NCBI GenBank assembly: GCA_044892525.1
Contig: CM097885.1
Coordinates: forward strand, 3,350,001-3,414,000
Source of the DNA: Schmidtea polychroa
Lineage: Eukaryota
Direction of reading: 5' to 3'
DNA length: 64,000 bases
The translations under genes were made by a program, and so were the position numbers. Numbering within the stretch: position 1 is the first letter of the stretch; the number at the start of each line of letters is the position of its first letter. Shown in pieces: positions 1-64,000 of this stretch. The notes beneath the pieces are model-generated. The model had not been told where the DNA came from. It saw nothing but the letters and a program-made list of their open reading frames with translations, and did not search any database.

Positions 1-276
<276 letters not shown>

Positions 277-3200
277 ATGATATTGTCATATCCCGATAGG
301 CACCTCCATATGCCATGGGATAAATAATTCCTCAGAAAGTCGCTGTAGTCCCTATTATTGATCTCATTGAACAACATTTTTGAATCGATCAATTTATTTG
401 TTGACAATTCTTCATTTATTATTTTTTCAAATTCTACGAGAATTTTTTGGTAAATTTTTTCCTTTAATGAATAATCAAATTTTGTGTGAATGTTGATTTG
501 GAATATTTCATCGATTAGATCAATGATTGATCCGATTTTACGGTTGATTGCATATCGATTACAATCGATCTGCAATCGGTAGAGTAAACAATTCCAATAA
601 TCAATTCAAACAAACCGAATTTTCTGGTGCTGCACTTTCACAAGGATTTGTGGCGATTTTATCATTAAAATCTTCAGTGAAATTCCCCGATTGGCCAATC
701 GGATCCTAAACGCAAATCAAATATATATTTAGCGCAATTCTATTGGATCAAATTAAAGAAATACCTATTTCATATTTTACCACGTGACAGTCAATAAAAC
801 CGCATATAATATTACAAAATAATGAATAATTTATATTATAATAATATCTACAACATATCAAAAGCTAATATTTTTATAAATATATATTTTCTTATTGTTA
901 AAAAAGTATTTTTAAATATTGAAACACGCCATTTTGTATAGAATTTCTCTCTCATGTCAATGGCATACAACTTTACATAGCCAATTGTGTATATGCCGAC
1001 AAAACCGCAGAAAATCGAGAACTGAGAGAAGAGAACCTACTATTGAAATTGAAATCGACAATCTTGAAGGAACCTTGTTCACCCCTCCAGATGAAAGAAT
1101 CGATCTAGCGCGTTCACAGATTGGGACATTGTCGAGACAGCCAGGTTCACTGAAAGTAATAATACAAGAGTAGTCACAGGCATTGTATCAGGTATATACC
1201 AAACGGAGTTGGAAACGCGGGTCACCGGTCTGGTATTAGCAGAAGGAATAATATATTGCATACCCTTCATCTGACATTGACGTCGGAGATTATGTTATCC
1301 GCCTCTTGCGCAGGATGTTCGTCACTGGTAACCACCGCATCGATCCAACCTTTTTCGATCCCTCCAGTTTCTATTCCATTTATTGACCTCAGTAGCTCGA
1401 CCCCAGTTCCTCCAAGCGTCAAGCCCAATAGGCAAAGCCTTTCGCGTTCCGATCTAAATGCAAAGAAGCAAAAAAGGAAGGACATAGCATAGCGCAAGTT
1501 ATTCTCAGATCTTGTTCCACCCGAGTTGGATCTGGAGGTGGCGGAGTTGAGATTTACCCTATCTGCCGGATGTCAACGTCTTTGAATTAGACGACCTATT
1601 GTACAACATAGAAAAAAAGTGACCGTTGACTGGCCTAACTTTGATCAACGAGTGAAGATATTCATTATTTTTGTCTACAATAATAATATGAATTGAATGG
1701 TTTTCAAGTTGTTGTATTTTTTTTGATAGTTAAATATGAGTATAATAATCTCCATCCCTAGATTTCCGTTGTTACTAGTACGTGACAAATACAGAATTTC
1801 ACTTTACGAACGAACCTTCATCAACCAGTGTTGGGATTTGGTAGATAACTGACTCACTTCCAAGGATATCTTTGACGTAAGACTTTCTATTGGCAGTCGC
1901 GAACCCGATTGAGAGTATGGGAGAGAGTAGTTTTAAGGCAGAAGCTCACCTGTCTCCTGACTCTCAACGGCAGTATACATCAATAACATGACAGGTGTCA
2001 TGGGTACATTGGTCGAATAGTCACAAATCATGGTCGGTACTAAAAGCCGATACAACCCACACATATGTTTCCTGTTAATCAGATCTTGTTTCCTTTTACA
2101 ATTTTAGTTCTTGAAACGCCAACATAATTGGGACTTGCACTGGGTATCATAAGGTTTACGCTATTAACTTTTTTTGTAAATTATCCAACAAAAATTATTT
2201 TTATATCCGTACTTAAACGCGAAAGGTGATCGGATTAAAAAATAAAAAAAAGAAATATAAGAATATAATACATATAATAATAGAATGCAGCACATACCTT
2301 AAAGTTATCTATAATATATTTCATATAGTCACTACCTCACTGAGTTCCTACAAAATACTATAATGTTTATTGGGGCTCATGTTTGGCTTTAAATTTTACT
2401 GTGTTTAGATAGAATTCGTTTTGAAACACGCGGAATCCACGAATAATAATTTTGATATTATTTGAGAATTATTACTGAATTTTAAATATGCAACATCTTT
2501 GAACTCCGGGACGTCGGTAATTACAACGAGAGTTTCTTTTGCATTTTCTGTACTTTTCGTTTAAAAAAATAAAAATTTATCACCATCTAAAAGAAATAAA
2601 GTGTCTAGAAGGAAAGAAGAAAAAACGATTTGTATACGGAGATATTTGATTGCTTTACTGCACACATTACTTATAACATATTTTATCAGACAAATTAAGA
2701 AAGGAAATAATAAATTATATTACAATAATTATTAATTTAAAATAATTTTCCTGGAAATCGATCAAAATGTTGAGGTTCTAAAAGTAAATTATTAAATTAT
2801 ATAGTTCAGATTAAAAGGAAAACCGAAATTGAATGGCGGTCAAGCAGAGAAGCAATGGCAAAGAAAGATATGATTAAAATAGAACTATAAAAGGGTACAA
2901 TCAGACATGAAATGGAAAAATGCGCAAACCTGAGGAAGTGGAATAAAGTGAAAAGTTATCGAAATTGAATCTAGAAAACGGGAGAGGGGTAGATTAGGGG
3001 ATGGTGAAGAAGACAGTGAGCAAGAAATTGTTAGAAAATGTTTAGAAAGGGTCCTAAAACAGACAAATGTGAAAAAACGTAAGATATTAATTAATTAATT
3101 AATTGGCTAATGGGAAACCCGAGCTAATGGGAAACCCGAGCTAATGGGAAACCCGAGCTAATAGGAAACCCGAGCCAATGGAGAACCCGATCGATGAAGA

Positions 3201-5100
3201 AAACCCGAGCGCGGCAATTTGGAAGGATAAACAAATGGGGAATTCAGAGAGCAATTATCCAAACAGCCAGATAAACGAGGGTAAACAAAAGAAGGAGAAT
3301 TAGGAAGAGGGTCAACAGAAATAGCTAATTAGGGAATTATAACTAAGGAAGTCAAAACCAATTAGGTCAAAAATAGGGCAATTACAACGATTATGGGAGT
3401 ATATAAGGAAACTCAAAATTCACATAATCGGCTACAGCCTTAGGTAGGGAAGAAGAAAAAGACATTAGGAGTTAGAGGAATAGAATAGAAGAAGAAAAAG
3501 AATTATAGGAAAAACTGAAGAGTTGGAGTTGTAAATTTTTATAAAACAAATATACGTTGGGAGTTTGTGTTTATTGATTTTGGAACACGCGGAGTCAGAG
3601 TAACCAACGGTTGATTTTGATATCATAAAATCAAACAAAAATAAAACTTGAAATTTTCCTTGAATTTTTTTTTCATATCTTGGGGATTAATTGATGGCCT
3701 TTGTGAGTGACATCTGGTGCATATCGCCCTGTTTGACGAATGAATTAATTGTGAATAAATGATTGTTTGATTAAATGTATGATGTAATGGGTTGATGTAA
3801 TTGTTCAAATATTTTTATGTAGTACTTTTATGTAGCATCCCTTATTATGGCAATGGAAACCTCATTGGAAATATAATGATCATAGGAAGCCATTTACCTG
3901 CCAAGGATATTCTATTTTGACATCACCACTTGAGGATATTGAAGCTATTTCTTGTAACTTCTCAATAATCTCCATTCTCTGATCGTCAGATATGATGATT
4001 TGCAATAAATCAAGCAAACGCACTAGGAAACTTGGCCGACATTCATTTATGGAGATGACTTTATCAAATTTTAACCTCAATGCTTCCATCGTGTCGCCTG
4101 AAAGCATGCCAGACTTGCTATCAATGTCGAGTTCTTTTGAAATATAAAATTAATATTATTTCACACGAATCCATCATTGACAATACCTGATTTTAAATAA
4201 GACAAATCAAAGTTTTCTCTAGCATCTTCAAAGCCCGATCGTAAGGATTCGTTCGACAAATCAAGAGACTGAAAATAAGAAACAGTTGAAAACAACAGTG
4301 CTGAAAAGCATTAATAAATATGAAACAAAATATTGATGGATAGTCTAGAAAAGAAATGAAAAGTTCATGAAAGGCTAGATTTTATTTCTTAAATACATTT
4401 TGTTTCTCCTGGACAGACTTTATCTATTACTCTCATAATATAATCATTTATCATCAATACTTAACCACATACCTTTGCATTTCTTCACCATTTTTCTTCG
4501 CCATCATAAAGCTTATATGATCTAAAGAGTTTTTATAAACAGTTTCTATAAACCGTTCCTTTAAACAGTTCAAAGAGTTCCTACAAAGAGTTCATATAAA
4601 GAGTTCCTACAAAGAATTGCTACAGAGTTCCTACAAAGAATTGCTACAAAAAGTTCCTACAAAGTGTTACTACAAAGAGTTCCTACAAAGAGTTCCTAAA
4701 AGGAATTCCTATAAAGAGTTGCTACAGAGTTCCTACAAAGAATTGCTACAAAGAGTTCCTACAAAGTGTTACTACAAAGAGTTAGTACAGAGTTCTTACA
4801 AAGAGTTCCTACAAAGAGTTCCTACAAAGAGTTCCTACAAAGAGTTCCTACAAAGAGTTACTACAAAAAGTTACTACTTATTAGTAAAGAAAATCTGAAT
4901 ACTCTAATAATAAAATAAAAATATATACAAACCAATCCATTACAATTTCGATCTCTTACGCCAGAATTATTCAATTTGTTAACTTTGCACTCTAAATCAC
5001 TTAATGCTTTCTTTACCTTCTCTTTGAATATCTCCATTTTGTCCATAGAATCCTTCATTTCCATGATATCTCTTTTTATACTTCCAACTTTCTTGGACTA
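277..5100 (-). CDS. Probable exons of a multi-exon host gene, product unknown (approx. 277-706, 3898-4135, 4187-4268, 4473-4521, 4935-5100)
   Basis: Open coding-like blocks with minus-strand splice signals such as TTTCAG|...AAATCAG|GTATTG, TTTAG|...GCAAAG|GTATGT and TGGCAG|GTAAAT; no recognisable domain; outer boundaries approximate. Confidence 0.45.
3107..3210 (+). repeat. 17-bp tandem repeat GCTAATGGGAAACCCGA, about 5-6 copies, in a purine-rich repeat remnant
   Basis: Units visible directly. Confidence 0.85.
4525..4878 (+). repeat. Minisatellite of about 14 bp (CAAAGAGTTCCTAC-like)
   Basis: Tandem degenerate units; explains the repetitive ORF at 4617-4898. Confidence 0.9.
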
Positions 5101-5157
5101 GGTAAAAATAAATTCGAATAAATTTTCATTTATAATAGAATTAAAACGTTTGATATA

Positions 5158-7330
5158 CATTTGATTCCGCTTAATTGGGACACCGACTAATTTGAACACC
5201 GCTTAATTGGGACACCGGTTAATTGGGACACCGGTTAATTGGGACACCGGTTAATTGGGACACCGGTTAATTGGGACACCGGTTAATTGGACACCGCTTA
5301 ATTGGGACACCGGTTAATTGGGACACCGGTTAATTGGGACACCAGTTAACTGGGACACCGGTTAATTGGAACACCGGTTAATTGGGACACTGCTTTATTT
5401 GGACACCGGTTAATTGGGACACTGCTTAATTGGGACACAGCTTAATTGGGACACCGCTTAATTGGGACACAGCTTAGTTGGGACACCGCTTAATTGGGAC
5501 ACCCCTTAGTTGGGACACCGCTTAATTGGGACACCGGTTAATTGGGACACCGGTTAATTGGGACACCGGTTAATTGGGACACCGTTTAATGGGACACAGC
5601 TTAATTGAAACACCGGTTAATTTGGACACCGGTTAATTGGGACACCGGTTAATTGGGACACCGGTTAATTGATACACCGGTTAATTGGGACACCGGTTAT
5701 TTGGGACACCGGTTAATTGGAACACCGGTTAATTGGGACACCGGTTAATTGGTATACCGGTTAATTGGGACACCGCTTAGTTGGGACACCGCTTAATTGG
5801 GACACTGCTTAGTTGGGACACCGCTTAATTGGGACACCGTTTAATTGGGACACCGGTTAATTTGGACACCGGTTAATTGGGACACCGTTTAATTGGGACA
5901 CCGTTTAATTGGGACACAGCTTAATTGAAACACCGGTTAATTGGGACACCGGTTAATTGGGACACCGGTTAATTGGAACACCGGTTAATTGGGACACCGG
6001 TTAATTGGGACACCGGTTAATTGGGACACCGGTTAATTGGGACACCAGTTAATTGGGACACCGGTTAATTGGGACACCGTTTAATTGAAACACCGCTTAA
6101 TTTGGACACCGGTTAATTGGGACACCGGTTAATTGGGACACCAGTTAACTGGGACACCGGTTAATTGGAACACCGGTTAATTGGGACACTGCTTTATTTG
6201 GACACCGGTTAATTGGGACACTGCTTAATTGGGACACAGCTTAATTGGGACACCGCTTAATTGGGACACAGCTTAGTTGGGACACCGCTTAATTGGGACA
6301 CCCCTTAGTTGGGACACCGCTTAATTGGGACACCGGTTAATTGGGACACTGCTTAATTTGGACACCGGTTAATTGAAACACCGCTTAATTGAAACACCGC
6401 TTAATTTGGACACCGTTAATTGGGACACAGCTCAATTGGAACACCGGTTAATTGGGACACAGCTTAATTGAAACACCGGTTAATTTAGACACCAGTTAAT
6501 TGGGACACCGGTTAATTGGGACACCGCTTAATTGGGACACCGGTTAATTGGGACACCGGTTAATTGGGACACCGGTTAATTGGGACACAGCTTAATTGAA
6601 ACACCGTTTAAATGGGACACCGGTTAATTGAAACACCGGTTAATTTGGACACCGGTTAATTGGGACACAGCTTAATTGAAACACCGCTTAATTGAAACAC
6701 CGCTTAATTTGGACACCGGTTAATTGGGACACAGCTCAATTGGAACACCGGTTAATTGGGACACAGCTTAATTGAAACACCGGTTAATTTAGACACCAGT
6801 TAATTGGGACACCGGTTGATTGGGACACCGCTTAATTGGAACACCGGTTAATTGGTACACCGGTTAATTGGGACACAGCTTAATTGAAACACCGTTTAAT
6901 TGGGACACCGGTTAGTGTGACACAGGTTATTTGGGCCATATCCCAGAGAACAGAAACAAACAACGTAAATAGTAGTAGTTTTTTTCTGATATCTTGAACA
7001 CAATTCAGTTTAATTGGGTCAGTGAATTAAAAATATAAAATTATGTATGTACTTGTAAATTTTTCGATTAATCTTTGGTGCACAAGAACATTAAAACAAC
7101 ACCAAACAAAATTTTCATAACATCGATTGTGAATTTTCTGTTTCTTTCGGGGTTTATCAAAATCTTTGATTTTCAAATCACCTTTATTTGAATTTACAGT
7201 GATTACTCTTGAATTCTTAAAATAACACTTCTGTTTTTAATTTTACCCTATACTTCATTTATTAGAGCCAGCCGCTTATTTGTGACAAAATATTTACGCC
7301 CAAAATATTCCATTTAAGAGGCATAGACTG
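5158..7330. mobile_element. Non-autonomous pogo/Tigger-like DNA transposon containing an expanded satellite
   Basis: TA-flanked imperfect TIRs: TA|CATTTGATTCCGCTTAATTGGGA on the left versus TA|CAGTCTATGCCTCTTAAATGGAA (reverse complement of the right end). Confidence 0.6.
5168..6913 (+). repeat. 16-bp satellite (GGGACACCGGTTAATT)n, about 110 units
   Basis: Head-to-tail units with no unique spacers. Confidence 0.97.
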
Positions 7331-7561
7331 TACTAATATATTTTAATATGCATAATCGATGATTTAGTCATCTTATGACGTCAGTGGCATTCCAGATTAT
7401 AATTTAGCAAATTTTACACGGAAATAATTAAGGTTATTATAATGTTTCTCATTTATTAGTATGAACTTTGTATTTACTATTGTTAATATTTCATTTAATG
7501 ATATTAATTTTTCACTTTGAAATAATATAAGGTTTCCGATCTACTTAATAATGGTTGCAAT

Positions 7562-7965
7562 CAGTGATTTTTTCTGTAAAAAATGTGCCGGAACGTATCT
7601 GTACTATCCTTTATATGCAAAAAATGACACTGAAATTAGCTAACAAATAAAATAATTATGCAGGACACAAAATATACACTTAATACCGACGACAGGAAAC
7701 GACTTTGATGAAGTAGTATGTTAATGGCGTATACTTACCGTGAGCGTGTTTTATATTATAGTAATAACACATGGGAAACACGGAATTATGATTCACTCGC
7801 TTTGGCGTACGACTACTACTTTTAATTTGATTGAAATTGACAATTTGAAATGTCAGAAATAGAAATATGACAAAAAATCAAAACATATGTCAATTTTTTA
7901 AAATCTTTCAGCAAAAAATGGTGCTGGAATGCCGTTCCGGAGCGTTCCGTCAGAAAAAAGCACTG
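7562..7965. mobile_element. hAT-type MITE, 404 bp
   Basis: 15-bp TIRs CAGTGATTTTTTCTG / CAGAAAAAAGCACTG (1 mismatch) and a perfect 8-bp TSD GTTGCAAT at 7554-7561 and 7966-7973. Confidence 0.9.
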
Positions 7966-8709
7966 GTTGCAATCATTTTAAATATTGTTAATAATTGTTA
8001 AATAATTAATAACTCAAACTCTGTAGATATGACCTAGAATGCAAGTAATAATGGGAGACAACAGATCGAAATGGACTGGACGATTGCAAGAGGAATTTGA
8101 GTGGATCCTTTAATAATTAATATCGTAAATAAAAAAAGATATCGTAATAAACTGAATTGCTCGGCAGATATGCACATCCAATTATCAACAATATAACCAG
8201 ATATAACAAAGATTTGAAAGGTAAATTTAATTTTTTTATATTATTAATCAACAATCGAATGAATTTATTTCATTTTTTGTATGATTGTTATTTTTTTTAA
8301 TAAATACTATAATTTTCTGTAATACTATAGCTCATATAAATATTCCCGATATTAAAATTCTAAGACTTTGTAAATAGGTTTCCGTCAAAAATTTGAAATC
8401 AAAAAGGGTGCTGCGGTGAAAAAAACTTTAATTAATAAAAAATTATTCCTCCCATTAAATCTTCATAAAAATTACTGAAAAACAATAAATTTAAATTAAA
8501 AAAATATTTTATACAAAAATTAAAATAAATATATTTTCTTTTAAAAGTTGAAATTGTCATGGAACTTTCATGGAATGCAGAAACTGTATTTTAAACGTAA
8601 TCTTAAAACACTTATATTTTTAAAATTTCTATAGTAATCTGGTTACTAATATGGTTTTTTTGTGTTTAAATTCATGAGTAGTTTTAACCCCATGACTTAT
8701 AACTGTTTG

Positions 8710-9243
8710 TTATTTTGTTATATATATATATATACGTCTAAGACACATCAGAAGAATTTCTTTGCAATTAATCTCGCACGCTTCATTTGTACAAAACCAT
8801 TGTTTGTTAAACCATTTATCGTGTCCAATAACTTGAGATTGAGCCATGATTGAATTTGAAACATTGGATAATTGTTCAACACTTCGGCTAATAAACATCG
8901 GAGTTGTTTTGATCTTTTTAAGAGCTCGATTGAATAGAATATCATATTCATAAGTTAGCAAGTTTATCTTTTTATCGCTCATGTCATAAATGGTTTCAGA
9001 TAATTTACAAATATTTTTAAATCTTTGGGGAAATTTCATAAACATATCTTGGAGTTCTTCTGTCATTTCATGATTTACAGAAATTAAATCGTTGATTTCC
9101 AATCATTTTGAAAATCTTCCATTAATAATTTGCAACGATCTTGCTGAGCCACGATCACATGGACAAGTTTCACTGCTGAAAAGACATCTCTTCGCCATAT
9201 TGCTCATTGAAATACGACATATCAAACATTCATTATCTTCCAT
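8710..9243 (-). pseudogene. Frameshifted ORF with a degenerate Cys-rich (RING-like) start, downstream of a GCGCACACAGACGCG repeat block
   Basis: MEDNECLICR...TCPCDR frame followed by the 130-aa ORF in another frame. Confidence 0.3.
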
Positions 9244-10359
9244 ATTTCACTAAGATCGAAAATTCGAAAACAACCCGAATTACCAAAATTATAAATCAAT
9301 TCTAAAAAACTTCCAGAATTCGAATCATATTTCTAAAATCGATAGAACCATATATTTTCAAAAGAACAGGAATTCAAATCCAACAATCAATTTCTGGAAA
9401 ACACAAAGCCACAAAGCAAAATTCAAATCAATCAAATCTGAAAAAATAATATTCACACTTGTCCGCGTCTGTGGCGCACACAAGTAAATCCAAAAAGGTA
9501 AAAATCGCACACAGACGCGAGATAAACTAATAATTTGACAATTGTCTGCGTCAGTGTGCGCACACAAATCAAACCCTAAAAAACAGGTAAAAAGCGCACA
9601 CAGACGCGCGACCCGATAATCAACCGTATTTCGAGTGTTATATATTTAAAGTTATGCCACGTGATTAATTTTACAAACTAGTGTTATTTTCTAAATTGCT
9701 TGGTAGGAATATTAGCTTTGTATAATTTTTTCTAATAAATAAAATATTTATATCTAAGAGCTCAGGGACGACCCTAGTGCATGCGGGGCCCAAAGTAGCA
9801 AACGATGAGCGAGACCCATGCAAAAAATTGCATTTCTACATATATTAAAATAATGGGAAGTAAAAAATTAAATTACTTAAATTTTTATTCTATAACAGCG
9901 TTGACACATCAATAATTACAGTTTTATTCATTTAACTGAAGATCATAAAACTCAAAAAAAATTAATAATTAAAATGTTTTGTTTTGGCATGCAAATTGAC
10001 AGTTCATTATAAACTATATACACTATAGCGTTATACACTATCTTCTACTTCCACCTTGTTTTTACAACTTACTAAAGACCTATCCTGCTACTGAAGCAAA
10101 AAAACTTTTTAATTTGTTTCTAGAGCTGTTATAAAAATAAAAAAAAGTCTGATTTTATAGTTTCAACTAGTTTGGAAATTTTTTGTACTTGTTTTCAGTT
10201 GGTTCAGTTTTCTTATACGAACAAGTGAATTCTTCGTGTTTTTTATACAGTAAAAATAATGTTAAGTCAAAGAGCGGTGCCCAAGTTGGTTGCCTTGTTC
10301 GCCTTGCCCTAGAGTCGGCCATGTAAGGACTCATCATGAGTAATAAAAAATCAAAAATT

Positions 10360-13300
10360 ACCATTTTAATTATGATTGAGAAGAATTTCTATTCATTATG
10401 AATAAAGATAAAGTGTACTTGTTCAATTTGCAGTTTGATAGTAGCTTTACCGAAAAGGAGCAATTTAAAGTGGTACTTTGTTATTGCATATTCAAAGTTT
10501 AATCCGAAATCTCCGGAAAGAGAATTTGAACTAAAAAGATTGAAAACATCTTTAAATATTCAGGAATTTATACTTAAAAAAATGTTTCAGTAAATCTAAA
10601 TCAGCAACTATCGCATCTCTATATGTGAGTTGGCTATTCATACAGAATAAAACCCGTTTACAGATAATGAAATATTTAAGGAAGCCTTTTTGGCGGCTGG
10701 TGATAGTTTATTCGAAAACTTAAAAATTAAAAAGAAGATTGTTGACGCCATCAAAAAAATGCAACTCTCGAGACACTCTGTAACCAGACGAGTTGAAACC
10801 GTAGCAATTGATCTATGATCCAAACTTAAACTCGATTTTGAAAATTGTGATTGGTTTTTACTTCAATTTGATGAATATACTGACAGTTCTGATATGTCCC
10901 AATTAAGCATATTTGTAAGATTGTATTTCAAGATTCAGCAGTAAATTCTTTCAGTAAAAAAGAACTAGAGAAGAGGACGTCTACAATGTTTTGCAAGGCT
11001 TCATAATATCCGAATATATTCCACTAATGAAACTCATATCTAGTACTATAGATGGAGCTCCTTCTATATGGTAGGTTGCGAAAATAGATGTTTAGCTCTT
11101 GTTAAAAGGGACTATGATTTTTCTAACATAATTTCTTACCATTGCATTATTCACTAACAATCACTATGCGGAAAAATGTTGAACCTCAATGATGTTATGG
11201 AAACAACTGTAAAAATAATTAATTACATTCAAGCAAAGGCAAAGAAGACAGTTTCAATCACTTTTAGAGAGTGCGGATGCACAGTGTTAGATGACAGCGG
11301 CAGGCCCAGCAGCACATTTGTACTAACAAGCAATTATAGGACTGGGCAAAATAAATTCAGAGTGAATGTGTGCAGTGAGAGTCAATAAAAGCCAAACAAA
11401 TCAACCAAATCCCATCAACAATGTATTTGACTTAATTATATCATGACAATTCCATAATTTGTGATCTATATGGCATTGCAGACAATTTATGATTTATTTG
11501 ATATTTTAATGACAATTGTATTGTATGTGACAATTTTTGGAGAATGGGATTATTACATGTATAATAAAGAATATTACAAAAAAAATTACTATGTACGGGG
11601 GAATACGGCAATCAAAAAAAATATAATAAATATTTTGAATAATCAATAAATATTTCTCAACATTAGATTTTCTCAATGTGGATTTTGTCTAAAAGAAAAA
11701 AAATAAACCTTTGAATAAACATTGCTAATGGGATTTAGCATTTTGAATTTCAAATAAATATATAAATTTCTTAAACAAACAAAAATTTCTCGACTATAAA
11801 TAAAAGTAAATAAAATTTATTAAAAGGAGAGTTTGCAGACTATAAATCAGTAATTTCCAAGTGAACTTAAAAAAGGCAGTGCCGAAAATTCGCGAGTATC
11901 AACAAACATCGATATATTACTGATTTATAGCCTTCAATCTCTCTTTTTAATAAATTCAATGGAAAAAATAATCAATGGTGAAATTGGAAGAAATAAAAGT
12001 TCTTATAAAAGTAAATTAATTTATAAATATTTTCAAAATAAATATTTATCTAGTATCTAAGCACTTAAGAAATTTTATATAAATAGCGTTCACAAATTCA
12101 GTTCAATCACCCAAAAAAAGTCTTATTTTAGATTAAAAAGTTTGAGAGTAAATCTCCAAAAATTTTCAAAAATAAAATAAAAGACAGTATGAGATCAACC
12201 ATCTCAGGTTTATAATACTTTTGCACGCATTATACAACAAGCACCCACTGTCAAGTAACACAAAATATACACACGCACTATTTGGTAAATAATTTTTGTC
12301 ATTTTAGGTGAATATCTTTTTTATTTATAATAAACATTTATATATATATAATAACCAGTATGTTGAGAATTTCAAATAGTGATACCTCAACAACAGTATG
12401 GAAATTGGCTTATACACAATGCAGTAAGATGGTTGAACAAAGGAGTAATATTAGAAAGATTTTGCAAGTTGCCGCCGCATATAAAAGATATTCTGCTTGA
12501 AGGAAATGACCCGAATGCAGCACTACTTCAAGATAAGATATGGTTGCAAAAACTAGCATTTCTAACGGATATAACGTCAAAATTGAACGGTACATATAAA
12601 ACAAAATTGGAAATGTGGATAGCCCAATTAAATAAAGAAGATCTGAAACACTTTTCAAATCTTAGAGATGAAATTGGTTCAAACATAGAAGTTTATAATT
12701 ATTGTAGTGTATTGTTATTTCTATTTTTATCATTTTACGTGAAATTGTAACTACAATTTGTAGTGTGTTCTTATTTTGCCAACCTTTTCGTTAAAAATAT
12801 TAAAAATAATAAAAAAACTATATAGTGAATTATCATTATAGAAAATAAAAAATAAAAAAAAATAAAAAAAATCGATAGACAAATTAACAACTGAAAATAT
12901 CAGAAACGAATTTAATAAATTAAACAGTAGATTACAGAAGTAAATTTTAGAAATTGAACGGAAGATCACAGAAACAAATTACAAAATCAGAAAAACATTA
13001 AAATTAATTATTAGATCCCGGCCACAAAACATTAAAAATTATCCTCAATTAATTTCCGACCAACTTAGAAGTAAATCAGTTAAAAAAGGTTTTTTATTTT
13101 TGTATTGTTTAAAAAACGTTATAAAAGCAGAGTTAGTTTCGTTGTATATTAGACGTTCATTTAAGAGAGGCTATTACTGTGGTCATAATTATACTAAGTC
13201 TGGACTTAAATTTTACATGGCCTTAATTATAATATTATTAGGTGATGAATGTTATTACTGTGGCCCTTAAGTTCAAAAAAACTTGGCCATTAAATAAATA

Positions 13301-14592
13301 GAAAAATGGTCTTCAATATTTTTACTTCGGTCATTAAATGATTAAAGTATTGATAAAAAATATATAAATAGAGGATGCCGCTTAATGTAATCACAGCGAG
13401 AAGGGGGTCAACTGGTCGAATGATGACTGGTCGAAACTCGATAGATCAAAAAATGGATCTTAGACTGTCTACAGGAAGAATTTCAACCCGTTGCACAAGA
13501 AAGTCAAACTGGTCAAATCTTTTCAATCTATTGTGTTTTTAATTTCAATCTGAATTTTGATCTATCTTAATTCGACCAGTTGTACCTTTTCAATCACAGT
13601 TAATGTTATTATGTTGGCTATTGTTATCACTTTTCTGATAAAATTATGCCCCAAAAGTTTTTTTTGCTTTATTATCATTGGTTGATGTTATCAGTTTGAC
13701 TCTGTCCCAAAGTGATCATATTAAGCAGCTTCCACTGCAATGGAGTTTGTAGAAACAATGATCGCTATAACAATAACCACTTCCATCAAGGAGGTCTTGA
13801 TTTTTAAGCAAATAAGGGTTGTTTAATGTCATCAGTGAAGTAAGTTCTATTGCAAATGACAAAAATGTATTTCATGAATTTATTCAGGCTATAAATGCAT
13901 AATAAAACAAATTATAGAATTAAAACAAACGTTGATACTAGTGCAATTTAATAATTTAATATTTTTACAAATAAATTTCATAAACATTTTAATAAAGATT
14001 TTCCCCAAAGTAATAATATTAAGGGCTAGTACGTGGTAATATGCTGAGTAATTTAATTAATGTCCTCTGTAATTAATTTAAAGGCCAAAGTTAGTAAAAT
14101 GAATTCCAAAATTTAATTTAAATATGGGCAAACTAATATTACCCATTCAATTAATATTTATTTTTCTAATATTGCGTATTATATTTTTATCACACACAAG
14201 CACCACAGCAGTCCTGAAACAAGTTTTAAAGGAGACTCTGCTGTGTTCTCACAAACTTTCTATAACACACCTAATAATCACAATTAACAATAGTTATGAT
14301 GAGTTTGGTAATAAGTTACGAGAAATTTGGCATAAATTTTAACACAGATTTACAGAATTTCAAAAGCTTCGGCTGATTGTTTGTTTATCCTGAAATCAGT
14401 AGAAAACTTGATCTATGGAAATATATCAGCAATGAAAGATATATACTTTTGAAAGATCCCTATCATAGAATACGTTCTTGGTTTGGGTTTACATATTATA
14501 TAAAATCAAAATATCGCATACGGTTGACTGATAAACATTTGTACGACTGCTTACGCTTAGCTATCAGCAATTATGAACCGAAATTCTTATGA
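10360..14592 (+). pseudogene. Fragmented hAT transposase (SPIN/GTF2IRD2-like), split by insertions
   Basis: Motifs in order across frames: LSRHSVTRRV, QFDEYTD..DMSQLSIFVR, DGAPS, YHCIIH, HNAVRWLNKG, WLQKLAFLTDIT, IKSKYRIRLTDKHLYDCLRL. Confidence 0.85.
13370..13737. mobile_element. Degenerate Tigger-like MITE with a nested TIR element at about 13400-13590
   Basis: Outer GCCGCTTAATGTAATCAC / GTGATCATATTAAGCAGC; inner CAACTGGTCGAA / TTCGACCAGTTG inverted pairs. Confidence 0.5.
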
Positions 14593-15299
14593 ATATTTAA
14601 ATGAATTTTAACTCAAAAATAATTCTTACGATGATATTTAGTGATTTTCATGACAATTTAGCATAGTTTTTTTAAAATTTGATTTAAAAACATTTTCAGC
14701 GATCTTTTTCCCTCAAAATTGTCTAGAATAAAGTTATTATAGAAACGTATCTCAGCGGCGCATTTCTATATATCGAAAGTTTGCATGTGTTTTTTAATAA
14801 GTGTTGTGTTTGTGTGCAGGATTTAATTTTTCTATCACTTTCAGATTTCGATAGTGTAAGGGGTATCTCTTTGCACTATTAATGAGAACATCATCGTAAA
14901 ATCAAAGCAAGTATGTTTGTTTCTATAATGTAAGATTATTGATTTTTCTGATATTATAGGAAACGTATGTGAGTGGTTTCTGGTGTGTAATTCTCATACT
15001 CTCCATTGGTTGGGCAACTCATTTATATATACCTCGCGATTGCTTATTATATTTCATTAATGTACATTATTAATAATGCCTATGAGCCGGAATATTTATG
15101 ATTATGATTTTTAAACATTTTTGGGTTACATTTTTAAGTTTTCTTTATAAGGTTTTCTTATGACATTTTATATGGCCATTACATATTTAGAGTTATTTCA
15201 TGTATGTACTTTCATTTCAATGTCATTTGCAGTTTGTTTATCATATTTCTATTTGAATCTACATATTATTTTAGACATTTTCTTCTTCTTTCTTGATGA

Positions 15300-16480
15300 T
15301 GACAATTGTGAATTGTGACAGTGTGAATTGATTTGCCAAGTTTGAAAATTGAAATTTTCAAAAATTCAATTTAATTTCGCACAATATTAGTTTGGTTGTT
15401 ATTGTAATTTGTTGAAATTTCTTTTGATGGTCAAATAGTTGGGAATTGTGTTGAGATTTTCAATGTGGAAATCGAAAAAACTCCCACGTAAGTATTTAAT
15501 GGTTTTCCCTCCTCTTCCTCGTGATAACATTCCAAAATTGTCCCTCAAAGATTATGTCAAAGTCGTCGAAGTATTCGATTTGCTTTAAATGTAAACCTTT
15601 ACCATTCTGTTCTAATATATTTAATAGTTTTTAATTTCGTTTTCTCTAAGTTTATCTGAAATATTGAATGTTCCTAAATTGGGTTTGATATTATGGTGAT
15701 GTCGAGCTTATTTGTTTTCAGTGACCTGCTTGTTTCCGACCCTTCAATAACTTTCTATGTACCCTAATGATTGAAAGAGATGTAAAAGGATTACCCGTGG
15801 AAAGTCACGATCAATTATTGGACCGTAAAGGTTAAATATGAAATTCATACCAAAATCTTTAATTGCCAGCTCTGTTTGTAATTACTAATTGTATTTTTAA
15901 TCGCGCCTTTCTTTCGGAAATCCAGTTTTTTCGTTGTAGGGAAATGCATGAAGGAATTCGGGTCAAGGGAGAAAATATCTATTTCGTCGCTTTGTGGCAA
16001 ACCCGGCATAAAATGCATTTCATTCTCCGAAGTCTCATTTGTATTGCTCTCATCAAGCTGCGTTCGCTCATTCGATTTTCCGAGATTCATTCTCTGTAAA
16101 TGCTGAAGAAATTCCCTGAAATTATTTCTCATTCTCCTTCATTTCATACTTGAAAAGATGATTCAAAATCTTTATATTGTTTGATAAGATTAAAAATCTG
16201 ATTTTGAGAATAGGTCAATTTGTTAGTAATACTGTTCAAGGAATGTAGAGATGGAATCTCGCCAGTTCGCTTTGATGAATTATTTTGGCTCGTTTGTACC
16301 TTTAGGTCCCTTGGATTGTCTATTTTTAACTGACTAGAGTAGTCCATAAACTCTTTAAGCTTTTTCCCATTGACTTTCATGTTGCTGAAAACCAATATCA
16401 AACAATAGGAAACATTTAGCAAGAATTACTTATCAAAGTTTTCCAGGGAGATCCTAATTGACTCGTGAACCTTGTTCGAC
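15300..16480 (-). CDS. Probable host gene exons, product unknown
   Basis: ORFs 16144-16422 and 15845-16132 with minus-strand donor and acceptor signals (TTTTCAG|, CAA|GTATGA, TTG|GTATGA); limits approximate. Confidence 0.35.
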
Positions 16481-17243
16481 ATATAATTAGACATTATTAA
16501 ACATAAATATTATATTAAATCACTTATTAATATTAAAAAAATCTATAAAATATTATGATAAAAAGATGCGAGGTATATCTCTGTATTTACCAAGAGGCAA
16601 AAATTACAGTACGTTAGGTCATAAATTAAGCTAAGGAATAAGATATAATTAATTTATACACCCAAGTGCTATAAGTGTATAAATTTTAGTGGGAATGATA
16701 AGTAGTACAATGTAATTGAATCCTTTATTTATTTTTTTTTAAATTTAATTTTTATTTAATTACTTCTATTTAATTTTGTTAATTTTATTAATTAATTATT
16801 TTATTAATATTTTACTTTAATTACTTACGTTATTTAATTGATTTTTTTAAATTAATTTTTAATTAATTTTTTATTTTATTTATTTATTTTTTATTTTATT
16901 ATTATTATTATTTTTTTTATTGTTATTATTATTTTTTTTATTGTTATTATTATTTTACATTTATATTTAATATATTCTAACAAGAGTGTAAATTGTAACA
17001 ATAATATTTCAATTTGAATAAAATTTTAATTATTAATTATTAGAATTATTATAAAATGACGCTCTGTTAATTTAAAATATAATGGGCATTAAGTTTTCAG
17101 AAAACAACAATGTTTTTCGTGAAAAATAATAATTCTTACTTAAAACTAATCATCTAAATTAATTGGACAAATGAATTATTAAAAGATAAAACACATTTAA
17201 CTAAGTCAAATTATTCACAATATATTTTATTATTCACATAAAT

Positions 17244-17984
17244 TTAATTGTTAAAGTGATTGTTTCGATTTGCATTCATTTCTAGACAGCATTTGACAAA
17301 TCTTATTGTGACCGTAGGCATAACTTTCATTACAATTGAACCAATACCTTTTATCGTCCAAACATTGGAGAACTCGTTTTCTGTCATGAAAGTATACAAC
17401 TGATGATTGACACTTTGTTTAAAATCAAGATACATAAGATCAATTTTATTGTCATCAACATGTCCAGCTACAAAGCCACTGGGATCAGTTCTGAATAATA
17501 ACGGTTTGTCCATTTCAATATCATAAGATAATGCTATCATTGAACAACATAATGGTCGCATCTCAGCCGATTGGGTGTAAAGCTGATTAATATCCGCAAT
17601 ACAACGACATATTATGTCACAAAGCATTTCATATACATTTTTATATTTAAATCGAGCTGCTTCCATTTGTACACGACATACTTGAGATCGACAATCAGGG
17701 ATCATACCAGTCATAACACCTCCAGTACTTTTAGTAATATTAAACAATCTTGTAGCTGAACTCTTCTCAATCATTTTATCTGGAACTACATCACAATTAT
17801 TGTCTCGAATACCAACGGAAAGCAATCCACCAAATAAATTTGATATTAGTTGGCCAAAAACACCATTTACGTTATCAAGATCTCTTGGGGTCATAAAAAA
17901 GGAACAATCAGTTTCGTTTGTAGTATTTCCCATTTCCATTGAGTTATCAGATTCAAAAGAACATTTGGTATTTCCCTTTTCCAT
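17244..17984 (-). CDS. Chimeric intronless ORF containing an internal fragment of 20S proteasome subunit alpha type-6
   Basis: GGLLSVGIR..VPDKMIEKSSATRLFNITKSTGGVMTGMIPDCRSQV..EAARFKYK..IADINQLYTQSAEMRPL..TDPSG matches the PSMA6 core; flanking residues unrelated. Confidence 0.8.
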   Translation of the reverse strand: MEKGNTKCSFESDNSMEMGNTTNETDCSFFMTPRDLDNVNGVFGQLISNLFGGLLSVGIRDNNCDVVPDKMIEKSSATRLFNITKSTGGVMTGMIPDCRSQVCRVQMEAARFKYKNVYEMLCDIICRCIADINQLYTQSAEMRPLCCSMIALSYDIEMDKPLLFRTDPSGFVAGHVDDNKIDLMYLDFKQSVNHQLYTFMTENEFSNVWTIKGIGSIVMKVMPTVTIRFVKCCLEMNANRNNHFNN

Positions 17985-18450
17985 TGAGTTATCAGATTCA
18001 AAAGAACATAAATTTCTTCATTATTTTTTTCATAATTTCTTCATAAATTTCTTCATTAAAAGCAGCCATTTTTTATCAGAAGAAAACCATTATTCAAAAC
18101 TTAAAGCGCTCAGTAAAACACAAAACACTATTCCGTCAAAAAACCCCAAAAACAAATCGACACCAATTCTCTTGCTTGCGTCTGTGTGCGCACACAAATC
18201 TATCCAACAAAGTAAAAAGCGCACACAGACGCGAGATAAACTAATATGACAAAAAATGACACTGCTCGCGTCTGTGTGCGCATACAAACCCATCTCATAA
18301 TACAACGCGCACACAGACGCGAATTAATCTCCTAATTCAGCACACTTCCTATTCTCTATCGTGTGATGCTCACTATTCCACCATCAGTATACACTTTTTA
18401 TGGGCTTCATGGGTGATATTAGAATTTGTAAGATTTATTCCTTTGGCCTA

Positions 18451-19019
18451 TAGACAACAAGCACTTCCAAAAACATGAGCCGATTGCATCTGAATATGTG
18501 TTTCTTCGTCAATGTCATTCGATTCGAAATGATACATTTTTGGGAAAAACTGTATCATTCAGTTTCTACATTCAGTTTCTACAGACATAGTTTATCCGTG
18601 GGAATAGCAGGAAGAATTTACGAACCAAACTCATTGCTACCTTTGTAAAAAGATTATCAATATATCTGTTCGAGATCATCATCATTTTACTGGTCAATAT
18701 CTCGGAGCAGCATGTAATTTGGCTAGAAGAATCAATCAGTCTTTACCTCTTGTATTTCATAATCTTCGTGGATATGACATTCATCATATATTAAAATATG
18801 CAATTGGAAAATTCCCAGATTGGAATGTAAATGTTATTCCACAATCAACAGAAAAGTTTCTCACACTTATAGCGACATCGAAAGGCAGAAGAATTAGATT
18901 CATTGATTCTTTACAATTTTTAAATAGCAGTTTGGCAAATTTATCAAAAAACTTACCAAGTCTTCCACTGACCTCAGATGTTTTTGAATCACAGATGATG
19001 ACTAAAACCATTTTTCCAT
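18451..19019 (+). pseudogene. Solo fragment of Polinton pPolB from the same family as element B, with deletions
   Basis: Near-identical to 44283-44554 joined to 62575-62935; FHNLRGYD and FIDSLQFLNSSL motifs. Confidence 0.92.
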
Positions 19020-19427
19020 AAAACATAATAAAATAATTAATTATTAATATCAAAAAATTAAAATAAATTATTCAAGTGATCAATATTTGATCTGGACATT
19101 GGGATGACCTTCAAGTGTCCTAGAGTCCTTACACCCTACTTCTAAGATAAAATACAAACACACATACACTACACACATACAACAATGAGCAATGAATAAG
19201 TAGCAATCAATTGCACTGATAGACAGATTTTATTTATTTAATTTTTAAGATATTTAATTATTGCGCGAGACACTGTTGCGTAACAGTGTTTGGACGAGGA
19301 AAAAATTATGTAATTAATCTCGTCAATATGTTACGTCGCGGTAATTTAGACTGCGATATTAATGTCTCTTTTTAATAAGCAGTGTGCGTCTTTTTTCATA
19401 GTTATTATTCAACAAGCTATCGCGGCG

Positions 19428-19830
19428 ATGGATTTTCAAACATTTATAAAGCCCTATGATGGAATAAGTGAATTCTCGATATGGTTGAAAAAATTGGTAG
19501 CTACTCTGCAGAAAATAGAAGATATATCACTTGTGCTACCGTTGCGGTTAGAGGGGACTGATTTCTTGGTCTAGGATCATCTGACGGAAAAAGATAAGCG
19601 TTGTTGCAACAAATTCAAAAAGGAGCTGCTAGACACATTTTCACGGTTTTCAAGCCTATGGCAAATTGACTACACTGGCTGGTATCGAAGAAGATAATCT
19701 GCTCAAGAAAGCATTTGTTGCAGGTGCGAGTGGCGAAACCAAGGACGTCATGTCTGTATATGGTTGTAGAGTGCCTTGCGAAGGAGAGTCATTGCAGAAT
19801 ATCCGTGCGAGCATCATGTATCATTTTCAA
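19428..19830 (+). pseudogene. Degenerate Ty3/Gypsy-like gag fragment
   Basis: IKPYDGISEFSIWLKKL..LQKIEDISLVLPLRLEG pattern, with stops and frameshifts. Confidence 0.5.
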
Positions 19831-20779
19831 TTGTTTAACAATGAAAAATCTGGTAGCAGGAGTCGACGTTATTCTGTATTTCGTTGCAATAGGACTTCTT
19901 GGAGGAGTTCGGATCAATAATGAAGGAATAAAAATTTGGTGGATGTTTGCAAGGTATGGGAATTGACGAAGAAAAATAAATTTGATGATGAAATCAGCAG
20001 AATTTGCAATACAATATTTATAAAATGTTTGTTTATCTACATCAAATGCAAATTATAAATATTGAAATTGTAAACGTCAGAGGAAATAATTAATATAATA
20101 AGTATGATTTATGATTTATGTTGTAAAATGTTGAAATATTTTGATAAATTTAGATAAAATGTTTGCAAGCGTATGGGAAATGATAAAGAGAAATAAATTT
20201 TAATTTCAAAATGAAATCAGCAGTGAGAACATGCAACAAGCAGCCAATAAGATGCGAAATGAATGAGGGAGTGAAAGTGGAAATGAAAGTCCATTTCTAT
20301 GAGAACACTGAAGGCCATTGCAAATTATTGATTTTGCAAGCAATGAGAGATGCGAATATGAAATTGCGTACCTAAATTATCAATTTGAAATGAGAAATCA
20401 CGCAAGTCAAATTTTATCTGTAATTAATTTAAAACAACACTTCCAAAAATACCAAAAAATATCAAAGCAGAAGATCGAAAGAGAAAACGAAAATATTTTG
20501 CCTTACGTCTATATATTTAAACATTTAATTTATTTAAAGAAATACCAAAAAAACATTTGTTTAAATAAATAAAAGTAAAGTTGAAGAAGCCTTTCATCAT
20601 GCAATCTTGTTATCGAATAAAATATTAAATCTCGATTTATTTTTATTCCCTACGATGGTGTCAGCTTTACACTAGTATGCCGTCAGAACTTATTGACCTT
20701 GAAACGGCGTCCTCATTACACAATAACAACGAAGCCCAGAAATATCAGAAATAACAACAGATTCAACAATCAACTTACA

Positions 20780-21382
20780 ACTGAATTTTGCAGGGTTTTG
20801 GTATCTGTTCTGAGAAAATTCAAAACCACCAGCAAAATTGATTCGGAAAAATCAAAGGCGGGTAGAAAGAAAGTACTGAGCCTTCCTGCAATTTCATTAA
20901 TTAAAGAAAAGATAGGTGAGGATGTTTCGATAACTTTAAGACAGCGCTGGAGCACGATTTAAATATTTCGGCGTCGGTTTCATCAATATTTAGAGCTATC
21001 GATAATTTTTCATATACTTTTAAAAGACTCTCCTTGATTCCCGAAGCAAGAAACAACACTGCGAATATTGCAAGAAGAAAGGAGTATGCCTCACAGTTTA
21101 TGCTTTTAAGCATTGATAACGTGGTCAGGAGTAAGATCTTTAATTGAAAAATCTGGTCATTCTTTAATTTTTCTTCCTCCTTATAGTCCCCAACTAAATC
21201 CGATTGAAGAGCTATTTTAAGTATGGAAGGGGCTAATTAAGGCGAGAAATTGTATGTCTGTTGAAGAGTTATATGACTCCATTAGAACTGTCCATGATGA
21301 AATATCGGCAAGAAATTGCATTTCTTATTATGATCATATGCTTTCTTTTATCGCCAAGGCATTAAGAGAGGAAGATTTTTAA
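20780..21382 (+). pseudogene. Internally deleted Tc1/IS630-family transposase
   Basis: HTH region with AGRKKVLS, then FSYTFKRLSLIPEARN, then C-terminal FLPPYSPQLNPIEELF. Confidence 0.85.
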
Positions 21383-21599
21383 TTAAAAAAATATAGTCTT
21401 ATATTCTTGATTATTTACGAATTTTTTTTTGCTTCACATTGATTCCGAAAATATGATTTAATATTTCGAAATAGGATTAAATATTTTGAAAAGAGGATTA
21501 AATATTTTGAAAAACCTTGTAATAATAATAAAATATAGATTTTATTATTCTCATAATTTTCCGATTATCACCTTTCTGTGGGGTAGCTCGCACACGACA

Positions 21600-21900
21600 C
21601 TAGAAGCGCTATTATACGAAGTGTGAAGTCTGAAACGTCCAAATTCATTGGCGTTTATAGACTTGAGAAAAGCATTAAACGATCCGATATTCAGAGCTTT
21701 ACAAAAGTTACCCAGGCTTACTAGTAAACTACATCAAGAATTGCTATGAGGGGACCTCATCGCAAATTGGCTCTATAACAGCAATAATGAACCTCGGAGT
21801 AAAACAGCGCGATCCACTCTCATCAATTCTGTTCAACAATATTGTAGAACAAGCAATTGGCGAGGTAGAGAAAATTGTTATGGGATACCATCTTTCCGTC
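21600..21900 (+). pseudogene. Non-LTR retrotransposon reverse transcriptase fragment
   Basis: LAFIDLRKA and GVKQRDPLSSILFNNIV (the GVxQGDPLS motif). Confidence 0.75.
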
Positions 21901-24730
21901 CAGAAGAATTATTTCTCCTAATATTAATAACAGTAATTCTCATCAAAATAAATCAGAAAAATATCAGTTAATTAATTAGAGTTTTGAATCAGTTGATTAA
22001 ATTAATTCCAAAAAATATGGACGGTTTTCAGGACTATGATAAATTTTGAATTAGGTCATGGAACGGGGGGATCGGATGGACGTCTTACTCGCAGATCTAA
22101 ATCAATTGGTCACACTGGATGGCATTGAAGAAGATAATAAAAACTTGTTATGCATCGCTTTTTATCATTTCTTTTGTAAGCTATTGTAAAATCATTTAAC
22201 AATATTTCAATAATAAATTTTCATATTTGTGAAAAACGCGATGGGTCAAAGCTGGGGATTCTATTTGAGCCGCTATGGCAGTTCTTGCCAAAATTTTTTG
22301 ATAGTAATTTCTTTATTATTATAGCAAATATTTTCAATAATAATTTTGTAATTTAATTTATTGTTTTTAAGGGAAACCCATGCAATCTTTGATAAGCTTT
22401 CAAATAATGGAAGACGTTGTATAGAAACTCCAAAACATCGTTTAAATTATTAAAACATCGAATTAAAAATCGAAATTAAAAGATATTAGAAAATTTGAAG
22501 CCGAAAACCAAAGATTTCTAATTGAAATTCTTGCCCCTGTTGACAACAGCAACAAGCCATCAATATACAAATGCGAAGGGTGTGTTGAATACTTAGAGGA
22601 AATAGAACATATGGCTATTACTCACTATTAACTCACTTTTCCTCAATTGTAGATTTAGAGTCGAAAGACATAATACGTTAATCAATGAGCGAAGAGTGGA
22701 CAAACAAGACAACCAAGCGATGGTTCTGGATGACAACGACAATATTTACAGTAGAAATTATGAGAAGGCACGTAAGTACCAAGTGGATGATATCTCACAA
22801 TGAATTAAAAATAAAGGAGCATGAGGTAGGTTTTGGAGCAGTCACTCTTCCCAAAAAAATTGATAACGTCTATGAGATCGCTTGTGTTGCCACCATGCGT
22901 TGACGAATTAAAAAAGAACAGGAAAGATTGACTGCATGCATGATCAACGAGGATCTATTGGGGAAATATGCGAAGACTGTTAAAAAAGCATAAGGAAGAA
23001 CTCTTTTTATAAATTTTTTGATGCTTTTATAAGCTAAAAAATCTTTTTGATGATATTTATAAAATATTTTAATTATATATCAAGATTATAATCAAGATGG
23101 AAGAAATGTTCCAAAAATAAAGAATAGACTTTCATATTGTGATCCTGAATTATTAGCTTATAGAATCAAGAAATCAACAGGAATCAATATAGAGGAAATT
23201 ATACGAATGCATTACGAATCTGTGCTGGAATCAAGATAGAAGAAATGTTCCCAATTATAAAGAATCGACTTTCATTATATTTGGAAGGTGGAAAAATAAA
23301 AATTAATAATATATCTAATAATGTAAAACCCTTAATTGACACATTTTTCGATGAGGGAATTGGAGCTTTATGAAGTAGTTGGATTGGAAAAAATAACCGA
23401 AATATGAGAAATAGTGGTACCTACAGACCAAAGCGAGGTTTCAGGAATGTCGTAACCACAACGAGAAATAGGGCTACCTGTGGATCAAGATGCGAGAAAC
23501 CTAAAGGATGAATTTCTGATAAAGTCGCGAGCAGAAACTGAAATTTCTAAGGACAATGGTGAGGTTCAAAAAGAATAACCATTTAGACTTTGCAAACTTT
23601 CCAAAAATATAGAACGGAATGCATTCTCACTTAAGCTGATCTAAAATAATAGAGGATATGTTCCTGAAAAGAGAACACAGAAAACGTCCTGAAGTAGTCA
23701 AAAAAGCGGTGAAAAAAGCATTAAGAAAAGAGCATTATGGTGTACTTCAGAGTCTCTATAAAACTGATCGAAAAGAACGATTATCAGGAAGCCAAATAAG
23801 AACCTTAGGCATATAATGAATTGTTGCATGCGATAGTTTGATGACGAGTCGCATCTCCAACAATGCAGTCAAGATAAAAGGTAATTTGTATTATCCCTGC
23901 GAAGAAACCTACCGTAAACCGAATCTAACTGCATAAATAACTCGAAATCATCAGCAACTACAAAAACCTATTTAAATAAAATTTTAAAAAATAAGTTAAA
24001 AATTAAATATTACTTAAAATGCTTCATTAAGATTATTTTGTAATTAATTGATTAATAAAACAAATTAAAAATAAAATTTATAAATAAAATTTGAAATTTG
24101 GAAATGTTTAGTTTTATTAATAAATTTTTTAGAGTTTTAAATTTTAATATAAATTTTAATATTTATTTCACATTCAGAATTTTACCAAGGGAAATATTTA
24201 CTATTCGAAATATTTTATTAAAACTTTAACAATTTATTAACAATTTTTATGTAATTTTATATATAAATTTGCGGATTTTTTATATGTTTTTCTGATATTT
24301 AATTATAATTTTCTTTTGTAAAATAAATGATTTGTGAATAAGATAAACTTTGTCAATTGTTGCTTCTGATTGATGATAAATTGAGAATAGAGAACTGGAA
24401 CCTTGGCTATACCCTTCTGTAATTCATTAGGAAATTCACTCACTACCTTTCTGTTTTTTAAAATTAATTGCAAAAATGTTAATCGAGATATTTAGAATTT
24501 CAAATATTATAATTATATGTTTGTAAAATATTTATTGAAAATATTTATTGAAAATAATAATTATTTCCATACCGTGAAAACCAGGTGGATACTAAAGCTT
24601 GTGCGACCGTGTGAGCGGTGATGTCACGGACAGGAAAGGCTTCAAACCATCGTGTTTTCCGATCAATCGTTGTCAGGAAGTAGTAGGATGTGTCACCACT
24701 GGCACATCCTCCCAGGGGGGATAAAAAAAT

Positions 24731-24985
24731 TTTTTCAAGGTCAAATTTTAAACAAAGACATATGACTCATCAAGGTCATTGAAACAAAGACAATGACTCA
24801 TTCGAGGTCACTGGGTGACTCATCAAGGTCATTGAAACAAAGACCATGGCTCATCAAAGTCATGGGTGACTCTTTAAGGTCAAGGTCATATTTTAAAGGA
24901 CAAGGTTATATTTTTAAGGTCAAGGCCATATATTTTAAGGTCAAGATCATATTTTTAAGGTCAAGGTCATATTTTAAGGTCAAAC
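24731..24985 (+). promoter_or_regulatory. Subterminal motif array: TGACTCA (AP-1-like), TCAAGGTCA (NR5A/Ftz-F1-like), AACAAAG (HMG-box-like)
   Basis: Multiple exact motif copies; function inferred. Confidence 0.5.
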
Positions 24986-25131
24986 CTTCACCCAAGGGTA
25001 TTATTCGAAAGGTATTTACGGACCAAGCGTCCGAAGTGGGAAACATGAAATGGGTCAGACTACTATAAAAACATAAAAATTTTAAATCTTAATCTTGATG
25101 GCTTGAAAAATAAAAAAATTTATGAAATAGT

Positions 25132-25199
25132 AAAACTGCTCTGAGAGGACAGTGGTATTTGTTTGTTTTTTTTTCACTGTCCTCTCAACAGTTTTTTTT
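25132..25199. other. Stem-loop followed by a T-tract
   Basis: TGAGAGGACAGTG (25142-25154) pairs perfectly with CACTGTCCTCTCA (25175-25187). Confidence 0.7.
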
Positions 25200-25360
25200 G
25201 ATCCGGATCATTTCAACCTCTTTCGTTTATAAAATCTCTTCCAATATACAAGCTGGCCAGACTCATACATCAGAATCAATTCGATAATAGCAGCTTCTCG
25301 GTTTTAAGCGTGCTGCTCGAAAGTACAAATGAATTCGAAAGCGAATCCGAAAGAGGTCCG

Positions 25361-25453
25361 AAAACAACTGAGAAATAAATGTGCACATTATGGGATCGAT
25401 CCGGGGTGTGTTCGAAAGACTGGTGGCGATAATTACCGGTTCGCCACCACACC
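25361..25453 (-). ncRNA. Putative Pol III (type-2 promoter) structured RNA 2
   Basis: A box TGGCGAACCGG and B box GGATCGATCCC starting 44 nt apart (tRNA positions 8 and 52); stem TGGTGGCGA/TCGCCACCA; T4 at 25364-25361. Confidence 0.55.
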
Positions 25454-25590
25454 CGTTTCAATAATTTTTTTTTCATATTTATGTTTAAAAATTAATTAAT
25501 TAATAAAAAAATAAAATATACAAGATACCCACACTATTTTCAAAATTATTTTCAAAATTATTTTCAAATTTTTAATATTATTTTATGTTG

Positions 25591-25672
25591 AAAAAAAATA
25601 ATGTCATTTGGGATTTGAACCACTATCCATTTGAACCACTGTGCCAGTCTATTCCCACTGCGCTATTAGGGT
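25591..25672 (-). ncRNA. Putative Pol III (type-2 promoter) RNA 1; tRNA-like promoter but no cloverleaf
   Basis: Consensus A box TAGCGCAGTGG and B box GGTTCAAATCC starting 44 nt apart, then a T8 terminator. Confidence 0.65.
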
Positions 25673-25776
25673 TCGGATTTTTGTCATTTTTTAAAATTTT
25701 ATATTTATAAAATTCTAAAAATTTTAAATCTTAAAAACTAGCAAGCTGCGCAATTGCTAATTTAGTAATATAAAAA

Positions 25777-27048
25777 ATGAATAATAAAAATAAATTAAAT
25801 CTTGATTACAATAAAGAATTTATGCATGAAATTAAAAAAATTGATATTTTAAAAATCTCTCCAACCTCGGGATCTATTGCAAACTTAAATCGTAGAGGTG
25901 ATATAGTTTTTCAATCTCTTCAAACATCAAATCCTATAGATGTTTGTAATGCAAAATTATATTACAAAATTGAATTAGAAATTGAAGCTAATAAAAATAT
26001 AACCTTGGAAAACAATTTCTTTCCAAACTTATTCAGTAACATGAGATTAAAACTAGGATCATCAGAAATTGAAACTGTTTTACATCCAGGAGTATATTCT
26101 ACAATGTTAAATTTTATTTTAACTGGTTGTGATTATAAAAATGAATATGGTGAATTAACAGGTTGGATTCCTGATGTTAATAAAGGGGATTTAGATAAAG
26201 ATGGTTTAGATGTAAATTTTGGATACTATAAAAGAGTTGAACTTTATAAATCTAAAAAATTTGAAGGTTATTTTGAATTAAAACACTTATTTGGATTCCT
26301 TCAAAACTATAACCGTATACTTCATAATGTTTTTATAGAATTAACCTGTAATAGAATAGAAGGTGATAAAAGATTGTTCTATGGAGGTGTAGATACAAAA
26401 GCTAAATTAAAATTATCAACACTTGAATTACATATACCTGAATGGACTTTAAATCCTCAATCTGAAATTAAACTCCTTGAAAGATTAAATTCCAACAAAT
26501 CTATAAATGTAAATTATTTAAATAGAGTCTGTAGTGAATTTAGTATGACAGAGGGTTCAACATATTCTAAAAAGGTAGCAAATTTAGCATACCGACCGAG
26601 ATATATCTTTATTGGATTCAAAGAAGTAGATTTATCATTCCATAAAAATAACAACTTGTTTATTCAAAAGATTGGAGATGATAATTTAAAATCAATACAA
26701 ATTCAATTAAATAGTTCTTATTATCCAATAAATAGAATGGAATTTAATATTGAAAATAATGAAAACATATTCCCATATCTAAATTATATTGAAACATGTT
26801 ATGATTTTAAAGTTGAACCGCAATTAAGTTTAGAAGATTTCAAAAATTTATATTCTATATTTTGTATAAATGTATCAGATCAAGATGATCGTCTACCTAT
26901 AAATAATGTTGATGTTACACTTCATATAACAAAGGATTCTAATTTTAAAGCTAAAGTATATACATTAATATTAGAAGAAAAGAAAATAGAAATGAAATTA
27001 TATGGTGGAAAGATTTCAATTATTGAAAATGTACAAGGAGATTCATAG
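25777..27048 (+). CDS. Major capsid protein (double jelly-roll), element D
   Basis: 423 aa; LENNFFPNLFS..LKLGSSEIETVLHPGVYSTM, RPRYIFIGF, LNSSYYP and YSIFCIN motifs; gene context. Confidence 0.8.
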   Translation: MNNKNKLNLDYNKEFMHEIKKIDILKISPTSGSIANLNRRGDIVFQSLQTSNPIDVCNAKLYYKIELEIEANKNITLENNFFPNLFSNMRLKLGSSEIETVLHPGVYSTMLNFILTGCDYKNEYGELTGWIPDVNKGDLDKDGLDVNFGYYKRVELYKSKKFEGYFELKHLFGFLQNYNRILHNVFIELTCNRIEGDKRLFYGGVDTKAKLKLSTLELHIPEWTLNPQSEIKLLERLNSNKSINVNYLNRVCSEFSMTEGSTYSKKVANLAYRPRYIFIGFKEVDLSFHKNNNLFIQKIGDDNLKSIQIQLNSSYYPINRMEFNIENNENIFPYLNYIETCYDFKVEPQLSLEDFKNLYSIFCINVSDQDDRLPINNVDVTLHITKDSNFKAKVYTLILEEKKIEMKLYGGKISIIENVQGDS

Positions 27049-27063
27049 TTTTTAACTTTTAAA

Positions 27064-28442
27064 ATGTCTTATTGGAAATGTGAAATTTGTAATTGTCAAG
27101 TTAGAAAACATCATAAAGCAAGTCATGTTAAAACTAAAAAACATACATCTCGAGTGGGAGGAGACCTTCAATCTTCAAAAACAACATCTTCAATATTAAA
27201 ACCCTTTACTACAGAAAAATATCCAGGTGAAAGACATTTATTTAAACACAACTATACTGGACCTGGAACACGTCTAGATATTAGATTAGATGAAAATAAT
27301 AATCCAAAACCCGGAGAAGAACCAATAAATAGAATTGATCAAGCAACTTTAAAACATGATATTGCTTACAATTCTGAAGATATTAGAGATAGACATGTTG
27401 CTTATGTTAATTTAATACATGATTTAAATAATATCCAAAACCCATCAACCCAAGAAAAGATTCAAAGAGCTCTAGTTAAATTAGCAATGAAAGGTAAGAT
27501 CTTTTTTGGAGCCGGAGCCACCTTTGGAGCCGGACACCCTAGAATAGCAAAAGATGTTGCTAATAAAAAGATTATTCAACAAGCAGAGATTGAGAATCAA
27601 CTCGAGAGTGCATCCAAGACTAGTTTATTATTCCCAACAGAATCACAAATAAAATATGCCAACGAATTGCACCATGAATTTAGAAAAAATAAAAAATATT
27701 TAAAAGTTCAAGTACATGAAAAAGATCATACTTGGTCTGCTGATTTAGTCTTTATGCCAACAAAATCATCAGACCCTGAAAAATATAAAATAATTTTAAC
27801 AGTAATAGATTTATATACGAGATTGGCTTTTGCAAATGTTTAGAAACCAAAACAGGATATTCAATTACAGAAGCATTTGAAAATATATTTGAAGAACATC
27901 AAAGAATTCCAAAATATTTATGGTGTGATAAAGGAACAGAATTTTATAACAAAGTTTTTACAAAGTTTTTAAATGAAAATGATATTAAATTATATTCAAC
28001 AGAAAACGAAGGAAAAGCAGTCGTATTTGAAAGATTAAATTGAACATTAAAAAATAAAATGTGGAAATATTTTACTGCTATTGGAAAACAAAAATGGAAC
28101 AATGAATTGTTACAAAAGATTGTAAATGAATATAATAATGATGTACATAGTTCTATAAAATCAACACCTTTAAATGCTTCCTTGAATCCTTTAAAACTTA
28201 TAAATCCTGAAGCCGTTAAACTGGTAAATGAAAAACCAAAGTTTAAAATTGGTGATCGAGTAAGAATATTTAAATATAAAAATAAATTTGAAAAAGGATT
28301 CACAGCAAAATGGACAAATGAAATTTTTATTATAAATAAAATACATTATACAATTCCAATAACATATGGTATCATCGATGAAAATAATGAAAAAATATTA
28401 GGTAGATTTTATAATAATGAACTACAGAAAACAGATTTCTAA
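27064..28442 (+). pseudogene. C2H2 zinc finger + parvovirus-type PLA2 + retroviral-like integrase fusion; frameshift near 27841 and stop near 28041
   Basis: CEIC..H..H; HNYTGPGT and LKHDIAY; WSADL..VIDLYTR, LWCDKGTEFYN, ERLN*TL, FKIGDRVRI..FEKGFTAKWTNEIF. Confidence 0.88.
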
Positions 28443-28453
28443 GTCGACAAGCT

Positions 28454-29239
28454 CTAAAATAAACATTTCCATATTTCACCTTCTTCTCTATCCAAATAAA
28501 TATAATTATATTTTTCTTTCCAATGATTATCTGCAAACATATCAAACATACTCTTATCAGGTTCAACATTTGAAAATAAATCACTATAAATCATATTCTT
28601 ATCACGCTTTTCTAATTTAAAAAATGTAAAACAATTAGAATTATTTCTTATTGAGTTTTTATCCAAAGCATAATAAGTTTGAGAAATATAAATAACATTA
28701 CAATTATTATGTCGACCTCGTGTAAAATAACTCTTTTGAATCTCTTGATTTTTCATATTAACAACATCATCAAATATAACTAGATTCTTTTTATCTTTAG
28801 GAAGTAAATCACAATGTAAAACATCTTCAGGTTTATTAGAGAATAAAACTTTAATCCATTCATTTTCAGAAATGTAATCATTTTTATTATCAATATCTGA
28901 TTCTAAAATAGTTTCCTTGTACCAATCAATCATATCACAAGGTTGAAAAACCTCATCAGGACATCTATGTTGATTTTTAAAAATATCAATTATAGCTTTT
29001 TTAGTTAATTTAATTTCAAATCCACATTTCAAAAGTTGTAATTCTGGTTGATTTATGGTTGTAGAATAAAAGATTAAATTATTATAATCTAAAAAACCAT
29101 CCTCGAGTAATATTCTCAAAAGAAGTACATTCTTTCCACATCCAGAAGACCCAAAGATTAATAATCTAAAATTATCAGGAAATAATTTATTATTAAATTT
29201 ACTCTTGTGCCGAGTTAAAATTGGTTTCCAAGTATCCAT
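28454..29239 (-). CDS. A32/FtsK-like genome packaging ATPase, element D
   Basis: Walker A GSSGCGKN, Walker B LVIFDD, FTRGRHNN..YISQ motif. Confidence 0.92.
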   Translation of the reverse strand: MDTWKPILTRHKSKFNNKLFPDNFRLLIFGSSGCGKNVLLLRILLEDGFLDYNNLIFYSTTINQPELQLLKCGFEIKLTKKAIIDIFKNQHRCPDEVFQPCDMIDWYKETILESDIDNKNDYISENEWIKVLFSNKPEDVLHCDLLPKDKKNLVIFDDVVNMKNQEIQKSYFTRGRHNNCNVIYISQTYYALDKNSIRNNSNCFTFFKLEKRDKNMIYSDLFSNVEPDKSMFDMFADNHWKEKYNYIYLDREEGEIWKCLF

Positions 29240-29255
29240 TTTTATTTATTATAAA

Positions 29256-29780
29256 ATGACAACTGAAGAATCTTTACAAGAATTAATAAATTCAAATAAA
29301 AATAAATCAGTAGTAATGGATGGAAAAAAATATTTTATTGGAAAACATGTAAAAGAACAGGTTAAAGAAAGACTGAAGACTGGAGGGATTCTTCCCCTAA
29401 TGGCTTTAATACCTGCAATCATTGCAGGTTTATCAGGTGCTGCTGGAATAGCTGGAGGAATTGCAACTACAGTTCAAAAAGCTAAAGAATCTCAAAAGAC
29501 AGACCTAGAAAAAGAAAAATTACAAACTGAAATCGATTCAATGAAAAAGAAGAGTAAGGGGCTATATCTCAATCCTTATAAAGGTCGAGGTTTATATCTC
29601 GATCCATATAAAGGTAGAGGTTTAAATGATTTTTTAAAAAATCAAATTTCTACATCTTCATCTTCATCTTCAAAAGATAAAGATGATTTAAAAAAAATAT
29701 GTAAATCTTTAAAGAATGGATGCCTCTGTAAAACTAAAAATGGTAAAGGGTTGTATTTAAAACCATTTAAGGAACAATAA
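29256..29780 (+). CDS. Putative virion core/membrane-active protein
   Basis: GG followed by hydrophobic ILPLMALIPAIIAGL (adenain-like site) and three GxGLYLxP repeats. Confidence 0.6.
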   Translation: MTTEESLQELINSNKNKSVVMDGKKYFIGKHVKEQVKERLKTGGILPLMALIPAIIAGLSGAAGIAGGIATTVQKAKESQKTDLEKEKLQTEIDSMKKKSKGLYLNPYKGRGLYLDPYKGRGLNDFLKNQISTSSSSSSKDKDDLKKICKSLKNGCLCKTKNGKGLYLKPFKEQ

Positions 29781-29793
29781 ATTGTACATAAAA

Positions 29794-30558
29794 ATGGTAT
29801 ATGAAGAAAGATTAGCACTTTTAAAAAAATTACAATCAGAACAAGACAAGTATAATATAAAAGATATAACCCAACATAGTGAATCTATAACAGCAAATGA
29901 AGAAATGACACAACAACAACAACCAACAATTAAAGCTATAGAATCTCTAAAATCTAAAGAGGTGGTAGATAAGAGTCCAAGGACTAATGAATTGGAGTGG
30001 CATGAAGATGAAATGATTATAAAACCTCTTAAAGTTGATCCTAAAATTAGAGAGGGGTTAAGTGAAACAATTAGGCCCACATTTCAGATTAATGCTAAAG
30101 GATATCAAATAATAACAATTAATAAACAAAACTTTATTTTAGGTATATTTGAAGATAAACCACATTTTCGTTCACAAAATCTTTATAATAATGAATATTT
30201 AGACTTTGAATTTACAGATGATTTTTATAAATTAATTTGTGGATATCCTTCAGATGATATTAAAGAAATTGAAAAATATTTAGATTTTATAAAAATAATA
30301 GGAGGTAGTTCAAAAGCAAAATATATTCAAGATTTAAAGAATTATTTAAATAAAAATGAAAAGGGTTATATTGTTAAAGAAGGTGATAGACTAGAGGGAA
30401 AAGATTTCATCAGTCTTTTTATAGAATTGAGAAAACTATTAGCTGCTAAAAAAGCAGGACATAATAATTTAAATTCTGATATTTTAAAGATTTCAAAAGA
30501 TTTATTTAAACAAGGAATAATTTCAAAAGATAAATTTAATAAATATACAAATGACTAG
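29794..30558 (+). CDS. Polinton protein of unknown function
   Basis: Intact ORF in the morphogenesis block; C-terminal LRKLLAAKKAGHNN motif. Confidence 0.65.
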   Translation: MVYEERLALLKKLQSEQDKYNIKDITQHSESITANEEMTQQQQPTIKAIESLKSKEVVDKSPRTNELEWHEDEMIIKPLKVDPKIREGLSETIRPTFQINAKGYQIITINKQNFILGIFEDKPHFRSQNLYNNEYLDFEFTDDFYKLICGYPSDDIKEIEKYLDFIKIIGGSSKAKYIQDLKNYLNKNEKGYIVKEGDRLEGKDFISLFIELRKLLAAKKAGHNNLNSDILKISKDLFKQGIISKDKFNKYTND

Positions 30559-30979
30559 CATATTAGATTTTTTAAAAACATTTGGAATAAATGCAAAAAC
30601 AAATTTTGATTTAAAAGATTATGCAGATTATTTAAATTTAAAAATTAAAATATTAATGAATGATGAATTGTCAAGTCTGAAAGGACTAAAGGATAATATA
30701 ATAATCAATTATGAAAATTCAAATGAAAAAGGATGTCATTAGGTTTGTATATATAATAAATCTATATACTTTGATTCTTTTGGGATTAAACCCACTAAAG
30801 AAGTAGAAGACTATCTTGAAAAAGGCTACACCTATAATTCTTTACAAGTTCAACCTAATAATACTAAAATATGTGGTATTACAAGTTTATATGTTTTGTA
30901 TAGATTGAATGCGTCCAAAGGAGAGGGCTTTGAATCTATAATCCAAGAAATTTATAAAGATTTAAAACCTCTATTATAA
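30551..30979 (+). pseudogene. Adenain-like cysteine protease with a premature stop (TGG to TAG)
   Basis: GCH*VC, YFDSFG and QVQ...ICG continue in the same frame past the stop at 30740-30742. Confidence 0.85.
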
Positions 30980-31017
30980 AAATGGAAGATAATTTAAAAA
31001 AAATGGTCAGATAAATA

Positions 31018-31740
31018 ATGTCAGATAAATATTCAAGAAGTTTATTAATAAATTCAAATGAATCAGATTTTAGTATAAATTTTGAAGATTCAATAAATTT
31101 AGATCAAAATTTAAATTATGAATTAGGACTCTTGTGGTTTAGCTGCTTTAATACTATTTTTAATATAAATATTATTAATAATAAATTTGATATATTTAAG
31201 AGGGATATTAACCCCAAGTCAGTAGTTGAAGACCGCGAGACTATAGTAATCGAACCAGGATCATATGAAATAGTAGATTTAGCTAAAATAATTCCAAAAA
31301 AAACAAATGGAGCTGTAGAAATAAAAGCAGATATTCAAACTTCAAAATGTGTTGCAACTTTAAAAATTTATGGACTTGATGTTGATGCGTCTAGTTTCTT
31401 TCATACTATTTTAGGTTTTGAAGTCGGAAAATATAGACAATCACCTATTAAATCTAAAAATATTATACAAATAACAAATATAAATTCTATAAATATAGAG
31501 TGTGATTGTATAATGGGATCATACAATAATGGTAAACATGCAAATATTTTATATTCCTTTCCTTCCAATGTTGTTCGAGTTGGATATAAAATGGTTGAAA
31601 GAATGAATCCTCCAAATTATTTACCTTTATGTAGAAAAAACCTAATGGATATTCATTTTAGAATTGTTGATGAAAATGGAGAATTAATAAATTTTAATGG
31701 AGAAAAGATTTCAATGTGTTTACATTTGAAACAAGTTTAG
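31018..31740 (+). CDS. Minor capsid (penton-like) protein, element D
   Basis: YELGL..FNTIFNI, IEPGSYEI, INIECDCI.GSY.NG, YLPL..I.DENGELINFNGE motifs. Confidence 0.8.
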   Translation: MSDKYSRSLLINSNESDFSINFEDSINLDQNLNYELGLLWFSCFNTIFNINIINNKFDIFKRDINPKSVVEDRETIVIEPGSYEIVDLAKIIPKKTNGAVEIKADIQTSKCVATLKIYGLDVDASSFFHTILGFEVGKYRQSPIKSKNIIQITNINSINIECDCIMGSYNNGKHANILYSFPSNVVRVGYKMVERMNPPNYLPLCRKNLMDIHFRIVDENGELINFNGEKISMCLHLKQV

Positions 31741-31749
31741 ACTATAAAA

Positions 31750-32664
31750 ATGAATTATAATAAATTAGGATTATATAATGATGGATTAAAAGATGAAGAT
31801 GTTATAAACCTTACAGAAAAAAGATTTGTTAATGAAGTAGGAGATTCAATGAAGGGAGATTTAAATTTAAATGCTCACAAGATAAAAGATTTAGGTCCTC
31901 CGATTGATGACTTTGATGCAACTAATAAAAAATATGTAGATGAAAAACTTGAGTCTCTTAAATCGAGTAAGCTTAATAATATCGAACAACGATTAAATGA
32001 AGAAACTCAAAGGTTAACTGACACAATATCAATTTTAAAAAATAAAAGACTTATGCATAAACAACTTATGGATAATAAAATTAATACAATATATAATATA
32101 ATAAATGAGATGATTACATCATTTAATGTAAGACTTGTTAAATTAGAGTCTCATACAACACACATTAACACAACACACACTATTAGAAAAAGAGCTGCTG
32201 AATTAGAACAGAATAATACATTATTACCCAATAGATATAAACATTTTTTAGAACCAACTTTAATAATAACAAATAGTAAAGAATGGTCTTGTTTTATGGT
32301 TTTAAAGATTATTGATCCTTATTTCTTTTTATTTAATGATGATGATGAGACAATGAAATGGTTTGTAAAATGTGATTATAATAGTAAGTTTGAAAAGGAT
32401 GAAGTTATAATAACTGGTTATGATTTAACACATGGATATTGGCATGATAAAACTGATTCACATAAAATACATAAAGTTAAAAGTAAGAATATTATTTTTA
32501 AAAGCACACTTGTAAGTTATATAGATTTAATATTTTATGAAAAAAAGGTTGATGTTGATGAAGTTCGTAAAGCGTTGATAGAATTGTATAAAGATATTCT
32601 CTCAAAAAGAGCTTCTTATGATATTCGAGTGTTGGTACCAGATAATAAAGTCTTATTTTTTTAA
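31750..32664 (+). CDS. Fibre-like protein
   Basis: GDSMKGDLNL..HKI.DLG.P.DD.DATNKKYVD fibre motif followed by a coiled coil. Confidence 0.65.
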   Translation: MNYNKLGLYNDGLKDEDVINLTEKRFVNEVGDSMKGDLNLNAHKIKDLGPPIDDFDATNKKYVDEKLESLKSSKLNNIEQRLNEETQRLTDTISILKNKRLMHKQLMDNKINTIYNIINEMITSFNVRLVKLESHTTHINTTHTIRKRAAELEQNNTLLPNRYKHFLEPTLIITNSKEWSCFMVLKIIDPYFFLFNDDDETMKWFVKCDYNSKFEKDEVIITGYDLTHGYWHDKTDSHKIHKVKSKNIIFKSTLVSYIDLIFYEKKVDVDEVRKALIELYKDILSKRASYDIRVLVPDNKVLFF

Positions 32665-32672
32665 TTATTAAA

Positions 32673-33148
32673 ATGGAAGTACAATATCCAAAGATTCCAT
32701 CAGCTCCTACAGAACTTGAAGTCATGAGAGTGAAAGAATTTAAATCAGAAACCTTACATTTACAAGACTTGTTGAAGCATTATAAAAAAATTAAAAAAAG
32801 ATGGAATAAAGGGAATACAGCTTTAAAGATTATTACTCCTTAGGATTTACATCTGCAATACTTACAATTATTTTACCTATAACTTTACCGGCTATTACTT
32901 TTGCACCTGTAATACTTGAAGTATTTCTGTTGCAGATTCTTTCTTGACTGAAATACTTTCTTTATCTTATACTTCAAAAAAGAAAAGTTTATATCGTGAA
33001 GTTTGTCTGACAATCGACTTGGGGATATCAAAATTATTTTAATTTCAATTAAAAGCTTTGGAAGATGGAATCCTAACAGATGAAGAAATAATGAAATCAA
33101 ATCAAATAATAAGGGATATTAAAAATGAAGTTATAAAGTTGAAAACTT
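32673..33148 (+). pseudogene. Frameshifted membrane protein with an N-terminal YPKIPSAP motif
   Basis: ATG at 32673, basic helix, then a hydrophobic stretch broken by frameshifts. Confidence 0.5.
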
Positions 33149-33557
33149 CAGGTCACCGCCAGCACAAAGACATTTTTTACCCCACCCCCCCCCCCCGGCC
33201 GGAAAAAAAAAAAATTTTTTTTTCAACTTGAGAACAAAGACATATGACTCATCCGATGACTCATCAAGCATTCAAGGTCGACTTGAGAACAAAGACATAT
33301 GACTCATCAAGCATTCAAGGTAGACTTGAGAACAAAGACATATGACTCATCAATGATATATAATTATCATTATTTTTAAAAATATTATTATTTCTAATGT
33401 CTTTGTGCTCGCGGTGACCTAATATTTGGCCTGCCAAAAGTTATCGTTCCCATCAACTTATTTCATCGATCGATAGCTTATTTTGAAGCTTGGTGCCAGA
33501 CCTTTCGAATGAGCTATTGTTGTTATCACCATCTTTATTATTAACATTTTCCCAAGA

Positions 33558-33614
<57 letters not shown>

Positions 33615-33784
33615 ATGATGATTGCTTGGTAGCAGCATTTATTATTTAAAACAATAAAATGATAATTTAAGCCTTTTGCTGCAAATAATGTATTTAATGA
33701 AAGAATTTTCGACTATACGATAGTCCTTGTCAATCTCCTTATTATTATTATTATTATTATTAATATTATTATTATTAATATCAA

Positions 33785-33905
<121 letters not shown>

Positions 33906-34324
33906 GTTATTATTATGAATATTAATCTATATACTCCGAGTTTATCCGACAAAATATTTTATCCCCCTATGGGTAATGCTCAAAAGGGTACTGCCCCGAG
34001 TTTATCCGACAAAATATTTTCTCCCCCTATGGGTACGGCTCACAAGACTTTGTTTAAATCGTTGATTATATTATTTTTTTGTTTTAATTATCAATTACAT
34101 AATAATTTCGTTTTGTTTAAATCGTTGATTATATTATTTTTTTTGTTTAAATTATCGATTTTGTAATTATTTAATTTATCATTATTATTGGGAAAGATAT
34201 TAACACCCGCGCGGAATATTTTCAAAATTATTATTATTATTTTCAAAGTCTTAATCAATATTATTATTATTATTATTATTATTACTATTATTATTATTAT
34301 TATGATTATTATTATTATTATTAT

Positions 34325-34361
<37 letters not shown>

Positions 34362-34366
34362 ATTAA

Positions 34367-34460
<94 letters not shown>

Positions 34461-34802
34461 GTTAGTATTAATCTATATACTCCGAGTTTATCCGACAAAA
34501 TATTTTGTCCCCCTATGGGTATTGCTCATATGGGTAATGGTCAAAAGTGTACTGCTCACATTCAACATGTCTCAAAGGGCATAATATAATTATTATTAAA
34601 TTCTGACCAACTTAAATCAATGAAGGGGTAGAACAAAAATATATAACGTTGCGGTATTTTAAATTTAAAAATATTTTAAAAACTTATTTTGACACTAAAG
34701 TTTACTTATTTAACAAAGACATAATTATTGCACATGCCTTGCATAAATATTATTATTTTTTAAATTTTCAATATTTCTTTTAAAGTCTTAACACGCGCGG
34801 AA

Positions 34803-34833
<31 letters not shown>

Positions 34834-34981
34834 GTGAAAAATCTAAAATATTTTCTACACACACACACAACCCATTAAACTTTATTATTATTATTATCTA
34901 TATTATGATTATTATCAATATCAGTCAAAAACCTAAAATATTTTTTACACACATATACAACTCATTAAACTTTATTATTAA

Positions 34982-35035
<54 letters not shown>

Positions 35036-35141
35036 GAGTATTAATCTATATACTCCGAGTTTATCCGACAAAATATTTTATCCCCTTATGGGTAATGCTC
35101 ACAAGGGTATTATTAAACAAATCAACAAAACATACATTTAT

Positions 35142-35640
35142 TTAAACAATAAAATAATGTAAAATTAACAAAAGTAAACTAAATATTGATGTACTACTAT
35201 TCGCAGCATTATTGTTTGAAATTGGTAACGTCGAATTGATTTTCAGATATTCTATTGATCCTTTGATTGTTTGAATTTCTCTTAATAATAAAAATCTTTT
35301 TTAACAAATAATCATGCTTCTTATCAATAATTTTCATATTCTTTTTATTTTCAACAATAGAGTTATTGTAAACTTCAATATGATCAATCAATTTAATTTT
35401 TATATTTTGTATATATGCAAATGATAGTTCATAACTGTTTTCTAAATTCTCCAATCTTTGAGATATTCTTTTTCCTGGATGCTTTGACCATTTTGGTTTG
35501 TCGAGAATATATAAAATATCCATCAACTTGGCTGTATTCGGACAAACACATATTGATTTATTAAAAGACTCCACTGTTATTGTTGTATTGTGTGAGTACA
35601 CACTCGTTATAATAATTAGCAATATGAATATAGTTTTCAT
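35142..35640 (-). pseudogene. Secreted/GPI-like coiled-coil protein, frameshifted copy
   Basis: Matches 45758-46258 until a small deletion near 35295. Confidence 0.75.
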
Positions 35641-35745
35641 TGTGTATCAAATCAAAGCCTTTCTTTTACATTTATAGCCTATCAACCAATCAAAATCATA
35701 CGGTATTAGTATAAATAAAACATCATATTTAAAATCATTGTAGAA

Positions 35746-36260
35746 ATGTCTCATTTTATGGAAAATCTTTTATGCGAAATTATAAACAAGAACATTTTGG
35801 AAAGCCTGAGTTTCCTAGTGGACCGGACCGAAAAGATAATCGAAGGAAATCATATCGATTATCAGGATATGATCAATTCCGAGTGCCTGGAAACGAAAAA
35901 ATTCTATTTTCATAGGATTTTTAACTGCCTATGTGACGATGAGATGAATTGGACCCGAATACTAGTAGGGTTCGCTTATATGAAGATAATCATAGAAAAA
36001 AGTTTTTGGGACTCGGAACATTATTATCAGTGGTCTCAAGAAGTAATACTTTTATAATCTATATTTTATTAATATTTATGTTCTAGATAATCAAGTCAAA
36101 GTTTCAACCATGGATTGAAGCCAATGGCGGATGGGGCGTACTGAATCAACTCGCCAGAAATGCGAAGGAAATAGATCAACAGAAAATCAAATTTAAAAAC
36201 TATATAAAACTTGCAACAGGTGTTGCTATTTTTTATGTTTTATGCCGGTTTTTTAAATAA
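35746..36260 (+). CDS. Bcl-2 family protein; exons 35746-36042 and 36087-36260
   Basis: BH1 DDEMNWTRILVGFAY, BH2 PWIEANGGWG, hydrophobic tail; 44-nt GT-AG intron. Confidence 0.85.
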
Positions 36261-36337
36261 AAATTAATATAGTTATTTTGTTTGATTTTTAAATAAAAGT
36301 TTAAATAAGTTTACAAACAATAATTAACTAAAATTTA

Positions 36338-36735
36338 TTAATTAACACATTCACAGTCGTCATCTCCACATTTCATTATATTTTCAACGACATGATCAAT
36401 ACAATCATTCGTAATATTATCTTTAGGTTCATCTTTAGGTTCCTCTATAGGTTCCTCTATAGGTTCATCTATAGGTTCATCTATAGGTTCATAGATTTCC
36501 TCATCAATTTCTTGAGTATCAGTTTCTTGAGTTTCTTCATCATCATCAAATCCTGTATCTTGACTCTCAACTATCCATCCAATATTTAAGGCATTTGTAA
36601 TAGATAATATGTCCTCAATTTTCACACCAGCTATTTCTGCTAACTTTTCCAACAAAACGTTGATTAAAAATTCTAAATAATAAATAATTCGGTAATTAAT
36701 TAATCATGTTAACCTTTTTCTGCAGTCATTTTCAT
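36338..36735 (-). CDS. Small acidic protein with EPI(D/E) repeats, two exons
   Basis: Paralogue of 46956-47329 with two more repeat units. Confidence 0.7.
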
Positions 36736-36862
36736 CACTTTAAAGCTATATTTTAAGTTTGTTTATAGATTTTCTTTGTTAAATATGCATGTCATTTGCA
36801 TTTATGTTGCTATTAATAAAGAGAAAAAACAAATATGACTAATACATTTAATAAATATAACA

Positions 36863-37273
36863 TTAAAATATTTGTGATAGTCTAGCAGACATAATTTTCC
36901 AAATAGGAGAATATACATCATTATTATCAACTTTATATCCCTGGATTGCAATTGTTATATACCAATTTTCATTTTCTTTGAAAGCGATTTCATCAAAAGC
37001 ATCATAAAATCTTGCATATCTATTGTTGAACCAGGCATGTTGATTACATGATAGATTCGAATCTATCCGTTTAAAAACATCATCAATAGTTTTGACATCA
37101 ATCATTGAAAGCGTGCCGAATAAGAATTGAAATTTAGTTTGAATTAGCTTGACTGGTGCAACCAATTTCATATTGATTTCTTCTTTTAAAAAATACATTT
37201 TGTAGTTGTGGAACATTTGAACTGGTTGTACCATTTCTTTAGGTTTTTCGGTGCATGAAATTTTCTTGGTCAT
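36863..37273 (-). CDS. Hypothetical 136-aa protein
   Basis: Intact ORF conserved with 47456-47866. Confidence 0.75.
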   Translation of the reverse strand: MTKKISCTEKPKEMVQPVQMFHNYKMYFLKEEINMKLVAPVKLIQTKFQFLFGTLSMIDVKTIDDVFKRIDSNLSCNQHAWFNNRYARFYDAFDEIAFKENENWYITIAIQGYKVDNNDVYSPIWKIMSARLSQIF

Positions 37274-37629
37274 AGTGAATAATGATTAAATTGAAATGTT
37301 ACAGGGTTTTTATACCTTTGACTAATGCCTATCAACCAATCATATTATAGCATGTCTTTGTTTAAGTTTGCATGTCATTTGCATTAATGCTGCATTTATG
37401 TTCTATTAATGTGACATATTATTATAAATGTTTTATTATTAATGTTTTATTATTATTACTATTTCTATTATTATTTCTATTATTATTATTACTATTACTA
37501 TTTATATTATTATTTCTATTATTACTATTTCTATTATTATTATTTCTATTATTATTATTATTATTATTACTATTATTACTATTATTATTTATTACTATTT
37601 CAAATATAAAAAAAACACAAAAAATACAT

Positions 37630-38046
37630 TTATTGATATCCTAAATCAACCATCCGGGAGTAGTGAAACCTTCTCAGAGTTTTCACTAACTCCCATCCGA
37701 CATATCGCCGATATCGATCGGCACAACATGAGCATCCCATGATGCATTGATACTCCGGTTCCATTTGCTTCATGGTCCTGTTGATCTTTATATCCCATAA
37801 GACTTGATGGAATACCTCCATGATTCCAATTTGAGTTGAATAAAAAATCAAATCAGGGATGATTTCCGGTTCCCGATCCTTGATTACTTCAGCAATTTGA
37901 GGATAATAATATTTTATCCTATTGATCATGACTTCTAAATATTTTTCTAAAATAATAAATATAAAAAATGACAAAATAAAAATTTTAAATTTACCATAAT
38001 CGTCAATATCTTTCATCAGATTCGCGGCGCTCGGAATTTTGTACAT
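37630..38046 (-). CDS. Hypothetical protein with a CxxxCxCC motif; probable in-frame intron
   Basis: Paralogue of 48146-48563. Confidence 0.7.
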   Translation of the reverse strand: MYKIPSAANLMKDIDDYGKFKIFILSFFIFIILEKYLEVMINRIKYYYPQIAEVIKDREPEIIPDLIFYSTQIGIMEVFHQVLWDIKINRTMKQMEPEYQCIMGCSCCADRYRRYVGWELVKTLRRFHYSRMVDLGYQ

Positions 38047-38118
38047 AGTGAAATAAATGAATCCTAAACAAAAAACCGTTTGTTTAAATCAATCAATAAC
38101 CAATTAGAAATTAACCAA

Positions 38119-38556
38119 TTAGAAATCGACCAATGAAATTATCTCATTTCGAACATTGTCAACAAATTCTCTATACTCCAAATTTCTCAACCCCAACATG
38201 ACAACCTTTCCACTAGCAAACACGTTGACACATATAGGGTTATATTTTAATAGTCTTAGTGCCAGAAACAATTCCGGTTCAAACATACAATCATATTTTT
38301 TCGACATGTTATATAGATTGATACTATGTCCCATATCCATAGTAACGGTAATTGATTGGATTATAATATTATTTATTCGATATTGTAATTTATTAATATC
38401 CAAAGGTTTCTTACATCCCATGATTCTGCATTTACCAGTCTTGAAAAATATTATCGGATATTTCCCGCTTCTATCGATAATTTGCTGGGGTTTCCCTGGT
38501 GGGAACCTCATATTCGATACATCAAAATTTCCTCGATAATTTATATTTGCTAACAT
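38119..38556 (-). CDS. TATA-binding-protein-like, element A copy
   Basis: IFFKTGKCRIMG and FEPELFLAL..VFASGKVVMLG; the conserved Pro is Leu in this copy. Confidence 0.85.
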   Translation of the reverse strand: MLANINYRGNFDVSNMRFPPGKPQQIIDRSGKYPIIFFKTGKCRIMGCKKPLDINKLQYRINNIIIQSITVTMDMGHSINLYNMSKKYDCMFEPELFLALRLLKYNPICVNVFASGKVVMLGLRNLEYREFVDNVRNEIISLVDF

Positions 38557-38655
38557 TATTAAATCATTTATGAAAATTAGTCTTTATATACAAATTGAGC
38601 ACGAGTTCATTAAATCATCGAATATAAACAAATACACATTTATAAAATTTTTGAA

Positions 38656-39282
38656 ATGGAATTAAGAAATGATGCAATATACCAAATCGTTGGTCCGAGT
38701 GGTAGTGGAAAAACATTATTTGTTTGTAAATTACTAAAATCAAATTTATTCAAATCAAAATTCAACAGGATTTATTGGTATATGGGTGCGGATGAAGAAC
38801 ATGGATTAACTCAATCAAGTTTCTGTAAATTAAAAAACATGAAAATAGTAAAGGGATTCGATAAAAACTGGTCCAGCCGATTAAAGAAAGGTGATGTCAT
38901 TATTATCGATGATTTGTATCAAGAAGCTAATAAAGAAAAAGATTTTAATAATTTATTTACAAAGATCAGCAGACATGTCGGTGTAACAGTTATTTTCATA
39001 ACACAAAATCTATTTCATCAAGGTGGGGCACATCGAACACGTAATTTAAATGTACAATATTTAGTTATTTTCAAGAATCCTAGAGACGCAACAGTGATTG
39101 ATTTTCTTGCACGTCAAGCATACACTAACAATCGTAATTTTCTTATCAGTGCATTTCAAGATGCTACAAAAATACCTCATGGATATATATTTCTTGATTT
39201 CACACAACAATGTCCCGATGATTTACGAGTAAAAATAGATATTTTCAACCCAAAAGGTGCCATGGTTTATAAACAAAGTTGA
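38656..39282 (+). CDS. Packaging ATPase, element A
   Basis: GPSGSGKT, IIIDD, SRH..ITQN, FKNPRD. Confidence 0.93.
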   Translation: MELRNDAIYQIVGPSGSGKTLFVCKLLKSNLFKSKFNRIYWYMGADEEHGLTQSSFCKLKNMKIVKGFDKNWSSRLKKGDVIIIDDLYQEANKEKDFNNLFTKISRHVGVTVIFITQNLFHQGGAHRTRNLNVQYLVIFKNPRDATVIDFLARQAYTNNRNFLISAFQDATKIPHGYIFLDFTQQCPDDLRVKIDIFNPKGAMVYKQS

Positions 39283-39300
39283 AAACCTCTATGAATAATA

Positions 39301-39828
39301 ATGTTTCTAAAAGCAAGGGTGAAAAATATTAGGAAATTAAGAAAAAGTATTAGAAAGAGTATTAAAGTTCCAAAAGTTCCACCAACAACTAGTTATACAC
39401 CATCTAAAAAACTTGTAACTGAAAATTTCTCTGCAATGAATCTTATTTCGAAAAATCCTAAACCTAAACGTAAAACCCGTAAAACCCGTAAAACCGGTAA
39501 AAAAGTAGTTAGAAATCATCGCAGTTTTCCATTTTTTAATGCATTGTTAAAGGCCCCGAGTATGAAAAGAATGAATATATTGCAATCATTCCCAAATTTT
39601 GTTGTCGATGATTTACTCAATATTATACTTAAAGTAGTCAAAGGCAAAATTAAAATCAGTAAATCAAAAAAGCATTTATTGAGCAAACATAATAAACCAT
39701 TGTTATCTTTAGTAAATAATAAATATCGTAAGCAAATGAGGAAAATTATATATAAAAAACAAGGTGGATTTATTGGTGCATTGATACCTCTGGAATTATC
39801 ATTATTAGGTGGAGTTACACATTCATAA
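39301..39828 (+). CDS. Basic core protein, element A
   Basis: K/R-rich, C-terminal QGGFIGALIP. Confidence 0.7.
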   Translation: MFLKARVKNIRKLRKSIRKSIKVPKVPPTTSYTPSKKLVTENFSAMNLISKNPKPKRKTRKTRKTGKKVVRNHRSFPFFNALLKAPSMKRMNILQSFPNFVVDDLLNIILKVVKGKIKISKSKKHLLSKHNKPLLSLVNNKYRKQMRKIIYKKQGGFIGALIPLELSLLGGVTHS

Positions 39829-39889
39829 ACAATGGGTGCTAATCCTTCATTGCCCGACATTTAATTTAATTTTAAATCTTCTTGTTGTA

Positions 39890-40277
39890 ATGGAGAAGAT
39901 TTGGACGAACCCAGAAGACGAAGCCGGTTTCGGTGGAGTGGCAAAATTAAAGAAAAGAGTGCCGAATTCGAAAAAAGAAACCCAGAAGTGGTTATCAGAT
40001 CAGCTTGCGTACAGTTTGAACAAACCAATGCGGAAAAGATTTCCAACAAGAGCGTATAAAACATTTGGTATTGACGATTTATGGCAAATGGATTTGATGG
40101 AGATGATACCTTATTCGAAAATTAACAATGGGAATAAATATATTTTAACATGTATTAATGTATACAGCAGGTTTGCACGAGCAATACCAGTCAAGGCAAA
40201 ATCTGCAGAAGAAATGTCCAAGGCAATTAATATTTTATTTAAAGATGGACATCCTAATAACTTGCAAACAAATTTAG

Positions 40278-40356
<79 letters not shown>

Positions 40357-40357
40357 T
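39890..40357 (+). pseudogene. Truncated integrase; second catalytic Asp changed to Asn; sequence lost inside the (ATT)n intron
   Basis: QTNLG here versus QTDLG in element C; donor at 40278; no exon 2. Confidence 0.9.
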
Positions 40358-40890
40358 TAAATCCAGATTGGACCTGTTAGAAGCGACAAAAAAGAGAAAA
40401 AACAGTAGAGTAGATGGATTGGTCACCGCGAAAACCGGTCACCGCTGGATTTAAGTGTAACAATGTATAGGCAGAATTTAATTTTCTACAAAATGGCACA
40501 ATTACAATTTCAGTTTGTTTCTTTGTCTGTAATACACACATGCTTTTTCAATAAATTTGTATTTTTCCGCGTGGTTAACGTAATTTTCTTGGATTTTTAT
40601 TCATATAATATATAGATAAAATTTAATTTTCTATAAAATAGCTTGATTAAAATTTATGTATCTTGTTTTGTGTGTAATACACACATGTTTTTACAATAAA
40701 TTTCTATTTTTCATACATTTAACGTAATTTTCTTGAAATTTTATTCATATAATATATAGATAAAATTTAATTTTCTATAATTATAATTGGTTAAAAACTA
40801 TGTATCTTGTTTTGTGTATAATACACACATGTTTTCCTGATTTTTTTTTATTATTAATATTATTTTTAATTTTTTTTTTAAATATTAATA

Positions 40891-40957
<67 letters not shown>

Positions 40958-40996
40958 TAATATTAATAATATTAATAATAATAATAATAATAATAA

Positions 40997-41102
<106 letters not shown>

Positions 41103-41247
41103 TAAATAATAAAAATAATAAAAATAATAATAATAATGATAATAATAAAAATAATATTAATAATATTAATAATAATAATAATAATAATTATTATAATAAT
41201 AAAATAATAATAATAAAAGTAAAAATAATAAAAAATAATAATAATAA

Positions 41248-41291
<44 letters not shown>

Positions 41292-41333
41292 TAATAATAA
41301 TATAAATAATAAAAATAAAAATAATAAAAATAA

Positions 41334-41374
<41 letters not shown>

Positions 41375-41531
41375 TAAATAATAAAAATAATAATAATAAT
41401 AATAATAATAATGATAATAATAAAAATAATATTAATAATATAAATAATAATAATAATAATAATAGAAAAAAAATAATAAAAAAAAAATAATGATAATAAT
41501 AAAAAAAAATAATAATGATAATAATAATAAT

Positions 41532-41573
<42 letters not shown>

Positions 41574-41955
41574 GATAATATTAATAATATTAATAATAAT
41601 AAAATAATAATAATAATAATAGTAGTAATAATAATAATAATTTCTAAATAAAATAAGATTTTGAAGAAAACAATCATGGAAATATTGAAAATCATGAAAA
41701 TATTGAAAATAATCATGAAATTAATGCAAATTATGAAAATTTTAAATAAATCAACTTTAGTGTCAAAATGTGTTTTTAAAATATATTTAAGTTTTAAAAT
41801 ACCGCAACGTAATGTATTTATTCTTTTTCCTATTCCTTCCTTGATTTGATTGGACCGGAAAATATTCATTTTCTTTATAAGCAGTTACAATTTTCAAAAT
41901 CGTCACAATTAATTTTAAATTTTACAAATTTTCGACTAAAAAATTTCGATTAAAA

Positions 41956-42257
41956 ATGGACAGTGAATTAGATAATATTTTACGCGCCATGTTGGCAGGA
42001 GAAAACGGTAAATTATTTTAGTATTATTATTATTTATTATTATTTTAGAGAATTTATGGTATGAAGTCACCGAGGCCGACAACTATAGTCAAGATCTGCC
42101 AATTATTAATAGTGCCGACGAAGATGTTTTATTAAGTAAGTTTATTTTTAAAAATTTAATTGAAATTAAAAATTGTTTAGTTGATCAAACAATTAATGAT
42201 GGTGAAAATGATATTGAGGCCGATACTCAAAATATTATCATGGAATCAAAATGTTAG
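41956..42257 (+). CDS. Small spliced acidic protein, about 3 exons
   Basis: MDSELDNILRAMLAGEN|ENLWYEVTE...ESKC*, homologous to 54960-55636 with the same first intron position. Confidence 0.7.
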
Positions 42258-42665
42258 TTATATTTTATTATTATTTTAAAAAATTGATTTAAAATTATGA
42301 AAATGTTCCTGAATATAATCATGAAAATAATAAAAATAATAATAATATTATTAAAAAATAATAATAAAAATACTGAAAATTATGAAAATGTTAAATAAGT
42401 CAACTTTAGCGTCAAAATGTGTTTTAAAATATATTGAAGTTTTAAAATACTGCAACGTAATGCATTTATTTTGATTGGTCAGAATATATTTATTTTTCCT
42501 ACCCCTTCCTTGATTTTGATTGGTCAAAATGTAATCATGTGTAATATATAAGCAGTAACTTTTCAAATGTTTGTCATTTAAACTTTTAATTTAACTTAAA
42601 TAAGTGAATAATTTTTTATTCTCTATTTTTTTTTCTCTATTATTTTCTTTATTATTTTCTTTTAG

Positions 42666-44554
42666 TGAACGGATGCAGTTTATATAAATATTGTATTGCC
42701 GAAAGTCATGAAGATGTTGAGAACTGTAAATCAGTTACATCATCATATTTCAAGATAAATGACTCTAGCTTATTGGGTTACATATGTCCGAAATGTCTCA
42801 TTATAACACCAGGTAGGTGGTTAATGTTTGTACGACAACACGGACACCATCTTAGAAGATTCGAAGAAACGAAGAGCAGTATGATCACTAAAAGTAATAC
42901 TCTTTCTACAATTAACAATTATTAATTTTTTTTTATAGTACAATCGAAAATGAATACATCATACGATCCTAAGCCGATTAAAGAATATGTTACAAGTTAT
43001 GTTATTTAAGTTGTTTAATATTAATTATAAATATAGTTAGACAAAACTCTGGCACCACAAAACGAAAGTCAATATTTTACGGAAATGGAGACTCTAACAT
43101 ACAATTGTGTCCACGTCGGGAGTCTGACTTAAATGGTTCTCGAGTTGAATTGACAAGCGATGTATCTGCAATTAATTCTCCTGACATTGTTGTTCCAGAT
43201 TGTCTCATCAAAGAAATAGAAGATCATATTCAACGAATGGGGACAGTAAAAATCCAATTTGGACTTTGTGCAGAGTTTATCAAAGAGGATGGTGAAATTA
43301 AAAAATGGTGTTTGTCAAATAAAGCAATTACAATGTCATCTTCATTTATTAATGATGGAATTGAAAAATTAAAAGAAAAGTTGGAGAAATACACTCAACA
43401 AAGTAGTGGGTGGAGAATTCATAAAATATTAGAAGTTACTATGATTTTAACTAAATTATCAGACATAATACATGTATCTGGTAAGATTATTTACATTATT
43501 ATATATATAAATCAAGAGATTACTTAGGTTCAAGTTACATTAAAACGCCAAATTACCTGAAAAACTGTCTGGCTTTAGTTAATGTACACAACAATGATCA
43601 ATTCTGCTTTTTATATAGCACACTGGCTGTATTACATTATGATGACATAAAACACCACAGAGAAAGAGTAATGAAATATAATTTAAGTGGTAATATATAT
43701 TTATATTTATATATTTATATTTATACATATATTATTTTATTTAGAGTTAAAATGGAAATCAGATTGGTTTCCAATGAAGTTGGTTAACATTTGCCAATTT
43801 GAGGCAATGAATCCAAATCTAGCGATCAATGTTCTCAAATATAATAAGGATCCAATTAAACAGAATAGTGAAAATATTTTCAAGAATCCGTTCGTTGACT
43901 TGGTATATAGAAGTACTTCGACGGGATCTCAGATATATCTCCTATTGATTGAGGAAGGTAATATTTCTTTTAATCATTAAAAATATTAACTAAATTTTAG
44001 AATTAAATTATCATTATTTGGCTGTAACCAATCTCGATCGACTGCTCAATTACAGAGATAGAGTAGAAGGAGTCAGAATCCAATCACATTGGTGTCATAC
44101 GTGTCTTCACGGATTTCGAAAACGTCCTGCTTTTGAAAGACATATAGGTCTTTGTAGGAAGAATGTGGAGCGGACGACTCTATACTCAATGCCAGAGAAT
44201 AAATATATCGAATTTAAAGACTGGAGTAAAACTATAAAACAGCAGTTTGTTGTGTACGCGGACTTTGAATCAATATTACCTCTAGACGACAAACACTTCC
44301 AAAAACATGAGCCGATTGCATGTGAATTTGTGCTTCTTCATCAAGGTTGTCCGATTCGAAATGAAACATTTGTTGGGAAAAATTGTATCATTCAGTTTAT
44401 ACAAGCATTGGATGATATAGCTAAAGACATAGTTTATCCGTGGTATAAAATTAATGGATCGAATGAAATGATGGAACTCACTTGGGAACAGCAGGAAGAA
44501 TTTACGAATCAAACTCATTGCTACCTTTGTAAAAAGATTATCAATATACCTGTT
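42666..44554 (+). pseudogene. Element B protein-primed DNA polymerase, 5' part; introns 43481-43527, 43690-43744, 43958-44000 and probably two more upstream
   Basis: Spliced product is colinear with C pPolB (GSSYIKTP, NVHNNDQFCF, PMKL.NI..FE, HYLAV, VYADFE); start codon not resolved. Confidence 0.88.
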
Positions 44555-45801
<1,247 letters not shown>

Positions 45802-46363
45802 TTGATGTACTACTATTTGCAGCAATATTGTTTGAAATTGGTAACGTTGAATTGATTTTCAGAGATTCTATTGATCCTTTGATTGTTTGAATTTCTCTTA
45901 ATAATAATTCAATCTTTTTTAACAAATAATCATGCTTCTTATCAATAATTTTCATATTCTTTTTATTTTCAGCAATGGAGTTATTGAAAACTTTAATATG
46001 ATGAATCAATTCAAATTTAATATTTTGTATATATTCAAATGATAGTTCATAACTGTTTTCTAAATTCTCCAATCTTTGAGATATTCTTTTTCCTGGATGC
46101 TTTGACCATTTTGGTTTGTCGAGAATATATAAAATATCCATCAACTTGGCTGTATTCGGACAAACACATATTGATTTATTAAAAGACTCCACTGTTATTG
46201 TTGTATTGTGTGAGCACACACTCGTTATAATAATTAGCAATATGAATATAGTTTTCATGGTGTATCAAATCAAAACCTTTCTTTTACATTTATAGCCTAT
46301 AAACCAATCAAAATCCTCCGGTATTAGTATAAATAAAACATCATATTTTAAATTATTGTAAAA

Positions 46364-46884
46364 ATGTCTCAATTTATGGAAAATCTTTTAAGAGAACTCG
46401 TCAACAGGAATATTATGGAAAGCATATGTTTCCTGGTCGATCGAACCGAAAAGGTCATAGAAGGTAATCACATTGATTATGAAGATGTGATCAATTCCGA
46501 TTGTCTGGAAACCAAAAAATTCTATTTTAATAGAATTTTTAACTGTCTATGCGACGATCAGATGAAGTGGACCCGAATACTAGTAGGGTTCGCTTATATG
46601 AAAATAATTATCGAAAGAAGTCTATGGGACTCAGAGCACTATTATCAGTGGTCTCAAGAAGTAATACTTTTATAATTTATATTTTATTAATATTTATTTT
46701 TTAGATAATCAAGTCAAAGTTCCAACCATGGATTGAAGCCAATGGCGGATGGGGCGTATTCAATCAACTCGCTAGAAATGCGAAGGAAATTGATGAGCAG
46801 AAAAGAAAATTTAAAAACTATGTAAAACTTGCAACAGGTGTTGCTATTTTGTATATTTTATCAAGATTTTTAAATAAAAATTAA
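46364..46884 (+). CDS. Bcl-2 family protein, 158 aa; exons 46364-46660 and 46705-46884
   Basis: BH1-like DDQMKWTRILVGFAY, BH2 PWIEANGGWGVF, tail anchor LATGVAILYILSRF; phase-0 GT-AG intron. Confidence 0.87.
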
Positions 46885-46955
46885 TATAGTTATTTTTGTT
46901 TGATTTTTAAATAAAATTTTAAATAAATTTACAAACACTAATTAACTAAGATTTA

Positions 46956-47329
46956 TTAATTAACACATTCGCAGTCGTCATCTCCACATTTCATTATATT
47001 TTCAACGACATGATCAATACAATCATTCGTAATATTATCTTTAGGTTCCTCTATAGGTTCCTCTATAGGTTCCTCTATAGGTTCATAGATTTCCTCATCA
47101 ATTTCTTGAGTATCGGTTTCTTGAGTTTCTTCCTCATCATCAAATCCTGTATCTTGACTCTCAACTATCCAGCCGATATTTAAGGCATTTGTAATAGATA
47201 ATATGTCCTCAATTTTCACACCAGATATTTCTGCTAACTTTTCCAACAAAAAGTTGATTAAAAATTCTAAATAATAAATAATTCGGTAATTAATTAATCA
47301 TGTTAACCTTTTTCTGCAGTCATTTTCAT
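46956..47329 (-). CDS. Small acidic protein with EEPI repeats; intron 47267-47307
   Basis: Splicing gives MKMTAEKEFLINFLLEKL..., 110 aa. Confidence 0.72.
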
Positions 47330-47455
47330 CACTTTAAAACTATATTATAATTTTGTTTATATATTTTCTTTGTTAAATTTGCATGTCATTTGCATTTATG
47401 TTGCAATTAATAAAGAGAAAAACAAATCTGACTAATACATTTATTAAATATAACA

Positions 47456-47866
47456 TTAAAATATTTGTGAAAGTCTAGCAGACATAATTTTCCAAATAGG
47501 AGAATATACATCATTATTATCAACTTTATATCCCTGGATTGCTATAGTTATATACCAATTTTCATTTTCTTTGAAACTGATTTCATCAAAAGCATCATAA
47601 AATCTTGCATATCTATTGTTGAACCATGCATGTTGATTACACGATAGATTCGAATCTATCCGTTTAAAAACATCATCAATAGTTTTGACATCAATCATTG
47701 AAAGCGTGCCGGATAAGAATTCGAATTTAGTCGGAATTAGCTTGACTGGTGCAACCAATTTCATATTGATTTCTTCTTTCAAAAAATACATTTTGTAGTT
47801 GTGGAACATTTGAACTGGTTGTACCATTTCTTTAGGTTTTTCGGTGCTTGAAATTTTCTTGGTCAT
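47456..47866 (-). CDS. Hypothetical 136-aa protein, possibly an OB-fold ssDNA-binding protein
   Basis: Conserved in A; beta-rich aromatic C-terminus; fold assignment speculative. Confidence 0.7.
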   Translation of the reverse strand: MTKKISSTEKPKEMVQPVQMFHNYKMYFLKEEINMKLVAPVKLIPTKFEFLSGTLSMIDVKTIDDVFKRIDSNLSCNQHAWFNNRYARFYDAFDEISFKENENWYITIAIQGYKVDNNDVYSPIWKIMSARLSQIF

Positions 47867-48019
47867 CGTGAATAATGAATAAATTTAAATGTTACAGGGT
47901 TTTTATACCTTTGAGTCATGTCTATCAACCAATCAGATGATAGCATGTCTTTGTTTAAAATTGCAGGTCATTTGCATTAATGCTGCATTTATGTTCTATT
48001 AATGTTTTATTATTATTAC

Positions 48020-48070
<51 letters not shown>

Positions 48071-48145
48071 TTCTATTATTATTACTATTTATATTATTAC
48101 TATTTTAAATATAAAGAAAAAACACAATTCAAACACGAAATACAT

Positions 48146-48563
48146 TTATTCGTAACCCAAATCAACAATCCGGGAGTAGTGAAACCTTCTCAGAGTTTTC
48201 ACTAACTCCCATTCGACATATCGCCGATATCGATCGGCACAACATGAGCATCCGATGATGCACTGGTACTCTGGCTCCATTTGTTTGATGGTTCTGTTGA
48301 TCTTAATATCCCACAGGAACTGGTGAAATACCTCCATTATTCTAATTTGAGTAGCGTAGAAAATGAGGTCCGGAATTATTTCTGCTTCTCGATCCTTGAT
48401 AATTTCAATAATTTGAGGATAATAATATTTCATCCTATCGATCATAACTTTTAAATATTTTTCTAAAATAATAAATAGTAAATAATGTGAAAATAAAAAT
48501 TTTAAATTTACCGGAATCGTCAATATCCTTCATGAGGGTTGCAGAGCTTGGTAATTTGTACAT
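48146..48563 (-). CDS. Hypothetical 122-aa protein with CIIGCSCC; intron 48463-48511
   Basis: Removing the 49-nt GT-AG intron restores colinearity with 37630-38046. Confidence 0.75.
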
Positions 48564-48636
48564 GATGTTGAAAAAATGAATTCTAAACAAAAACCGTTTG
48601 TTTAAATCAATCAATAACCAATAAGAAACTAACCAA

Positions 48637-49074
48637 TTAGAAATCAACCAATGAAATTATCTCATTTCGAACATTGTCAACAAATTCTCTATACTCCAAA
48701 TTTCTCAACCCTAGCATGACAACCTTTCCACTAGCAAACACGTTGACACATATAGGGTTATATTTTAATAGTCTTAGTGCCGGAAACAATTCCGGTTCAA
48801 ACATACAATCACATTTTTTCGACATGTTATATAGATTGATAGTATATCCTATATCCATAGTAACGGTAATTGATTGGATTATAATATTTTTTATTCGATA
48901 TTGTAATTTATTAATATCCAAAGGTTTCTTACATCCCATGATTCGACACTTACCAGTCTTGAAAAATATTATCGGATATTTCCCGCTTCTATCGATAATT
49001 TGCTGGGGTTTCCCTGGTGGGAACCTCATATTCGATACATCAAAATTTCCTCGATAATTTATATTAGCTAACAT
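48637..49074 (-). CDS. Minimal TATA-binding-protein-like factor, 145 aa
   Basis: Two TBP half-repeats: LANINY..IFFKTGKCRIMGCK and IQSIT..INL..FEPELFPAL..VFASGKVVMLG. Confidence 0.88.
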   Translation of the reverse strand: MLANINYRGNFDVSNMRFPPGKPQQIIDRSGKYPIIFFKTGKCRIMGCKKPLDINKLQYRIKNIIIQSITVTMDIGYTINLYNMSKKCDCMFEPELFPALRLLKYNPICVNVFASGKVVMLGLRNLEYREFVDNVRNEIISLVDF

Positions 49075-49172
49075 TATTAAATCATTTATGAAAATTAGTC
49101 TTTATATACACATTGAGCACGAGTTCATTAAATCATCGAATATAAACAAATACACATATATAAAATTTTGAA

Positions 49173-49799
49173 ATGGAATTAAGAAATGATGCAGTATACC
49201 AAATCGTTGGTCCGAGTGGTAGTGGAAAAACATTATTTGTTTGTAAATTACTAAAATCAAATTTATTCAAATCAAAATTCAACAGGATTTATTGGCATAG
49301 GGGTGCTGATGAAGAACATGGATTAACTCAATCAAGTTTCTGTAAATTAAAAAACATGAAAATAGTAAAGGGATTCGATAAAAACTGGTCCAGCCGATTA
49401 AAGAAAGGTGATGTCATTATTATCGATGATTTGTATCAAGAAGCTAATAAAGAAAAAGATTTTAATAATTTATTTACAAAGATCAGCAGACATGTCGGTG
49501 TAACAGTTATTTTCATAACACAAAATCTATTTCATCAAGGTGGGGCACATCGAACACGTAATTTAAATGTACAATATTTAGTTATTTTCAAGAATCCTAG
49601 AGATGCAACAGTGATTGATTTTCTTGCACGTCAAGCATACCCTAATAATCGTAATTTTCTTATCAGTGCATTTCAAGATGCTACAAAAATACCTCATGGA
49701 TATATATTTCTTGATTTCACACAACAATGTCCCGATGATTTACGTGTAAAAACAGATATTTTCAACCCAAAAGGTGCCATGGTTTATAAACAAAGTTGA
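49173..49799 (+). CDS. A32-like packaging ATPase
   Basis: Walker A GPSGSGKT, Walker B IIIDD, SRH and ITQN motifs. Confidence 0.95.
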   Translation: MELRNDAVYQIVGPSGSGKTLFVCKLLKSNLFKSKFNRIYWHRGADEEHGLTQSSFCKLKNMKIVKGFDKNWSSRLKKGDVIIIDDLYQEANKEKDFNNLFTKISRHVGVTVIFITQNLFHQGGAHRTRNLNVQYLVIFKNPRDATVIDFLARQAYPNNRNFLISAFQDATKIPHGYIFLDFTQQCPDDLRVKTDIFNPKGAMVYKQS

Positions 49800-49817
49800 A
49801 AACCTCTATGAATAATA

Positions 49818-50345
49818 ATGTTTCTAAAAGCAAGGGTGAAAAATATTAGGAAATTAAGAAAAGGTATTAGAAAGACTATTAAAGTTCCAAAAGTTCCACC
49901 AACAACTAGTTATACACCGTCTAAAAAACTTGTAACTGAAAATTTCTCTGCAATGAATCTTATTTCGAAAAATCCAAAACCTAAGCGTAAAACCCGTAAA
50001 ACCCGTAAAACCGGTAAAAAAGTAGTTAAAAATCATCGCAGTTTTCCATTTTTTAATGCATTGTTAAAGGCCCCGAGTATGAAAAGAATGAATATATTGC
50101 AATCATTCCCAAATTTTGTTGTCGATGATTTACTCAATATTATACTTAAAGTAGTCAAAGGCAAAATTAAAATCAGTAAATCAAAAAAGCATTTATTGAG
50201 CAAACATCGGAAACCGTTGTTATCTTTAGTAAATAATAAAAATCGTAAGCAAATGAGGAAAATTATATATAAACAACAAGGTGGATTTATTGGTGCATTG
50301 ATACCTCTGGCATTATCATTATTAGGTGGAGTTACACAAACATAA
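49818..50345 (+). CDS. Basic virion core protein with a putative adenain cleavage site
   Basis: K/R-rich; QQGG followed by hydrophobic FIGALIPLALSLLGG. Confidence 0.72.
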   Translation: MFLKARVKNIRKLRKGIRKTIKVPKVPPTTSYTPSKKLVTENFSAMNLISKNPKPKRKTRKTRKTGKKVVKNHRSFPFFNALLKAPSMKRMNILQSFPNFVVDDLLNIILKVVKGKIKISKSKKHLLSKHRKPLLSLVNNKNRKQMRKIIYKQQGGFIGALIPLALSLLGGVTQT

Positions 50346-50406
50346 ACAATGGGTGCTAATCCTTCATTACCCGACATTAAATTTTATTTTAAATCTTCTT
50401 GTTGTA

Positions 50407-50794
50407 ATGGAGAAGATTTGGACGAACCCAGAAGACGAGGCCGGTTTCGGTGGAGTGGCAAAATTAAAGAGAAGAGTTCCGAATTCGAAAAAAGAAACCC
50501 AGAAGTGGTTATCAGATCAGCTTGCGTACAGTTTGAACAAACCAATGCGGAAAAGATTTCCAACAAGAGCGTATAAAACATTTGGTATTGACGATTTATG
50601 GCAAATGGATTTGATGGAGATGATACCTTATTCGAAAATTAACAATGGGAATAAATATATTTTAACATGTATTAATGTATACAGCAGGTTTGCACGAGCA
50701 ATACCGGTCAAGGCAAAATCTGCAGAAGAAATGTCCAAGGCAATTAATATTTTATTTAAAGATGGACATCCTAATAACTTGCAAACAGATTTAG

Positions 50795-50862
<68 letters not shown>

Positions 50863-50876
50863 ATTATTATTATTAA

Positions 50877-50919
<43 letters not shown>

Positions 50920-51549
50920 TTAGGTAAAGAATTCTACAATAGCAAAGTTAAGCAAATCCTCGATAAACTGAAAATAAATCATTACTCGGTACATTCTCAA
51001 TACAAAGCTGCCCATGTTGAAAGATTTAATCGAACATTGAGAGATAGATTAAAGAAATTGTTCGTGCATCAAGGTAATAAAAAATGGGTAAATGCTTTAC
51101 CCAAAATAATAACAAGTTATAATCATTCATCACATCGAGGACTGAATGGATTGAGACCGGTTGATATTACATCAAAAACATCATTATCTAAAAAATCTGT
51201 AAAAATTACAAAACCTAAATATAAAGTCGGTGATCATGTTAGAATTAGTAAAATTAGTGCATCACCATTTATTAAAAATTTTGATACAAATTGGAGTGAT
51301 GAAGTCTTTGTAATTTCAAAAATAAATACTAAACAGAATCCTGTAATGTATGTCATCAAAGACAATGATAATAATATTGTACAGGGGAAATTTTATGAGC
51401 AGGAATTACAAGTCATTCCTCCCCCAAAAGTATTTAGAATTCAAAAAATATTGAAAACTAAAAAGGTCGGTAAGGATAAACAATACTATATCAAATGGCA
51501 CGGTTATCAAAACCCGTCATGGATATCGTCAAAAGACCTAGTAAAATGA
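50407..51549 (+). CDS. Retroviral-like DDE integrase with C-terminal chromodomain; intron 50795-50923
   Basis: WQMDL, QTDLG|KEFYN after splicing, VERFNRTL, YKVGDHVRI; chromodomain IQKILK..YYIKWHGY..SW. Confidence 0.95.
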
Positions 51550-52550
51550 ATTTTTATATTATTTTACCTAGCAATAGCTGTCCACTTATTCATCCAGATA
51601 ATAAAGCCAGCAAATTCAGGGTCAATCTTCAAAATCCGATATATTTGGATAATAGCTGGGAAGTTGCTCTGTTGGATTTTACATTTGTATACCAAGCCTT
51701 TCCATTTTATAGTAAGGCTAAAATTGGATACAAAAAGAATGAGTGGCAGGATAGATTATTGTCTATGATCATTGATAATGCAGATGATGAAGTTCGGTTG
51801 TCTAATTCAACTGATCCAGCTGTGAAAATGTATATTAACCATCCATATATAGTAGTTGAATGTAAAAATTATCCTTTTACTGTAAAATTTGATAGTTTGG
51901 AAATGGCAAAACGATTGGAATTAAAAACCCAAAGTCATAAAGTTCTTTCCGATAAATTCACTGTGCTACGACCGGGATATTCTAAAACTGTACAGCGATT
52001 TGAACCAATTTTATTTACAGTTTCATATCCGGGTATAACGTCTGGTACATTTGAGTTCAAAGATAATTTATACATTTCGAAATTGGATGAATTACAGACA
52101 TATTTAAAACAAAGTGGTTTATTTAAATCATTGGAAATATCAGACAGATTCAAATTCAGTTTGAATCCCGAATTTACGGAAATTACTTTTGATGCAAATC
52201 TAATAAAAACATTAGGATTATCAAAAGCAACATATGCTCAAGATGATCAAGGTACCCTAGCTCCGAAAATAATTAAACTTCACCAACAAATGTTCATCTA
52301 TAGTAATATTGTTGATCCTGTAATTGTTGGCGATTCTTTGGTCCCACTCCTGAAATCTGTTTGGATTGAAAAATATGAACATGATGAAGTAGTCAATATA
52401 AATATCGATAATCCCATGTATTTACCTGTGTCAACCTCATGTATAAACAATATAGAAATAAATATACGTGATGATTCTGGTAAATTAATCGCATTTCCAA
52501 AAGATTCAAAAACTCATTTAACATTACATTTTCGTAAAGTAGATGGCTAA
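51546..52550 (+). CDS. Minor capsid (penton-like) protein
   Basis: FYIILPSNS..N..S.F.V.L..PI.L..WEVAL start; IYSNIV.P.IVGDS..PLL and YLPV end; ATGA overlap with integrase. Confidence 0.88.
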   Translation: MNFYIILPSNSCPLIHPDNKASKFRVNLQNPIYLDNSWEVALLDFTFVYQAFPFYSKAKIGYKKNEWQDRLLSMIIDNADDEVRLSNSTDPAVKMYINHPYIVVECKNYPFTVKFDSLEMAKRLELKTQSHKVLSDKFTVLRPGYSKTVQRFEPILFTVSYPGITSGTFEFKDNLYISKLDELQTYLKQSGLFKSLEISDRFKFSLNPEFTEITFDANLIKTLGLSKATYAQDDQGTLAPKIIKLHQQMFIYSNIVDPVIVGDSLVPLLKSVWIEKYEHDEVVNINIDNPMYLPVSTSCINNIEINIRDDSGKLIAFPKDSKTHLTLHFRKVDG

Positions 52551-52911
52551 TTCGGATATTATTAGTATGTATAGTGGTAGCCAATCTGGCGGTGAATTAC
52601 CATATTTTATTGGTAAACAGTACGGATCAGGATGGTTGAGAACAATTGGTAGATTTGCACTTCCTATTCTTAAACGTATTGGTAGTTTTGGTATGAAAAC
52701 TGCTAAAGATGTTATTATGAATGAACAGAAAATATTACCATCTCTAAAATCAAATGCTTTAGCAGAATTAGGGAAAGTTTTACCCGGGGTTGCAGGTATG
52801 TTTCAAAAAGAAAAACCTCCAGCTCCAGCTCATGCTCCAAAACGTAAAAGACATGGAATATCACGTATAAACAAACGAATGAAAGGCCATGGAACTATAT
52901 TTGCAAAATGA
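52543..52911 (+). CDS. Small virion core/membrane-lytic-like protein
   Basis: QSGG, QYGSGW and amphipathic LRTIGRFALPILKRIG; lies directly upstream of the major capsid gene. Confidence 0.72.
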   Translation: MANSDIISMYSGSQSGGELPYFIGKQYGSGWLRTIGRFALPILKRIGSFGMKTAKDVIMNEQKILPSLKSNALAELGKVLPGVAGMFQKEKPPAPAHAPKRKRHGISRINKRMKGHGTIFAK

Positions 52912-54131
52912 TTTGTGGTAAATCTGAATTATGTATATTTGATAGACCGTCGCCCCAGGCTGTAATAGAATTTGGGGCGTTTGAGGAAGTTTTTCCAATG
53001 AATTCAATTACCGATAGTAGAAATGATATAGAGTTTTATATTAATGGTTCGCAAACTGAATATTTAGATTTGAACGATACTTTATTGACTGTTCAGATTA
53101 AGGTTGTAGATAAAGATAAAAAAGCTTTGGGTGATGCTGCTGATGCAATACCGAACAATTTCATGTTTCATACTCTTTTTAAAGATGCTGTGTTGGGATT
53201 TAATAATATCAAGATTGAAGGTGGTAATAATACATTCATTCACAAGGCTTTGATAGAAACTATTTTAAATTACAATTCCGATACTAAAAATACATGTCTT
53301 ACTCCAATGGGATATGCTGCAACCGACGATGAAAGAAAAAAGTGGATTAAAGGCTCAAAAACATTCACCATGTGTTCATCGTTACAACTCGATTTTATGG
53401 ATCAACCGAAATATTTGCTTCCAGGAGTTAATGTCCACATTCGATTGAAAAGATCCGATTCTGCACTAACTCTTACTAGTGCTACAGGTGCACCAATATG
53501 TCAATTAGTTGATGCAAAATTATTGGTGAGAAGAGTTCGAGTAGACCCCTCAGTATTAGCTGGTCATCAATTGGGTCTTAATTCAAAACATGCAATTTAT
53601 CCATTAAAAACAAAGGAAATTGTACAATTTGCTATTGCTAAAGGTGCTTCATCATTCTATAAAGAACAAATATTTGGTGACAGAAGAATGCCTAATTTTA
53701 TTCTGATAACATTTCAAAGTGAAGCACAATATAATGGATCATATACTGCGTCCAGCTCAATTTTCAAAAACTTTGGTGTTACATCATTGACTTTGTCGAA
53801 AAATACTGATTATAGAGAAACATATATTCAAGATTTCGAGAATGATAATTACTGTGCGACATATATGCAGAGTATTGTTAGAAATCTGGGTTATTTAGAT
53901 AAAAATTTGAATTGCGGAATAACTCTAGAAGATTTTAAAAGCAAATACCCATTTTTTACATTTGTTTTAGCCCCTGATTTTGATTTAAATCAAAGTCAAT
54001 TACCTCAAAATGGAAATTTACGACTGGATATAAAGTTTGCAAAAGCTATTACTGAACCAGTACATGTTATAATATATGGAGTATTTGAAAATGAAGTTCA
54101 AATTACTGCAAATAGAACTGTGTTGGTATAA
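52908..54131 (+). CDS. Major capsid protein
   Basis: KSELCIF start, YLDLNDT, HTLF, HKALIETILNY, QPKYLLPGV, GNLRLDIKF; 407 aa. Confidence 0.92.
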   Translation: MICGKSELCIFDRPSPQAVIEFGAFEEVFPMNSITDSRNDIEFYINGSQTEYLDLNDTLLTVQIKVVDKDKKALGDAADAIPNNFMFHTLFKDAVLGFNNIKIEGGNNTFIHKALIETILNYNSDTKNTCLTPMGYAATDDERKKWIKGSKTFTMCSSLQLDFMDQPKYLLPGVNVHIRLKRSDSALTLTSATGAPICQLVDAKLLVRRVRVDPSVLAGHQLGLNSKHAIYPLKTKEIVQFAIAKGASSFYKEQIFGDRRMPNFILITFQSEAQYNGSYTASSSIFKNFGVTSLTLSKNTDYRETYIQDFENDNYCATYMQSIVRNLGYLDKNLNCGITLEDFKSKYPFFTFVLAPDFDLNQSQLPQNGNLRLDIKFAKAITEPVHVIIYGVFENEVQITANRTVLV

Positions 54132-54158
54132 ATGTATATTGAAACATAAAAAGTTGTC

Positions 54159-54543
54159 ATGGAGTAAGTTGTTTTTTATACTCTGGATTTATTTAAGTAG
54201 TTCTGTTCAGGTCAATAAAATCGGAAAACAGATATTGGGAAATGAATTTGTTGGAGTTTTTCCTCTTGATAAAATTCCATATTTGAGCAATAATCAAGCA
54301 ATAATCGTCAATACTCATTCGTCACATCTTGGTGGAGAACATTGGATAGCTATATATATGAAACCTGGCAATATATTCGTGTTCGATCCTATGGGTTTTT
54401 ATTACCCGGCTTTGTTGATATCAAAACTACAAACAATGGGGAAACCTATTGTGTATAATAAAACTATGTTTCAAAATCCTTTGACCCAAACATGTGGTCA
54501 ACATTGTTTAGCTTGGTTATTGTACAAAAAATTTGATGTTTAA
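54159..54543 (+). CDS. Adenain-like maturation protease; probable intron 54164-54200
   Basis: GEHWIA, FDPMG, Q..TCGQHC catalytic motifs; ATGGA|GTAAGT..TAG| gives MDSVQVN. Confidence 0.9.
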
Positions 54544-54572
54544 TAAATGTATCCTTTCCTTTGTTGTTGTGA

Positions 54573-54625
<53 letters not shown>

Positions 54626-54959
54626 GTGAAAAATATTATTATTTTTAATTAATTTTATTATTATTCAAATAAATATTATTATTTGTAACATAAAGACTAC
54701 CTATGCCTGAAGCATGCACAGTGCAAGTTAACAAAGGCATGACTAACAAAGGCAGTCACATGTAATTTCTGAGTGATTTTCATTACATGCATGCATGCGT
54801 GTGATTGGTTGAGAGATGAAAATTCTAAGTTACTATGCGTGTGTGTCTAATTCTGATTGGGTGGGACATGAAATTTTTCATTCTCTTTATAAACATTGAC
54901 AAATCTAAAATTTGTCACAATTATTTTAAAATTTTCAAAAATTTTCAAAAATTTTCAAA

Positions 54960-55636
54960 ATGGACAAAAATAATATTTTAAGAAGCATGATGGCTTGCGA
55001 TAATGGTATATTATTTATTTTTATTTTATTTATTTTTATATATTTATTTTGTAGATGATTTATGGTACCAGGTGACCGAAAACGAGAATGGATTTAATTT
55101 GAATTGCACCTATGGTAATTTTATTTTTATTTATTTATTATTATTATTATTTAGATGTTATAATGTTGAGTGATGAAGAAGACGAAATAATAATTATTAG
55201 CGATGAAGAAGAAGAGGAATCACCAATTATTAATGATCACGACTTATCAAGTAAATTATTATTATTATTATTATTTAAAAAAAAAAAAAAACTGTTTTAG
55301 GAAATAGTCAAAGAGAAAATTCCCCCAATTTTGTTGGAGAAACAGAAAATTTAATAGGTGCCATCATTGAAGACACACGTAAATTTTTATTATTATATGT
55401 AATTTTTAAAAATTGATTTAGAAAGTTCAATTATTTTGGAGGACATATATGATCCTATCATGGATGATCTATATGCTCCCATTAATGTGGATGACAAGGA
55501 AATTGCTCCAGAGACAAGATTATTTAATACCCCTATTCGGGATGCTTCCATTCATGAGGTTTTTGATGCCCCCACTTTAACCGGTGATGACCTCTCTGAG
55601 GATGACACAGATTCAGATTCTGAATCTAAATGTTAG
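54960..55636 (+). CDS. Multi-exon (about 5) acidic protein with tandem SIM-like motifs
   Basis: NILRSMMACDN|DDLWYQVTE, VIMLSDEED, IIIISDEEEE, end ESKC*; upstream CCAAT and TATA-like boxes. Confidence 0.7.
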
Positions 55637-55729
55637 TTTTTTTTTTATTTATTTTATAAATATTTATTTTAATAAATTCTTAAATTAAAAATAACATTCT
55701 GTAGAATATTTAAATTATTTTAAACATAA

Positions 55730-55965
55730 ATTTTATGAAAAATGTTGAGATTTATATGAAACATGATGAAAATTATATGAAACATGATGATAAAAATGCT
55801 GAAAATTATATGAAACATGATGAAATTTATATGAAAAATGCTGCAATTTATATGAAACATGATGAAAATTATATGAAAAATGCTGAAATTTATATTAAAC
55901 ACGATGAAATTTATATGAAAAATGCCGAAATTTATATGAAACATGATGAAAATTATATGAAATTA
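55730..55965 (+). repeat. About 21-bp tandem repeat (GATGAAAATTATATGAAACAT-like)
   Basis: Units visible directly. Confidence 0.85.
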
Positions 55966-56011
55966 ATGATTCTAACTAATCTAGAGAATGTTATTTTTAT
56001 TTAAGTTTAGA

Positions 56012-56391
<380 letters not shown>

Positions 56392-56407
56392 TAATAATAA
56401 TAATAAC

Positions 56408-56443
<36 letters not shown>

Positions 56444-56563
56444 TGATATAACATAGGAATGTTATCAGTTATTCTATTTTATAATTATTCGATTATAAAA
56501 TAGATTAACTAATAACAATTAGTTATTATAGAATTATATATATACAATTTTTAAATAACTTTA

Positions 56564-57061
56564 TTGTTAATAGGTAGATTATACCCTCAATACTGTATGT
56601 CCTCACTTGGCCATTCAAATAAATGTCATAAGGATATGAAAAAATACTATGGCCATAAATTCTATGGCGTCAAGTACTATTTATGTCCCATATGCGAAAC
56701 TTGTCAGGACATAAAATATAAATCCTTTTTTAAGATACATAAAAGACATTTAAATCAATTTAGAATTAGTAAAAAACAGCTTTTTAGTATATTAAAAAGC
56801 AAACCAATACGAACAGTAGATAAAGCGCGACCTATACATAAGAAAACACAAAATAATAAAGCGCGACCTACACATAAGAAAACACAACATAATAATCCAT
56901 CCTTTGTTCCAAATTCGTCTGTGTTAAATTCACCTTCTATAAATAAACAAACTGCGATAAATTCAACGGTAATAAATCCTTCTGTGATAAGTTCTTCTGT
57001 GTTAAATTCAACTGTGATAAGTTCATCGGTAATAAATCCTTCTGTGATAAGTTCTTTTGTA

Positions 57062-57112
<51 letters not shown>

Positions 57113-60100
57113 CGGCCTGCTGTTAGTATTGGGTCTGGTGTTCCCTCAAAAATTACTAAAATTAATGATAACCCCATGTTTTATCAAGTAGGTGGTTCGG
57201 TCGATCTTGATGATGAACCAGAAATTGAAATCGATTTTAAGGGGGCACGAAAAAATTTAAGATTTGACGTTGAAAAGGATAATTTGGTTGAAATTTCCCT
57301 CACAAATAAGATTGTTGATAAATTAATTTCCGAAATGAAAGGAATGGGCACAGTCAAAATTCAGTTCACCATCCTCATCCAGTTTGAGAAAGATGGGGAA
57401 ATTAGAGATAATTTCTTCTCTAATAGCGCTGAAGTTTTTTCAGACACTTTTTTAATTAACGGTATTACAAAATTAAATAATAAAATAGAACGATTTACAT
57501 ATTTAGGGAGCGGATGGCGGGTAGTTAAAATTAAAGAGATTGATTTTATATTAAATAAATTTACAAATATAAATAGGTTAGCTGGCCATAGTTACATCCC
57601 CACACCTTCGGCTTTAAAAGCTAAGAAAGCAATATTAAACGTCAAAAACAACGACGATATGTGCTTTATATATAGTATATTAGCACTTTTAAAACGTGAC
57701 GAAGTACGCATGAATAACACCCGTGCTAGTACTTACCAAAAATATTTAGGTGAACTGAATTTTGACCCTATAGATGATTGCCCAATGAAATTATGCAATA
57801 TTCCTAAATTCGAGAGGAAAAATAAAGAATTAAATTTAGCAATAAATGTATTGACATATAGGAAAAGTCCAGCTAAGCCTATAGAACATCTAGATATAAA
57901 TTATGTACCCCATCATCCTCAATTAGACATCATTCACCGATCTAAGGTTATAGATGGTGAACCCCTATATTTATTGCTATTGGAAGACGGTGCTACTTTC
58001 CATTACACCGCAGTTTTTAATCTTAAAAAATTAATGAATTGCCACCCTAGTAATTCATGTAATATCCAAATTTGCGTAAACTGGTGCCCCCATTGCCTTA
58101 ATGGTTTCAGACACAGGAGTGCTTTTGACCTTCATGTAGACCTATGCCGTAAGAATCAGATAGGTACTACTTTATATACGCTCCCTAAAGAGAAAAATTT
58201 AATTTATAAAGATTATTCAAAAACAATAACCCCGCCATTCGTAATATATGCCGATTTTGAGGCAATTTTACCCGAAGATATTACCCACCATCAAAAACAC
58301 TTGCCAATAACAGCAGGCCTATTACTAATAAATAATTACACAAAAACAAAATTTTATTACGAGTTTGTTGGTGAAGATTGTGTGCTGTCTTTCTTACGTA
58401 AGGTGGAGGAAATTGCTGTCACAATTGTCCTGCCATATTACGATATTAATGGCCGAAGGCCTATGCAAACCTTGTCTTTCGCTGAAGATCGTGCTTTCTT
58501 TGATTCCAGGACCTGTTATCTCTGTAAAAAATTCATTCGTAGTAGAGTTAGGGATCATTGTCACTTCACAGGTAAGTATCTTGGTGCTGCCTGTAGGAAA
58601 TGTAATGTGTCTCGCAGAATTCAGAGACAGTTACCTGTTGTGTTCCACAATTTGAGGGGGTATGACCTCCATCATATTTTGAAGTATGGTTTAAATAATT
58701 TTCCTTCTTGGGAATTAAATATTATTCCAACCACTACGGAAAAATTTATCTCCCTCATCGCGTACATTAACAAATTGCCTGTTCGTTTTATTGACAGCAT
58801 GCAGTTTGTTAATTCATCACTTGCAAAAGCGGTTAAGACTCTTTCAGATCTGCCTTTAACTTCTTCTGTTTTTGATGGCGCAATTGTTCGCTCAAAAGGT
58901 ATCTTTCCTTATGACTTTGCTACATCTCTTGAGGTTCTGGAATCAACTCTTGAATTACCTCCTATTTGGGAATCGGTGTCTAATGATGAATATGAATTAG
59001 CCCAAGTTATTTGGACTCAACAAAATTGCAACAACATGTTAGATTACATGTTGACTTACCTTAAACTAGACGTATTTCTCCTTGCAGATTATTTTCAGCA
59101 ATTCCGTGAAAAGGCCATTGCATACAATGGTCTTGAACCTCTAAATTTCTATGGCATTCCCGGTATGTCATGGGCCTCAGCGCTTATGACATTAACGGAA
59201 CCCATAGAACTTTTACAGGACATGGAAATCTTTAATTTCTACGAAGGAGGAATACGGGGTGGGTTAACATTTGTTAACAAACATTATGTTGCAAGTTCTG
59301 AAGACACTGAACTCCTGTACATAGATATCAATAATTTGTATGGTTGGGCCTTAAGCCAAAATCTGCCTTATGCTGACTTTGTATGGGTGTATGATAATTT
59401 GGATTCTGTACTTTATGAATGTATGAATTCGGATATTGATAACCTTCCATATGGGTATACTATGGAAGTTGATATCGAAATTCCGGAATGTTTGCATGAT
59501 TTTTTAAATGACTTTCCTATTGCTCCGGAAAAGATGTGTCCACCGAACTCCAAAGTTGAGAAGTTGATGCTCACGCATTGGCCAAAGAAGAACCATGTTC
59601 TTCATTGGAGACTTCTTAAACTTTATCTTTCACTCGGTGTGAAGGTTGTTAAAATTTATCGAGCAGTTAAATTCACGCAAGCACCTATATTTAAACAATA
59701 TATTGACAAGAACACCACATTGAGAGCACAGTCAACCAGTGAGTTATATAGAGACTTGTTTAAGTTGTACAATAATAGCTTATACGGGAAATCCGTCGAG
59801 AATCTTAAAAAGCGGATGAATTTGAGACTATGCAATTCAGCTGAAAAGATGATTGTATATGCCTCAAAGCCGACTTTCAAGAAATCACTCAAAATTGATG
59901 ATGACTTGATTGCTGCACATCTGAAAAAGGATTCTATCTGTTTAGACAGACCTAGTTACATCGGTCAAACAGTTCTAGATCTGTCTAAACTGCGGATGTA
60001 CCAGCTCCAATATAATGAACTGGCGAAATATAGGATAGAATTTAATTGTGAGATAAATATCGTTGCCGGCGACACCGACTCCTTTTTCCTAGAGATAAAG

Positions 60101-60706
60101 AACTGTAAACTTCACACTCTTTTACCGGCAATGATAAGAGACAACCTTTTAGATACGTCGAATTACGATCCTGCTCATCCGTTGTACTCAAAGAGTTTGG
60201 ATTCGGTAATAGGAAAGTTTAAAGACGAGAGTAAAGGGCTGGGTTATCGCGAGTGGGTTTTCTTGCGCCCTAAGTGTTACAGTTTGTTAGGAGATAAGGA
60301 GACACTTAGGGCTAAAGGAGTTAAGTTAGACAAAACAGAGATAGGGCACCAGTCTTATTTAGACTGTTACAATAATAGTATAATATATTCAGTGCCACAA
60401 ACGAGGATAGGTACAAGAAACCACCAGCTCTTTACTTTTAAGAATAGGAAAATAGCCTTGTCGAACAACGATGACAAGAGGCTATGGGTGGGTCCTAATA
60501 CAAGTCTCGCATATGGGCATTATTTAGGAGTTGACAAAACTGATGATGATGGCCATGTATTTGACGGAGATGAACATGAAAATGGATATGTGGAGATAGG
60601 CCCACTTTTTGGAGGAATGAGCCCCAGTTTCGATGAGGGCGACGACTCAGATTCGAATACTGATATATGTGACACAGACATTGACGATATAATTTTGTCG
60701 GATTAA
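56564..60706 (+). CDS. Protein-primed family B DNA polymerase; true start uncertain
   Basis: Exonuclease YADFE, FHNLRGYD, YLKLDV; polymerase YIDINNLY, KLYNNSLYGK, GDTDS, KCY, KGV; Cys/His insert RDHCHFTG. Confidence 0.97.
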
Positions 60707-60965
60707 TATATCTTTTAAAACAATTTTGTGTTGATTTACAAATTTTTATTGAAAATTTTTATTGAAAACTGGTTATAGTTTTCGTTCTATGCTTAATCAT
60801 TATATTTTCATGTAAAATTAATAAATTCACAATGATTAAGCATAGAAATTGTTTTTGTAAAAGTAGTTTTTTATATAAATGTTAATAGTAGTTTGCAGTC
60901 AGCACGCAACTACTTCTCTATTTTTATTGGAAATTTTTATTGAAAACTAGTTGTTGAGCGTGACC

Positions 60966-62568
<1,603 letters not shown>

Positions 62569-62574
62569 CCTGTT

Positions 62575-63449
62575 CGAGATCATGATCATTTTACCGGTCA
62601 ATATCTCGGAGCAGCATGTCAAGATTGTAATTTGGCTAGAAGAATTAATCCGTCTTTACCTGTTGTATTTCACAATCTTCGTGGATATGACATTCATCAT
62701 ATATTAAAATATGCAATTGGAAAATTCCCAGATTGGAATTTAAATGTTATTCCACAATCAACAGAAAAGTTTCTCACACTTACAGCAACATCGAAAGGCA
62801 GAAGAATTAGATTCATTGATTCTTTACAATTTTTAAATAGCAGCTTGGCAAATTTATCAAAAAATTTACCATGTCTTCGACTGACCTCAGATGTTTTCGA
62901 ATCACAGATGATGACTTGTAAAACCATTTTTCCTTATGATATGGCTACATCAATGGATGTTTTACAGTCAATAACAGAATTACCTGCAATTTGGGAGGGA
63001 GTTAGTCAAGAAGATTATATACATGCAAATCGAATCTGGCAACAATACAACTGTGAGACATTGCTAGATTACATGCTAGTATATCTCAAGCTGGATGTTT
63101 TTCTGTTGGCCGATGTTTTTGAAGCTTTCAGAGAAAAAACATTTGACGAAGATGGACTTGAGGCTCTATCGTTTGTTTCCATACCCGGATTAAGTTGGGC
63201 ATCAGCTATTAAACAGTTACCTGAACCGATAGAACTTATTCAAGATCCAGAGCTTTACCGTTTATTTGAAGCTGGTATTCGTGGTGGAATGACATTTATC
63301 AACAAACATCATGTTGAAGCTGATGTATCAACACAAATGTCATACCTAGATGTTAATAATTTATATGGATGGGCTCTGTCGCAAAAACTTCCTGTTGGTG
63401 AATTTAGATGGATAAATGATCAGACTGAAATGAATGGTATTATTAAAAG
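62575..63449 (+). pseudogene. Element B pPolB, continuation; cut again by E
   Basis: KKIINIPV|RDHDHFTG joins in frame after removing C and one TSD copy; FHNLRGYD, GIRGG, YLDVNNLY. Confidence 0.93.
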
Positions 63450-64000
63450 AGTAGATGGAAGGGAGCCCGCTGGACCACATATACCCCCCCCCCGGGAAAA
63501 TTTTTTTTTAAAAATAAAAGGTCAAGGTCAATTTTTTAATAAAAGGTCAAGGTCATTTTTTTTTGTTTTATTAATTGGTCCAGCGGGCTCACACTTTTTT
63601 TCATCTTAAAAATTATCGTTCCCACCAAGAGATTTTATTGGACGATAGCTCATTGTAAAGCCCAGTGCAAGATCTATCTACTGATGTATAAAGATTATCA
63701 TCATCATTAATATTGACAAAGGTATTAACAAATGATGACCACCTTATTTTCATAGTTTGAATATGATTATTATTCAAAATATTATATGTGGTTCAGCGGC
63801 CACCTGGTTTTCGTTTGCCCAAAAGTTATCGTTCCAATCATTTTATTTCCTCGATCGATAGCTCATTGTGAAGCCCAGTGCAAGATCTATCTACTGATGT
63901 ATAAAGATTATCATCAGCATTAATATTGACAAAGTTATTAACGTTTTCCCGAGACCATTTTCAAGGTCATATTATTATTTTTTCAAAATATTATTTTCAA
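63450..64000 (+). mobile_element. Left TIR of another Polinton (element E), running off the window
   Basis: AGTAGATGG terminus, C-tract, AAGGTCA motifs and about 240-bp internal repeats; pPolB homology stops here. Confidence 0.85.

What the first reader, a model, noticed from the sequence alone, without database searches (positions are those of the whole stretch)
25361..25672. Two tandem Pol III-type small RNA genes in Polinton D (possible VA-RNA analogues)
Seen: two minus-strand units about 220 bp apart, each with an A box and a B box starting exactly 44 nt apart (TAGCGCAGTGG/GGTTCAAATCC and TGGCGAACCGG/GGATCGATCCC) and followed by T-tracts. Neither folds as a cloverleaf; unit 2 forms a long GC-rich hairpin in AT-rich surroundings. 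Known: that spacing matches tRNA internal promoters, and adenoviruses, which are related to Polintons, use paired Pol III VA RNAs against host defences. Inference: analogous decoy RNAs or TFIIIC insulators beside the capsid promoter.
Basis: partly seen in the sequence, partly recalled or inferred. Interest (0 to 1): 0.82.

Follow-up and report, generated by a model that had tools for sequence, protein, structure and literature searches.

The report
tRNA-like modules in a Polinton arm
A virus-like mobile element that is very abundant in this genome carries, beside its capsid gene, a short row of worn-down tRNA gene copies that still keep the signals read by RNA polymerase III, so they may make small viral RNAs, though no RNA has been seen yet.

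Summary
Both minus-strand units have A- and B-box-like motifs exactly 44 nt apart, and this is far beyond chance: 0 of 300 simulated windows gave a pair at 44 nt.

Both units belong to the element. They lie between the terminal repeat and the capsid (MCP) gene of a truncated ~14-kb Polinton copy, and they recur in every sister arm that could be aligned (14 of 19 distinct places sampled by MCP).

Unit 1 is a decayed tRNA gene. It is a paralogue of two further modules (U3, U4) found in other subfamilies, and U3 still passes Rfam's tRNA threshold. Left arms carry two to four tRNA-type units (U2 plus one to three U1/U3/U4 modules), all in one orientation. Across 21 unit-1 copies the A box, the B-box core and the T8 terminator are nearly invariant, while the flanks vary (3 of 29 versus 25 of 53 variable columns).

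Unit 2 is weaker. It is not related to the tRNA modules, its boxes degrade in most subfamilies, and its hairpin is no better than shuffled sequence.

The VA-RNA analogy is not supported: there is no stable fold and no covariation. The nearest analogue is the cluster of tRNA-like genes at the left end of murine gammaherpesvirus 68. Expression could not be tested. This scan noted similar Polinton features in two other genomes (e1-7468399, e1-7468532).

The parts
25059..33153 (+). Truncated copy of a ~14-kb Polinton/adintovirus-like element. It lacks about 210 bp of left terminal repeat and about 6 kb at the right, including the DNA polymerase gene.
   Evidence: Homology with other genomic copies spans exactly this range. 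Full-length copies reach ~14.2 kb, with ~250-bp inverted ends and a protein-primed-type PolB (PF03175).
25777..27048 (+). Major capsid protein gene (double jelly roll), transcribed away from the units.
   Evidence: PF21738, E 1.1e-24. More than 3000 first-look candidates in the genome.
25591..25676 (-). Unit 1 (module U1), a decayed tRNA-derived unit. A box 25665-25655, second A-like motif 25646-25636, B box 25621-25611, T8 run 25598-25591.
   Evidence: Paralogous to modules U3 and U4 (z 12.7 and 9.1). A box, B-box core and T-run are nearly invariant in 21 copies.
25361..25453 (-). Unit 2 (module U2). A-like motif 25446-25436, B-like motif 25402-25392, T4 at 25364-25361. It contains the helix GGGTGTGGTGGCGA / TCGCCACC / CACACCC.
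   Evidence: Sequence 92-97% conserved across subfamilies, but the boxes are not specially kept.
25535..25585 (.). AT-rich 12-nt tandem repeat between the two units.
   Evidence: Tandem Repeats Finder: period 12, 2.8-4.6 copies.
25276..25476 (-). 66-codon open frame covering unit 2. Judged not to be a gene.
   Evidence: Frameshifts between and within subfamilies. 10 synonymous versus 25 non-synonymous changes, against 23% synonymous expected.
25205..25460 (-). Conserved segment with long-range inverted repeats; it includes unit 2.
   Evidence: Fold z -3.14 on the minus strand (1 of 200 shuffles as good) and -1.77 on the plus strand. Substitution-level conservation 0.89-0.98.
25130..25200 (.). 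Strong hairpin just inside the terminal repeat: a 13-14-bp perfect stem plus 7 more pairs, with a variable loop. On the + strand it is followed by T8.
   Evidence: z -9.2 (minus) and -6.75 (plus), 0 of 200 shuffles as good. Present in 13 of 15 mapped arms.

Best explanation
The two units are part of a variable array of tRNA-type modules in the left arm of this Polinton family. The array lies between the terminal inverted repeat and the capsid gene, and every module points away from the capsid gene.

Unit 1 is a decayed copy of a tRNA gene. Its paralogue U3, present in other subfamilies, still scores as a tRNA and has an anticodon loop reading CUGCAUU. Unit 1 has lost the cloverleaf but keeps an exact A box, the B-box core GGTTCAAATC 42-44 nt downstream, and a run of at least 8 T at the place of a tRNA gene's terminator.

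The most likely mechanism is inferred, not shown. TFIIIC binds the boxes, and RNA polymerase III starts about 10 nt upstream of the A box (around 25675) and stops in the T-run. This would give an unstructured, non-decoding tRNA-like RNA of about 80 nt from each module. What the RNA or the bound TFIIIC does for the element is unknown.

Unit 2 is a separate, strongly conserved sequence. Its box-like motifs are weaker. It may be a much more decayed module, or it may be a cis-acting element that resembles the boxes only by accident.
For: Not chance: 0 of 300 simulated windows.

Part of the element:
- All 40 scored hits of 2598 candidates cover the whole 340 nt at 93-100% identity.
- In a sample picked by MCP protein rather than by the units (20 loci, 19 distinct places), 14 places carry U1 and U2 in the same order and orientation.
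- The other 5 either lose all similarity within about 40-75 nt of MCP (4) or are masked (1).

tRNA origin:
- U3 hits Rfam tRNA over the full model at 32.4 bits (gathering score 29) in L064, and at 25.1 bits in L069.
- U1, U3 and U4 align far better than shuffles (z 9.1-14.0).
- All A-box variants (TAGCGCAGTGG, TGGCGCAGTGG, TAGCGTAGTGG, TAGCTTAGTGG, TAGCTCAGTGG, TAGCGGAGTGG) fit TRGCNNAGTGG with 0 mismatches. They differ only at the R and N positions.

Selective conservation:
- In 19 distinct U1 sequences (21 copies), variable columns are 3 of 29 in the A box, B-box core and T-run, against 25 of 53 elsewhere in the unit (Fisher p 0.0007).
- At minor allele >=15% the counts are 1 of 29 against 18 of 53 (p 0.002).

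Module number varies. U1 is doubled in 3 arms, U3 is present in 4 and U4 in 3. 4 of 4 further U4-U3 hits lie in the order MCP-U4-U3-U1-U2. In one subfamily U4-U3 lies inside the left terminal repeat and is absent from the stretch around the expected right end.

Precedent: tRNA genes occur in Polinton-like viruses, virophages and related viruses (passages of PMC12220804 section 16; Fig. 6 legend of PMC8502044).
Against: The family is young (MCP DNA 92-95% identical between sampled copies). Nearly the whole arm is 0.9 or more conserved at substitution level, so conservation is a weak test, and copies are not independent data points for the Fisher test.

U1 RNA has no stable or conserved fold and no complementarity of 14 nt or more to the element's own genes, so no RNA function suggests itself.

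At the strict pattern GGTTCGANNCC, U1's B box has 2 mismatches in 10 of 15 arms. U4's B box is degraded to GGTTCAATTTT.

Unit 2 is weaker on several counts:
- 12 of 18 other arms have a 1-nt deletion that makes the spacing 43.
- Only 6 of 15 arms keep the B box at <=1 mismatch.
- It shows no similarity to U1, U3 or U4.

Twenty metagenomic relatives (MCP 31-53% identical, 42,109 bases) have no such box pair and no tRNA, so the feature is confined to this lineage.
Confidence: 0.55

Rival explanations
1. Inert relics. An ancestor captured tRNA genes, as Polinton-like viruses do. They have decayed, and they persist only because the family is too young to have lost the motifs. On this view nothing binds or transcribes them to any effect.
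For: No cloverleaf. Overall divergence is low and the whole arm is about equally conserved. U4's B box is already degraded. Module number varies freely between subfamilies. Distant relatives lack the units.
Against: Within U1, variation avoids the A box, B-box core and T-run (3 of 29 versus 25 of 53 columns). The leader and tail, which correspond to the former acceptor strands, have diverged into at least three variants. A-box variants differ only at unconstrained positions. DNA with intact boxes, spacing and terminator is normally transcribed by Pol III (established knowledge of type-2 promoters, recalled).
Confidence: 0.2
2. DNA-level elements. The boxes matter as TFIIIC-binding boundary or insulator sites, and the conserved unit-2 segment and hairpin act as packaging or replication signals near the genome end. 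Any RNA made is a by-product.
For: All modules lie between the terminal repeat and the first gene. The B-box core is invariant in 21 of 21 U1 copies. The unit-2 segment is conserved as sequence, carries inverted repeats on both strands, and has an AT-rich tandem repeat next to it. tRNA genes and lone B boxes acting as chromatin boundaries is established knowledge (recalled).
Against: The T-run terminators (8 or more T in all 19 distinct U1 variants) and the A boxes are kept as well, and a pure TFIIIC site would not need them. The distance to the MCP start varies from 66 to 811 nt.
Confidence: 0.15
3. One reading: paired structured decoy RNAs working like adenovirus VA RNA I and II.
For: Two same-strand units with type-2 boxes in a relative of adenoviruses. 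Full-length copies encode a protein with a JAZ-type dsRNA-binding zinc finger, which is at most suggestive.
Against: Fold z-scores are -0.39 (unit 1) and -0.78 / -1.27 (unit 2). There is no consensus structure in 19 U1 variants. The unit-2 helix has one compensatory pair (L058) but an uncompensated A.C mismatch in L059, an inserted bulge in 5 arms and a deletion in the outer stem in 12 arms. No Rfam VA hit. The predicted length of 80-95 nt is short against about 160 nt for VA RNA (recalled).
Confidence: 0.04
4. Unit 2 is the start of a small protein gene. The frame is 66 codons here and 94-127 codons in copies with 16-bp inserts, and it is transcribed divergently from MCP.
For: Open frame 25476-25276, longer in 7 of 19 copies. 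The segment is GC-richer than its surroundings.
Against: The A-run after the ATG varies by one base either way in 7 of 18 other arms. A 1-nt deletion separates subfamilies, without a compensating insertion in 7 arms. Stops or frameshifts occur in 8 of 19 copies. 10 synonymous versus 25 non-synonymous changes is as expected without selection. No Pfam family at E <0.01.
Confidence: 0.04
5. The units are host tRNA-derived SINEs that happened to insert into one ancestral copy.
For: A tRNA-type head ending in a T-run is SINE-like. The U4-U3 cassette occupies two different positions in different subfamilies.
Against: Every copy examined lies in a Polinton arm: 40 of 40 scored hits cover the full 340 nt, 14 of 14 alignable arms carry the units, and 4 of 4 extra U4-U3 hits are in arms. 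First-look candidate counts for the units (1206-1457) are below those for MCP (3114-3213). There is no second copy in the window. Only top-scoring hits could be inspected, so free copies are not excluded.
Confidence: 0.02

Closest known systems
tRNA-like genes (vtRNAs / TMERs) of murine gammaherpesvirus 68
   Same: A cluster of several non-decoding tRNA-like units with internal A and B boxes, read by RNA polymerase III, placed at the left end of a linear dsDNA virus genome (passages of PMC4337559: abstract, introduction, plasmid methods).
   Different: The herpesvirus units keep a tRNA-like fold and are followed directly by pre-microRNA hairpins. Here units 1 and 2 have no cloverleaf. The only strong hairpin (25130-25200) lies about 200 nt beyond unit 2, behind T4 runs. 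Expression is not shown. The carrier is an integrated Polinton in a non-mammalian genome.
Adenovirus VA RNA I/II (Rfam RF00102)
   Same: Paired type-2 Pol III units in a virus of the lineage related to Polintons.
   Different: VA RNAs are about 160 nt, highly structured, and sit mid-genome (recalled). Here the predicted RNAs are 80-95 nt with no fold beyond shuffles, no covariation and no Rfam match.
tRNA genes carried by Polinton-like viruses, virophages and related mid-size dsDNA viruses
   Same: tRNA genes inside elements of the same virus assemblage. 558 tRNA calls were reported over a collection of about 8300 genomes (passages of PMC12220804 sections 16 and 29), and predicted tRNA genes are flagged in Fig. 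6 of PMC8502044 (legend seen).
   Different: Those are detectable, presumably decoding tRNAs. Here only paralogue U3 reaches the Rfam threshold, with 3 of 5 anticodon-stem pairs broken. The window's own units fail every tRNA detector.
tRNA-derived SINE heads and extra-TFIIIC (B-box) boundary sites
   Same: Internal A and B boxes kept after loss of the tRNA fold. They may bind TFIIIC and affect chromatin (recalled knowledge).
   Different: No free-standing copies were seen outside the Polinton arms. There is no SINE body or tail; the unit ends in a terminator directly after the tRNA-length part.

Membership tests
tRNA gene (Rfam RF00005 / ARAGORN) | Cloverleaf scoring at or above the family threshold | tested here: not met
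   Units 1 and 2: no hit by ARAGORN, also at -ps70 to -ps90. No Rfam hit at gathering score or at E <=10. Paralogue U3 in other copies scores 32.4 bits against gathering 29 in L064, and 25.1 bits in L069. ARAGORN found none in 51 loci.
Type-2 (tRNA-type) RNA polymerase III gene | A box TRGCNNAGTGG | tested here: met
   Unit 1: 0 mismatches, in 21 of 21 copies. Unit 2: 2 mismatches.
Type-2 (tRNA-type) RNA polymerase III gene | B box GGTTCGANNCC about 30-60 nt downstream of the A box | tested here: met
   Unit 1: 1 mismatch at 44 nt in the window. The core GGTTCAAATC is invariant in 21 of 21 copies, the last base reads A in most subfamilies, and spacing is 42-44 nt. Unit 2: 1 mismatch (T54 to A) at 44 nt in the window; 2 mismatches and 43 nt in most subfamilies.
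Type-2 (tRNA-type) RNA polymerase III gene | Run of T (4 or more) shortly downstream as terminator | tested here: met
   Unit 1: T8 starting 12 nt after the B box, and 8 or more T in all 19 distinct variants. Unit 2: first T4 lies 27 nt after the B box.
Type-2 (tRNA-type) RNA polymerase III gene | Transcription by RNA polymerase III / TFIIIC binding | not testable with these tools
   No RNA run on record held the stretch.
Adenovirus VA RNA (RF00102) | Long, stable, conserved stem structure | tested here: not met
   z -0.39, -0.78 and -1.27. RNAalifold -4.2 kcal/mol on 19 U1 variants. No Rfam hit.
Gammaherpesvirus TMER | tRNA-like fold followed directly by one or two pre-microRNA hairpins in one Pol III transcript | tested here: not met
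   No cloverleaf in units 1 and 2. The hairpin at 25130-25200 lies about 160 nt beyond unit 2's T4 run (25364-25361), and a further T4 run at 25234-25231 lies in between.
Gammaherpesvirus TMER | Several tRNA-like Pol III units clustered at one genome end | tested here: met
   Two to four units per left arm, all in one orientation and internal to the terminal repeat. None at the right end in three full-length copies or in L073.
tRNA-derived SINE | Dispersed copies independent of the carrier element | tested here: inconclusive
   None seen.
Polinton / Maverick (adintovirus-like) | Double-jelly-roll capsid, A32-type packaging ATPase, protein-primed PolB, terminal inverted repeats | tested here: met
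   PF21738 and PF04665 in the window copy. PF03175 in a full-length copy. Inverted ends of about 235-270 nt. No integrase or protease domain was confirmed for this family: one 292-aa frame had no Pfam hit.

The most novel reading that the evidence does not exclude
Polintons of this lineage encode a left-end cluster of RNA polymerase III genes for non-decoding tRNA-like RNAs. These would be the counterpart of the gammaherpesvirus vtRNA/TMER cluster and, functionally, of adenovirus VA RNAs. They would be kept by selection because the RNAs, or the TFIIIC they recruit, help the element against host silencing, which could relate to its spread to thousands of copies. Together with two earlier notes of this scan on other genomes, Pol III-type genes may be a recurrent and so far undescribed feature of Polinton arms.
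Probability: 0.3. Interest if true: 0.75.

Novelty: new variant of a known kind. Interest (0 to 1): 0.58.

Why it matters
Polintons/Mavericks are held to be the ancestors or close kin of adenoviruses and many other eukaryotic dsDNA viruses. In the literature I could search, their non-coding content is not described.

Three full-text searches listed no paper linking Polintons or adintoviruses with VA RNA, tRNA-like RNAs or Pol III genes. They turned up only ordinary tRNA genes in Polinton-like viruses.

If the modules are transcribed, this would be the first case of Pol III non-coding RNA genes in a Polinton. It would show that capturing tRNA promoters for small viral RNAs is older and wider than herpesviruses and adenoviruses.

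The array also offers a natural series from a near-tRNA (U3) to a promoter-only shell (U1). That series could be tested directly with small-RNA sequencing.

If the modules are inert, the finding is a tidy example of captured tRNA genes decaying inside a very successful element.

Tried and rejected
So nothing is known about expression.

Biased first sample. The 19 copies fetched by similarity to the units themselves gave 97-99.5% conservation of 25200-25700. I first read this as strong constraint. I dropped that reading once an MCP-picked sample showed the arm to be modular, and only 76-91% identical when indels are counted.

Small protein gene over unit 2. Rejected.

Acceptor-stem covariation between U1 leader and tail. 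Inspected by eye and with RNAalifold; there is no consistent pairing.

Antisense target of U1-U4 within the element. Only chance matches of 13 nt or less.

Inverted copy of the units at the other end. None in the window or in three full-length copies.

Relatives elsewhere:
- Viral contigs by MCP protein: none.
- Viral contigs by a U1 core pattern: none.
- Metagenome contigs: 20 loci, none with box pairs, tRNAs or similarity beyond AT-rich stretches.

Earlier notes by place or sequence: nothing for this genome.

The third box pair at 24706 lies in what reads like retroelement integrase coding sequence; I took it as chance.

A relaxed ARAGORN call (tRNA-Arg with a 148-nt intron spanning both units, at -ps80 with introns allowed) was taken as spurious.

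A guess at the host species from genome size and chromosome number was not pursued. One literature search on it added nothing.

Full report
**Setting**

The window is part of a 781-Mb, AT-rich eukaryote genome. It holds several Polinton copies.

The finding lies in one of them. DNA homology with other genomic copies runs from 25059 to 33153. This stretch encodes:
- a double-jelly-roll capsid protein (25777-27048, PF21738);
- a PLA2-like protein;
- an A32-type packaging ATPase;
- a weak adenovirus protein-X-like hit.

Full-length copies elsewhere are about 14.2 kb, with inverted ends and a protein-primed-type PolB. The window copy has lost about 210 bp at the left and about 6 kb at the right.

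The two units therefore sit 300-600 bp inside the left end, between the terminal repeat and the capsid gene, on the opposite strand to that gene.

**The observation**

- Unit-1-grade box pairs never arose in 300 simulated windows.
- Unit-2-grade pairs arose at 0.053 per window, and never at exactly 44 nt.
- Local dinucleotide shuffles gave a unit-2-grade pair in 13 of 5000.
- No tRNA detector or Rfam family matches either unit.
- Neither unit folds better than shuffled sequence.

The one truly strong structure nearby is a different hairpin at 25130-25200 (z -9.2).

**A bias I had to correct**

My first set of sister copies came from a search with the units themselves. It showed 97-99.5% identity over 25200-25700, more than in the capsid gene.

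That sample was chosen by similarity to the very thing being judged. A second sample was picked by capsid protein: searches gave 20 loci at 19 distinct places (L053 and L071 are the same place).

In this sample capsid DNA is 92-95% identical, but the arm is only 76-91% identical by BLAST, because it is built of modules that come and go. At substitution level nearly the whole arm is still 0.9 or more conserved. Conservation alone therefore says little.

**What the second sample shows**

Fourteen of the 19 places carry unit 1 and unit 2 in the same order and orientation. Of the other five, four lose all similarity within about 40-75 nt of the capsid start, and one is masked.

Module content varies:
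- Unit 1 lies 66, 112, 323, 355 or about 810 nt from the capsid start codon, and is doubled in three arms.
- Two more module types appear. U3 is in four arms and U4 in three.
- Four further hits of the U4-U3 cassette all lie in the order capsid gene-U4-U3-U1-U2.
- In another subfamily the cassette lies beyond the hairpin but still inside the left terminal repeat. A 2.5-kb stretch around the expected right end holds the inverted repeat, not the cassette.

U3 matches the Rfam tRNA model end to end at 32.4 bits, against a threshold of 29. It has a perfect T arm, a D arm and a T8 run directly after position 73, but its anticodon stem is broken.

U1, U3 and U4 are clearly related to each other (z 9-14 against shuffles). 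Unit 2 is related to none of them.

**Is unit 1 more than a fossil?**

Among 21 copies (19 distinct):
- The A box always fits the consensus with no mismatch.
- The B-box core GGTTCAAATC never changes.
- The T-run always has 8 or more T.
- The leader and tail, which correspond to the old acceptor strands, have split into several versions without consistent pairing.

Variable columns number 3 of 29 in the three control elements against 25 of 53 elsewhere (p 0.0007). The caveat is that related copies are not independent.

Across module types the A box differs only at its free positions.

This is the pattern expected if the promoter and terminator are under selection while the tRNA body is not. 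It is the main reason I favour live Pol III/TFIIIC elements over inert relics.

Against a working RNA, there is no stable or conserved fold and no antisense target in the element.

**Unit 2**

Its sequence is the best-kept part of the arm (92-97% by BLAST), but its boxes are not special.
- Twelve of 18 other arms have a 1-nt deletion that shortens the spacing to 43.
- Nine of 15 arms carry a second B-box mismatch.
- The helix shows one compensatory change against several disruptions.

It overlaps a 66-codon frame that I reject as a gene, because of frameshifts between subfamilies and a neutral substitution pattern.

The wider segment 25205-25460 has long-range inverted repeats (z -3.1). I regard unit 2 as a conserved element of unknown kind. 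It could be a very decayed module or a cis-acting signal.

**Reach of the feature**

Twenty metagenomic relatives (capsid 31-53% identical, 42,109 bases) have neither box pairs nor tRNAs. The feature belongs to this lineage, not to all relatives.

Closer relatives exist in public data (capsid 94-72% identical) but could not be fetched.

**Comparison with known systems**

The VA-RNA analogy fails on structure. The nearest known arrangement is the cluster of eight non-aminoacylated tRNA-like Pol III genes at the left end of murine gammaherpesvirus 68 (passages of PMC4337559), though those keep a tRNA-like fold and carry microRNA hairpins.

Ordinary tRNA genes are known in Polinton-like viruses, virophages and related viruses (passages of PMC12220804; figure legend of PMC8502044).

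My three literature searches listed no report of Pol III-type or tRNA-like non-coding genes in Polintons. I saw only listings and the cited passages, not whole papers or supplements.

Two earlier notes of this scan (e1-7468399, e1-7468532) describe tRNA-type Pol III hairpins near the ends of Polintons in other genomes. I did not test them.

**Verdict**

- Unit 1 is a tRNA-derived, very probably TFIIIC/Pol III-competent module in a variable array.
- Unit 2 is doubtful as a Pol III gene.
- The decoy-RNA reading is not supported.
- Expression is untested.

I rate it a new variant of a known kind, of moderate to good interest.

Noticed in passing
window 25130-25200: Very strong hairpin just inside the terminal repeat: a 13-14-bp perfect stem plus 7 more pairs, z -9.2 / -6.75. 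The stems are conserved and the loop is variable among copies. On the + strand it is followed by T8. Weak microRNA-family look-alike hits only, far below threshold.
   Followed up: partly
window 38119-38556 (-) and 48637-49074 (-): Another Polinton family in the window encodes a protein with a TATA-binding-protein domain (PF00352, E 2.2e-13, tested on the first copy). It sits next to an A32-type ATPase and an integrase-like gene. A virus-borne TBP homologue is unusual.
   Followed up: no
L023:5962-6792 (full-length sister copy; the region is absent from the window copy): A 276-aa protein with a zf-met / JAZ-type dsRNA-binding zinc finger near the right end of full-length copies.
   Followed up: no
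whole genome G000: The family is hugely amplified: 3114-3213 first-look capsid-gene candidates, and most of the 97 and 98 scored copies have open frames without stops. The element looks recently or currently active.
   Followed up: partly
G000:C3:25480009, 25481949, 25483889: The unit-2 stretch recurs three times at a 1,940-bp period. This suggests a tandem array made from part of the left arm.
   Followed up: no
window 25059-33153 versus nine sister copies: Mosaic divergence along the element. Short hypervariable segments (for example 25659-25858, 27459-27658, 29459-30458, 31059-31458) at 62-90% identity sit between blocks at 94-100%. This suggests recombination among variants.
   Followed up: no
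L069 arm 1223-1492 versus L073 1037-1302; c1-type arm 717-928: Subfamilies of the same element have unrelated terminal inverted repeats.
   Followed up: partly
window 24750-24983 and 24560-24720: The left end of the window copy is cut at 25059 by other repeats: 20- and 31-53-nt tandem repeats, and a stretch that reads like retroelement integrase coding sequence. A TAGTAGT(G/C)T motif recurs at similar breakpoints next to the capsid gene in L056, L066, L067 and L072.
   Followed up: no
window 50284-50373 (+): ARAGORN calls a tRNA-Asp (anticodon atc), which overlaps the end of one open frame and runs into the gap before the next. Rfam does not support it at gathering score.
   Followed up: no

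What the first reader, a model, noticed from the sequence alone, without database searches (positions are those of the whole stretch)
27064..28442. Zinc finger-phospholipase A2-integrase fusion
Seen: one frame runs from a C2H2 finger through YTGPG and HDIAY into the integrase N-terminus and first catalytic Asp without a stop; the later frameshift and stop look like decay. Known: YxGPG and HDxxY define the parvovirus VP1 PLA2 used for endosome escape, and PLA2-like genes have been reported in adintoviruses. Inference: entry enzyme and integrase may be packaged as one polyprotein and separated by adenain (RVGG and FGAG glycine motifs lie at the domain borders).
Basis: partly seen in the sequence, partly recalled or inferred. 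Interest (0 to 1): 0.75.

Follow-up and report, generated by a model that had tools for sequence, protein, structure and literature searches.

The report
Maverick virus phospholipase-integrase fusion protein
A decayed virus-like element in this genome carries a gene that joins a membrane-breaking entry enzyme to the enzyme that inserts the viral DNA into chromosomes; intact relatives carry the same join, which suggests that these elements may deliver their integrase inside the particle as part of a protein that is cut later, much as retroviruses do.

Summary
The fusion is real. One frame (27064-27843) runs from a C2H2-like finger through a parvovirus-type PLA2 (PF08398) into a Maverick rve integrase. 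The copy is decayed: a frameshift, an in-frame stop and a substituted PLA2 dyad residue. A natural intact 470-aa protein matches both frames at 87-88%. 19 of 20 informative metagenome loci keep PLA2 in frame with the integrase start. 111 fused sequences fall into 30 groups at 50% identity, with PLA2 and DDE catalytic residues nearly invariant. The integrases of the fusions are not one clade; reverse-order and protease-integrase fusions also exist. A GG or GxG motif marks the junction in 91 of 105, and 75 of 105 linkers lack a Met, so in most members the integrase cannot be made separately. The motifs fit the adenovirus-protease pattern at P2-P1' but mostly not at P4, and also end many stand-alone PLA2s. 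The zinc finger is optional (23 of 111). Best reading: a virion polyprotein cut by the element's protease (about 0.55); cleavage and packaging are inferred, not shown. I found no description of the fusion in the literature searched.

The parts
27064..28442 (+). PLA2-integrase fusion gene, broken in this copy
   Evidence: 87-88% identity to intact natural P0022 over both frames
27079..27144 (+). C2H2-like zinc-finger leader (optional in the family)
   Evidence: motif seen directly; no Pfam hit; relatives weak zf-C2H2 E 0.08 and zf-DBF E 9e-4; 23 of 111 fusions
27151..27165 (+). RVGG-D, candidate protease site before PLA2
   Evidence: GG or GxG in 58 of 70 fusions whose N-side could be scored; cleavage inferred
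27157..27516 (+). parvovirus-type phospholipase A2 domain; dyad position (residue 114) substituted in this copy
   Evidence: PF08398 E 6.7e-08; model pLDDT 84, best fold match rice PLA2
27502..27534 (+). FFGAG/TFGAG, candidate protease site(s) at the PLA2-integrase junction
   Evidence: GG or GxG in 91 of 105 junctions, against 14 of 759 glycines in the integrase core; cleavage inferred
27517..27660 (+). variable linker without Met
   Evidence: family linker 6-223 aa, median 16, no Met in 75 of 105
27652..28442 (+). Maverick rve integrase without chromodomain; D 27742, D 27927, E 28029
   Evidence: model of intact relative P0001 matches the foamy virus intasome at E 4e-12
27825..27843 (+). frameshift (decay)
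   Evidence: tblastn frame switch against P0022 and P0001
28041..28043 (+). in-frame stop (decay)
25777..27048 (+). double jelly-roll major capsid protein
   Evidence: PF21738 E 1e-24
28454..29239 (-). packaging ATPase
   Evidence: Pox_A32 E 2.6e-09
29256..29780 (+). separate pX-like core protein gene, with KTGG-I and three GxG motifs
   Evidence: Adeno_PX E 0.002, below cut-off; motifs
29794..30558 (+). conserved ORF of unknown function
   Evidence: 25-32% identity to ORFs in L002, L004, L006
30554..30979 (+). adenain-like protease, broken by an in-frame stop
   Evidence: both pieces match the L030/L031 ORFs that also match the window's other protease, which is Peptidase_C5 E 4e-06; no direct Pfam hit
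31018..31740 (+). probable minor capsid (penton) protein
   Evidence: 48% identity to an L004 ORF; no Pfam hit; name inferred from size and position
31750..32664 (+). conserved ORF, N-terminal part shared with L002, L003, L006

Best explanation
The gene is the decayed copy of a lineage-fixed polyprotein gene of a Maverick/Polinton (adintovirus-type) element: optional zinc-finger leader, GG, PLA2, GxG/GG, linker, integrase. Shown: the fusion is fixed, old and keeps both sets of catalytic residues. Inferred: the precursor is made late and taken into the assembling capsid, and the element's adenain-like protease cuts at the glycine motifs. This frees a PLA2 for endosome escape and an integrase that travels with the incoming genome, so the element can integrate without first expressing the gene. 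The fusion would act as a packaging handle, as Gag-Pol does for retroviral integrase (analogy from general knowledge).
For: 12 of 18 longer homologues carry both Pfam domains in one chain at 37-83% identity. 48 of 110 near-length homologues carry both by my profiles. 32 of the top 150 representatives of 50% clusters carry both, 24 of them confirmed by Pfam. 19 of 20 informative loci are in frame. PLA2 His 102/103, Ca-Asp 101/103, Tyr 102/103, dyad 107/108; DDE 105/105, 88/90, 82/83. No Met in 75 of 105 linkers. The junction alternates between GG-x (28) and Gx-G (63), the two adenovirus-protease patterns (PMC4246237, passage), against 14 of 759 in the integrase core; 59 of 69 after removing redundancy at 70%. 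The element's own pX site has Lys at P4, the commonest junction P4 (44 of 91). Three protease-integrase fusions with the H-W, FDS(F/Y)G and CG-H motifs also have GxG or GG just before the integrase, two of them in clusters of 70 and 49 members. Linkers vary freely in length and the model gives no fixed domain packing (pTM 0.41; residues 152-160 and 174-187 below pLDDT 50).
Against: No cleavage, packaging, expression or activity data. P4 meets the adenovirus M/I/L rule in only 14 of 91 junction sites and in none of the window's three. 14 of 105 junctions lack the motif. The motif also ends stand-alone PLA2s (9 of 16 short-tailed PLA2-only records), so it may be a helix cap or an inherited boundary. 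The background is the integrase core, not other linkers, so the contrast overstates the case. 117 of the top 150 representatives are integrases without PLA2, so the fusion is dispensable for Mavericks in general. The low pTM may reflect the 13-row alignment. Counts are enriched for fusions because the queries were fused.
Confidence: 0.55

Rival explanations
1. The fusion works uncleaved: one chain with PLA2 and integrase, in which the PLA2 carries the integrase into the particle or across membranes, and the glycine motifs are only flexible domain ends.
For: P4 mismatch in 77 of 91 sites, 14 of 105 junctions without the motif, and linkers as short as 6 residues. The motif is also present in stand-alone PLA2s.
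Against: The motif keeps to the two protease-type alternatives and is commoner in fusions (91 of 105) than in short stand-alone PLA2s (9 of 16). A second GG/GxG site bounds the PLA2 upstream in 58 of 70. The same motif precedes the integrase in protease-integrase fusions.
Confidence: 0.22
2. Genome economy: adjacent PLA2 and integrase genes fused repeatedly because a protease site was already at the PLA2 end. The parts are cut apart in the cell, and the integrase is not specially packaged.
For: L022 has a stand-alone PLA2 followed closely by a separate integrase-like ORF of another type (type recognised from recall). Fusion and fission recur: 12 changes on a 65-row tree, one clade rejected at p-AU 1e-109. 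A reverse-order fusion exists (P0126).
Against: The fusion persisted through a clade of 19 all-fused proteins (support 0.999) and the partners seen repeatedly are particle proteins (PLA2, protease). This is suggestive only.
Confidence: 0.2
3. Accident of decay or assembly: a lost stop codon in this one copy joined two genes.
For: This copy is decayed: frameshift, stop, dyad substitution and a broken protease. One locus (L028) has the two parts in different frames.
Against: Intact natural proteins at 83-88% identity have the same join; 30 groups at 50% identity share it.
Confidence: 0.03

Closest known systems
Alpha adintovirus PLA2X gene (Starrett et al. 2021, PMC8502044; passages and a search of the stored supplement)
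   Same: Parvovirus-type PLA2 in a Maverick virion module with capsid, ATPase, adenain and rve integrase. PLA2X-type relatives appear among my hits (L025, L032).
   Different: There PLA2 is joined to pX and the integrase is a separate gene. Here pX is a separate gene (window, L002, L004, L006) and PLA2 is joined to the integrase.
Maverick/adintovirus rve integrase with C-terminal chromodomain (PMC11071296, PMC5803895; passages)
   Same: rve fold and DDE triad; ELH(K) start motif.
   Different: N-terminal PLA2; no chromodomain in the window's lineage (no Chromo hit for P0001 or P0022; 41 of 46 full-length fusions have a short tail).
Parvovirus VP1-unique PLA2 (PF08398)
   Same: YxGxG loop and HDxxY; AAV capsid chains are the best, though weak, PDB sequence hits (E 0.8).
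   Different: Fused to an integrase rather than to a capsid protein; bounded by glycine motifs.
Retroviral Gag-Pol / Pol polyprotein (recalled, not from a call)
   Same: Integrase at the C-terminus of a precursor, joined to particle proteins, freed by the virus's own protease (inferred here).
   Different: DNA virus with jelly-roll capsid and a cysteine protease; the partner is an entry lipase or the protease itself.
Adenovirus precursor processing by AVP (PMC4246237; passages)
   Same: xGG-x and xGx-G patterns at domain borders; pX-like gene.
   Different: P4 mostly Lys or other non-M/I/L residues; adenoviruses have no integrase (PMC8502044, passage).

Membership tests
Maverick/Polinton (adintovirus) | rve integrase with DDE | tested here: met
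   broken in this copy
Maverick/Polinton (adintovirus) | double jelly-roll capsid and A32-like ATPase | tested here: met
   PF21738 E 1e-24, Pox_A32 E 2.6e-09
Maverick/Polinton (adintovirus) | adenain-like protease | tested here: met
   indirect: the broken ORF 30554-30979 matches L030/L031 proteases; no direct Pfam hit
Maverick/Polinton (adintovirus) | protein-primed PolB | tested here: inconclusive
   none between 19.1 and 43 kb, so this copy lacks one; a related integrase in L029 lies next to a PolB, but its PLA2 side is off the contig
Maverick/Polinton (adintovirus) | terminal inverted repeats and target-site duplication | tested here: inconclusive
   no long inverted pair in 21.5-34 kb; a short same-strand repeat at 24734-24801 and about 33271-33350; the copy looks partial
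Alpha adintovirus PLA2X | PLA2 joined to a C-terminal pX domain | tested here: not met
   pX is a separate ORF 29256-29780, also in L002, L004, L006
Adintovirus integrase as defined in PMC11071296 | C-terminal chromodomain | tested here: not met
   ORF ends right after the SH3-like end; no Chromo hit in P0001 or P0022
Parvovirus-type PLA2 (PF08398) | YxGxG loop and HDxxY | tested here: met
Parvovirus-type PLA2 (PF08398) | acidic dyad residue on the following helix | tested here: not met
   substituted in the window's copy only; present in 107 of 108 aligned sequences
Parvovirus-type PLA2 (PF08398) | secreted-PLA2-like fold | tested here: inconclusive
   rice PLA2 ranks first in both searches, but at E 0.14 (probability 0.99) and Z 7.2, rmsd 3.9, 91 aligned; next Z 5.9
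Parvovirus-type PLA2 (PF08398) | Ca-dependent phospholipase activity | not testable with these tools
   needs an assay
Adenovirus-protease substrate | Gly at P2 with Gly at P1 or P1' | tested here: met
   window RVGG-D and FFGA-G; 91 of 105 junctions
Adenovirus-protease substrate | M/I/L at P4 | tested here: not met
   window R, F, T; family 14 of 91; the paper notes relaxed P4 (Gln, Asn) in adenoviruses
Adenovirus-protease substrate | actual cleavage | not testable with these tools
   needs an assay or proteomics
C2H2 zinc finger | profile match | tested here: inconclusive
   ligand pattern present; no Pfam hit at E up to 1; weak hits in relatives

The most novel reading that the evidence does not exclude
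Many Mavericks make their integrase as the C-terminal part of a particle polyprotein, joined in different lineages to the entry phospholipase or to the maturation protease and freed at glycine sites. A DNA virus group would then have converged, more than once, on the retroviral way of packaging integrase, perhaps including frameshift control of the ratio (one candidate, L028).
Probability: 0.4. Interest if true: 0.85.

Novelty: new variant of a known kind. Interest (0 to 1): 0.66.

Why it matters
Particles of Maverick-Polintons have not been observed (10.64898/2026.06.19.733378 and PMC8097293, passages), and I found nothing on how their integrase reaches the incoming genome or where their protease cuts. 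A fixed join between an entry lipase, which makes sense mainly in a particle, and the integrase is genetic evidence that the integrase is a particle protein. It also supplies natural substrates with predicted sites for the protease. It corrects annotation too: databases call these proteins hypothetical or transposase.

Tried and rejected
No whole genome is held, so copies in the same assembly could not be compared; the window itself has no second copy of this gene. The run search listed 20 holders of the stretch and no RNA holder on record; no read or contig tables were obtained, so variation within the host species and expression remain open. No relatives in viral contigs, genome contigs or phage records. 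Earlier scan notes returned nothing. Stop-codon reassignment for in-frame stops in L007, L008, L012, L014: the stops are mixed TAA and TGA and at different places, read as decay. The finger as the integrase's own zinc-binding domain: rejected, since it sits before PLA2 and most fusions lack it. A single origin of all fusions: rejected, with the caveat that 'unfused' labels come from protein records that may be partial. A search for packaging of virophage integrase found no paper; a search for virophage protease sites gave one unrelated listing. No zinc-finger fold match was listed; that part was barely tested.

Full report
Observation. The frame 27064-27843 is open for 259 residues. It carries CxxC..H..H, RVGGD, YTGPG, HDIAY, FFGAG/TFGAG, ELHH and the first integrase Asp. 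Pfam gives PF08398 above its cut-off, and rve weakly in the next frame. The integrase continues in another frame from about 27825-27843, has a stop at 28041-28043 and ends at 28442. The copy also has a substituted PLA2 dyad position and a broken protease gene, so it is a dead copy.

Context. The gene lies in a partial Maverick: capsid, fusion, ATPase on the other strand, a separate pX-like gene, a conserved ORF, protease, probable penton and a further ORF. No PolB and no terminal inverted repeats were found for it. Loci L002, L004, L006 and L008 hold the same gene set in other orders. The host is not given; an invertebrate animal is my guess from the gene content and from named Lottia gigantea relatives. 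No genome was held.

Is the fusion fixed? Yes. Of 18 longer homologues, 12 carry both Pfam domains; the other 6 are Lottia models with PLA2 only. P0022 is intact and 87-88% identical. Of 110 near-length homologues, 48 carry both domains and 62 only PLA2, many of them fragments or stand-alone genes. Of 36 metagenome loci, 20 hold both the PLA2 end and the integrase start. 18 have them in one stop-free stretch; L018 reads through to the ELH motif before its frameshift; L028 is the exception. Four loci have PLA2 without this integrase (L022 stand-alone; L025, L026, L032 PLA2X-like), and 12 are cut off or broken. Four loci hold complete intact fusion ORFs (L002, L003, L004, L006). Among the best 150 of 47,280 representatives, 32 carry both domains (31 in this order, one reversed), 1 only PLA2 and 117 only integrase; Pfam shows both families in 24 of the 32. 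All these counts favour fusions because the queries were fused.

Are both parts under selection? In 111 fused sequences including the window's (74 groups at 70%, 30 at 50%): PLA2 His 102 of 103, Ca-binding Asp 101 of 103, Tyr 102 of 103, dyad 107 of 108; integrase D 105 of 105, D 88 of 90, E 82 of 83. The model of P0001 matches retroviral intasomes (E 4e-12). The model of the window's N-terminal 153 residues (pLDDT 84) ranks rice PLA2 first, at middling scores (E 0.14; Z 7.2). AAV capsid PLA2 regions are weak sequence hits (E 0.8).

History. A FastTree of 144 integrase domains has a clade of 19 all-fused proteins including P0001 (0.999) and other fusions scattered elsewhere. On 65 rows (7 close fused relatives dropped; 17 unfused rows picked after seeing that tree and 12 at random), the label changes 12 times against 22 for shuffles, and one clade is rejected (p-AU 1e-109). 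So the fusion arose more than once, was split again, or swapped integrases. The 'unfused' state rests on protein records without DNA context. Three further proteins join an adenain-like domain to the integrase (BLAST E 1e-4 to 8e-7; Peptidase_C5 E 0.019 for P0074; catalytic motifs); two stand for clusters of 70 and 49 members.

Mechanism. 75 of 105 linkers have no Met, so in most members the integrase can only be made as part of the fusion, unless splicing supplies a start (not tested). The conserved junction Gly is followed by Gly or x-Gly in 91 of 105, against 14 of 759 glycines in the integrase core; upstream of PLA2, GG or GxG occurs in 58 of 70. These are the two patterns of the adenovirus protease, (M/I/L)XGG-X and (M/I/L)XGX-G (PMC4246237). 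The segment after the upstream GG is amphipathic (moment 0.42 against 0.26 shuffled, 44 sequences). Against: P4 is M/I/L in only 14 of 91 and Lys in 44, though the element's pX site also has Lys. The motif is also present in 9 of 16 PLA2-only records that end within 11 residues of it. The integrase core is a generous background. I give a cleaved, packaged polyprotein 0.55, an uncleaved chain 0.22, fusion for economy without special packaging 0.20 and accident 0.03. Cleavage, packaging and endosome escape are all inferred; the role of PLA2 in entry is by analogy with parvoviruses (PMC4642659, PMC8502044, passages).

The zinc finger. It is a leader found in 23 of 111 fusions; 3 have a C4 ribbon (DUF5679 in P0007 and P0040) and 85 neither, some because they are partial. 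DNA or RNA binding is a guess.

Literature. Ten full-text searches; 'PLA2-integrase', 'integrase-PLA2' and 'phospholipase-integrase' had no occurrences in the papers listed. I read passages, not whole texts, of PMC8502044, PMC5803895, 10.64898/2026.06.19.733378, PMC3671162, PMC11071296, PMC4246237, PMC8097293, PMC4642659, PMC11296320, PMC4061559 and PMC10748475. The passages describe PLA2 as a separate gene or as PLA2X; none describes this fusion. The supplement of PMC8502044 was searched but is cut as stored. Figures, bioRxiv supplements, Repbase and subscription papers were not seen and could show the fusion. The Gag-Pol analogy and the integrase type in L022 are recalled.

Verdict. It is a new variant of a known kind of element: a recurrent, conserved architecture for which I found no description, with a testable but unproven polyprotein mechanism. 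Interest 0.66.

Noticed in passing
P0039, P0074, P0093 (protein records): Adenain-like protease fused in front of the integrase, with GxG or GG before the integrase start; clusters of 3, 70 and 49 members.
   Followed up: partly
L028:405-470: PLA2 and an intact integrase are in the 0 and -1 frames, joined by A AAA AAC and followed by a hairpin (z -2.5, 5 of 200 shuffles as good); the integrase frame has no Met before its start motif. Either a programmed -1 frameshift or a simple indel in an A run; one locus only.
   Followed up: partly
P0126 (protein record): Reverse order: integrase, chromodomain, then PLA2.
   Followed up: no
L022:587-1170: Stand-alone PLA2 ending four residues after the junction Gly, followed closely by a separate integrase-like ORF of another type, itself with a stop; possible pre-fusion arrangement.
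   Followed up: partly
P0014 (Lottia gigantea gene model): PLA2 runs through GMG into the integrase start motif before the model turns to unrelated sequence: the junction exists in a named mollusc.
   Followed up: no
P0002 (protein record): The leader holds a repeated QKGG unit, i.e. multiplied candidate protease sites.
   Followed up: no
P0185 (protein record): A PLA2 72% identical to the window's that ends two residues after the junction Gly: a close unfused or truncated relative; DNA context not available.
   Followed up: no
window:44704-62420: A second, apparently complete Maverick with long terminal inverted repeats, PolB (56555-60703), capsid, protease and a chromodomain integrase (50326-51546) whose frame stays open through an ATT-repeat expansion read as poly-Ile.
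   Followed up: partly
window:35200-40400: A 97-98% identical partial copy of that second Maverick about 10.5 kb upstream.
   Followed up: no
window:38119-38583 (-) and 48640-49101 (-): TATA-binding-protein-like gene in the second Maverick and its partial copy (PF00352 E 2e-13 for the first).
   Followed up: no
window:24734-24801 and 33271-33350: Same-strand repeat resembling Maverick terminal sequence on both sides of the element of interest.
   Followed up: partly

What the first reader, a model, noticed from the sequence alone, without database searches (positions are those of the whole stretch)
46364..46884. Spliced Bcl-2 homologue missed by the ORF track
Seen: removing a 44-nt intron joins BH1 (D.MK/NWTRILVGF) to BH2 (WIEANGGW) and a hydrophobic tail anchor; the intron is at the same place in copy A. 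The canonical NWGR reads NWTR in A and KWTR in C. Known: adenoviruses, herpesviruses and poxviruses encode Bcl-2 mimics. Inference: an apoptosis modulator, which would fit a real infection cycle rather than pure transposition.
Basis: partly seen in the sequence, partly recalled or inferred. Interest (0 to 1): 0.86.

Follow-up and report, generated by a model that had tools for sequence, protein, structure and literature searches.

The report
Spliced Bcl-2 gene in planarian Maverick
A virus-like Maverick transposon in a planarian genome carries a small two-exon gene for a Bcl-2-type cell-death regulator that resembles the worm's own Bcl2-like gene, so the element probably manipulates host cell survival; related animal elements are already known to carry such genes.

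Summary
Exon 1 (46364-46660, 99 aa), a 44-nt GT..AG intron (46661-46704) and exon 2 (46705-46884, 59 aa plus stop) give a 158-aa tail-anchored protein. Copy A (35746-36260) has the same structure.

Splicing is supported by comparison only, with no RNA data. Splice sites are conserved while intron length varies from 30 to 63 nt across subfamilies. Both exons are under purifying selection (dN/dS 0.05-0.15). The spliced product aligns without a gap over 146 aa to the Schmidtea mediterranea "Bcl2-like protein" (E 1e-22).

Bcl-2 family membership rests on sequence. Read-through subfamily copies pass Pfam's cut-off (34.6 and 33.1 against 31.4 bits), and all 60 PDB hits shown are Bcl-xL, A1 or Bcl-2. 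The two AlphaFold models are poor (pLDDT 65-66) and the fold searches are inconclusive.

The gene lies about 560 bp inside the left terminal inverted repeat of an ~18-kb Maverick/Polinton. At least 150 near-identical copies exist genome-wide. A diverged Maverick family carries an intronless version beside the same neighbouring genes.

An anti-apoptotic role is inferred, not shown. Bcl2 homologues in adintoviruses and a BCL2-like motif in planarian Burro retroelements are already in print, so this is a new member of a known kind.

The parts
46327..46335 (+). TATA-like motif GTATAAATA, 28 nt upstream of the ATG. The surrounding TAGTATAAATAA is identical in all 7 aligned subfamily copies.
   Evidence: 10 matches in the window against 2.99 expected; 0 of 100 shuffles reach 10
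46364..46660 (+). Exon 1, 99 codons (helices alpha1 to early alpha6 by the models). Pfam Bcl-2 profile positions 12-65.
46562..46576 (+). BH1 core, MKWTR (canonical NWGR). Trp and Arg are kept and Gly is replaced by Thr.
46661..46704 (+). 44-nt GT..AG intron, 93% A+T. It is not a multiple of 3 and carries in-frame stops.
46705..46884 (+). Exon 2, 59 codons plus TAA. Pfam Bcl-2 profile positions 86-100.
46729..46752 (+). BH2 motif WIEANGGW
46828..46872 (+). Hydrophobic C-terminal segment (aa 141-155) flanked by basic residues; a putative tail anchor.
46873..46878 (+). AATAAA overlapping the last codons; a possible polyadenylation signal (inferred).
   Evidence: conserved in the alignment
35746..36260 (+). 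Copy A of the same gene: exon 1 35746-36042, 44-nt intron 36043-36086, exon 2 36087-36260 (156 aa, 83% identical to copy C).
44704..45806 (.). Left terminal inverted repeat of element C, containing ~210-230-bp tandem repeats. The gene starts about 560 bp inside it.
61044..62420 (.). Right terminal inverted repeat of element C, 98-100% complementary to the left arm.
48637..49074 (-). Element-encoded TBP-like protein (145 aa). It neighbours the Bcl-2 gene in both Maverick families.
50407..51549 (+). Integrase-like ORF. Pfam rve scores 25.8 bits, below the 32.6 cut-off; it also has a chromo-like C-terminus.
54076..54543 (+). Adenovirus-type cysteine protease (Peptidase_C5, 27.0 bits, cut-off 21.3).
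56597..60706 (+). 1369-aa ORF whose relative in another copy also matches the window's pPolB fragment (62908-63609, DNA_pol_B_2 40.7 bits).

Best explanation
This is an intact, two-exon gene of an ~18-kb Maverick/Polinton (adintovirus-like) element in a planarian genome. The host is Schmidtea mediterranea or a very close relative.

Transcription probably starts just downstream of a conserved TATA box. A 44-nt spliceosomal intron is removed, and the 158-aa product is a tail-anchored Bcl-2-family protein whose closest named relative is the host's own 'Bcl2-like protein'.

The most likely function is that of a viral Bcl-2 mimic. Anchored in the mitochondrial outer membrane or ER, it would hold host BH3-bearing death factors in its BH1/BH2 groove. 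That would keep the cell alive while the element is expressed, replicated or packaged.

What is shown: the gene structure, its conservation and selection, its place in the element, and family membership by sequence. What is inferred: that it is spliced in vivo, its localisation, and that it is anti- rather than pro-apoptotic. My odds are about 0.9 for the gene model and family, and about 0.6 for the anti-apoptotic function.
For: Gene model:
- GT/AG and the flanking codons are conserved in all 7 aligned copies. Intron length is 30, 44, 45, 48, 51, 54, 60 or 63 nt in different copies, so the two exons are in different frames in some subfamilies and in the same frame in others. In the same-frame copies a TAG in the acceptor blocks read-through.
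- dN/dS between subfamilies is 0.05-0.15 over 9 informative pairs.
- The spliced product is collinear with intronless relatives across the junction. Against the L042 ORF: E 2e-15 spliced versus 1e-7 for exon 1 alone. Against metagenome protein P0003: profile E 3.5e-8 in 1.84 billion proteins. Against S. mediterranea Bcl2-like protein P0010: E 9.9e-23, 146 aa, 0 gaps, tail included.
- An HMM of the three closest relatives scores the spliced form at 65.0 bits, the unspliced form at 36.5, exon 1 at 34.1 and exon 2 at 20.0.

Family:
- Pfam Bcl-2 hits both exons collinearly: 16.7 bits at profile 12-65 and 12.2 bits at 86-100.
- Read-through (TAG=X) of subfamily copies L046 and L047 scores 34.6 and 33.1 bits against the 31.4 cut-off.
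- The family profile against PDB sequences gives only Bcl-xL, A1/Bfl-1 or Bcl-2 among the 60 shown, best E 6.8e-5.
- Foldseek's listed rows for the model are all Bcl-2 family, with probability up to 1.00.

Element:
- The TIRs are 98-100% complementary.
- Protease, A32-type ATPase, integrase-like, pPolB-like and TBP-like genes are present.
- All 150 scored exon-1 matches in the genome are at least 95% identical, and 149 of them have no stop.
- 29 of 30 fetched copies keep the 297/44/180 structure. The other 29 are 96.7-99.8% identical in DNA to the first.
- A second Maverick family shares 34-78% protein identity with this one and has an intronless Bcl-2 ORF beside the same neighbours.

Function:
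- The protein is far closer to the host Bcl2-like protein (E 1e-22) than to host Bcl2-2 (2e-4), Bok-1 (0.04) or Bok-2 (0.07).
- Planarian bcl2-1 is described as an anti-apoptotic factor whose inhibition causes systemic cell death (PMC6970515, passage).
- Polintons are transcribed and piRNA-repressed in this species (PMC8532177, passages).
Against: - No RNA evidence for transcription or for the junction was obtained.
- The window's own exons each score below Pfam's cut-off. The exact spliced protein could not be given to Pfam or to the folding tool.
- Both models are of low confidence, with pLDDT 66.4 (pTM 0.48) and 64.7. Foldseek's best E-values are 6.7e-3 and 0.29, with TM at most 0.45.
- BFVD gave no match at E <= 0.001.
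- The BH1 glycine is replaced by Thr. By recall, that glycine matters for partner binding in Bcl-2 and Bcl-xL.
- That UniProt C9WPR4 is the published bcl2-1 is my inference, not a tool result.
- The family is isolated: only 3 hits at E <= 0.001 among 1.84 billion representatives.
- Bcl-2 folds can be pro-death or serve other pathways, and sequence alone cannot decide.
Confidence: 0.7

Rival explanations
1. The protein has a Bcl-2 fold but acts outside mitochondrial apoptosis, for example on autophagy, ER calcium or innate immune signalling. Many poxviral Bcl-2-like proteins work this way (established knowledge, recalled).
For: The BH1 glycine is replaced in all Maverick copies and in their closest relatives. 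The family is very isolated in sequence space, with 3 hits at E <= 0.001 among 1.84 billion. Nothing tested here bears on binding partners.
Against: BH2 is canonical (WIEANGGW), and the BH1 Trp and Arg plus a tail anchor are kept. The nearest relative is a host Bcl2-like protein with a gap-free alignment. The poxviral immune-modulating proteins have, by recall, lost recognisable BH motifs, unlike this one.
Confidence: 0.13
2. The protein is pro-death: a Bax/Bak/Bok-like effector or sensitiser that kills the cell, for example to release particles.
For: Multi-BH proteins with a tail anchor include the effectors. Foldseek and VIA lists also contain Bax, Bak and BOK chains.
Against: BLASTP to host Bok-1 and Bok-2 gives E 0.04 and 0.07, against 1e-22 to the host Bcl2-like protein. 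The 60 best PDB sequence hits are Bcl-xL, A1 or Bcl-2, with no Bax or Bak among them. A constitutive killer in thousands of transcribable copies would be costly to the element's host (inference).
Confidence: 0.08
3. The gene is a passenger: a host gene picked up by chance that does nothing for the element and is decaying.
For: Its closest named relative is a host gene. It sits in the variable region next to the TIR, where the neighbouring ORF evolves almost neutrally between copies A and C (omega 0.80).
Against: dN/dS is 0.05-0.15 between subfamilies that are 66-83% identical. A Bcl-2 gene sits in the same position in a second Maverick family at about 25% protein identity. Promoter, splice sites and stop are conserved. 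149 of 150 scored exon-1 copies are open.
Confidence: 0.05
4. There is no splicing. The two ORFs are separate or the gene is broken, and only a 103-aa exon-1 product (or nothing) is made.
For: The only database proteins at 99% identity are exon-1 read-through ORFs (P0001, 103 aa). No spliced form is in the protein collection in the 54-174 aa range. No RNA data were obtained.
Against: See the gene-model evidence: conserved GT..AG with variable length and frame relation, selection on exon 2 as well, and gap-free collinearity with intronless homologues and with the host's spliced protein. The collection's ORF calls on such DNA are bacterial-style, so a missing spliced form says little.
Confidence: 0.04

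Closest known systems
Bcl2 homologues of adintoviruses (animal Polinton/Maverick-like viruses), Starrett et al. 2021, PMC8502044
   Same: An accessory Bcl-2-family gene in an animal element with pPolB, integrase, adenain-type protease and packaging ATPase. [quoted passage not shown] 'Bcl2' labels appear on maps in Supplementary Fig S2 (3 occurrences in the file, 2 shown).
   Different: I found no flatworm or Schmidtea in that paper's text or in the supplement held (0 occurrences). The gene here has an intron, is present in at least 150 near-identical genomic copies, and can be tied to a specific host paralogue.
Schmidtea mediterranea 'Bcl2-like protein' (UniProt C9WPR4 = P0010; probably the published anti-apoptotic bcl2-1, which is my inference)
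   Same: 26% identity over 146 aa with no gap, E 9.9e-23, from alpha1 to the tail anchor. It shares the non-canonical BH1 (IRWSR versus MKWTR) and the same alpha5-BH2 spacing.
   Different: The host gene is single-copy in this search and has a ~3-kb intron directly after the BH2 GGW, which by recall is the canonical Bcl-2 family position. The Maverick gene has no intron there and instead has a 44-nt intron 16 codons before that point. That pattern is consistent with capture of a processed transcript followed by intron gain in one lineage (inference).
BCL2-like motif of Burro giant Gypsy-like LTR retroelements of planarians (Grohme et al. 2018 as cited in Arkhipova and Yushenova 2019, PMC6431247)
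   Same: Same genome, and a mobile element carrying a Bcl-2-like domain (passages). I saw it in L053 at 23.9 bits, inside a gag / Bcl-2-like / glycoprotein / PR-RT polyprotein.
   Different: There it is a domain inside a polyprotein of roughly 3000-5000 aa in a retroelement. It forms a separate, strongly supported clade (100/99). Here it is a free-standing spliced gene with its own promoter in a DNA element.
Viral Bcl-2 homologues of gammaherpesviruses, iridoviruses and ASFV A179L
   Different: None of these matches is significant. No specific relationship is shown, and their anti-apoptotic activity is known from experiments whereas here it is inferred.

Membership tests
Bcl-2 family (Pfam PF00452) | Profile match above Pfam's gathering score (31.4 bits) | tested here: met
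   Met for subfamily copies read through the in-frame intron with X at the stop: L046 34.6 bits and L047 33.1 bits, profile 6-100. The window's own exons taken singly score 16.7 and 12.2 bits, below the cut-off but collinear. The window's spliced protein was not given to Pfam. A home-made HMM of 10 canonical Bcl-2 proteins gives it 27.4 bits, E 3.9e-7 among 2239 targets, against 12.0 for the best shuffle.
Bcl-2 family | BH2 motif (W-x-x-x-N-G-G-W) | tested here: met
   WIEANGGW at aa 108-115. It aligns to WIQENGGW of Bcl-xL.
Bcl-2 family | BH1 motif (N-W-G-R) | tested here: inconclusive
   KWTR in copy C and NWTR in copy A: Trp and Arg kept, Gly replaced by Thr. The host Bcl2-like protein has RWSR and P0003 has KWSQ, so the whole subgroup deviates.
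Bcl-2 family | Globular all-helical bundle around a central hairpin (alpha5-alpha6) | tested here: inconclusive
Bcl-2 family | C-terminal membrane anchor (present in most members) | tested here: met
   The hydrophobic 15-mer at aa 141-155 has mean KD 1.81 and is flanked by K, R and K. It aligns to the tail of the host protein.
Bcl-2 family | Binding of BH3 helices in the groove; effect on cell death | not testable with these tools
   Needs binding and cell-death assays.
Maverick/Polinton (adintovirus-like) element | Terminal inverted repeats | tested here: met
   Arms 44704-45806 and 61044-62420 are 98-100% complementary.
Maverick/Polinton | [quoted passage not shown] | tested here: inconclusive
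   The 1369-aa ORF at 56597-60706 has no Pfam polymerase hit. Its 59%-identical relative in L079 also matches the window fragment 62908-63609 (58.5% over 176 aa), and that fragment hits DNA_pol_B_2 at 40.7 bits.
Maverick/Polinton | Retroviral-type (rve) integrase | tested here: inconclusive
   For 50407-51549, rve scores 25.8 bits (E 1.3e-5), below the 32.6 cut-off.
Maverick/Polinton | Adenovirus-type protease and A32/FtsK-type packaging ATPase | tested here: met
   Peptidase_C5 scores 27.0 bits (cut-off 21.3) at 54076-54543. Pox_A32 scores 30.3 bits (cut-off 22.8) at 49173-49799.
Maverick/Polinton | Double jelly-roll major capsid protein | tested here: inconclusive
   No Pfam hit for the ORFs of element C (52908-54131: 0 families). 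DJR-like_dom at 87.7 bits is found only in the neighbouring element at 25777-27048. BLASTP between the two gives E 0.067.

The most novel reading that the evidence does not exclude
A still-active planarian Maverick virus took a processed copy of the host's essential anti-apoptotic bcl2-like gene, and one lineage later gained a new 44-nt intron. The protein keeps cells alive while the element replicates. With Burro retroelements carrying their own Bcl-2-like domain, two unrelated mobile elements in planarians would have converged on blocking cell death. Derepression of thousands of intact copies, for example on PIWI loss or during differentiation, would then measurably alter planarian cell turnover.
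Probability: 0.2. Interest if true: 0.7.

Novelty: new member of a known kind. Interest (0 to 1): 0.45.

Why it matters
Whether Mavericks/Polintons of animals behave as viruses with a cellular infection programme is still open. A conserved, selected host-manipulation gene argues for more than cut-and-paste transposition.

Planarians allow RNAi, have a described Bcl-2 network, and silence Polintons through piRNAs. The function of a Maverick-borne Bcl-2 could therefore be tested directly in them.

The case also gives a dated example of gene flow between host and element, with different intron positions in the host and element copies. It shows as well that bacterial-style ORF tracks miss small spliced accessory genes in such elements.

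The idea itself is not new. Bcl2 homologues are reported for adintoviruses, and a BCL2-like motif is reported for planarian Burro elements.

Tried and rejected
- Complex prediction on the two exon products (alignments A3 and A4) was not available.
- Folding: the exact spliced protein is not accepted by the folding tool, so I used a read-through of copy L046 (76% identical to the window's protein, with a 15-residue intron-coded insertion) and the window's exon 1 alone. Both gave weak models. The searches that followed are inconclusive: Foldseek PDB found no E <= 0.001, VIA-wide did not put the Bcl-2 family on top, and BFVD found no E <= 0.001.
- Word-based protein searches found few relatives: 1 with exon 1, 7 with alignment A2, and 1 with L042.
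- The tree of 17 Bcl-2-like proteins does not resolve deep nodes (support 48/9), so it cannot show donor or direction.
- The search of earlier findings returned nothing.
- Grohme et al. 2018 is not held. I know its Burro BCL2 remark only through PMC6431247.
- Literature searches for a Maverick/Polinton Bcl-2 in planarians found none. The adintovirus statement was found only by reading PMC8502044.
- Considered and rejected: that the host Bcl2-like gene is a domesticated Maverick gene. It is unlikely, because the host gene has the family's canonical BH2 intron (the canonical position is recalled), but it is not excluded.

Full report
**Observation.**
An ATG at 46364 opens a 99-codon frame that ends at 46660. 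Positions 46661-46704 begin with GT and end with AG (44 nt, 93% A+T). From 46705 a second frame of 59 codons runs to a TAA at 46882-46884. The ORF list shows the two pieces as separate ORFs in different frames. Joined, they give 158 aa with MKWTRILVGF (BH1-like), PWIEANGGW (BH2) and a hydrophobic C-terminus (aa 141-155, mean hydropathy 1.81). A second copy in the window, at 35746-36260, has the same exon/intron structure and reads MNWTR.

**Is the intron real?**
I could get no RNA evidence. The case therefore rests on comparison, which is strong.

- In an alignment of seven copies from five subfamilies, GTAA at the 5' end and TTTAG/TTCTAG at the 3' end are conserved together with the flanking codons.
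- The length between them is 30, 44, 45, 48, 51, 54, 60 or 63 nt in different copies. In the 44-nt forms the exons are in different frames. In the others they share a frame, but the acceptor's TAG stops read-through.
- Both exons are under purifying selection. dN/dS is 0.05-0.15 in the nine informative pairs, and for copies A and C dN is 0.077 and dS 0.554. For several pairs dS exceeds 1.6 and is saturated.
- Removing the intron gives a protein collinear with intronless relatives exactly across the junction (alignment). BLASTP of the spliced form to the ORF in L042 gives E 2e-15, against 1e-7 for exon 1 alone.
- An HMM of the three nearest relatives scores the spliced form at 65.0 bits, the unspliced form at 36.5, exon 1 at 34.1 and exon 2 at 20.0.
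- Against the full-length S. mediterranea 'Bcl2-like protein' (P0010) the alignment covers 146 residues with no gap (E 9.9e-23).
- A scan of the whole element for similar short A+T-rich GT..AG segments between long open frames found only this one.

**Is it a Bcl-2 protein?**
By sequence, yes.

- Pfam's Bcl-2 model matches both exons in the right order, at 16.7 bits (profile 12-65) and 12.2 bits (profile 86-100). Each is below the 31.4-bit cut-off.
- Subfamily copies whose intron happens to be in frame, read through with X at the stop, score 34.6 and 33.1 bits over profile 6-100. That is above the cut-off despite the inserted residues (the genome-wide Pfam scan found the same copies).
- A profile of the family searched against PDB sequences returned 137 sequences at E <= 10. 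The 60 shown are all Bcl-xL, A1/Bfl-1 or Bcl-2, with best E 6.8e-5. That profile included the intron-coded columns.
- An HMM made only from 10 canonical Bcl-2 proteins gives the window's spliced protein 27.4 bits (E 3.9e-7 among 2239 targets). The best of 2000 shuffles scores 12.0.

The family is isolated. Among 1.84 billion representative proteins only three reach E <= 0.001: an exon-1 ORF, P0003 (166 aa, intronless, from a metagenome; Pfam Bcl-2 45.3 bits) and P0004.

**Structure: inconclusive.**

- A read-through of copy L046 gave pLDDT 66.4 and pTM 0.48, with the intron-coded residues modelled as a longer alpha6.
- Foldseek's listed rows for it are all Bcl-2 family (Bcl-xL, Bax, schistosome Bcl-2), with probability up to 1.00. 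The best E is 6.7e-3 and TM is at most 0.45.
- The window's exon 1 alone gave pLDDT 64.7 and non-significant Bcl-2 family rows (best E 0.29).
- BFVD's top two rows are a gammaherpesvirus F9 protein and an iridescent-virus BCL2-like protein (E 0.034 and 0.086).

**Context.**
The window holds pieces of Maverick/Polinton elements. The copy with the finding is bounded by inverted repeats at 44704-45806 and 61044-62420, which are 98-100% complementary, so it is about 18 kb long. The Bcl-2 gene starts about 560 bp inside the left repeat.

Further in lie:
- a TBP-like gene;
- an A32-type ATPase;
- an integrase-like ORF (below Pfam's cut-off);
- an adenovirus-type protease;
- a 1369-aa ORF related to a pPolB fragment.

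I could not confirm a capsid gene in this copy. The only DJR match is in the neighbouring element at 25777-27048. Copy A (35099-40360) is a truncated second copy, 92.5-95% identical to copy C.

**Host and copy number.**
The assembly has 781 Mb in 1012 contigs. An ORF in it is 100% identical (192 of 192 aa) to S. mediterranea Bcl2-2, and it contains Burro-type polyproteins as described for that species (PMC6431247, passages). The host is therefore S. mediterranea or a very close relative.

Exon 1 has 2369 first-look candidates. All 150 scored are at least 95% identical, and 149 have no stop. Of 30 fetched copies, 29 keep the 297/44/180-nt structure and one has a premature stop in exon 2. The other 29 are 96.7-99.8% identical in DNA to the first over 1.8-3.3 kb. 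This points to recent amplification.

**Relatives and origin.**
A second, diverged Maverick family (34-78% protein identity to this one) has an intronless 144/152-aa Bcl-2 ORF (Pfam 32.7 bits) beside the same neighbours, the TBP-like gene and the 136-aa ORF. The gene is therefore an old component of these elements.

The closest named cellular protein is the host's Bcl2-like protein. Its locus (L042/L078) has a ~3-kb intron directly after GGW of BH2, which by recall is the family's canonical intron position. The Maverick genes have no intron there. This fits capture of a processed host transcript and later gain of the 44-nt intron in one lineage. The tree does not resolve direction.

**Function (inferred).**
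The protein is much closer to the host Bcl2-like protein (E 1e-22) than to host Bcl2-2, Bok-1 or Bok-2 (E 2e-4, 0.04, 0.07). Planarian bcl2-1 is described as an anti-apoptotic factor whose loss causes systemic cell death (PMC6970515 and PMC4993586, passages). That the UniProt entry is bcl2-1 is my inference.

Polintons are transcribed in planarians, repressed by SMEDWI-2 piRNAs and de-silenced during differentiation (PMC8532177, passages). I therefore think the element uses a tail-anchored Bcl-2 mimic to keep the cell alive while it is active. The Gly-to-Thr change in BH1, shared in kind with the host relative (Ser), leaves the binding specificity open.

**Known or new.**
Starrett et al. 2021 state that adintovirus homologues of Bcl2 and IAP were observed (PMC8502044, passage; 'Bcl2' labels in Supplementary Fig S2). 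Burro retroelements of planarians carry a BCL2-like motif. My searches found no report of a Bcl-2 gene in planarian Mavericks. Supplements of other papers and papers in subscription journals were not seen. This is a new member of a known kind, with some instructive details: the intron, the host paralogue, and two element classes carrying such genes in one genome.

Noticed in passing
window 35746-36260 vs 46364-46884 and neighbours: Between copies A and C the Bcl-2 exons are far more diverged at synonymous sites (dS 0.554; CDS 408/477 identical) than four of the five neighbouring genes compared (dS 0.03-0.11; the left ORF 0.17). The gene's own intron (41/44) and 5' region (97/105) are also better conserved. 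Recombination of a variable left-end module, or constraint on the tiny intron and promoter, may explain it. It remains unexplained.
   Followed up: partly
window 48637-49074 (-) and 38119-38556 (-); TATA motifs at 44790, 45002, 45236, 61646, 61880, 62092, 62326, 46327, 35709: The element encodes a 145-aa TBP-like protein (Pfam TBP 53.2 bits). The motif GTATAAATA is over-represented, with 10 matches against 2.99 expected. It sits in each tandem repeat unit of both TIRs and before the Bcl-2 gene. The element may bring its own TATA-binding factor.
   Followed up: partly
L053 (G000:C1:6413985-6423984), ORF 2775-9998: A Burro-type polyprotein contains a zinc knuckle, a Bcl-2-like domain (23.9 bits, below the cut-off), a Monjiviricetes-type fusion glycoprotein (302.8 bits), a protease, RT and RNase H in one frame. 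Dozens of ~3050-aa open frames appear genome-wide. This agrees with PMC6431247.
   Followed up: partly
L043, L044, L067-L069; L079/L080 (G000:C1:15396000-15415499): A second Maverick family has an intronless 144/152-aa Bcl-2 ORF beside TBP-like and ORF136 homologues. A search with the host-like L042 protein gave 2188 first-look candidates and 141 matches at E <= 1e-5 with 22-56% identity. Many Bcl-2-bearing element families therefore exist.
   Followed up: partly
L042 / L078 57-512 and 3455-3580: The host Bcl2-like locus is only 87% identical (127/146) to the UniProt S. mediterranea entry in exon 1 and 93% in exon 2, whereas Bcl2-2 is 100% identical. This could be a strain or allele difference, or a paralogue.
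   Followed up: no
window 25777-32664: A neighbouring Maverick-like element has a DJR capsid protein (87.7 bits), a protein with a parvovirus-type phospholipase A2-like domain (33.1 bits, 27064-27843), an A32 ATPase on the minus strand, and a weak adenovirus core protein X-like hit (29256-29780).
   Followed up: no
window 5167-6935 and 40879-41656: Two long tandem-repeat arrays are present, at 84-90% and 87-88% self-similarity. The second abuts the truncation point of copy A, in a 15% G+C stretch.
   Followed up: no
window 17244-17984 (-): An ORF with a proteasome subunit domain (74 bits) is present. It is probably an exon of a host gene.
   Followed up: no
window 46364 vs 46376: The TATA motif ends only 28 nt before the first ATG. 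Copies A and C have a second in-frame ATG at codon 5, but other subfamilies do not. The true start and the 5' UTR length are open.
   Followed up: no

What the first reader, a model, noticed from the sequence alone, without database searches (positions are those of the whole stretch)
48637..49074. Polinton-encoded minimal TATA-binding protein
Seen: a 145-aa intronless ORF with both TBP half-repeat signatures (FKTGKCRIMG; FEPELFPAL..VFASGKVVMLG), no N-terminal extension and a shortened first repeat. It is head-to-head with the ATPase/structural block across about 100 bp, and the A copy differs at 6 residues. Known: TBP-like factors drive late transcription in some large DNA viruses, and TBP is not a core Polinton gene. 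Inference: a viral late-gene factor or a decoy of host TBP.
Basis: partly seen in the sequence, partly recalled or inferred. Interest (0 to 1): 0.88.

Follow-up and report, generated by a model that had tools for sequence, protein, structure and literature searches.

The report
Miniature TATA-binding protein of a Polinton
A virus-like jumping element in an animal genome carries its own stripped-down copy of the TATA-binding protein that starts gene transcription, and this small gene is kept in a whole lineage of such elements, so it is probably the element's own transcription switch.

Summary
ORF 48637-49074 (-) is a 145-aa TBP-family protein (Pfam PF00352, E 2.6e-14). Its AlphaFold2 model (pLDDT 96.6) matches only TBP saddles. 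Repeat 2 is complete. Repeat 1 keeps its strands but lacks both helices.

It lies in a complete 18-kb Polinton (44555-62568) with TIRs, AG..CT ends and a 6-bp TSD (CCTGTT). It sits head-to-head with the A32-type packaging ATPase, 98 bp away.

It is not a recent host capture and not a neutral relic:
- Relatives of about 145-175 aa fill 111 clusters at E<=1e-10.
- In metagenome contigs they lie beside homologues of this element's ATPase, integrase, protease and other genes.
- On a tree they separate (support 100) from canonical TBPs, including six host loci.
- Copy A against copy B gives dN/dS 0.20.
- The genome holds at least 150 intact copies.

Three of the four DNA-kinking Phe and the EPEL stirrup motif are kept. 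A motif, (T)ATAAACA(A), lies 12-50 nt upstream of ATPase and other element genes across the lineage (23 of 65 against 6.5% for controls).

Best reading: an element-encoded basal transcription factor. Function and expression are not tested. The only prior mention found is a figure label (Starrett 2021). Verdict: a new variant of a known kind.

The parts
48637..49074 (-). Miniature TBP-like gene (145 aa), copy B
   Evidence: ORF. Pfam TBP E 2.6e-14. HHalign to canonical TBPs: prob 99.6, E 7.3e-24. AF2 pLDDT 96.6. Foldseek: all 44 hits at E<=1e-3 are TBPs.
38119..38556 (-). Same gene in the truncated sister copy A (139 of 145 identical)
   Evidence: 7 synonymous and 6 non-synonymous differences from B.
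49075..49172 (.). 98-bp divergent intergenic region. It holds TATATAAAG on the minus strand (49108-49100, -34 of the TBP ATG) and TATAAACAAA on the plus strand (49141-49150, -32 of the ATPase ATG).
   Evidence: The plus-strand motif is kept at the same place in three other lineages of this genome.
49173..49799 (+). A32-type genome-packaging ATPase
   Evidence: Pfam Pox_A32 30.3 bits against cut-off 22.8. 72-75% identical homologues beside TBP-like genes in L006, L011 and L016.
44555..62568 (.). Complete Polinton/Maverick element B (18,014 bp): termini AG..CT, 6-bp target-site duplication CCTGTT at 44549-44554 and 62569-62574
   Evidence: Local alignment of the two ends. Inverted repeats at 99%.
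44555..45806 (.). Left terminal inverted repeat (holds 212/234-bp tandem units)
61044..62568 (.). Right terminal inverted repeat
47456..47866 (-). orf136, a frequent neighbour of the TBP-like gene in relatives; candidate gp2.5-like OB-fold ssDNA-binding protein
   Evidence: Neighbour in L006, L008-L011 and L013. AF2 pLDDT 89.3. VIA top four are viral SSBs at Z 6.7-7.0, which is middling.
48146..48445 (-). orf99, unknown, downstream of the TBP-like gene on the same strand. AATAAA at 48150-48145 overlaps its stop codon.
   Evidence: No Pfam match.
49818..50345 (+). orf175, basic protein of unknown family, with TATAAACAAA at -33
   Evidence: Homologues in L006, L011 and L016.
50407..51549 (+). 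Integrase (rve core plus chromodomain-like end). The frame holds a long in-frame poly-Ile run.
   Evidence: Pfam rve 25.8 bits, below the cut-off of 32.6; Chromo 18.9; rve_3 16.2. 57% identical homologue in L016.
51495..52550 (+). orf351, conserved element gene of unknown family, with ATAAACA at -19
52908..54131 (+). orf407, putative major capsid protein, with TATAAACAAA at -42
   Evidence: Conserved at 28-59% in L014, L016, L018 and L025. Only a weak colinear BLASTP match to the DJR capsid ORF 25777-27048 (E 0.067), so the name is tentative.
54076..54543 (+). Adenain-like cysteine protease
   Evidence: Pfam Peptidase_C5 27 bits against cut-off 21.3.
56597..60706 (+). Protein-primed family B DNA polymerase (1369 aa)
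   Evidence: 33% identical over 1111 aa to the 1405-aa ORF of L025, which also matches the Pfam DNA_pol_B_2 fragment 62908-63609. A DTDS motif is visible in the translation.

Best explanation
The ORF encodes a Polinton-borne, reduced paralogue of TATA-binding protein that most likely works as the element's own basal transcription initiation factor.

Shown here:
- It has the TBP saddle fold.
- Repeat 2 is complete (S1'-H1'-S2'-S5'-H2').
- Repeat 1 keeps its strands but has lost both helices.
- It belongs to a large, old family that travels with Polinton genes and is under purifying selection.

Inferred:
- The concave sheet binds a TATA-like box about 30 nt upstream of element genes. In the alignment the sheet keeps three of the four DNA-kinking Phe (F38, F97, F113). 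The family-invariant residues N6, R44, M46 and N111 and the near-invariant S68 lie where canonical TBP has its base-contacting Asn, Val, Thr or Leu.
- The best candidate site is the lineage-conserved (T)ATAAACA(A) in front of the ATPase and of orf175, orf351 and the putative capsid gene orf407.
- The retained C-terminal stirrup (E93-P94-E95-L96-F97) recruits a TFIIB-family factor and hence host RNA polymerase II.
- Without the repeat-1 helices the protein would lack the surface that several host TBP partners are recalled to use. It could then act outside TFIID control.
- The gene's own promoter carries an ordinary TATATAAAG box at -34. Host TBP could therefore switch it on first.
For: Family and fold:
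- Pfam TBP E 2.6e-14.
- HHalign against 12 canonical TBPs gives prob 99.6 and E 7.3e-24. It is colinear over residues 15-144, with a 13-residue gap where H2 of repeat 1 lies.
- AF2 gives pLDDT 96.6 and pTM 0.86, with no helix before residue 53.
- All 44 Foldseek PDB hits at E<=1e-3 are TBPs, with TMq 0.67-0.79. The next hit has E 0.12.
- BFVD hits are giant-virus TBP-likes, an asfarvirus B263R homologue and, weakly, herpesvirus BcRF1/U58.

Conservation:
- 108 of 113 candidates match at E<=1e-3, nearly all full length at 37-95% identity.
- There are 723 representative clusters at E<=1e-3 and 111 at E<=1e-10.
- F97 and F113 are invariant, and F38, E93 and E95 nearly invariant, in 128 sequences.

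Context:
- In 13 of 17 related contigs the gene lies beside homologues of other genes of this element. These include the ATPase, integrase, protease, orf351, orf407 and the polymerase.

Not host-derived recently:
- Host TBP loci score only 14-26 bits against it, while other Polinton lineages in the same genome score 175-205 bits.
- In a 78-row tree, 54 Polinton-type rows separate from 24 canonical rows on a branch with SH-aLRT 100.

Selection:
- A against B: 7 synonymous and 6 non-synonymous changes, dN/dS 0.20, binomial p 0.007.
- B against L126: 7 synonymous and 1 non-synonymous.

Promoter evidence:
- 7 of 12 element genes have TATAWA at -47..-32 of the ATG, against about 5% background. The window was chosen after looking.
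- TATAAACAAA occurs 7 times in the window, always inside copies A or B. Shuffles give a mean of 1.7 and a maximum of 5.
- All 10 ATAAACA sites in element B point the same way as the local genes.
- Over 13 loci, 23 of 65 ATAAACA sites lie -50..-12 of an ORF start. The 41 permuted 7-mers give 97 of 1481 (Fisher p 6e-11).
- The motif keeps its place before the ATPase in 7 of 7 loci of three other lineages in this genome.
Against: - No DNA binding, partner binding or expression was shown. No sequencing run holding the stretch is on record as RNA.
- The complex predictor was not available.
- The first Phe of repeat 1 aligns to an invariant Pro. The central Asn/Thr positions are replaced by S68, M46 and L121. 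Classical TATA recognition is therefore not assured.
- The genome is AT-rich, so TATA-like words are common. The -47..-32 window was chosen post hoc.
- TATAAACAAA is itself a good TATA box that host TBP could use.
- ATAAACA also fits the forkhead consensus RYAAAYA (recalled). The motif may be a host factor site.
- The gene's position and orientation relative to the ATPase vary among relatives.
- The roles given to the EPEL stirrup and to the repeat-1 helices are recalled from the TBP literature and were not tested here.
Confidence: 0.6

Rival explanations
1. Decoy or dominant-negative TBP. The protein occupies host TATA boxes, or titrates TFIIB, without building a productive complex. This would damp host (or rival element) transcription rather than drive element genes.
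For: It lacks the repeat-1 helices and the first Phe of repeat 1. It keeps the EPEL stirrup. It is small enough to reach the nucleus without a signal (inference). Its own promoter is an ordinary TATA box.
Against: A decoy does not explain the lineage-conserved motif at a fixed distance before the ATPase and other element genes. It also does not explain the invariant polar residues placed on the DNA-facing strands. With at least 150 intact copies per genome, a general shut-off factor would be costly to the host if expressed.
Confidence: 0.15
2. A TBP-fold DNA-binding protein used outside transcription. For example, it could mark the AT-rich termini or an origin for protein-primed replication, or hand DNA to the adjacent packaging ATPase.
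For: It lies next to the packaging ATPase in many relatives. It shares the minus-strand block with a candidate ssDNA-binding protein. The concave surface is remodelled.
Against: The residues kept most strictly are the TBP transcription signatures: the Phe pair of repeat 2 and EPELFP. No match to the terminal repeats was sought or found. In L014, L017, L018 and L022 the gene is not beside the ATPase.
Confidence: 0.15
3. The upstream motif is read by a host forkhead-type factor or by host TBP, and the mini-TBP has an unrelated or redundant role. This rivals the promoter part of the model only.
For: ATAAACA fits RYAAAYA (recalled). TATAAA is a canonical TATA box.
Against: The motif sits at a core-promoter-like distance, co-oriented with the genes, in contigs as far apart as 27-40% protein identity. 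The one Polinton fragment in the window without a TBP-like gene (25777-32664) has none of its five ATAAACA sites within 50 nt upstream of any of its 8 ORFs. That is a single, possibly partial element.
Confidence: 0.25
4. A recently captured host TBP fragment decaying neutrally.
For: The host has several TBP paralogues, some without introns.
Against: Host loci score 14-26 bits against 175-205 bits for other Polinton lineages. The tree separates them with support 100. dN/dS is 0.20 or lower. The family has 111 clusters at E<=1e-10.
Confidence: 0.02

Closest known systems
Cellular TATA-binding protein core (Pfam PF00352; eukaryotic TBP/TRF and archaeal TBP)
   Same: Saddle fold of two tandem repeats. 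The Phe pair and EPELFP stirrup of repeat 2, the SGK turns of both repeats and the second Phe of repeat 1 are kept.
   Different: 145 aa against roughly 180 for the core. Repeat 1 has no H1 or H2. The first Phe of repeat 1 is an invariant Pro. The central Asn/Thr positions are replaced. It forms a separate clade from 24 canonical sequences, including six host loci.
TBP-like proteins of giant viruses and asfarviruses (for example the Heterosigma akashiwo virus 01 putative TBP and B263R homologues)
   Same: Virus-encoded TBP fold; Foldseek E 4e-8 to 3e-4.
   Different: These targets are 186-600 aa with 7-20% identity. Their viruses are recalled to carry their own RNA polymerase, which this element does not encode. 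Three viral-contig TBPs (182-186 aa) group with canonical TBPs, not with this family.
Herpesvirus late-gene TBP mimics (BcRF1 / U58 family)
   Same: From recall: a viral TBP-fold protein that reads a variant TATA box on late promoters and brings in host Pol II. This is the closest analogy for how the mini-TBP may work.
   Different: The fold match is only weak (E 0.008-0.03, TMq 0.40-0.50). These are large proteins with no detectable sequence relation. Their promoter specificity is recalled and was not tested here.
'TBP' gene label on a MELD virus or element map in Starrett et al. 2021 (PMC8502044, Fig. 5 legend; preprint 10.1101/697771)
   Same: A TBP homologue noted in a midsize polinton-like virus or element with an adintovirus-like PolB (passages read).
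   Different: It is only a legend entry ('similar to TATA binding proteins', 'homologs of host proteins'). The figure is not held, so I cannot tell which element it is or whether it is this family. The sections I read contain no analysis of size, fold, distribution or promoters.

Membership tests
TBP family (PF00352) | Profile match above the curated cut-off | tested here: met
   53.2 bits against 22.9, E 2.6e-14. Copy A scores 50.3 bits.
TBP family (PF00352) | Two tandem repeats forming a saddle | tested here: met
   The AF2 model (pLDDT 96.6) aligns over the whole TBP core, TMq 0.67-0.79. HHalign is colinear across both repeats. Repeat 1 is reduced to strands only.
TBP family (PF00352) | Helices H1 and H2 on the convex side of each repeat | tested here: not met
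   They are present in repeat 2 (H81-85, H129-142) and absent in repeat 1. There is a 13-residue gap at H2.
TBP family (PF00352) | Four Phe that kink the TATA box (positions recalled from TBP-DNA structures) | tested here: inconclusive
   By alignment, three of four are kept (F38, F97, F113). The first one in repeat 1 aligns to the invariant P23.
TBP family (PF00352) | Acidic C-terminal stirrup that binds TFIIB (role recalled) | tested here: met
   The motif E93-P94-E95-L96-F97 is present; E93 and E95 are at least 90% conserved in 128 sequences.
TBP family (PF00352) | Sequence-specific binding to TATA DNA | not testable with these tools
   Needs EMSA or SELEX.
Polinton / Maverick element | Long terminal inverted repeats, AG..CT ends (recalled as typical) and a 6-bp target-site duplication | tested here: met
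   Ends at 44555 and 62568; TSD CCTGTT on both sides. TIR arms are 98-100% complementary.
Polinton / Maverick element | Protein-primed family B DNA polymerase | tested here: met
   The 1369-aa ORF is 33% identical over 1111 aa to the L025 ORF, which also matches a Pfam DNA_pol_B_2 fragment. A DTDS motif is present. Pfam itself gives no direct hit on this ORF.
Polinton / Maverick element | Retrovirus-like (rve) integrase | tested here: inconclusive
   rve scores 25.8 bits, below the cut-off of 32.6 (E 1.3e-5), with weak rve_3 and Chromo matches. The ORF is interrupted in frame by a poly-Ile run.
Polinton / Maverick element | A32/FtsK-type packaging ATPase and adenain-like protease | tested here: met
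   Pox_A32 30.3 bits against 22.8. Peptidase_C5 27 bits against 21.3.
Polinton / Maverick element | Double jelly-roll major capsid protein | tested here: inconclusive
   orf407 has no Pfam hit and only E 0.067 against the window's DJR ORF. No structure was predicted for it.

The most novel reading that the evidence does not exclude
A whole lineage of animal-genome and environmental Polintons carries the smallest natural TBP saddle known to me. It is a 145-aa form that shed both helices of repeat 1 in steps (relatives of 160-176 aa keep longer spacers). It no longer answers to the host regulators of TBP. It redirects host RNA polymerase II to its own promoter class, (T)ATAAACA(A), in front of the ATPase and other element genes. 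That would be a polymerase-less virus running an early/late switch with a private basal factor.
Probability: 0.3. Interest if true: 0.8.

Novelty: new variant of a known kind. Interest (0 to 1): 0.64.

Why it matters
How Polintons/Mavericks time and control their genes is unknown. These elements have no RNA polymerase of their own. A private TBP, together with a conserved promoter word, gives a testable handle on that control: one small protein and one 98-bp DNA. For TBP biology, the family is a natural deletion experiment. It shows that the saddle is predicted to fold without the convex helices of one repeat. It also marks which residues stay fixed when the links to TFIID-type regulators are presumably gone. 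The family is large (111 clusters at E<=1e-10). In the papers I could search it appears only as a figure label.

Tried and rejected
- Expression: no RNA holder is listed. Contigs of three runs guessed to be RNA (X1, X2, X4) cover the ORF. In X4, single contigs end in untemplated A or T runs just past the ATPase stop (after 49843) and 17 nt past an AATAAA behind orf99 (before 48128). Contigs cannot show strand or level, the RNA label is a guess, and I had no second call to lay a silent stretch. I treat this as a weak hint only.
The canonical host TFIIB is split by an intron, so no unaltered single frame was on hand.
- orf136 as a TBP partner: rejected in favour of a gp2.5-like ssDNA-binding fold (Z about 7, middling). 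The word-index search found only one relative.
- IMG/VR scan: it gave only distant hits at 25-33% identity. The three I translated are ordinary two-repeat TBPs of 182-186 aa. Two are one 566-aa protein with a TBP-like part.
- Pfam: at E<=5 it found nothing for orf99, orf122, orf175, orf407 or the 75-aa ORF 50349-50576. For orf351 and orf166 it gave only matches below the cut-offs.
- orf407 against the DJR capsid ORF: E 0.067, inconclusive.
- ESM Atlas: the nearest cluster is a 144-aa TBP cluster of 55 members. Its taxon label rests on a single record, so I did not use it.
- Earlier findings of this scan: nothing by place, sequence or words.
- Literature searches: no paper describes a Polinton TBP family. 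PMC11161782 has no 'TBP', 'TATA' or 'transcription' in its main text. 'TATA' in PMC12220804 is only an author name in the reference list. Supplements were not opened. The library lacks most subscription journals.
- Rejected readings: recent host capture and a neutral pseudogene.

Full report
OBSERVATION. Pfam's TBP model PF00352 matches at E 2.6e-14 (53.2 bits against a cut-off of 22.9) with two stretches. A phmmer search of PDB sequences returns 35 sequences at E<=10, all of them TBPs or TBP fusions, the best at 6.5e-10. The sister copy at 38119..38556 is 139 of 145 identical and also passes Pfam. The divergent neighbour at 49173..49799 is an A32-type packaging ATPase (Pox_A32 30.3 bits against 22.8). 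The gap between the two genes is 98 bp.

THE ELEMENT.
- Inverted repeats of 98-100% frame the region.
- Aligning the two ends places the termini at 44555 and 62568. They begin AG and end CT, and the same six bases, CCTGTT, flank both sides. This is a complete 18,014-bp insertion with a target-site duplication.
- Besides the ATPase it carries an integrase (rve 25.8 bits, below cut-off, with weak chromo and rve_3 matches).
- It also carries an adenain-like protease (Peptidase_C5 27 bits against 21.3).
- There is a 1369-aa polymerase. It is 33% identical over 1111 aa to a 1405-aa ORF in locus L025, which in turn matches a Pfam DNA_pol_B_2 fragment. It has a DTDS motif.
- orf407 is probably the capsid gene, but I could not confirm this.
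- The element sits inside another Polinton's polymerase gene. The flanking ORFs 44189-44578 and 62908-63609 both match the L025 polymerase.
- Copy A (about 35.1-40.4 kb) is a truncated sister.

FOLD.
- A profile of 128 family members was aligned to a profile of 12 canonical TBPs, two of them host paralogues. The result is probability 99.6 and E 7.3e-24, colinear from residue 15 to 144. The match starts in strand S2 of repeat 1 and has a 13-residue gap where helix H2 of repeat 1 lies.
- AlphaFold2 with that alignment gives pLDDT 96.6 and pTM 0.86. The strands are at 2-10, 25-28, 35-38 and 42-48 with no helix among them. A complete second repeat follows: strand 62-74, helix 81-85, strands 90-92, 99-102, 109-113 and 117-123, and helix 129-142.
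- All 44 Foldseek PDB hits at E<=1e-3 are TBPs, spanning the whole saddle at TMq 0.67-0.79. The next hit has E 0.12.
- In the viral library the matches are giant-virus TBP-likes, an asfarvirus B263R homologue and, weakly, herpesvirus BcRF1/U58. All are 186 aa or longer.
- So 'minimal TBP with a shortened first repeat' is correct. More precisely, repeat 1 has lost both convex-side helices.

A FAMILY, NOT A ONE-OFF.
- The word-index search found 108 relatives at E<=1e-3 among 113 candidates. Identity is 37-95%, nearly all cover the full length, and all carry PF00352.
- The exhaustive search over representatives found 723 clusters at E<=1e-3, 111 at E<=1e-10 and 5 at E<=1e-30. Most are 144-175 aa.
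- The metagenome scan confirmed 404 of 588 candidate stretches and kept 80 loci.
- I took the 17 best loci with some flank and compared their ORFs with those of element B. In 13 of the 17 the TBP-like gene lies beside a homologue of another gene of this element. The neighbours seen are orf136, the ATPase, orf175, the integrase, orf351, orf122, orf407, the protease or the polymerase. The other four are contigs of 1.8-3 kb with no detectable neighbour.
- L025 has core genes only 27-39% identical to the window's. It still has the gene next to the ATPase.
- Orientation varies. In L011, L023 and L025 the gene lies directly upstream of the ATPase on the same strand, and in L006 and L016 it lies 1.5 kb upstream. 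In L014, L017 and L018 it follows the protease.
- Head-to-head is the rule in this genome's lineages. In 5 of 7 loci from three other lineages my script found the divergent ATPase start 103-125 nt away. In the other two (L097, L100) the script's Walker-A word did not match, so they are not counted.

NOT A HOST GENE.
- The genome is 781 Mb. It looks like an animal's. A proteasome alpha-6-like ORF in the window matches mammalian PSMA6 best, and the best host TBP locus is broken by stops, as exons would be.
- It has at least six TBP-family loci of the canonical type. These score 14-26 bits against the window protein. Three other Polinton-type lineages in the same genome score 175-205 bits.
- I built a quick maximum-likelihood tree of 78 rows, picked by hand:
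  - the window protein and 3 proteins from other lineages of this genome;
  - 44 family hits spread over the score range, plus the L025 protein;
  - 5 odd-length hits;
  - 10 canonical hits and 5 canonical metagenome ORFs;
  - 6 host loci, three of them exons only;
  - 3 viral-contig TBPs.
- In that tree a branch with SH-aLRT 100 separates all 54 Polinton-type rows from all 24 canonical rows. The tree is unrooted, so it does not give the source of the family.

SELECTION AND COPY NUMBER.
- Copies A and B differ by 7 synonymous and 6 non-synonymous changes (dN/dS 0.20). Seven or more synonymous changes out of 13 has binomial p 0.007 under neutrality.
- B against L126 differs by 7 synonymous changes and 1 non-synonymous change.
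- Searching the genome with the protein gave 4168 first-look candidates. All 150 that were scored cover residues 1-145 without a stop at 96-100% identity. Ten are identical in protein, counting the window's own.
- The scored set is the best-scoring one, so it does not give the share of intact copies.

RESIDUES.
- By the profile alignment, F38, F97 and F113 fall on three of the four Phe that in TBP-DNA structures kink the TATA box (positions recalled). The fourth aligns to P23. P23 is invariant in 29 sequences and at least 90% conserved in 128.
- The stirrup of repeat 2 reads E93-P94-E95-L96-F97. E93 and E95 are at least 90% conserved. I recall this as the TFIIB contact.
- The DNA-facing strands carry family-fixed residues that differ from TBP's central Asn, Val, Thr or Leu. 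N6, R44, M46 and N111 are invariant, and S68 nearly so.
- I read this as a conserved but altered DNA surface. That is inference.
- Relatives in the basal part of the family (160-176 aa) have about 10 more residues between S1 and S5, and 6-11 more before the second stirrup. The L025 protein has spacers of canonical length, by my count on its sequence. This suggests stepwise loss of the helices.

PROMOTER-LIKE MOTIFS.
- Seven of the 12 element genes have TATAWA at -47 to -32 of the start codon. The expectation is 4.4-5.2% for random positions, and 5-8% for all ATGs in the element. I chose the window after looking, so the nominal p of about 2e-7 to 7e-7 is too small.
- Three of these sites read TATAAACAAA (ATPase, orf175, orf407). 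That 10-mer occurs 7 times in the 64-kb window, always inside copies A or B. Shuffles give a mean of 1.7 and a maximum of 5.
- The core ATAAACA occurs 10 times in element B. Nine are on the plus strand in the plus-strand gene block and one is on the minus strand in the minus-strand block. Four lie at -31, -32, -19 and -41 of the ATPase, orf175, orf351 and orf407.
- Over element B and 12 related contigs (74.6 kb), 23 of 65 sites lie 12-50 nt upstream of an ORF of at least 70 aa on the same strand. The 41 permutations of the 7-mer give 97 of 1481 (odds ratio 7.8, p 6e-11). The runner-up is the same motif shifted by one base.
- In three other lineages of this genome the intergenic DNA has drifted. 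The motif still stands at the same place before the ATPase in 7 of 7 loci.
- The TBP gene's own upstream region has an ordinary TATATAAAG at -34. L006 and L008 have a similar box.
- The other Polinton fragment in the window (25777-32664) has no TBP-like frame. None of its five ATAAACA sites lies within 50 nt upstream of any of its 8 ORFs. It is a single fragment and may be partial.

MECHANISM. I put the following at about 0.6. The protein is the element's own basal factor. It binds a TATA-type box about 30 nt before the element's genes, perhaps the ACA-extended form, and recruits a TFIIB-family factor through the retained stirrup. It escapes host partners that need the repeat-1 helices. The fold, the family, the context, the selection and the motif enrichment are shown. 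Everything about binding, partners and timing is inferred. The roles assigned to the stirrup and helices are recalled. The rivals are:
- a decoy of host TBP (0.15);
- a TBP-fold protein used for replication or packaging (0.15);
- for the motif alone, a host forkhead-type factor or host TBP, since ATAAACA fits RYAAAYA (recalled) and TATAAA is a canonical box.

WHAT IS KNOWN. Virus-encoded TBP-fold factors are established in giant viruses, asfarviruses and beta/gamma-herpesviruses (names seen; functions recalled). For Polinton-like elements I found one trace. The Fig. 5 legend of Starrett et al. [quoted passage not shown] The preprint calls TBP a homologue of a host protein. I read passages and section 3.4; the figure itself is not held. 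Four other full-text searches found no description of a Polinton TBP family. A search on flatworms and Polintons was listing only. So the kind of thing is known. What appears new is the reduced architecture, the size and Polinton linkage of the family, and the associated motif.

LIMITS.
- No run holding the stretch is on record as RNA.
- The laid contigs give only a weak hint of polyadenylated transcripts.
- The complex predictor was unavailable.
- The capsid assignment of orf407 is tentative.
- The host lineage is inferred only as 'animal'.
- Taxa of the metagenome relatives are unknown.

Noticed in passing
window 44189-44578 and 62908-63609: Element B is nested inside another Polinton's polymerase gene. 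The ORFs on either side of the insertion both match the L025 polymerase (30% and 41%). The right one carries Pfam DNA_pol_B_2.
   Followed up: partly
window 47456-47866 (-): orf136 is a frequent neighbour of the TBP-like gene in relatives. Its model (pLDDT 89.3) best matches T7 gp2.5, phage Enc34 SSB, a DUF2815 phage protein and ASFV CP312R at Z 6.7-7.0. It is probably the element's ssDNA-binding protein.
   Followed up: partly
window 50407-51549 and 56597-60706: Trinucleotide repeats have expanded in frame inside coding regions. There is a run of about 45 Ile in the integrase core and poly-Asn in the polymerase N-terminal part. This copy's integrase may therefore be impaired.
   Followed up: no
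window 50349-50576 (+): A 75-aa ORF starting MGANPS (an N-myristoylation-like start, recalled) overlaps the integrase start. It is conserved in L006 and L016, and ATAAACA lies 7 nt before its ATG.
   Followed up: partly
G000 C3:38.2-39.1 Mb and C1:23.8-24.2 Mb (example L136:2572-3477): Thirteen places hold open frames of 301-310 aa with a TFIIB cyclin match (38-44 bits), lying in clusters; none has a stop inside the match. The one I read (L136) is a full TFIIB-like protein with a zinc ribbon. It is unclear whether these belong to another mobile element or relate to the mini-TBP.
   Followed up: partly
window 25777-32664: A different Polinton fragment. It has a double jelly-roll capsid gene (E 1e-24), a phospholipase A2-like domain protein and a second A32-type ATPase. 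It has no TBP-like frame and no ATAAACA within 50 nt upstream of its ORFs.
   Followed up: partly
G000, loci L086-L095: The host has at least six canonical-type TBP-family loci. One is a canonical TBP whose match is broken by stops, as exons would be. Two are single open frames of 212 and 215 aa that hold both repeats.
   Followed up: partly
window 5145-6700, 33665-35130, 40745-41500: Long arrays of short tandem units (16-nt period; 9-15-nt periods). The array at 40.7-41.5 kb abuts the truncated end of copy A.
   Followed up: no
window 48128 and 49843: In run X4, single contigs end in untemplated T or A runs at these places. One lies 17 nt past an AATAAA on the minus strand behind orf99. The other lies about 40 nt past the ATPase stop. 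These are possible poly(A) sites.
   Followed up: partly
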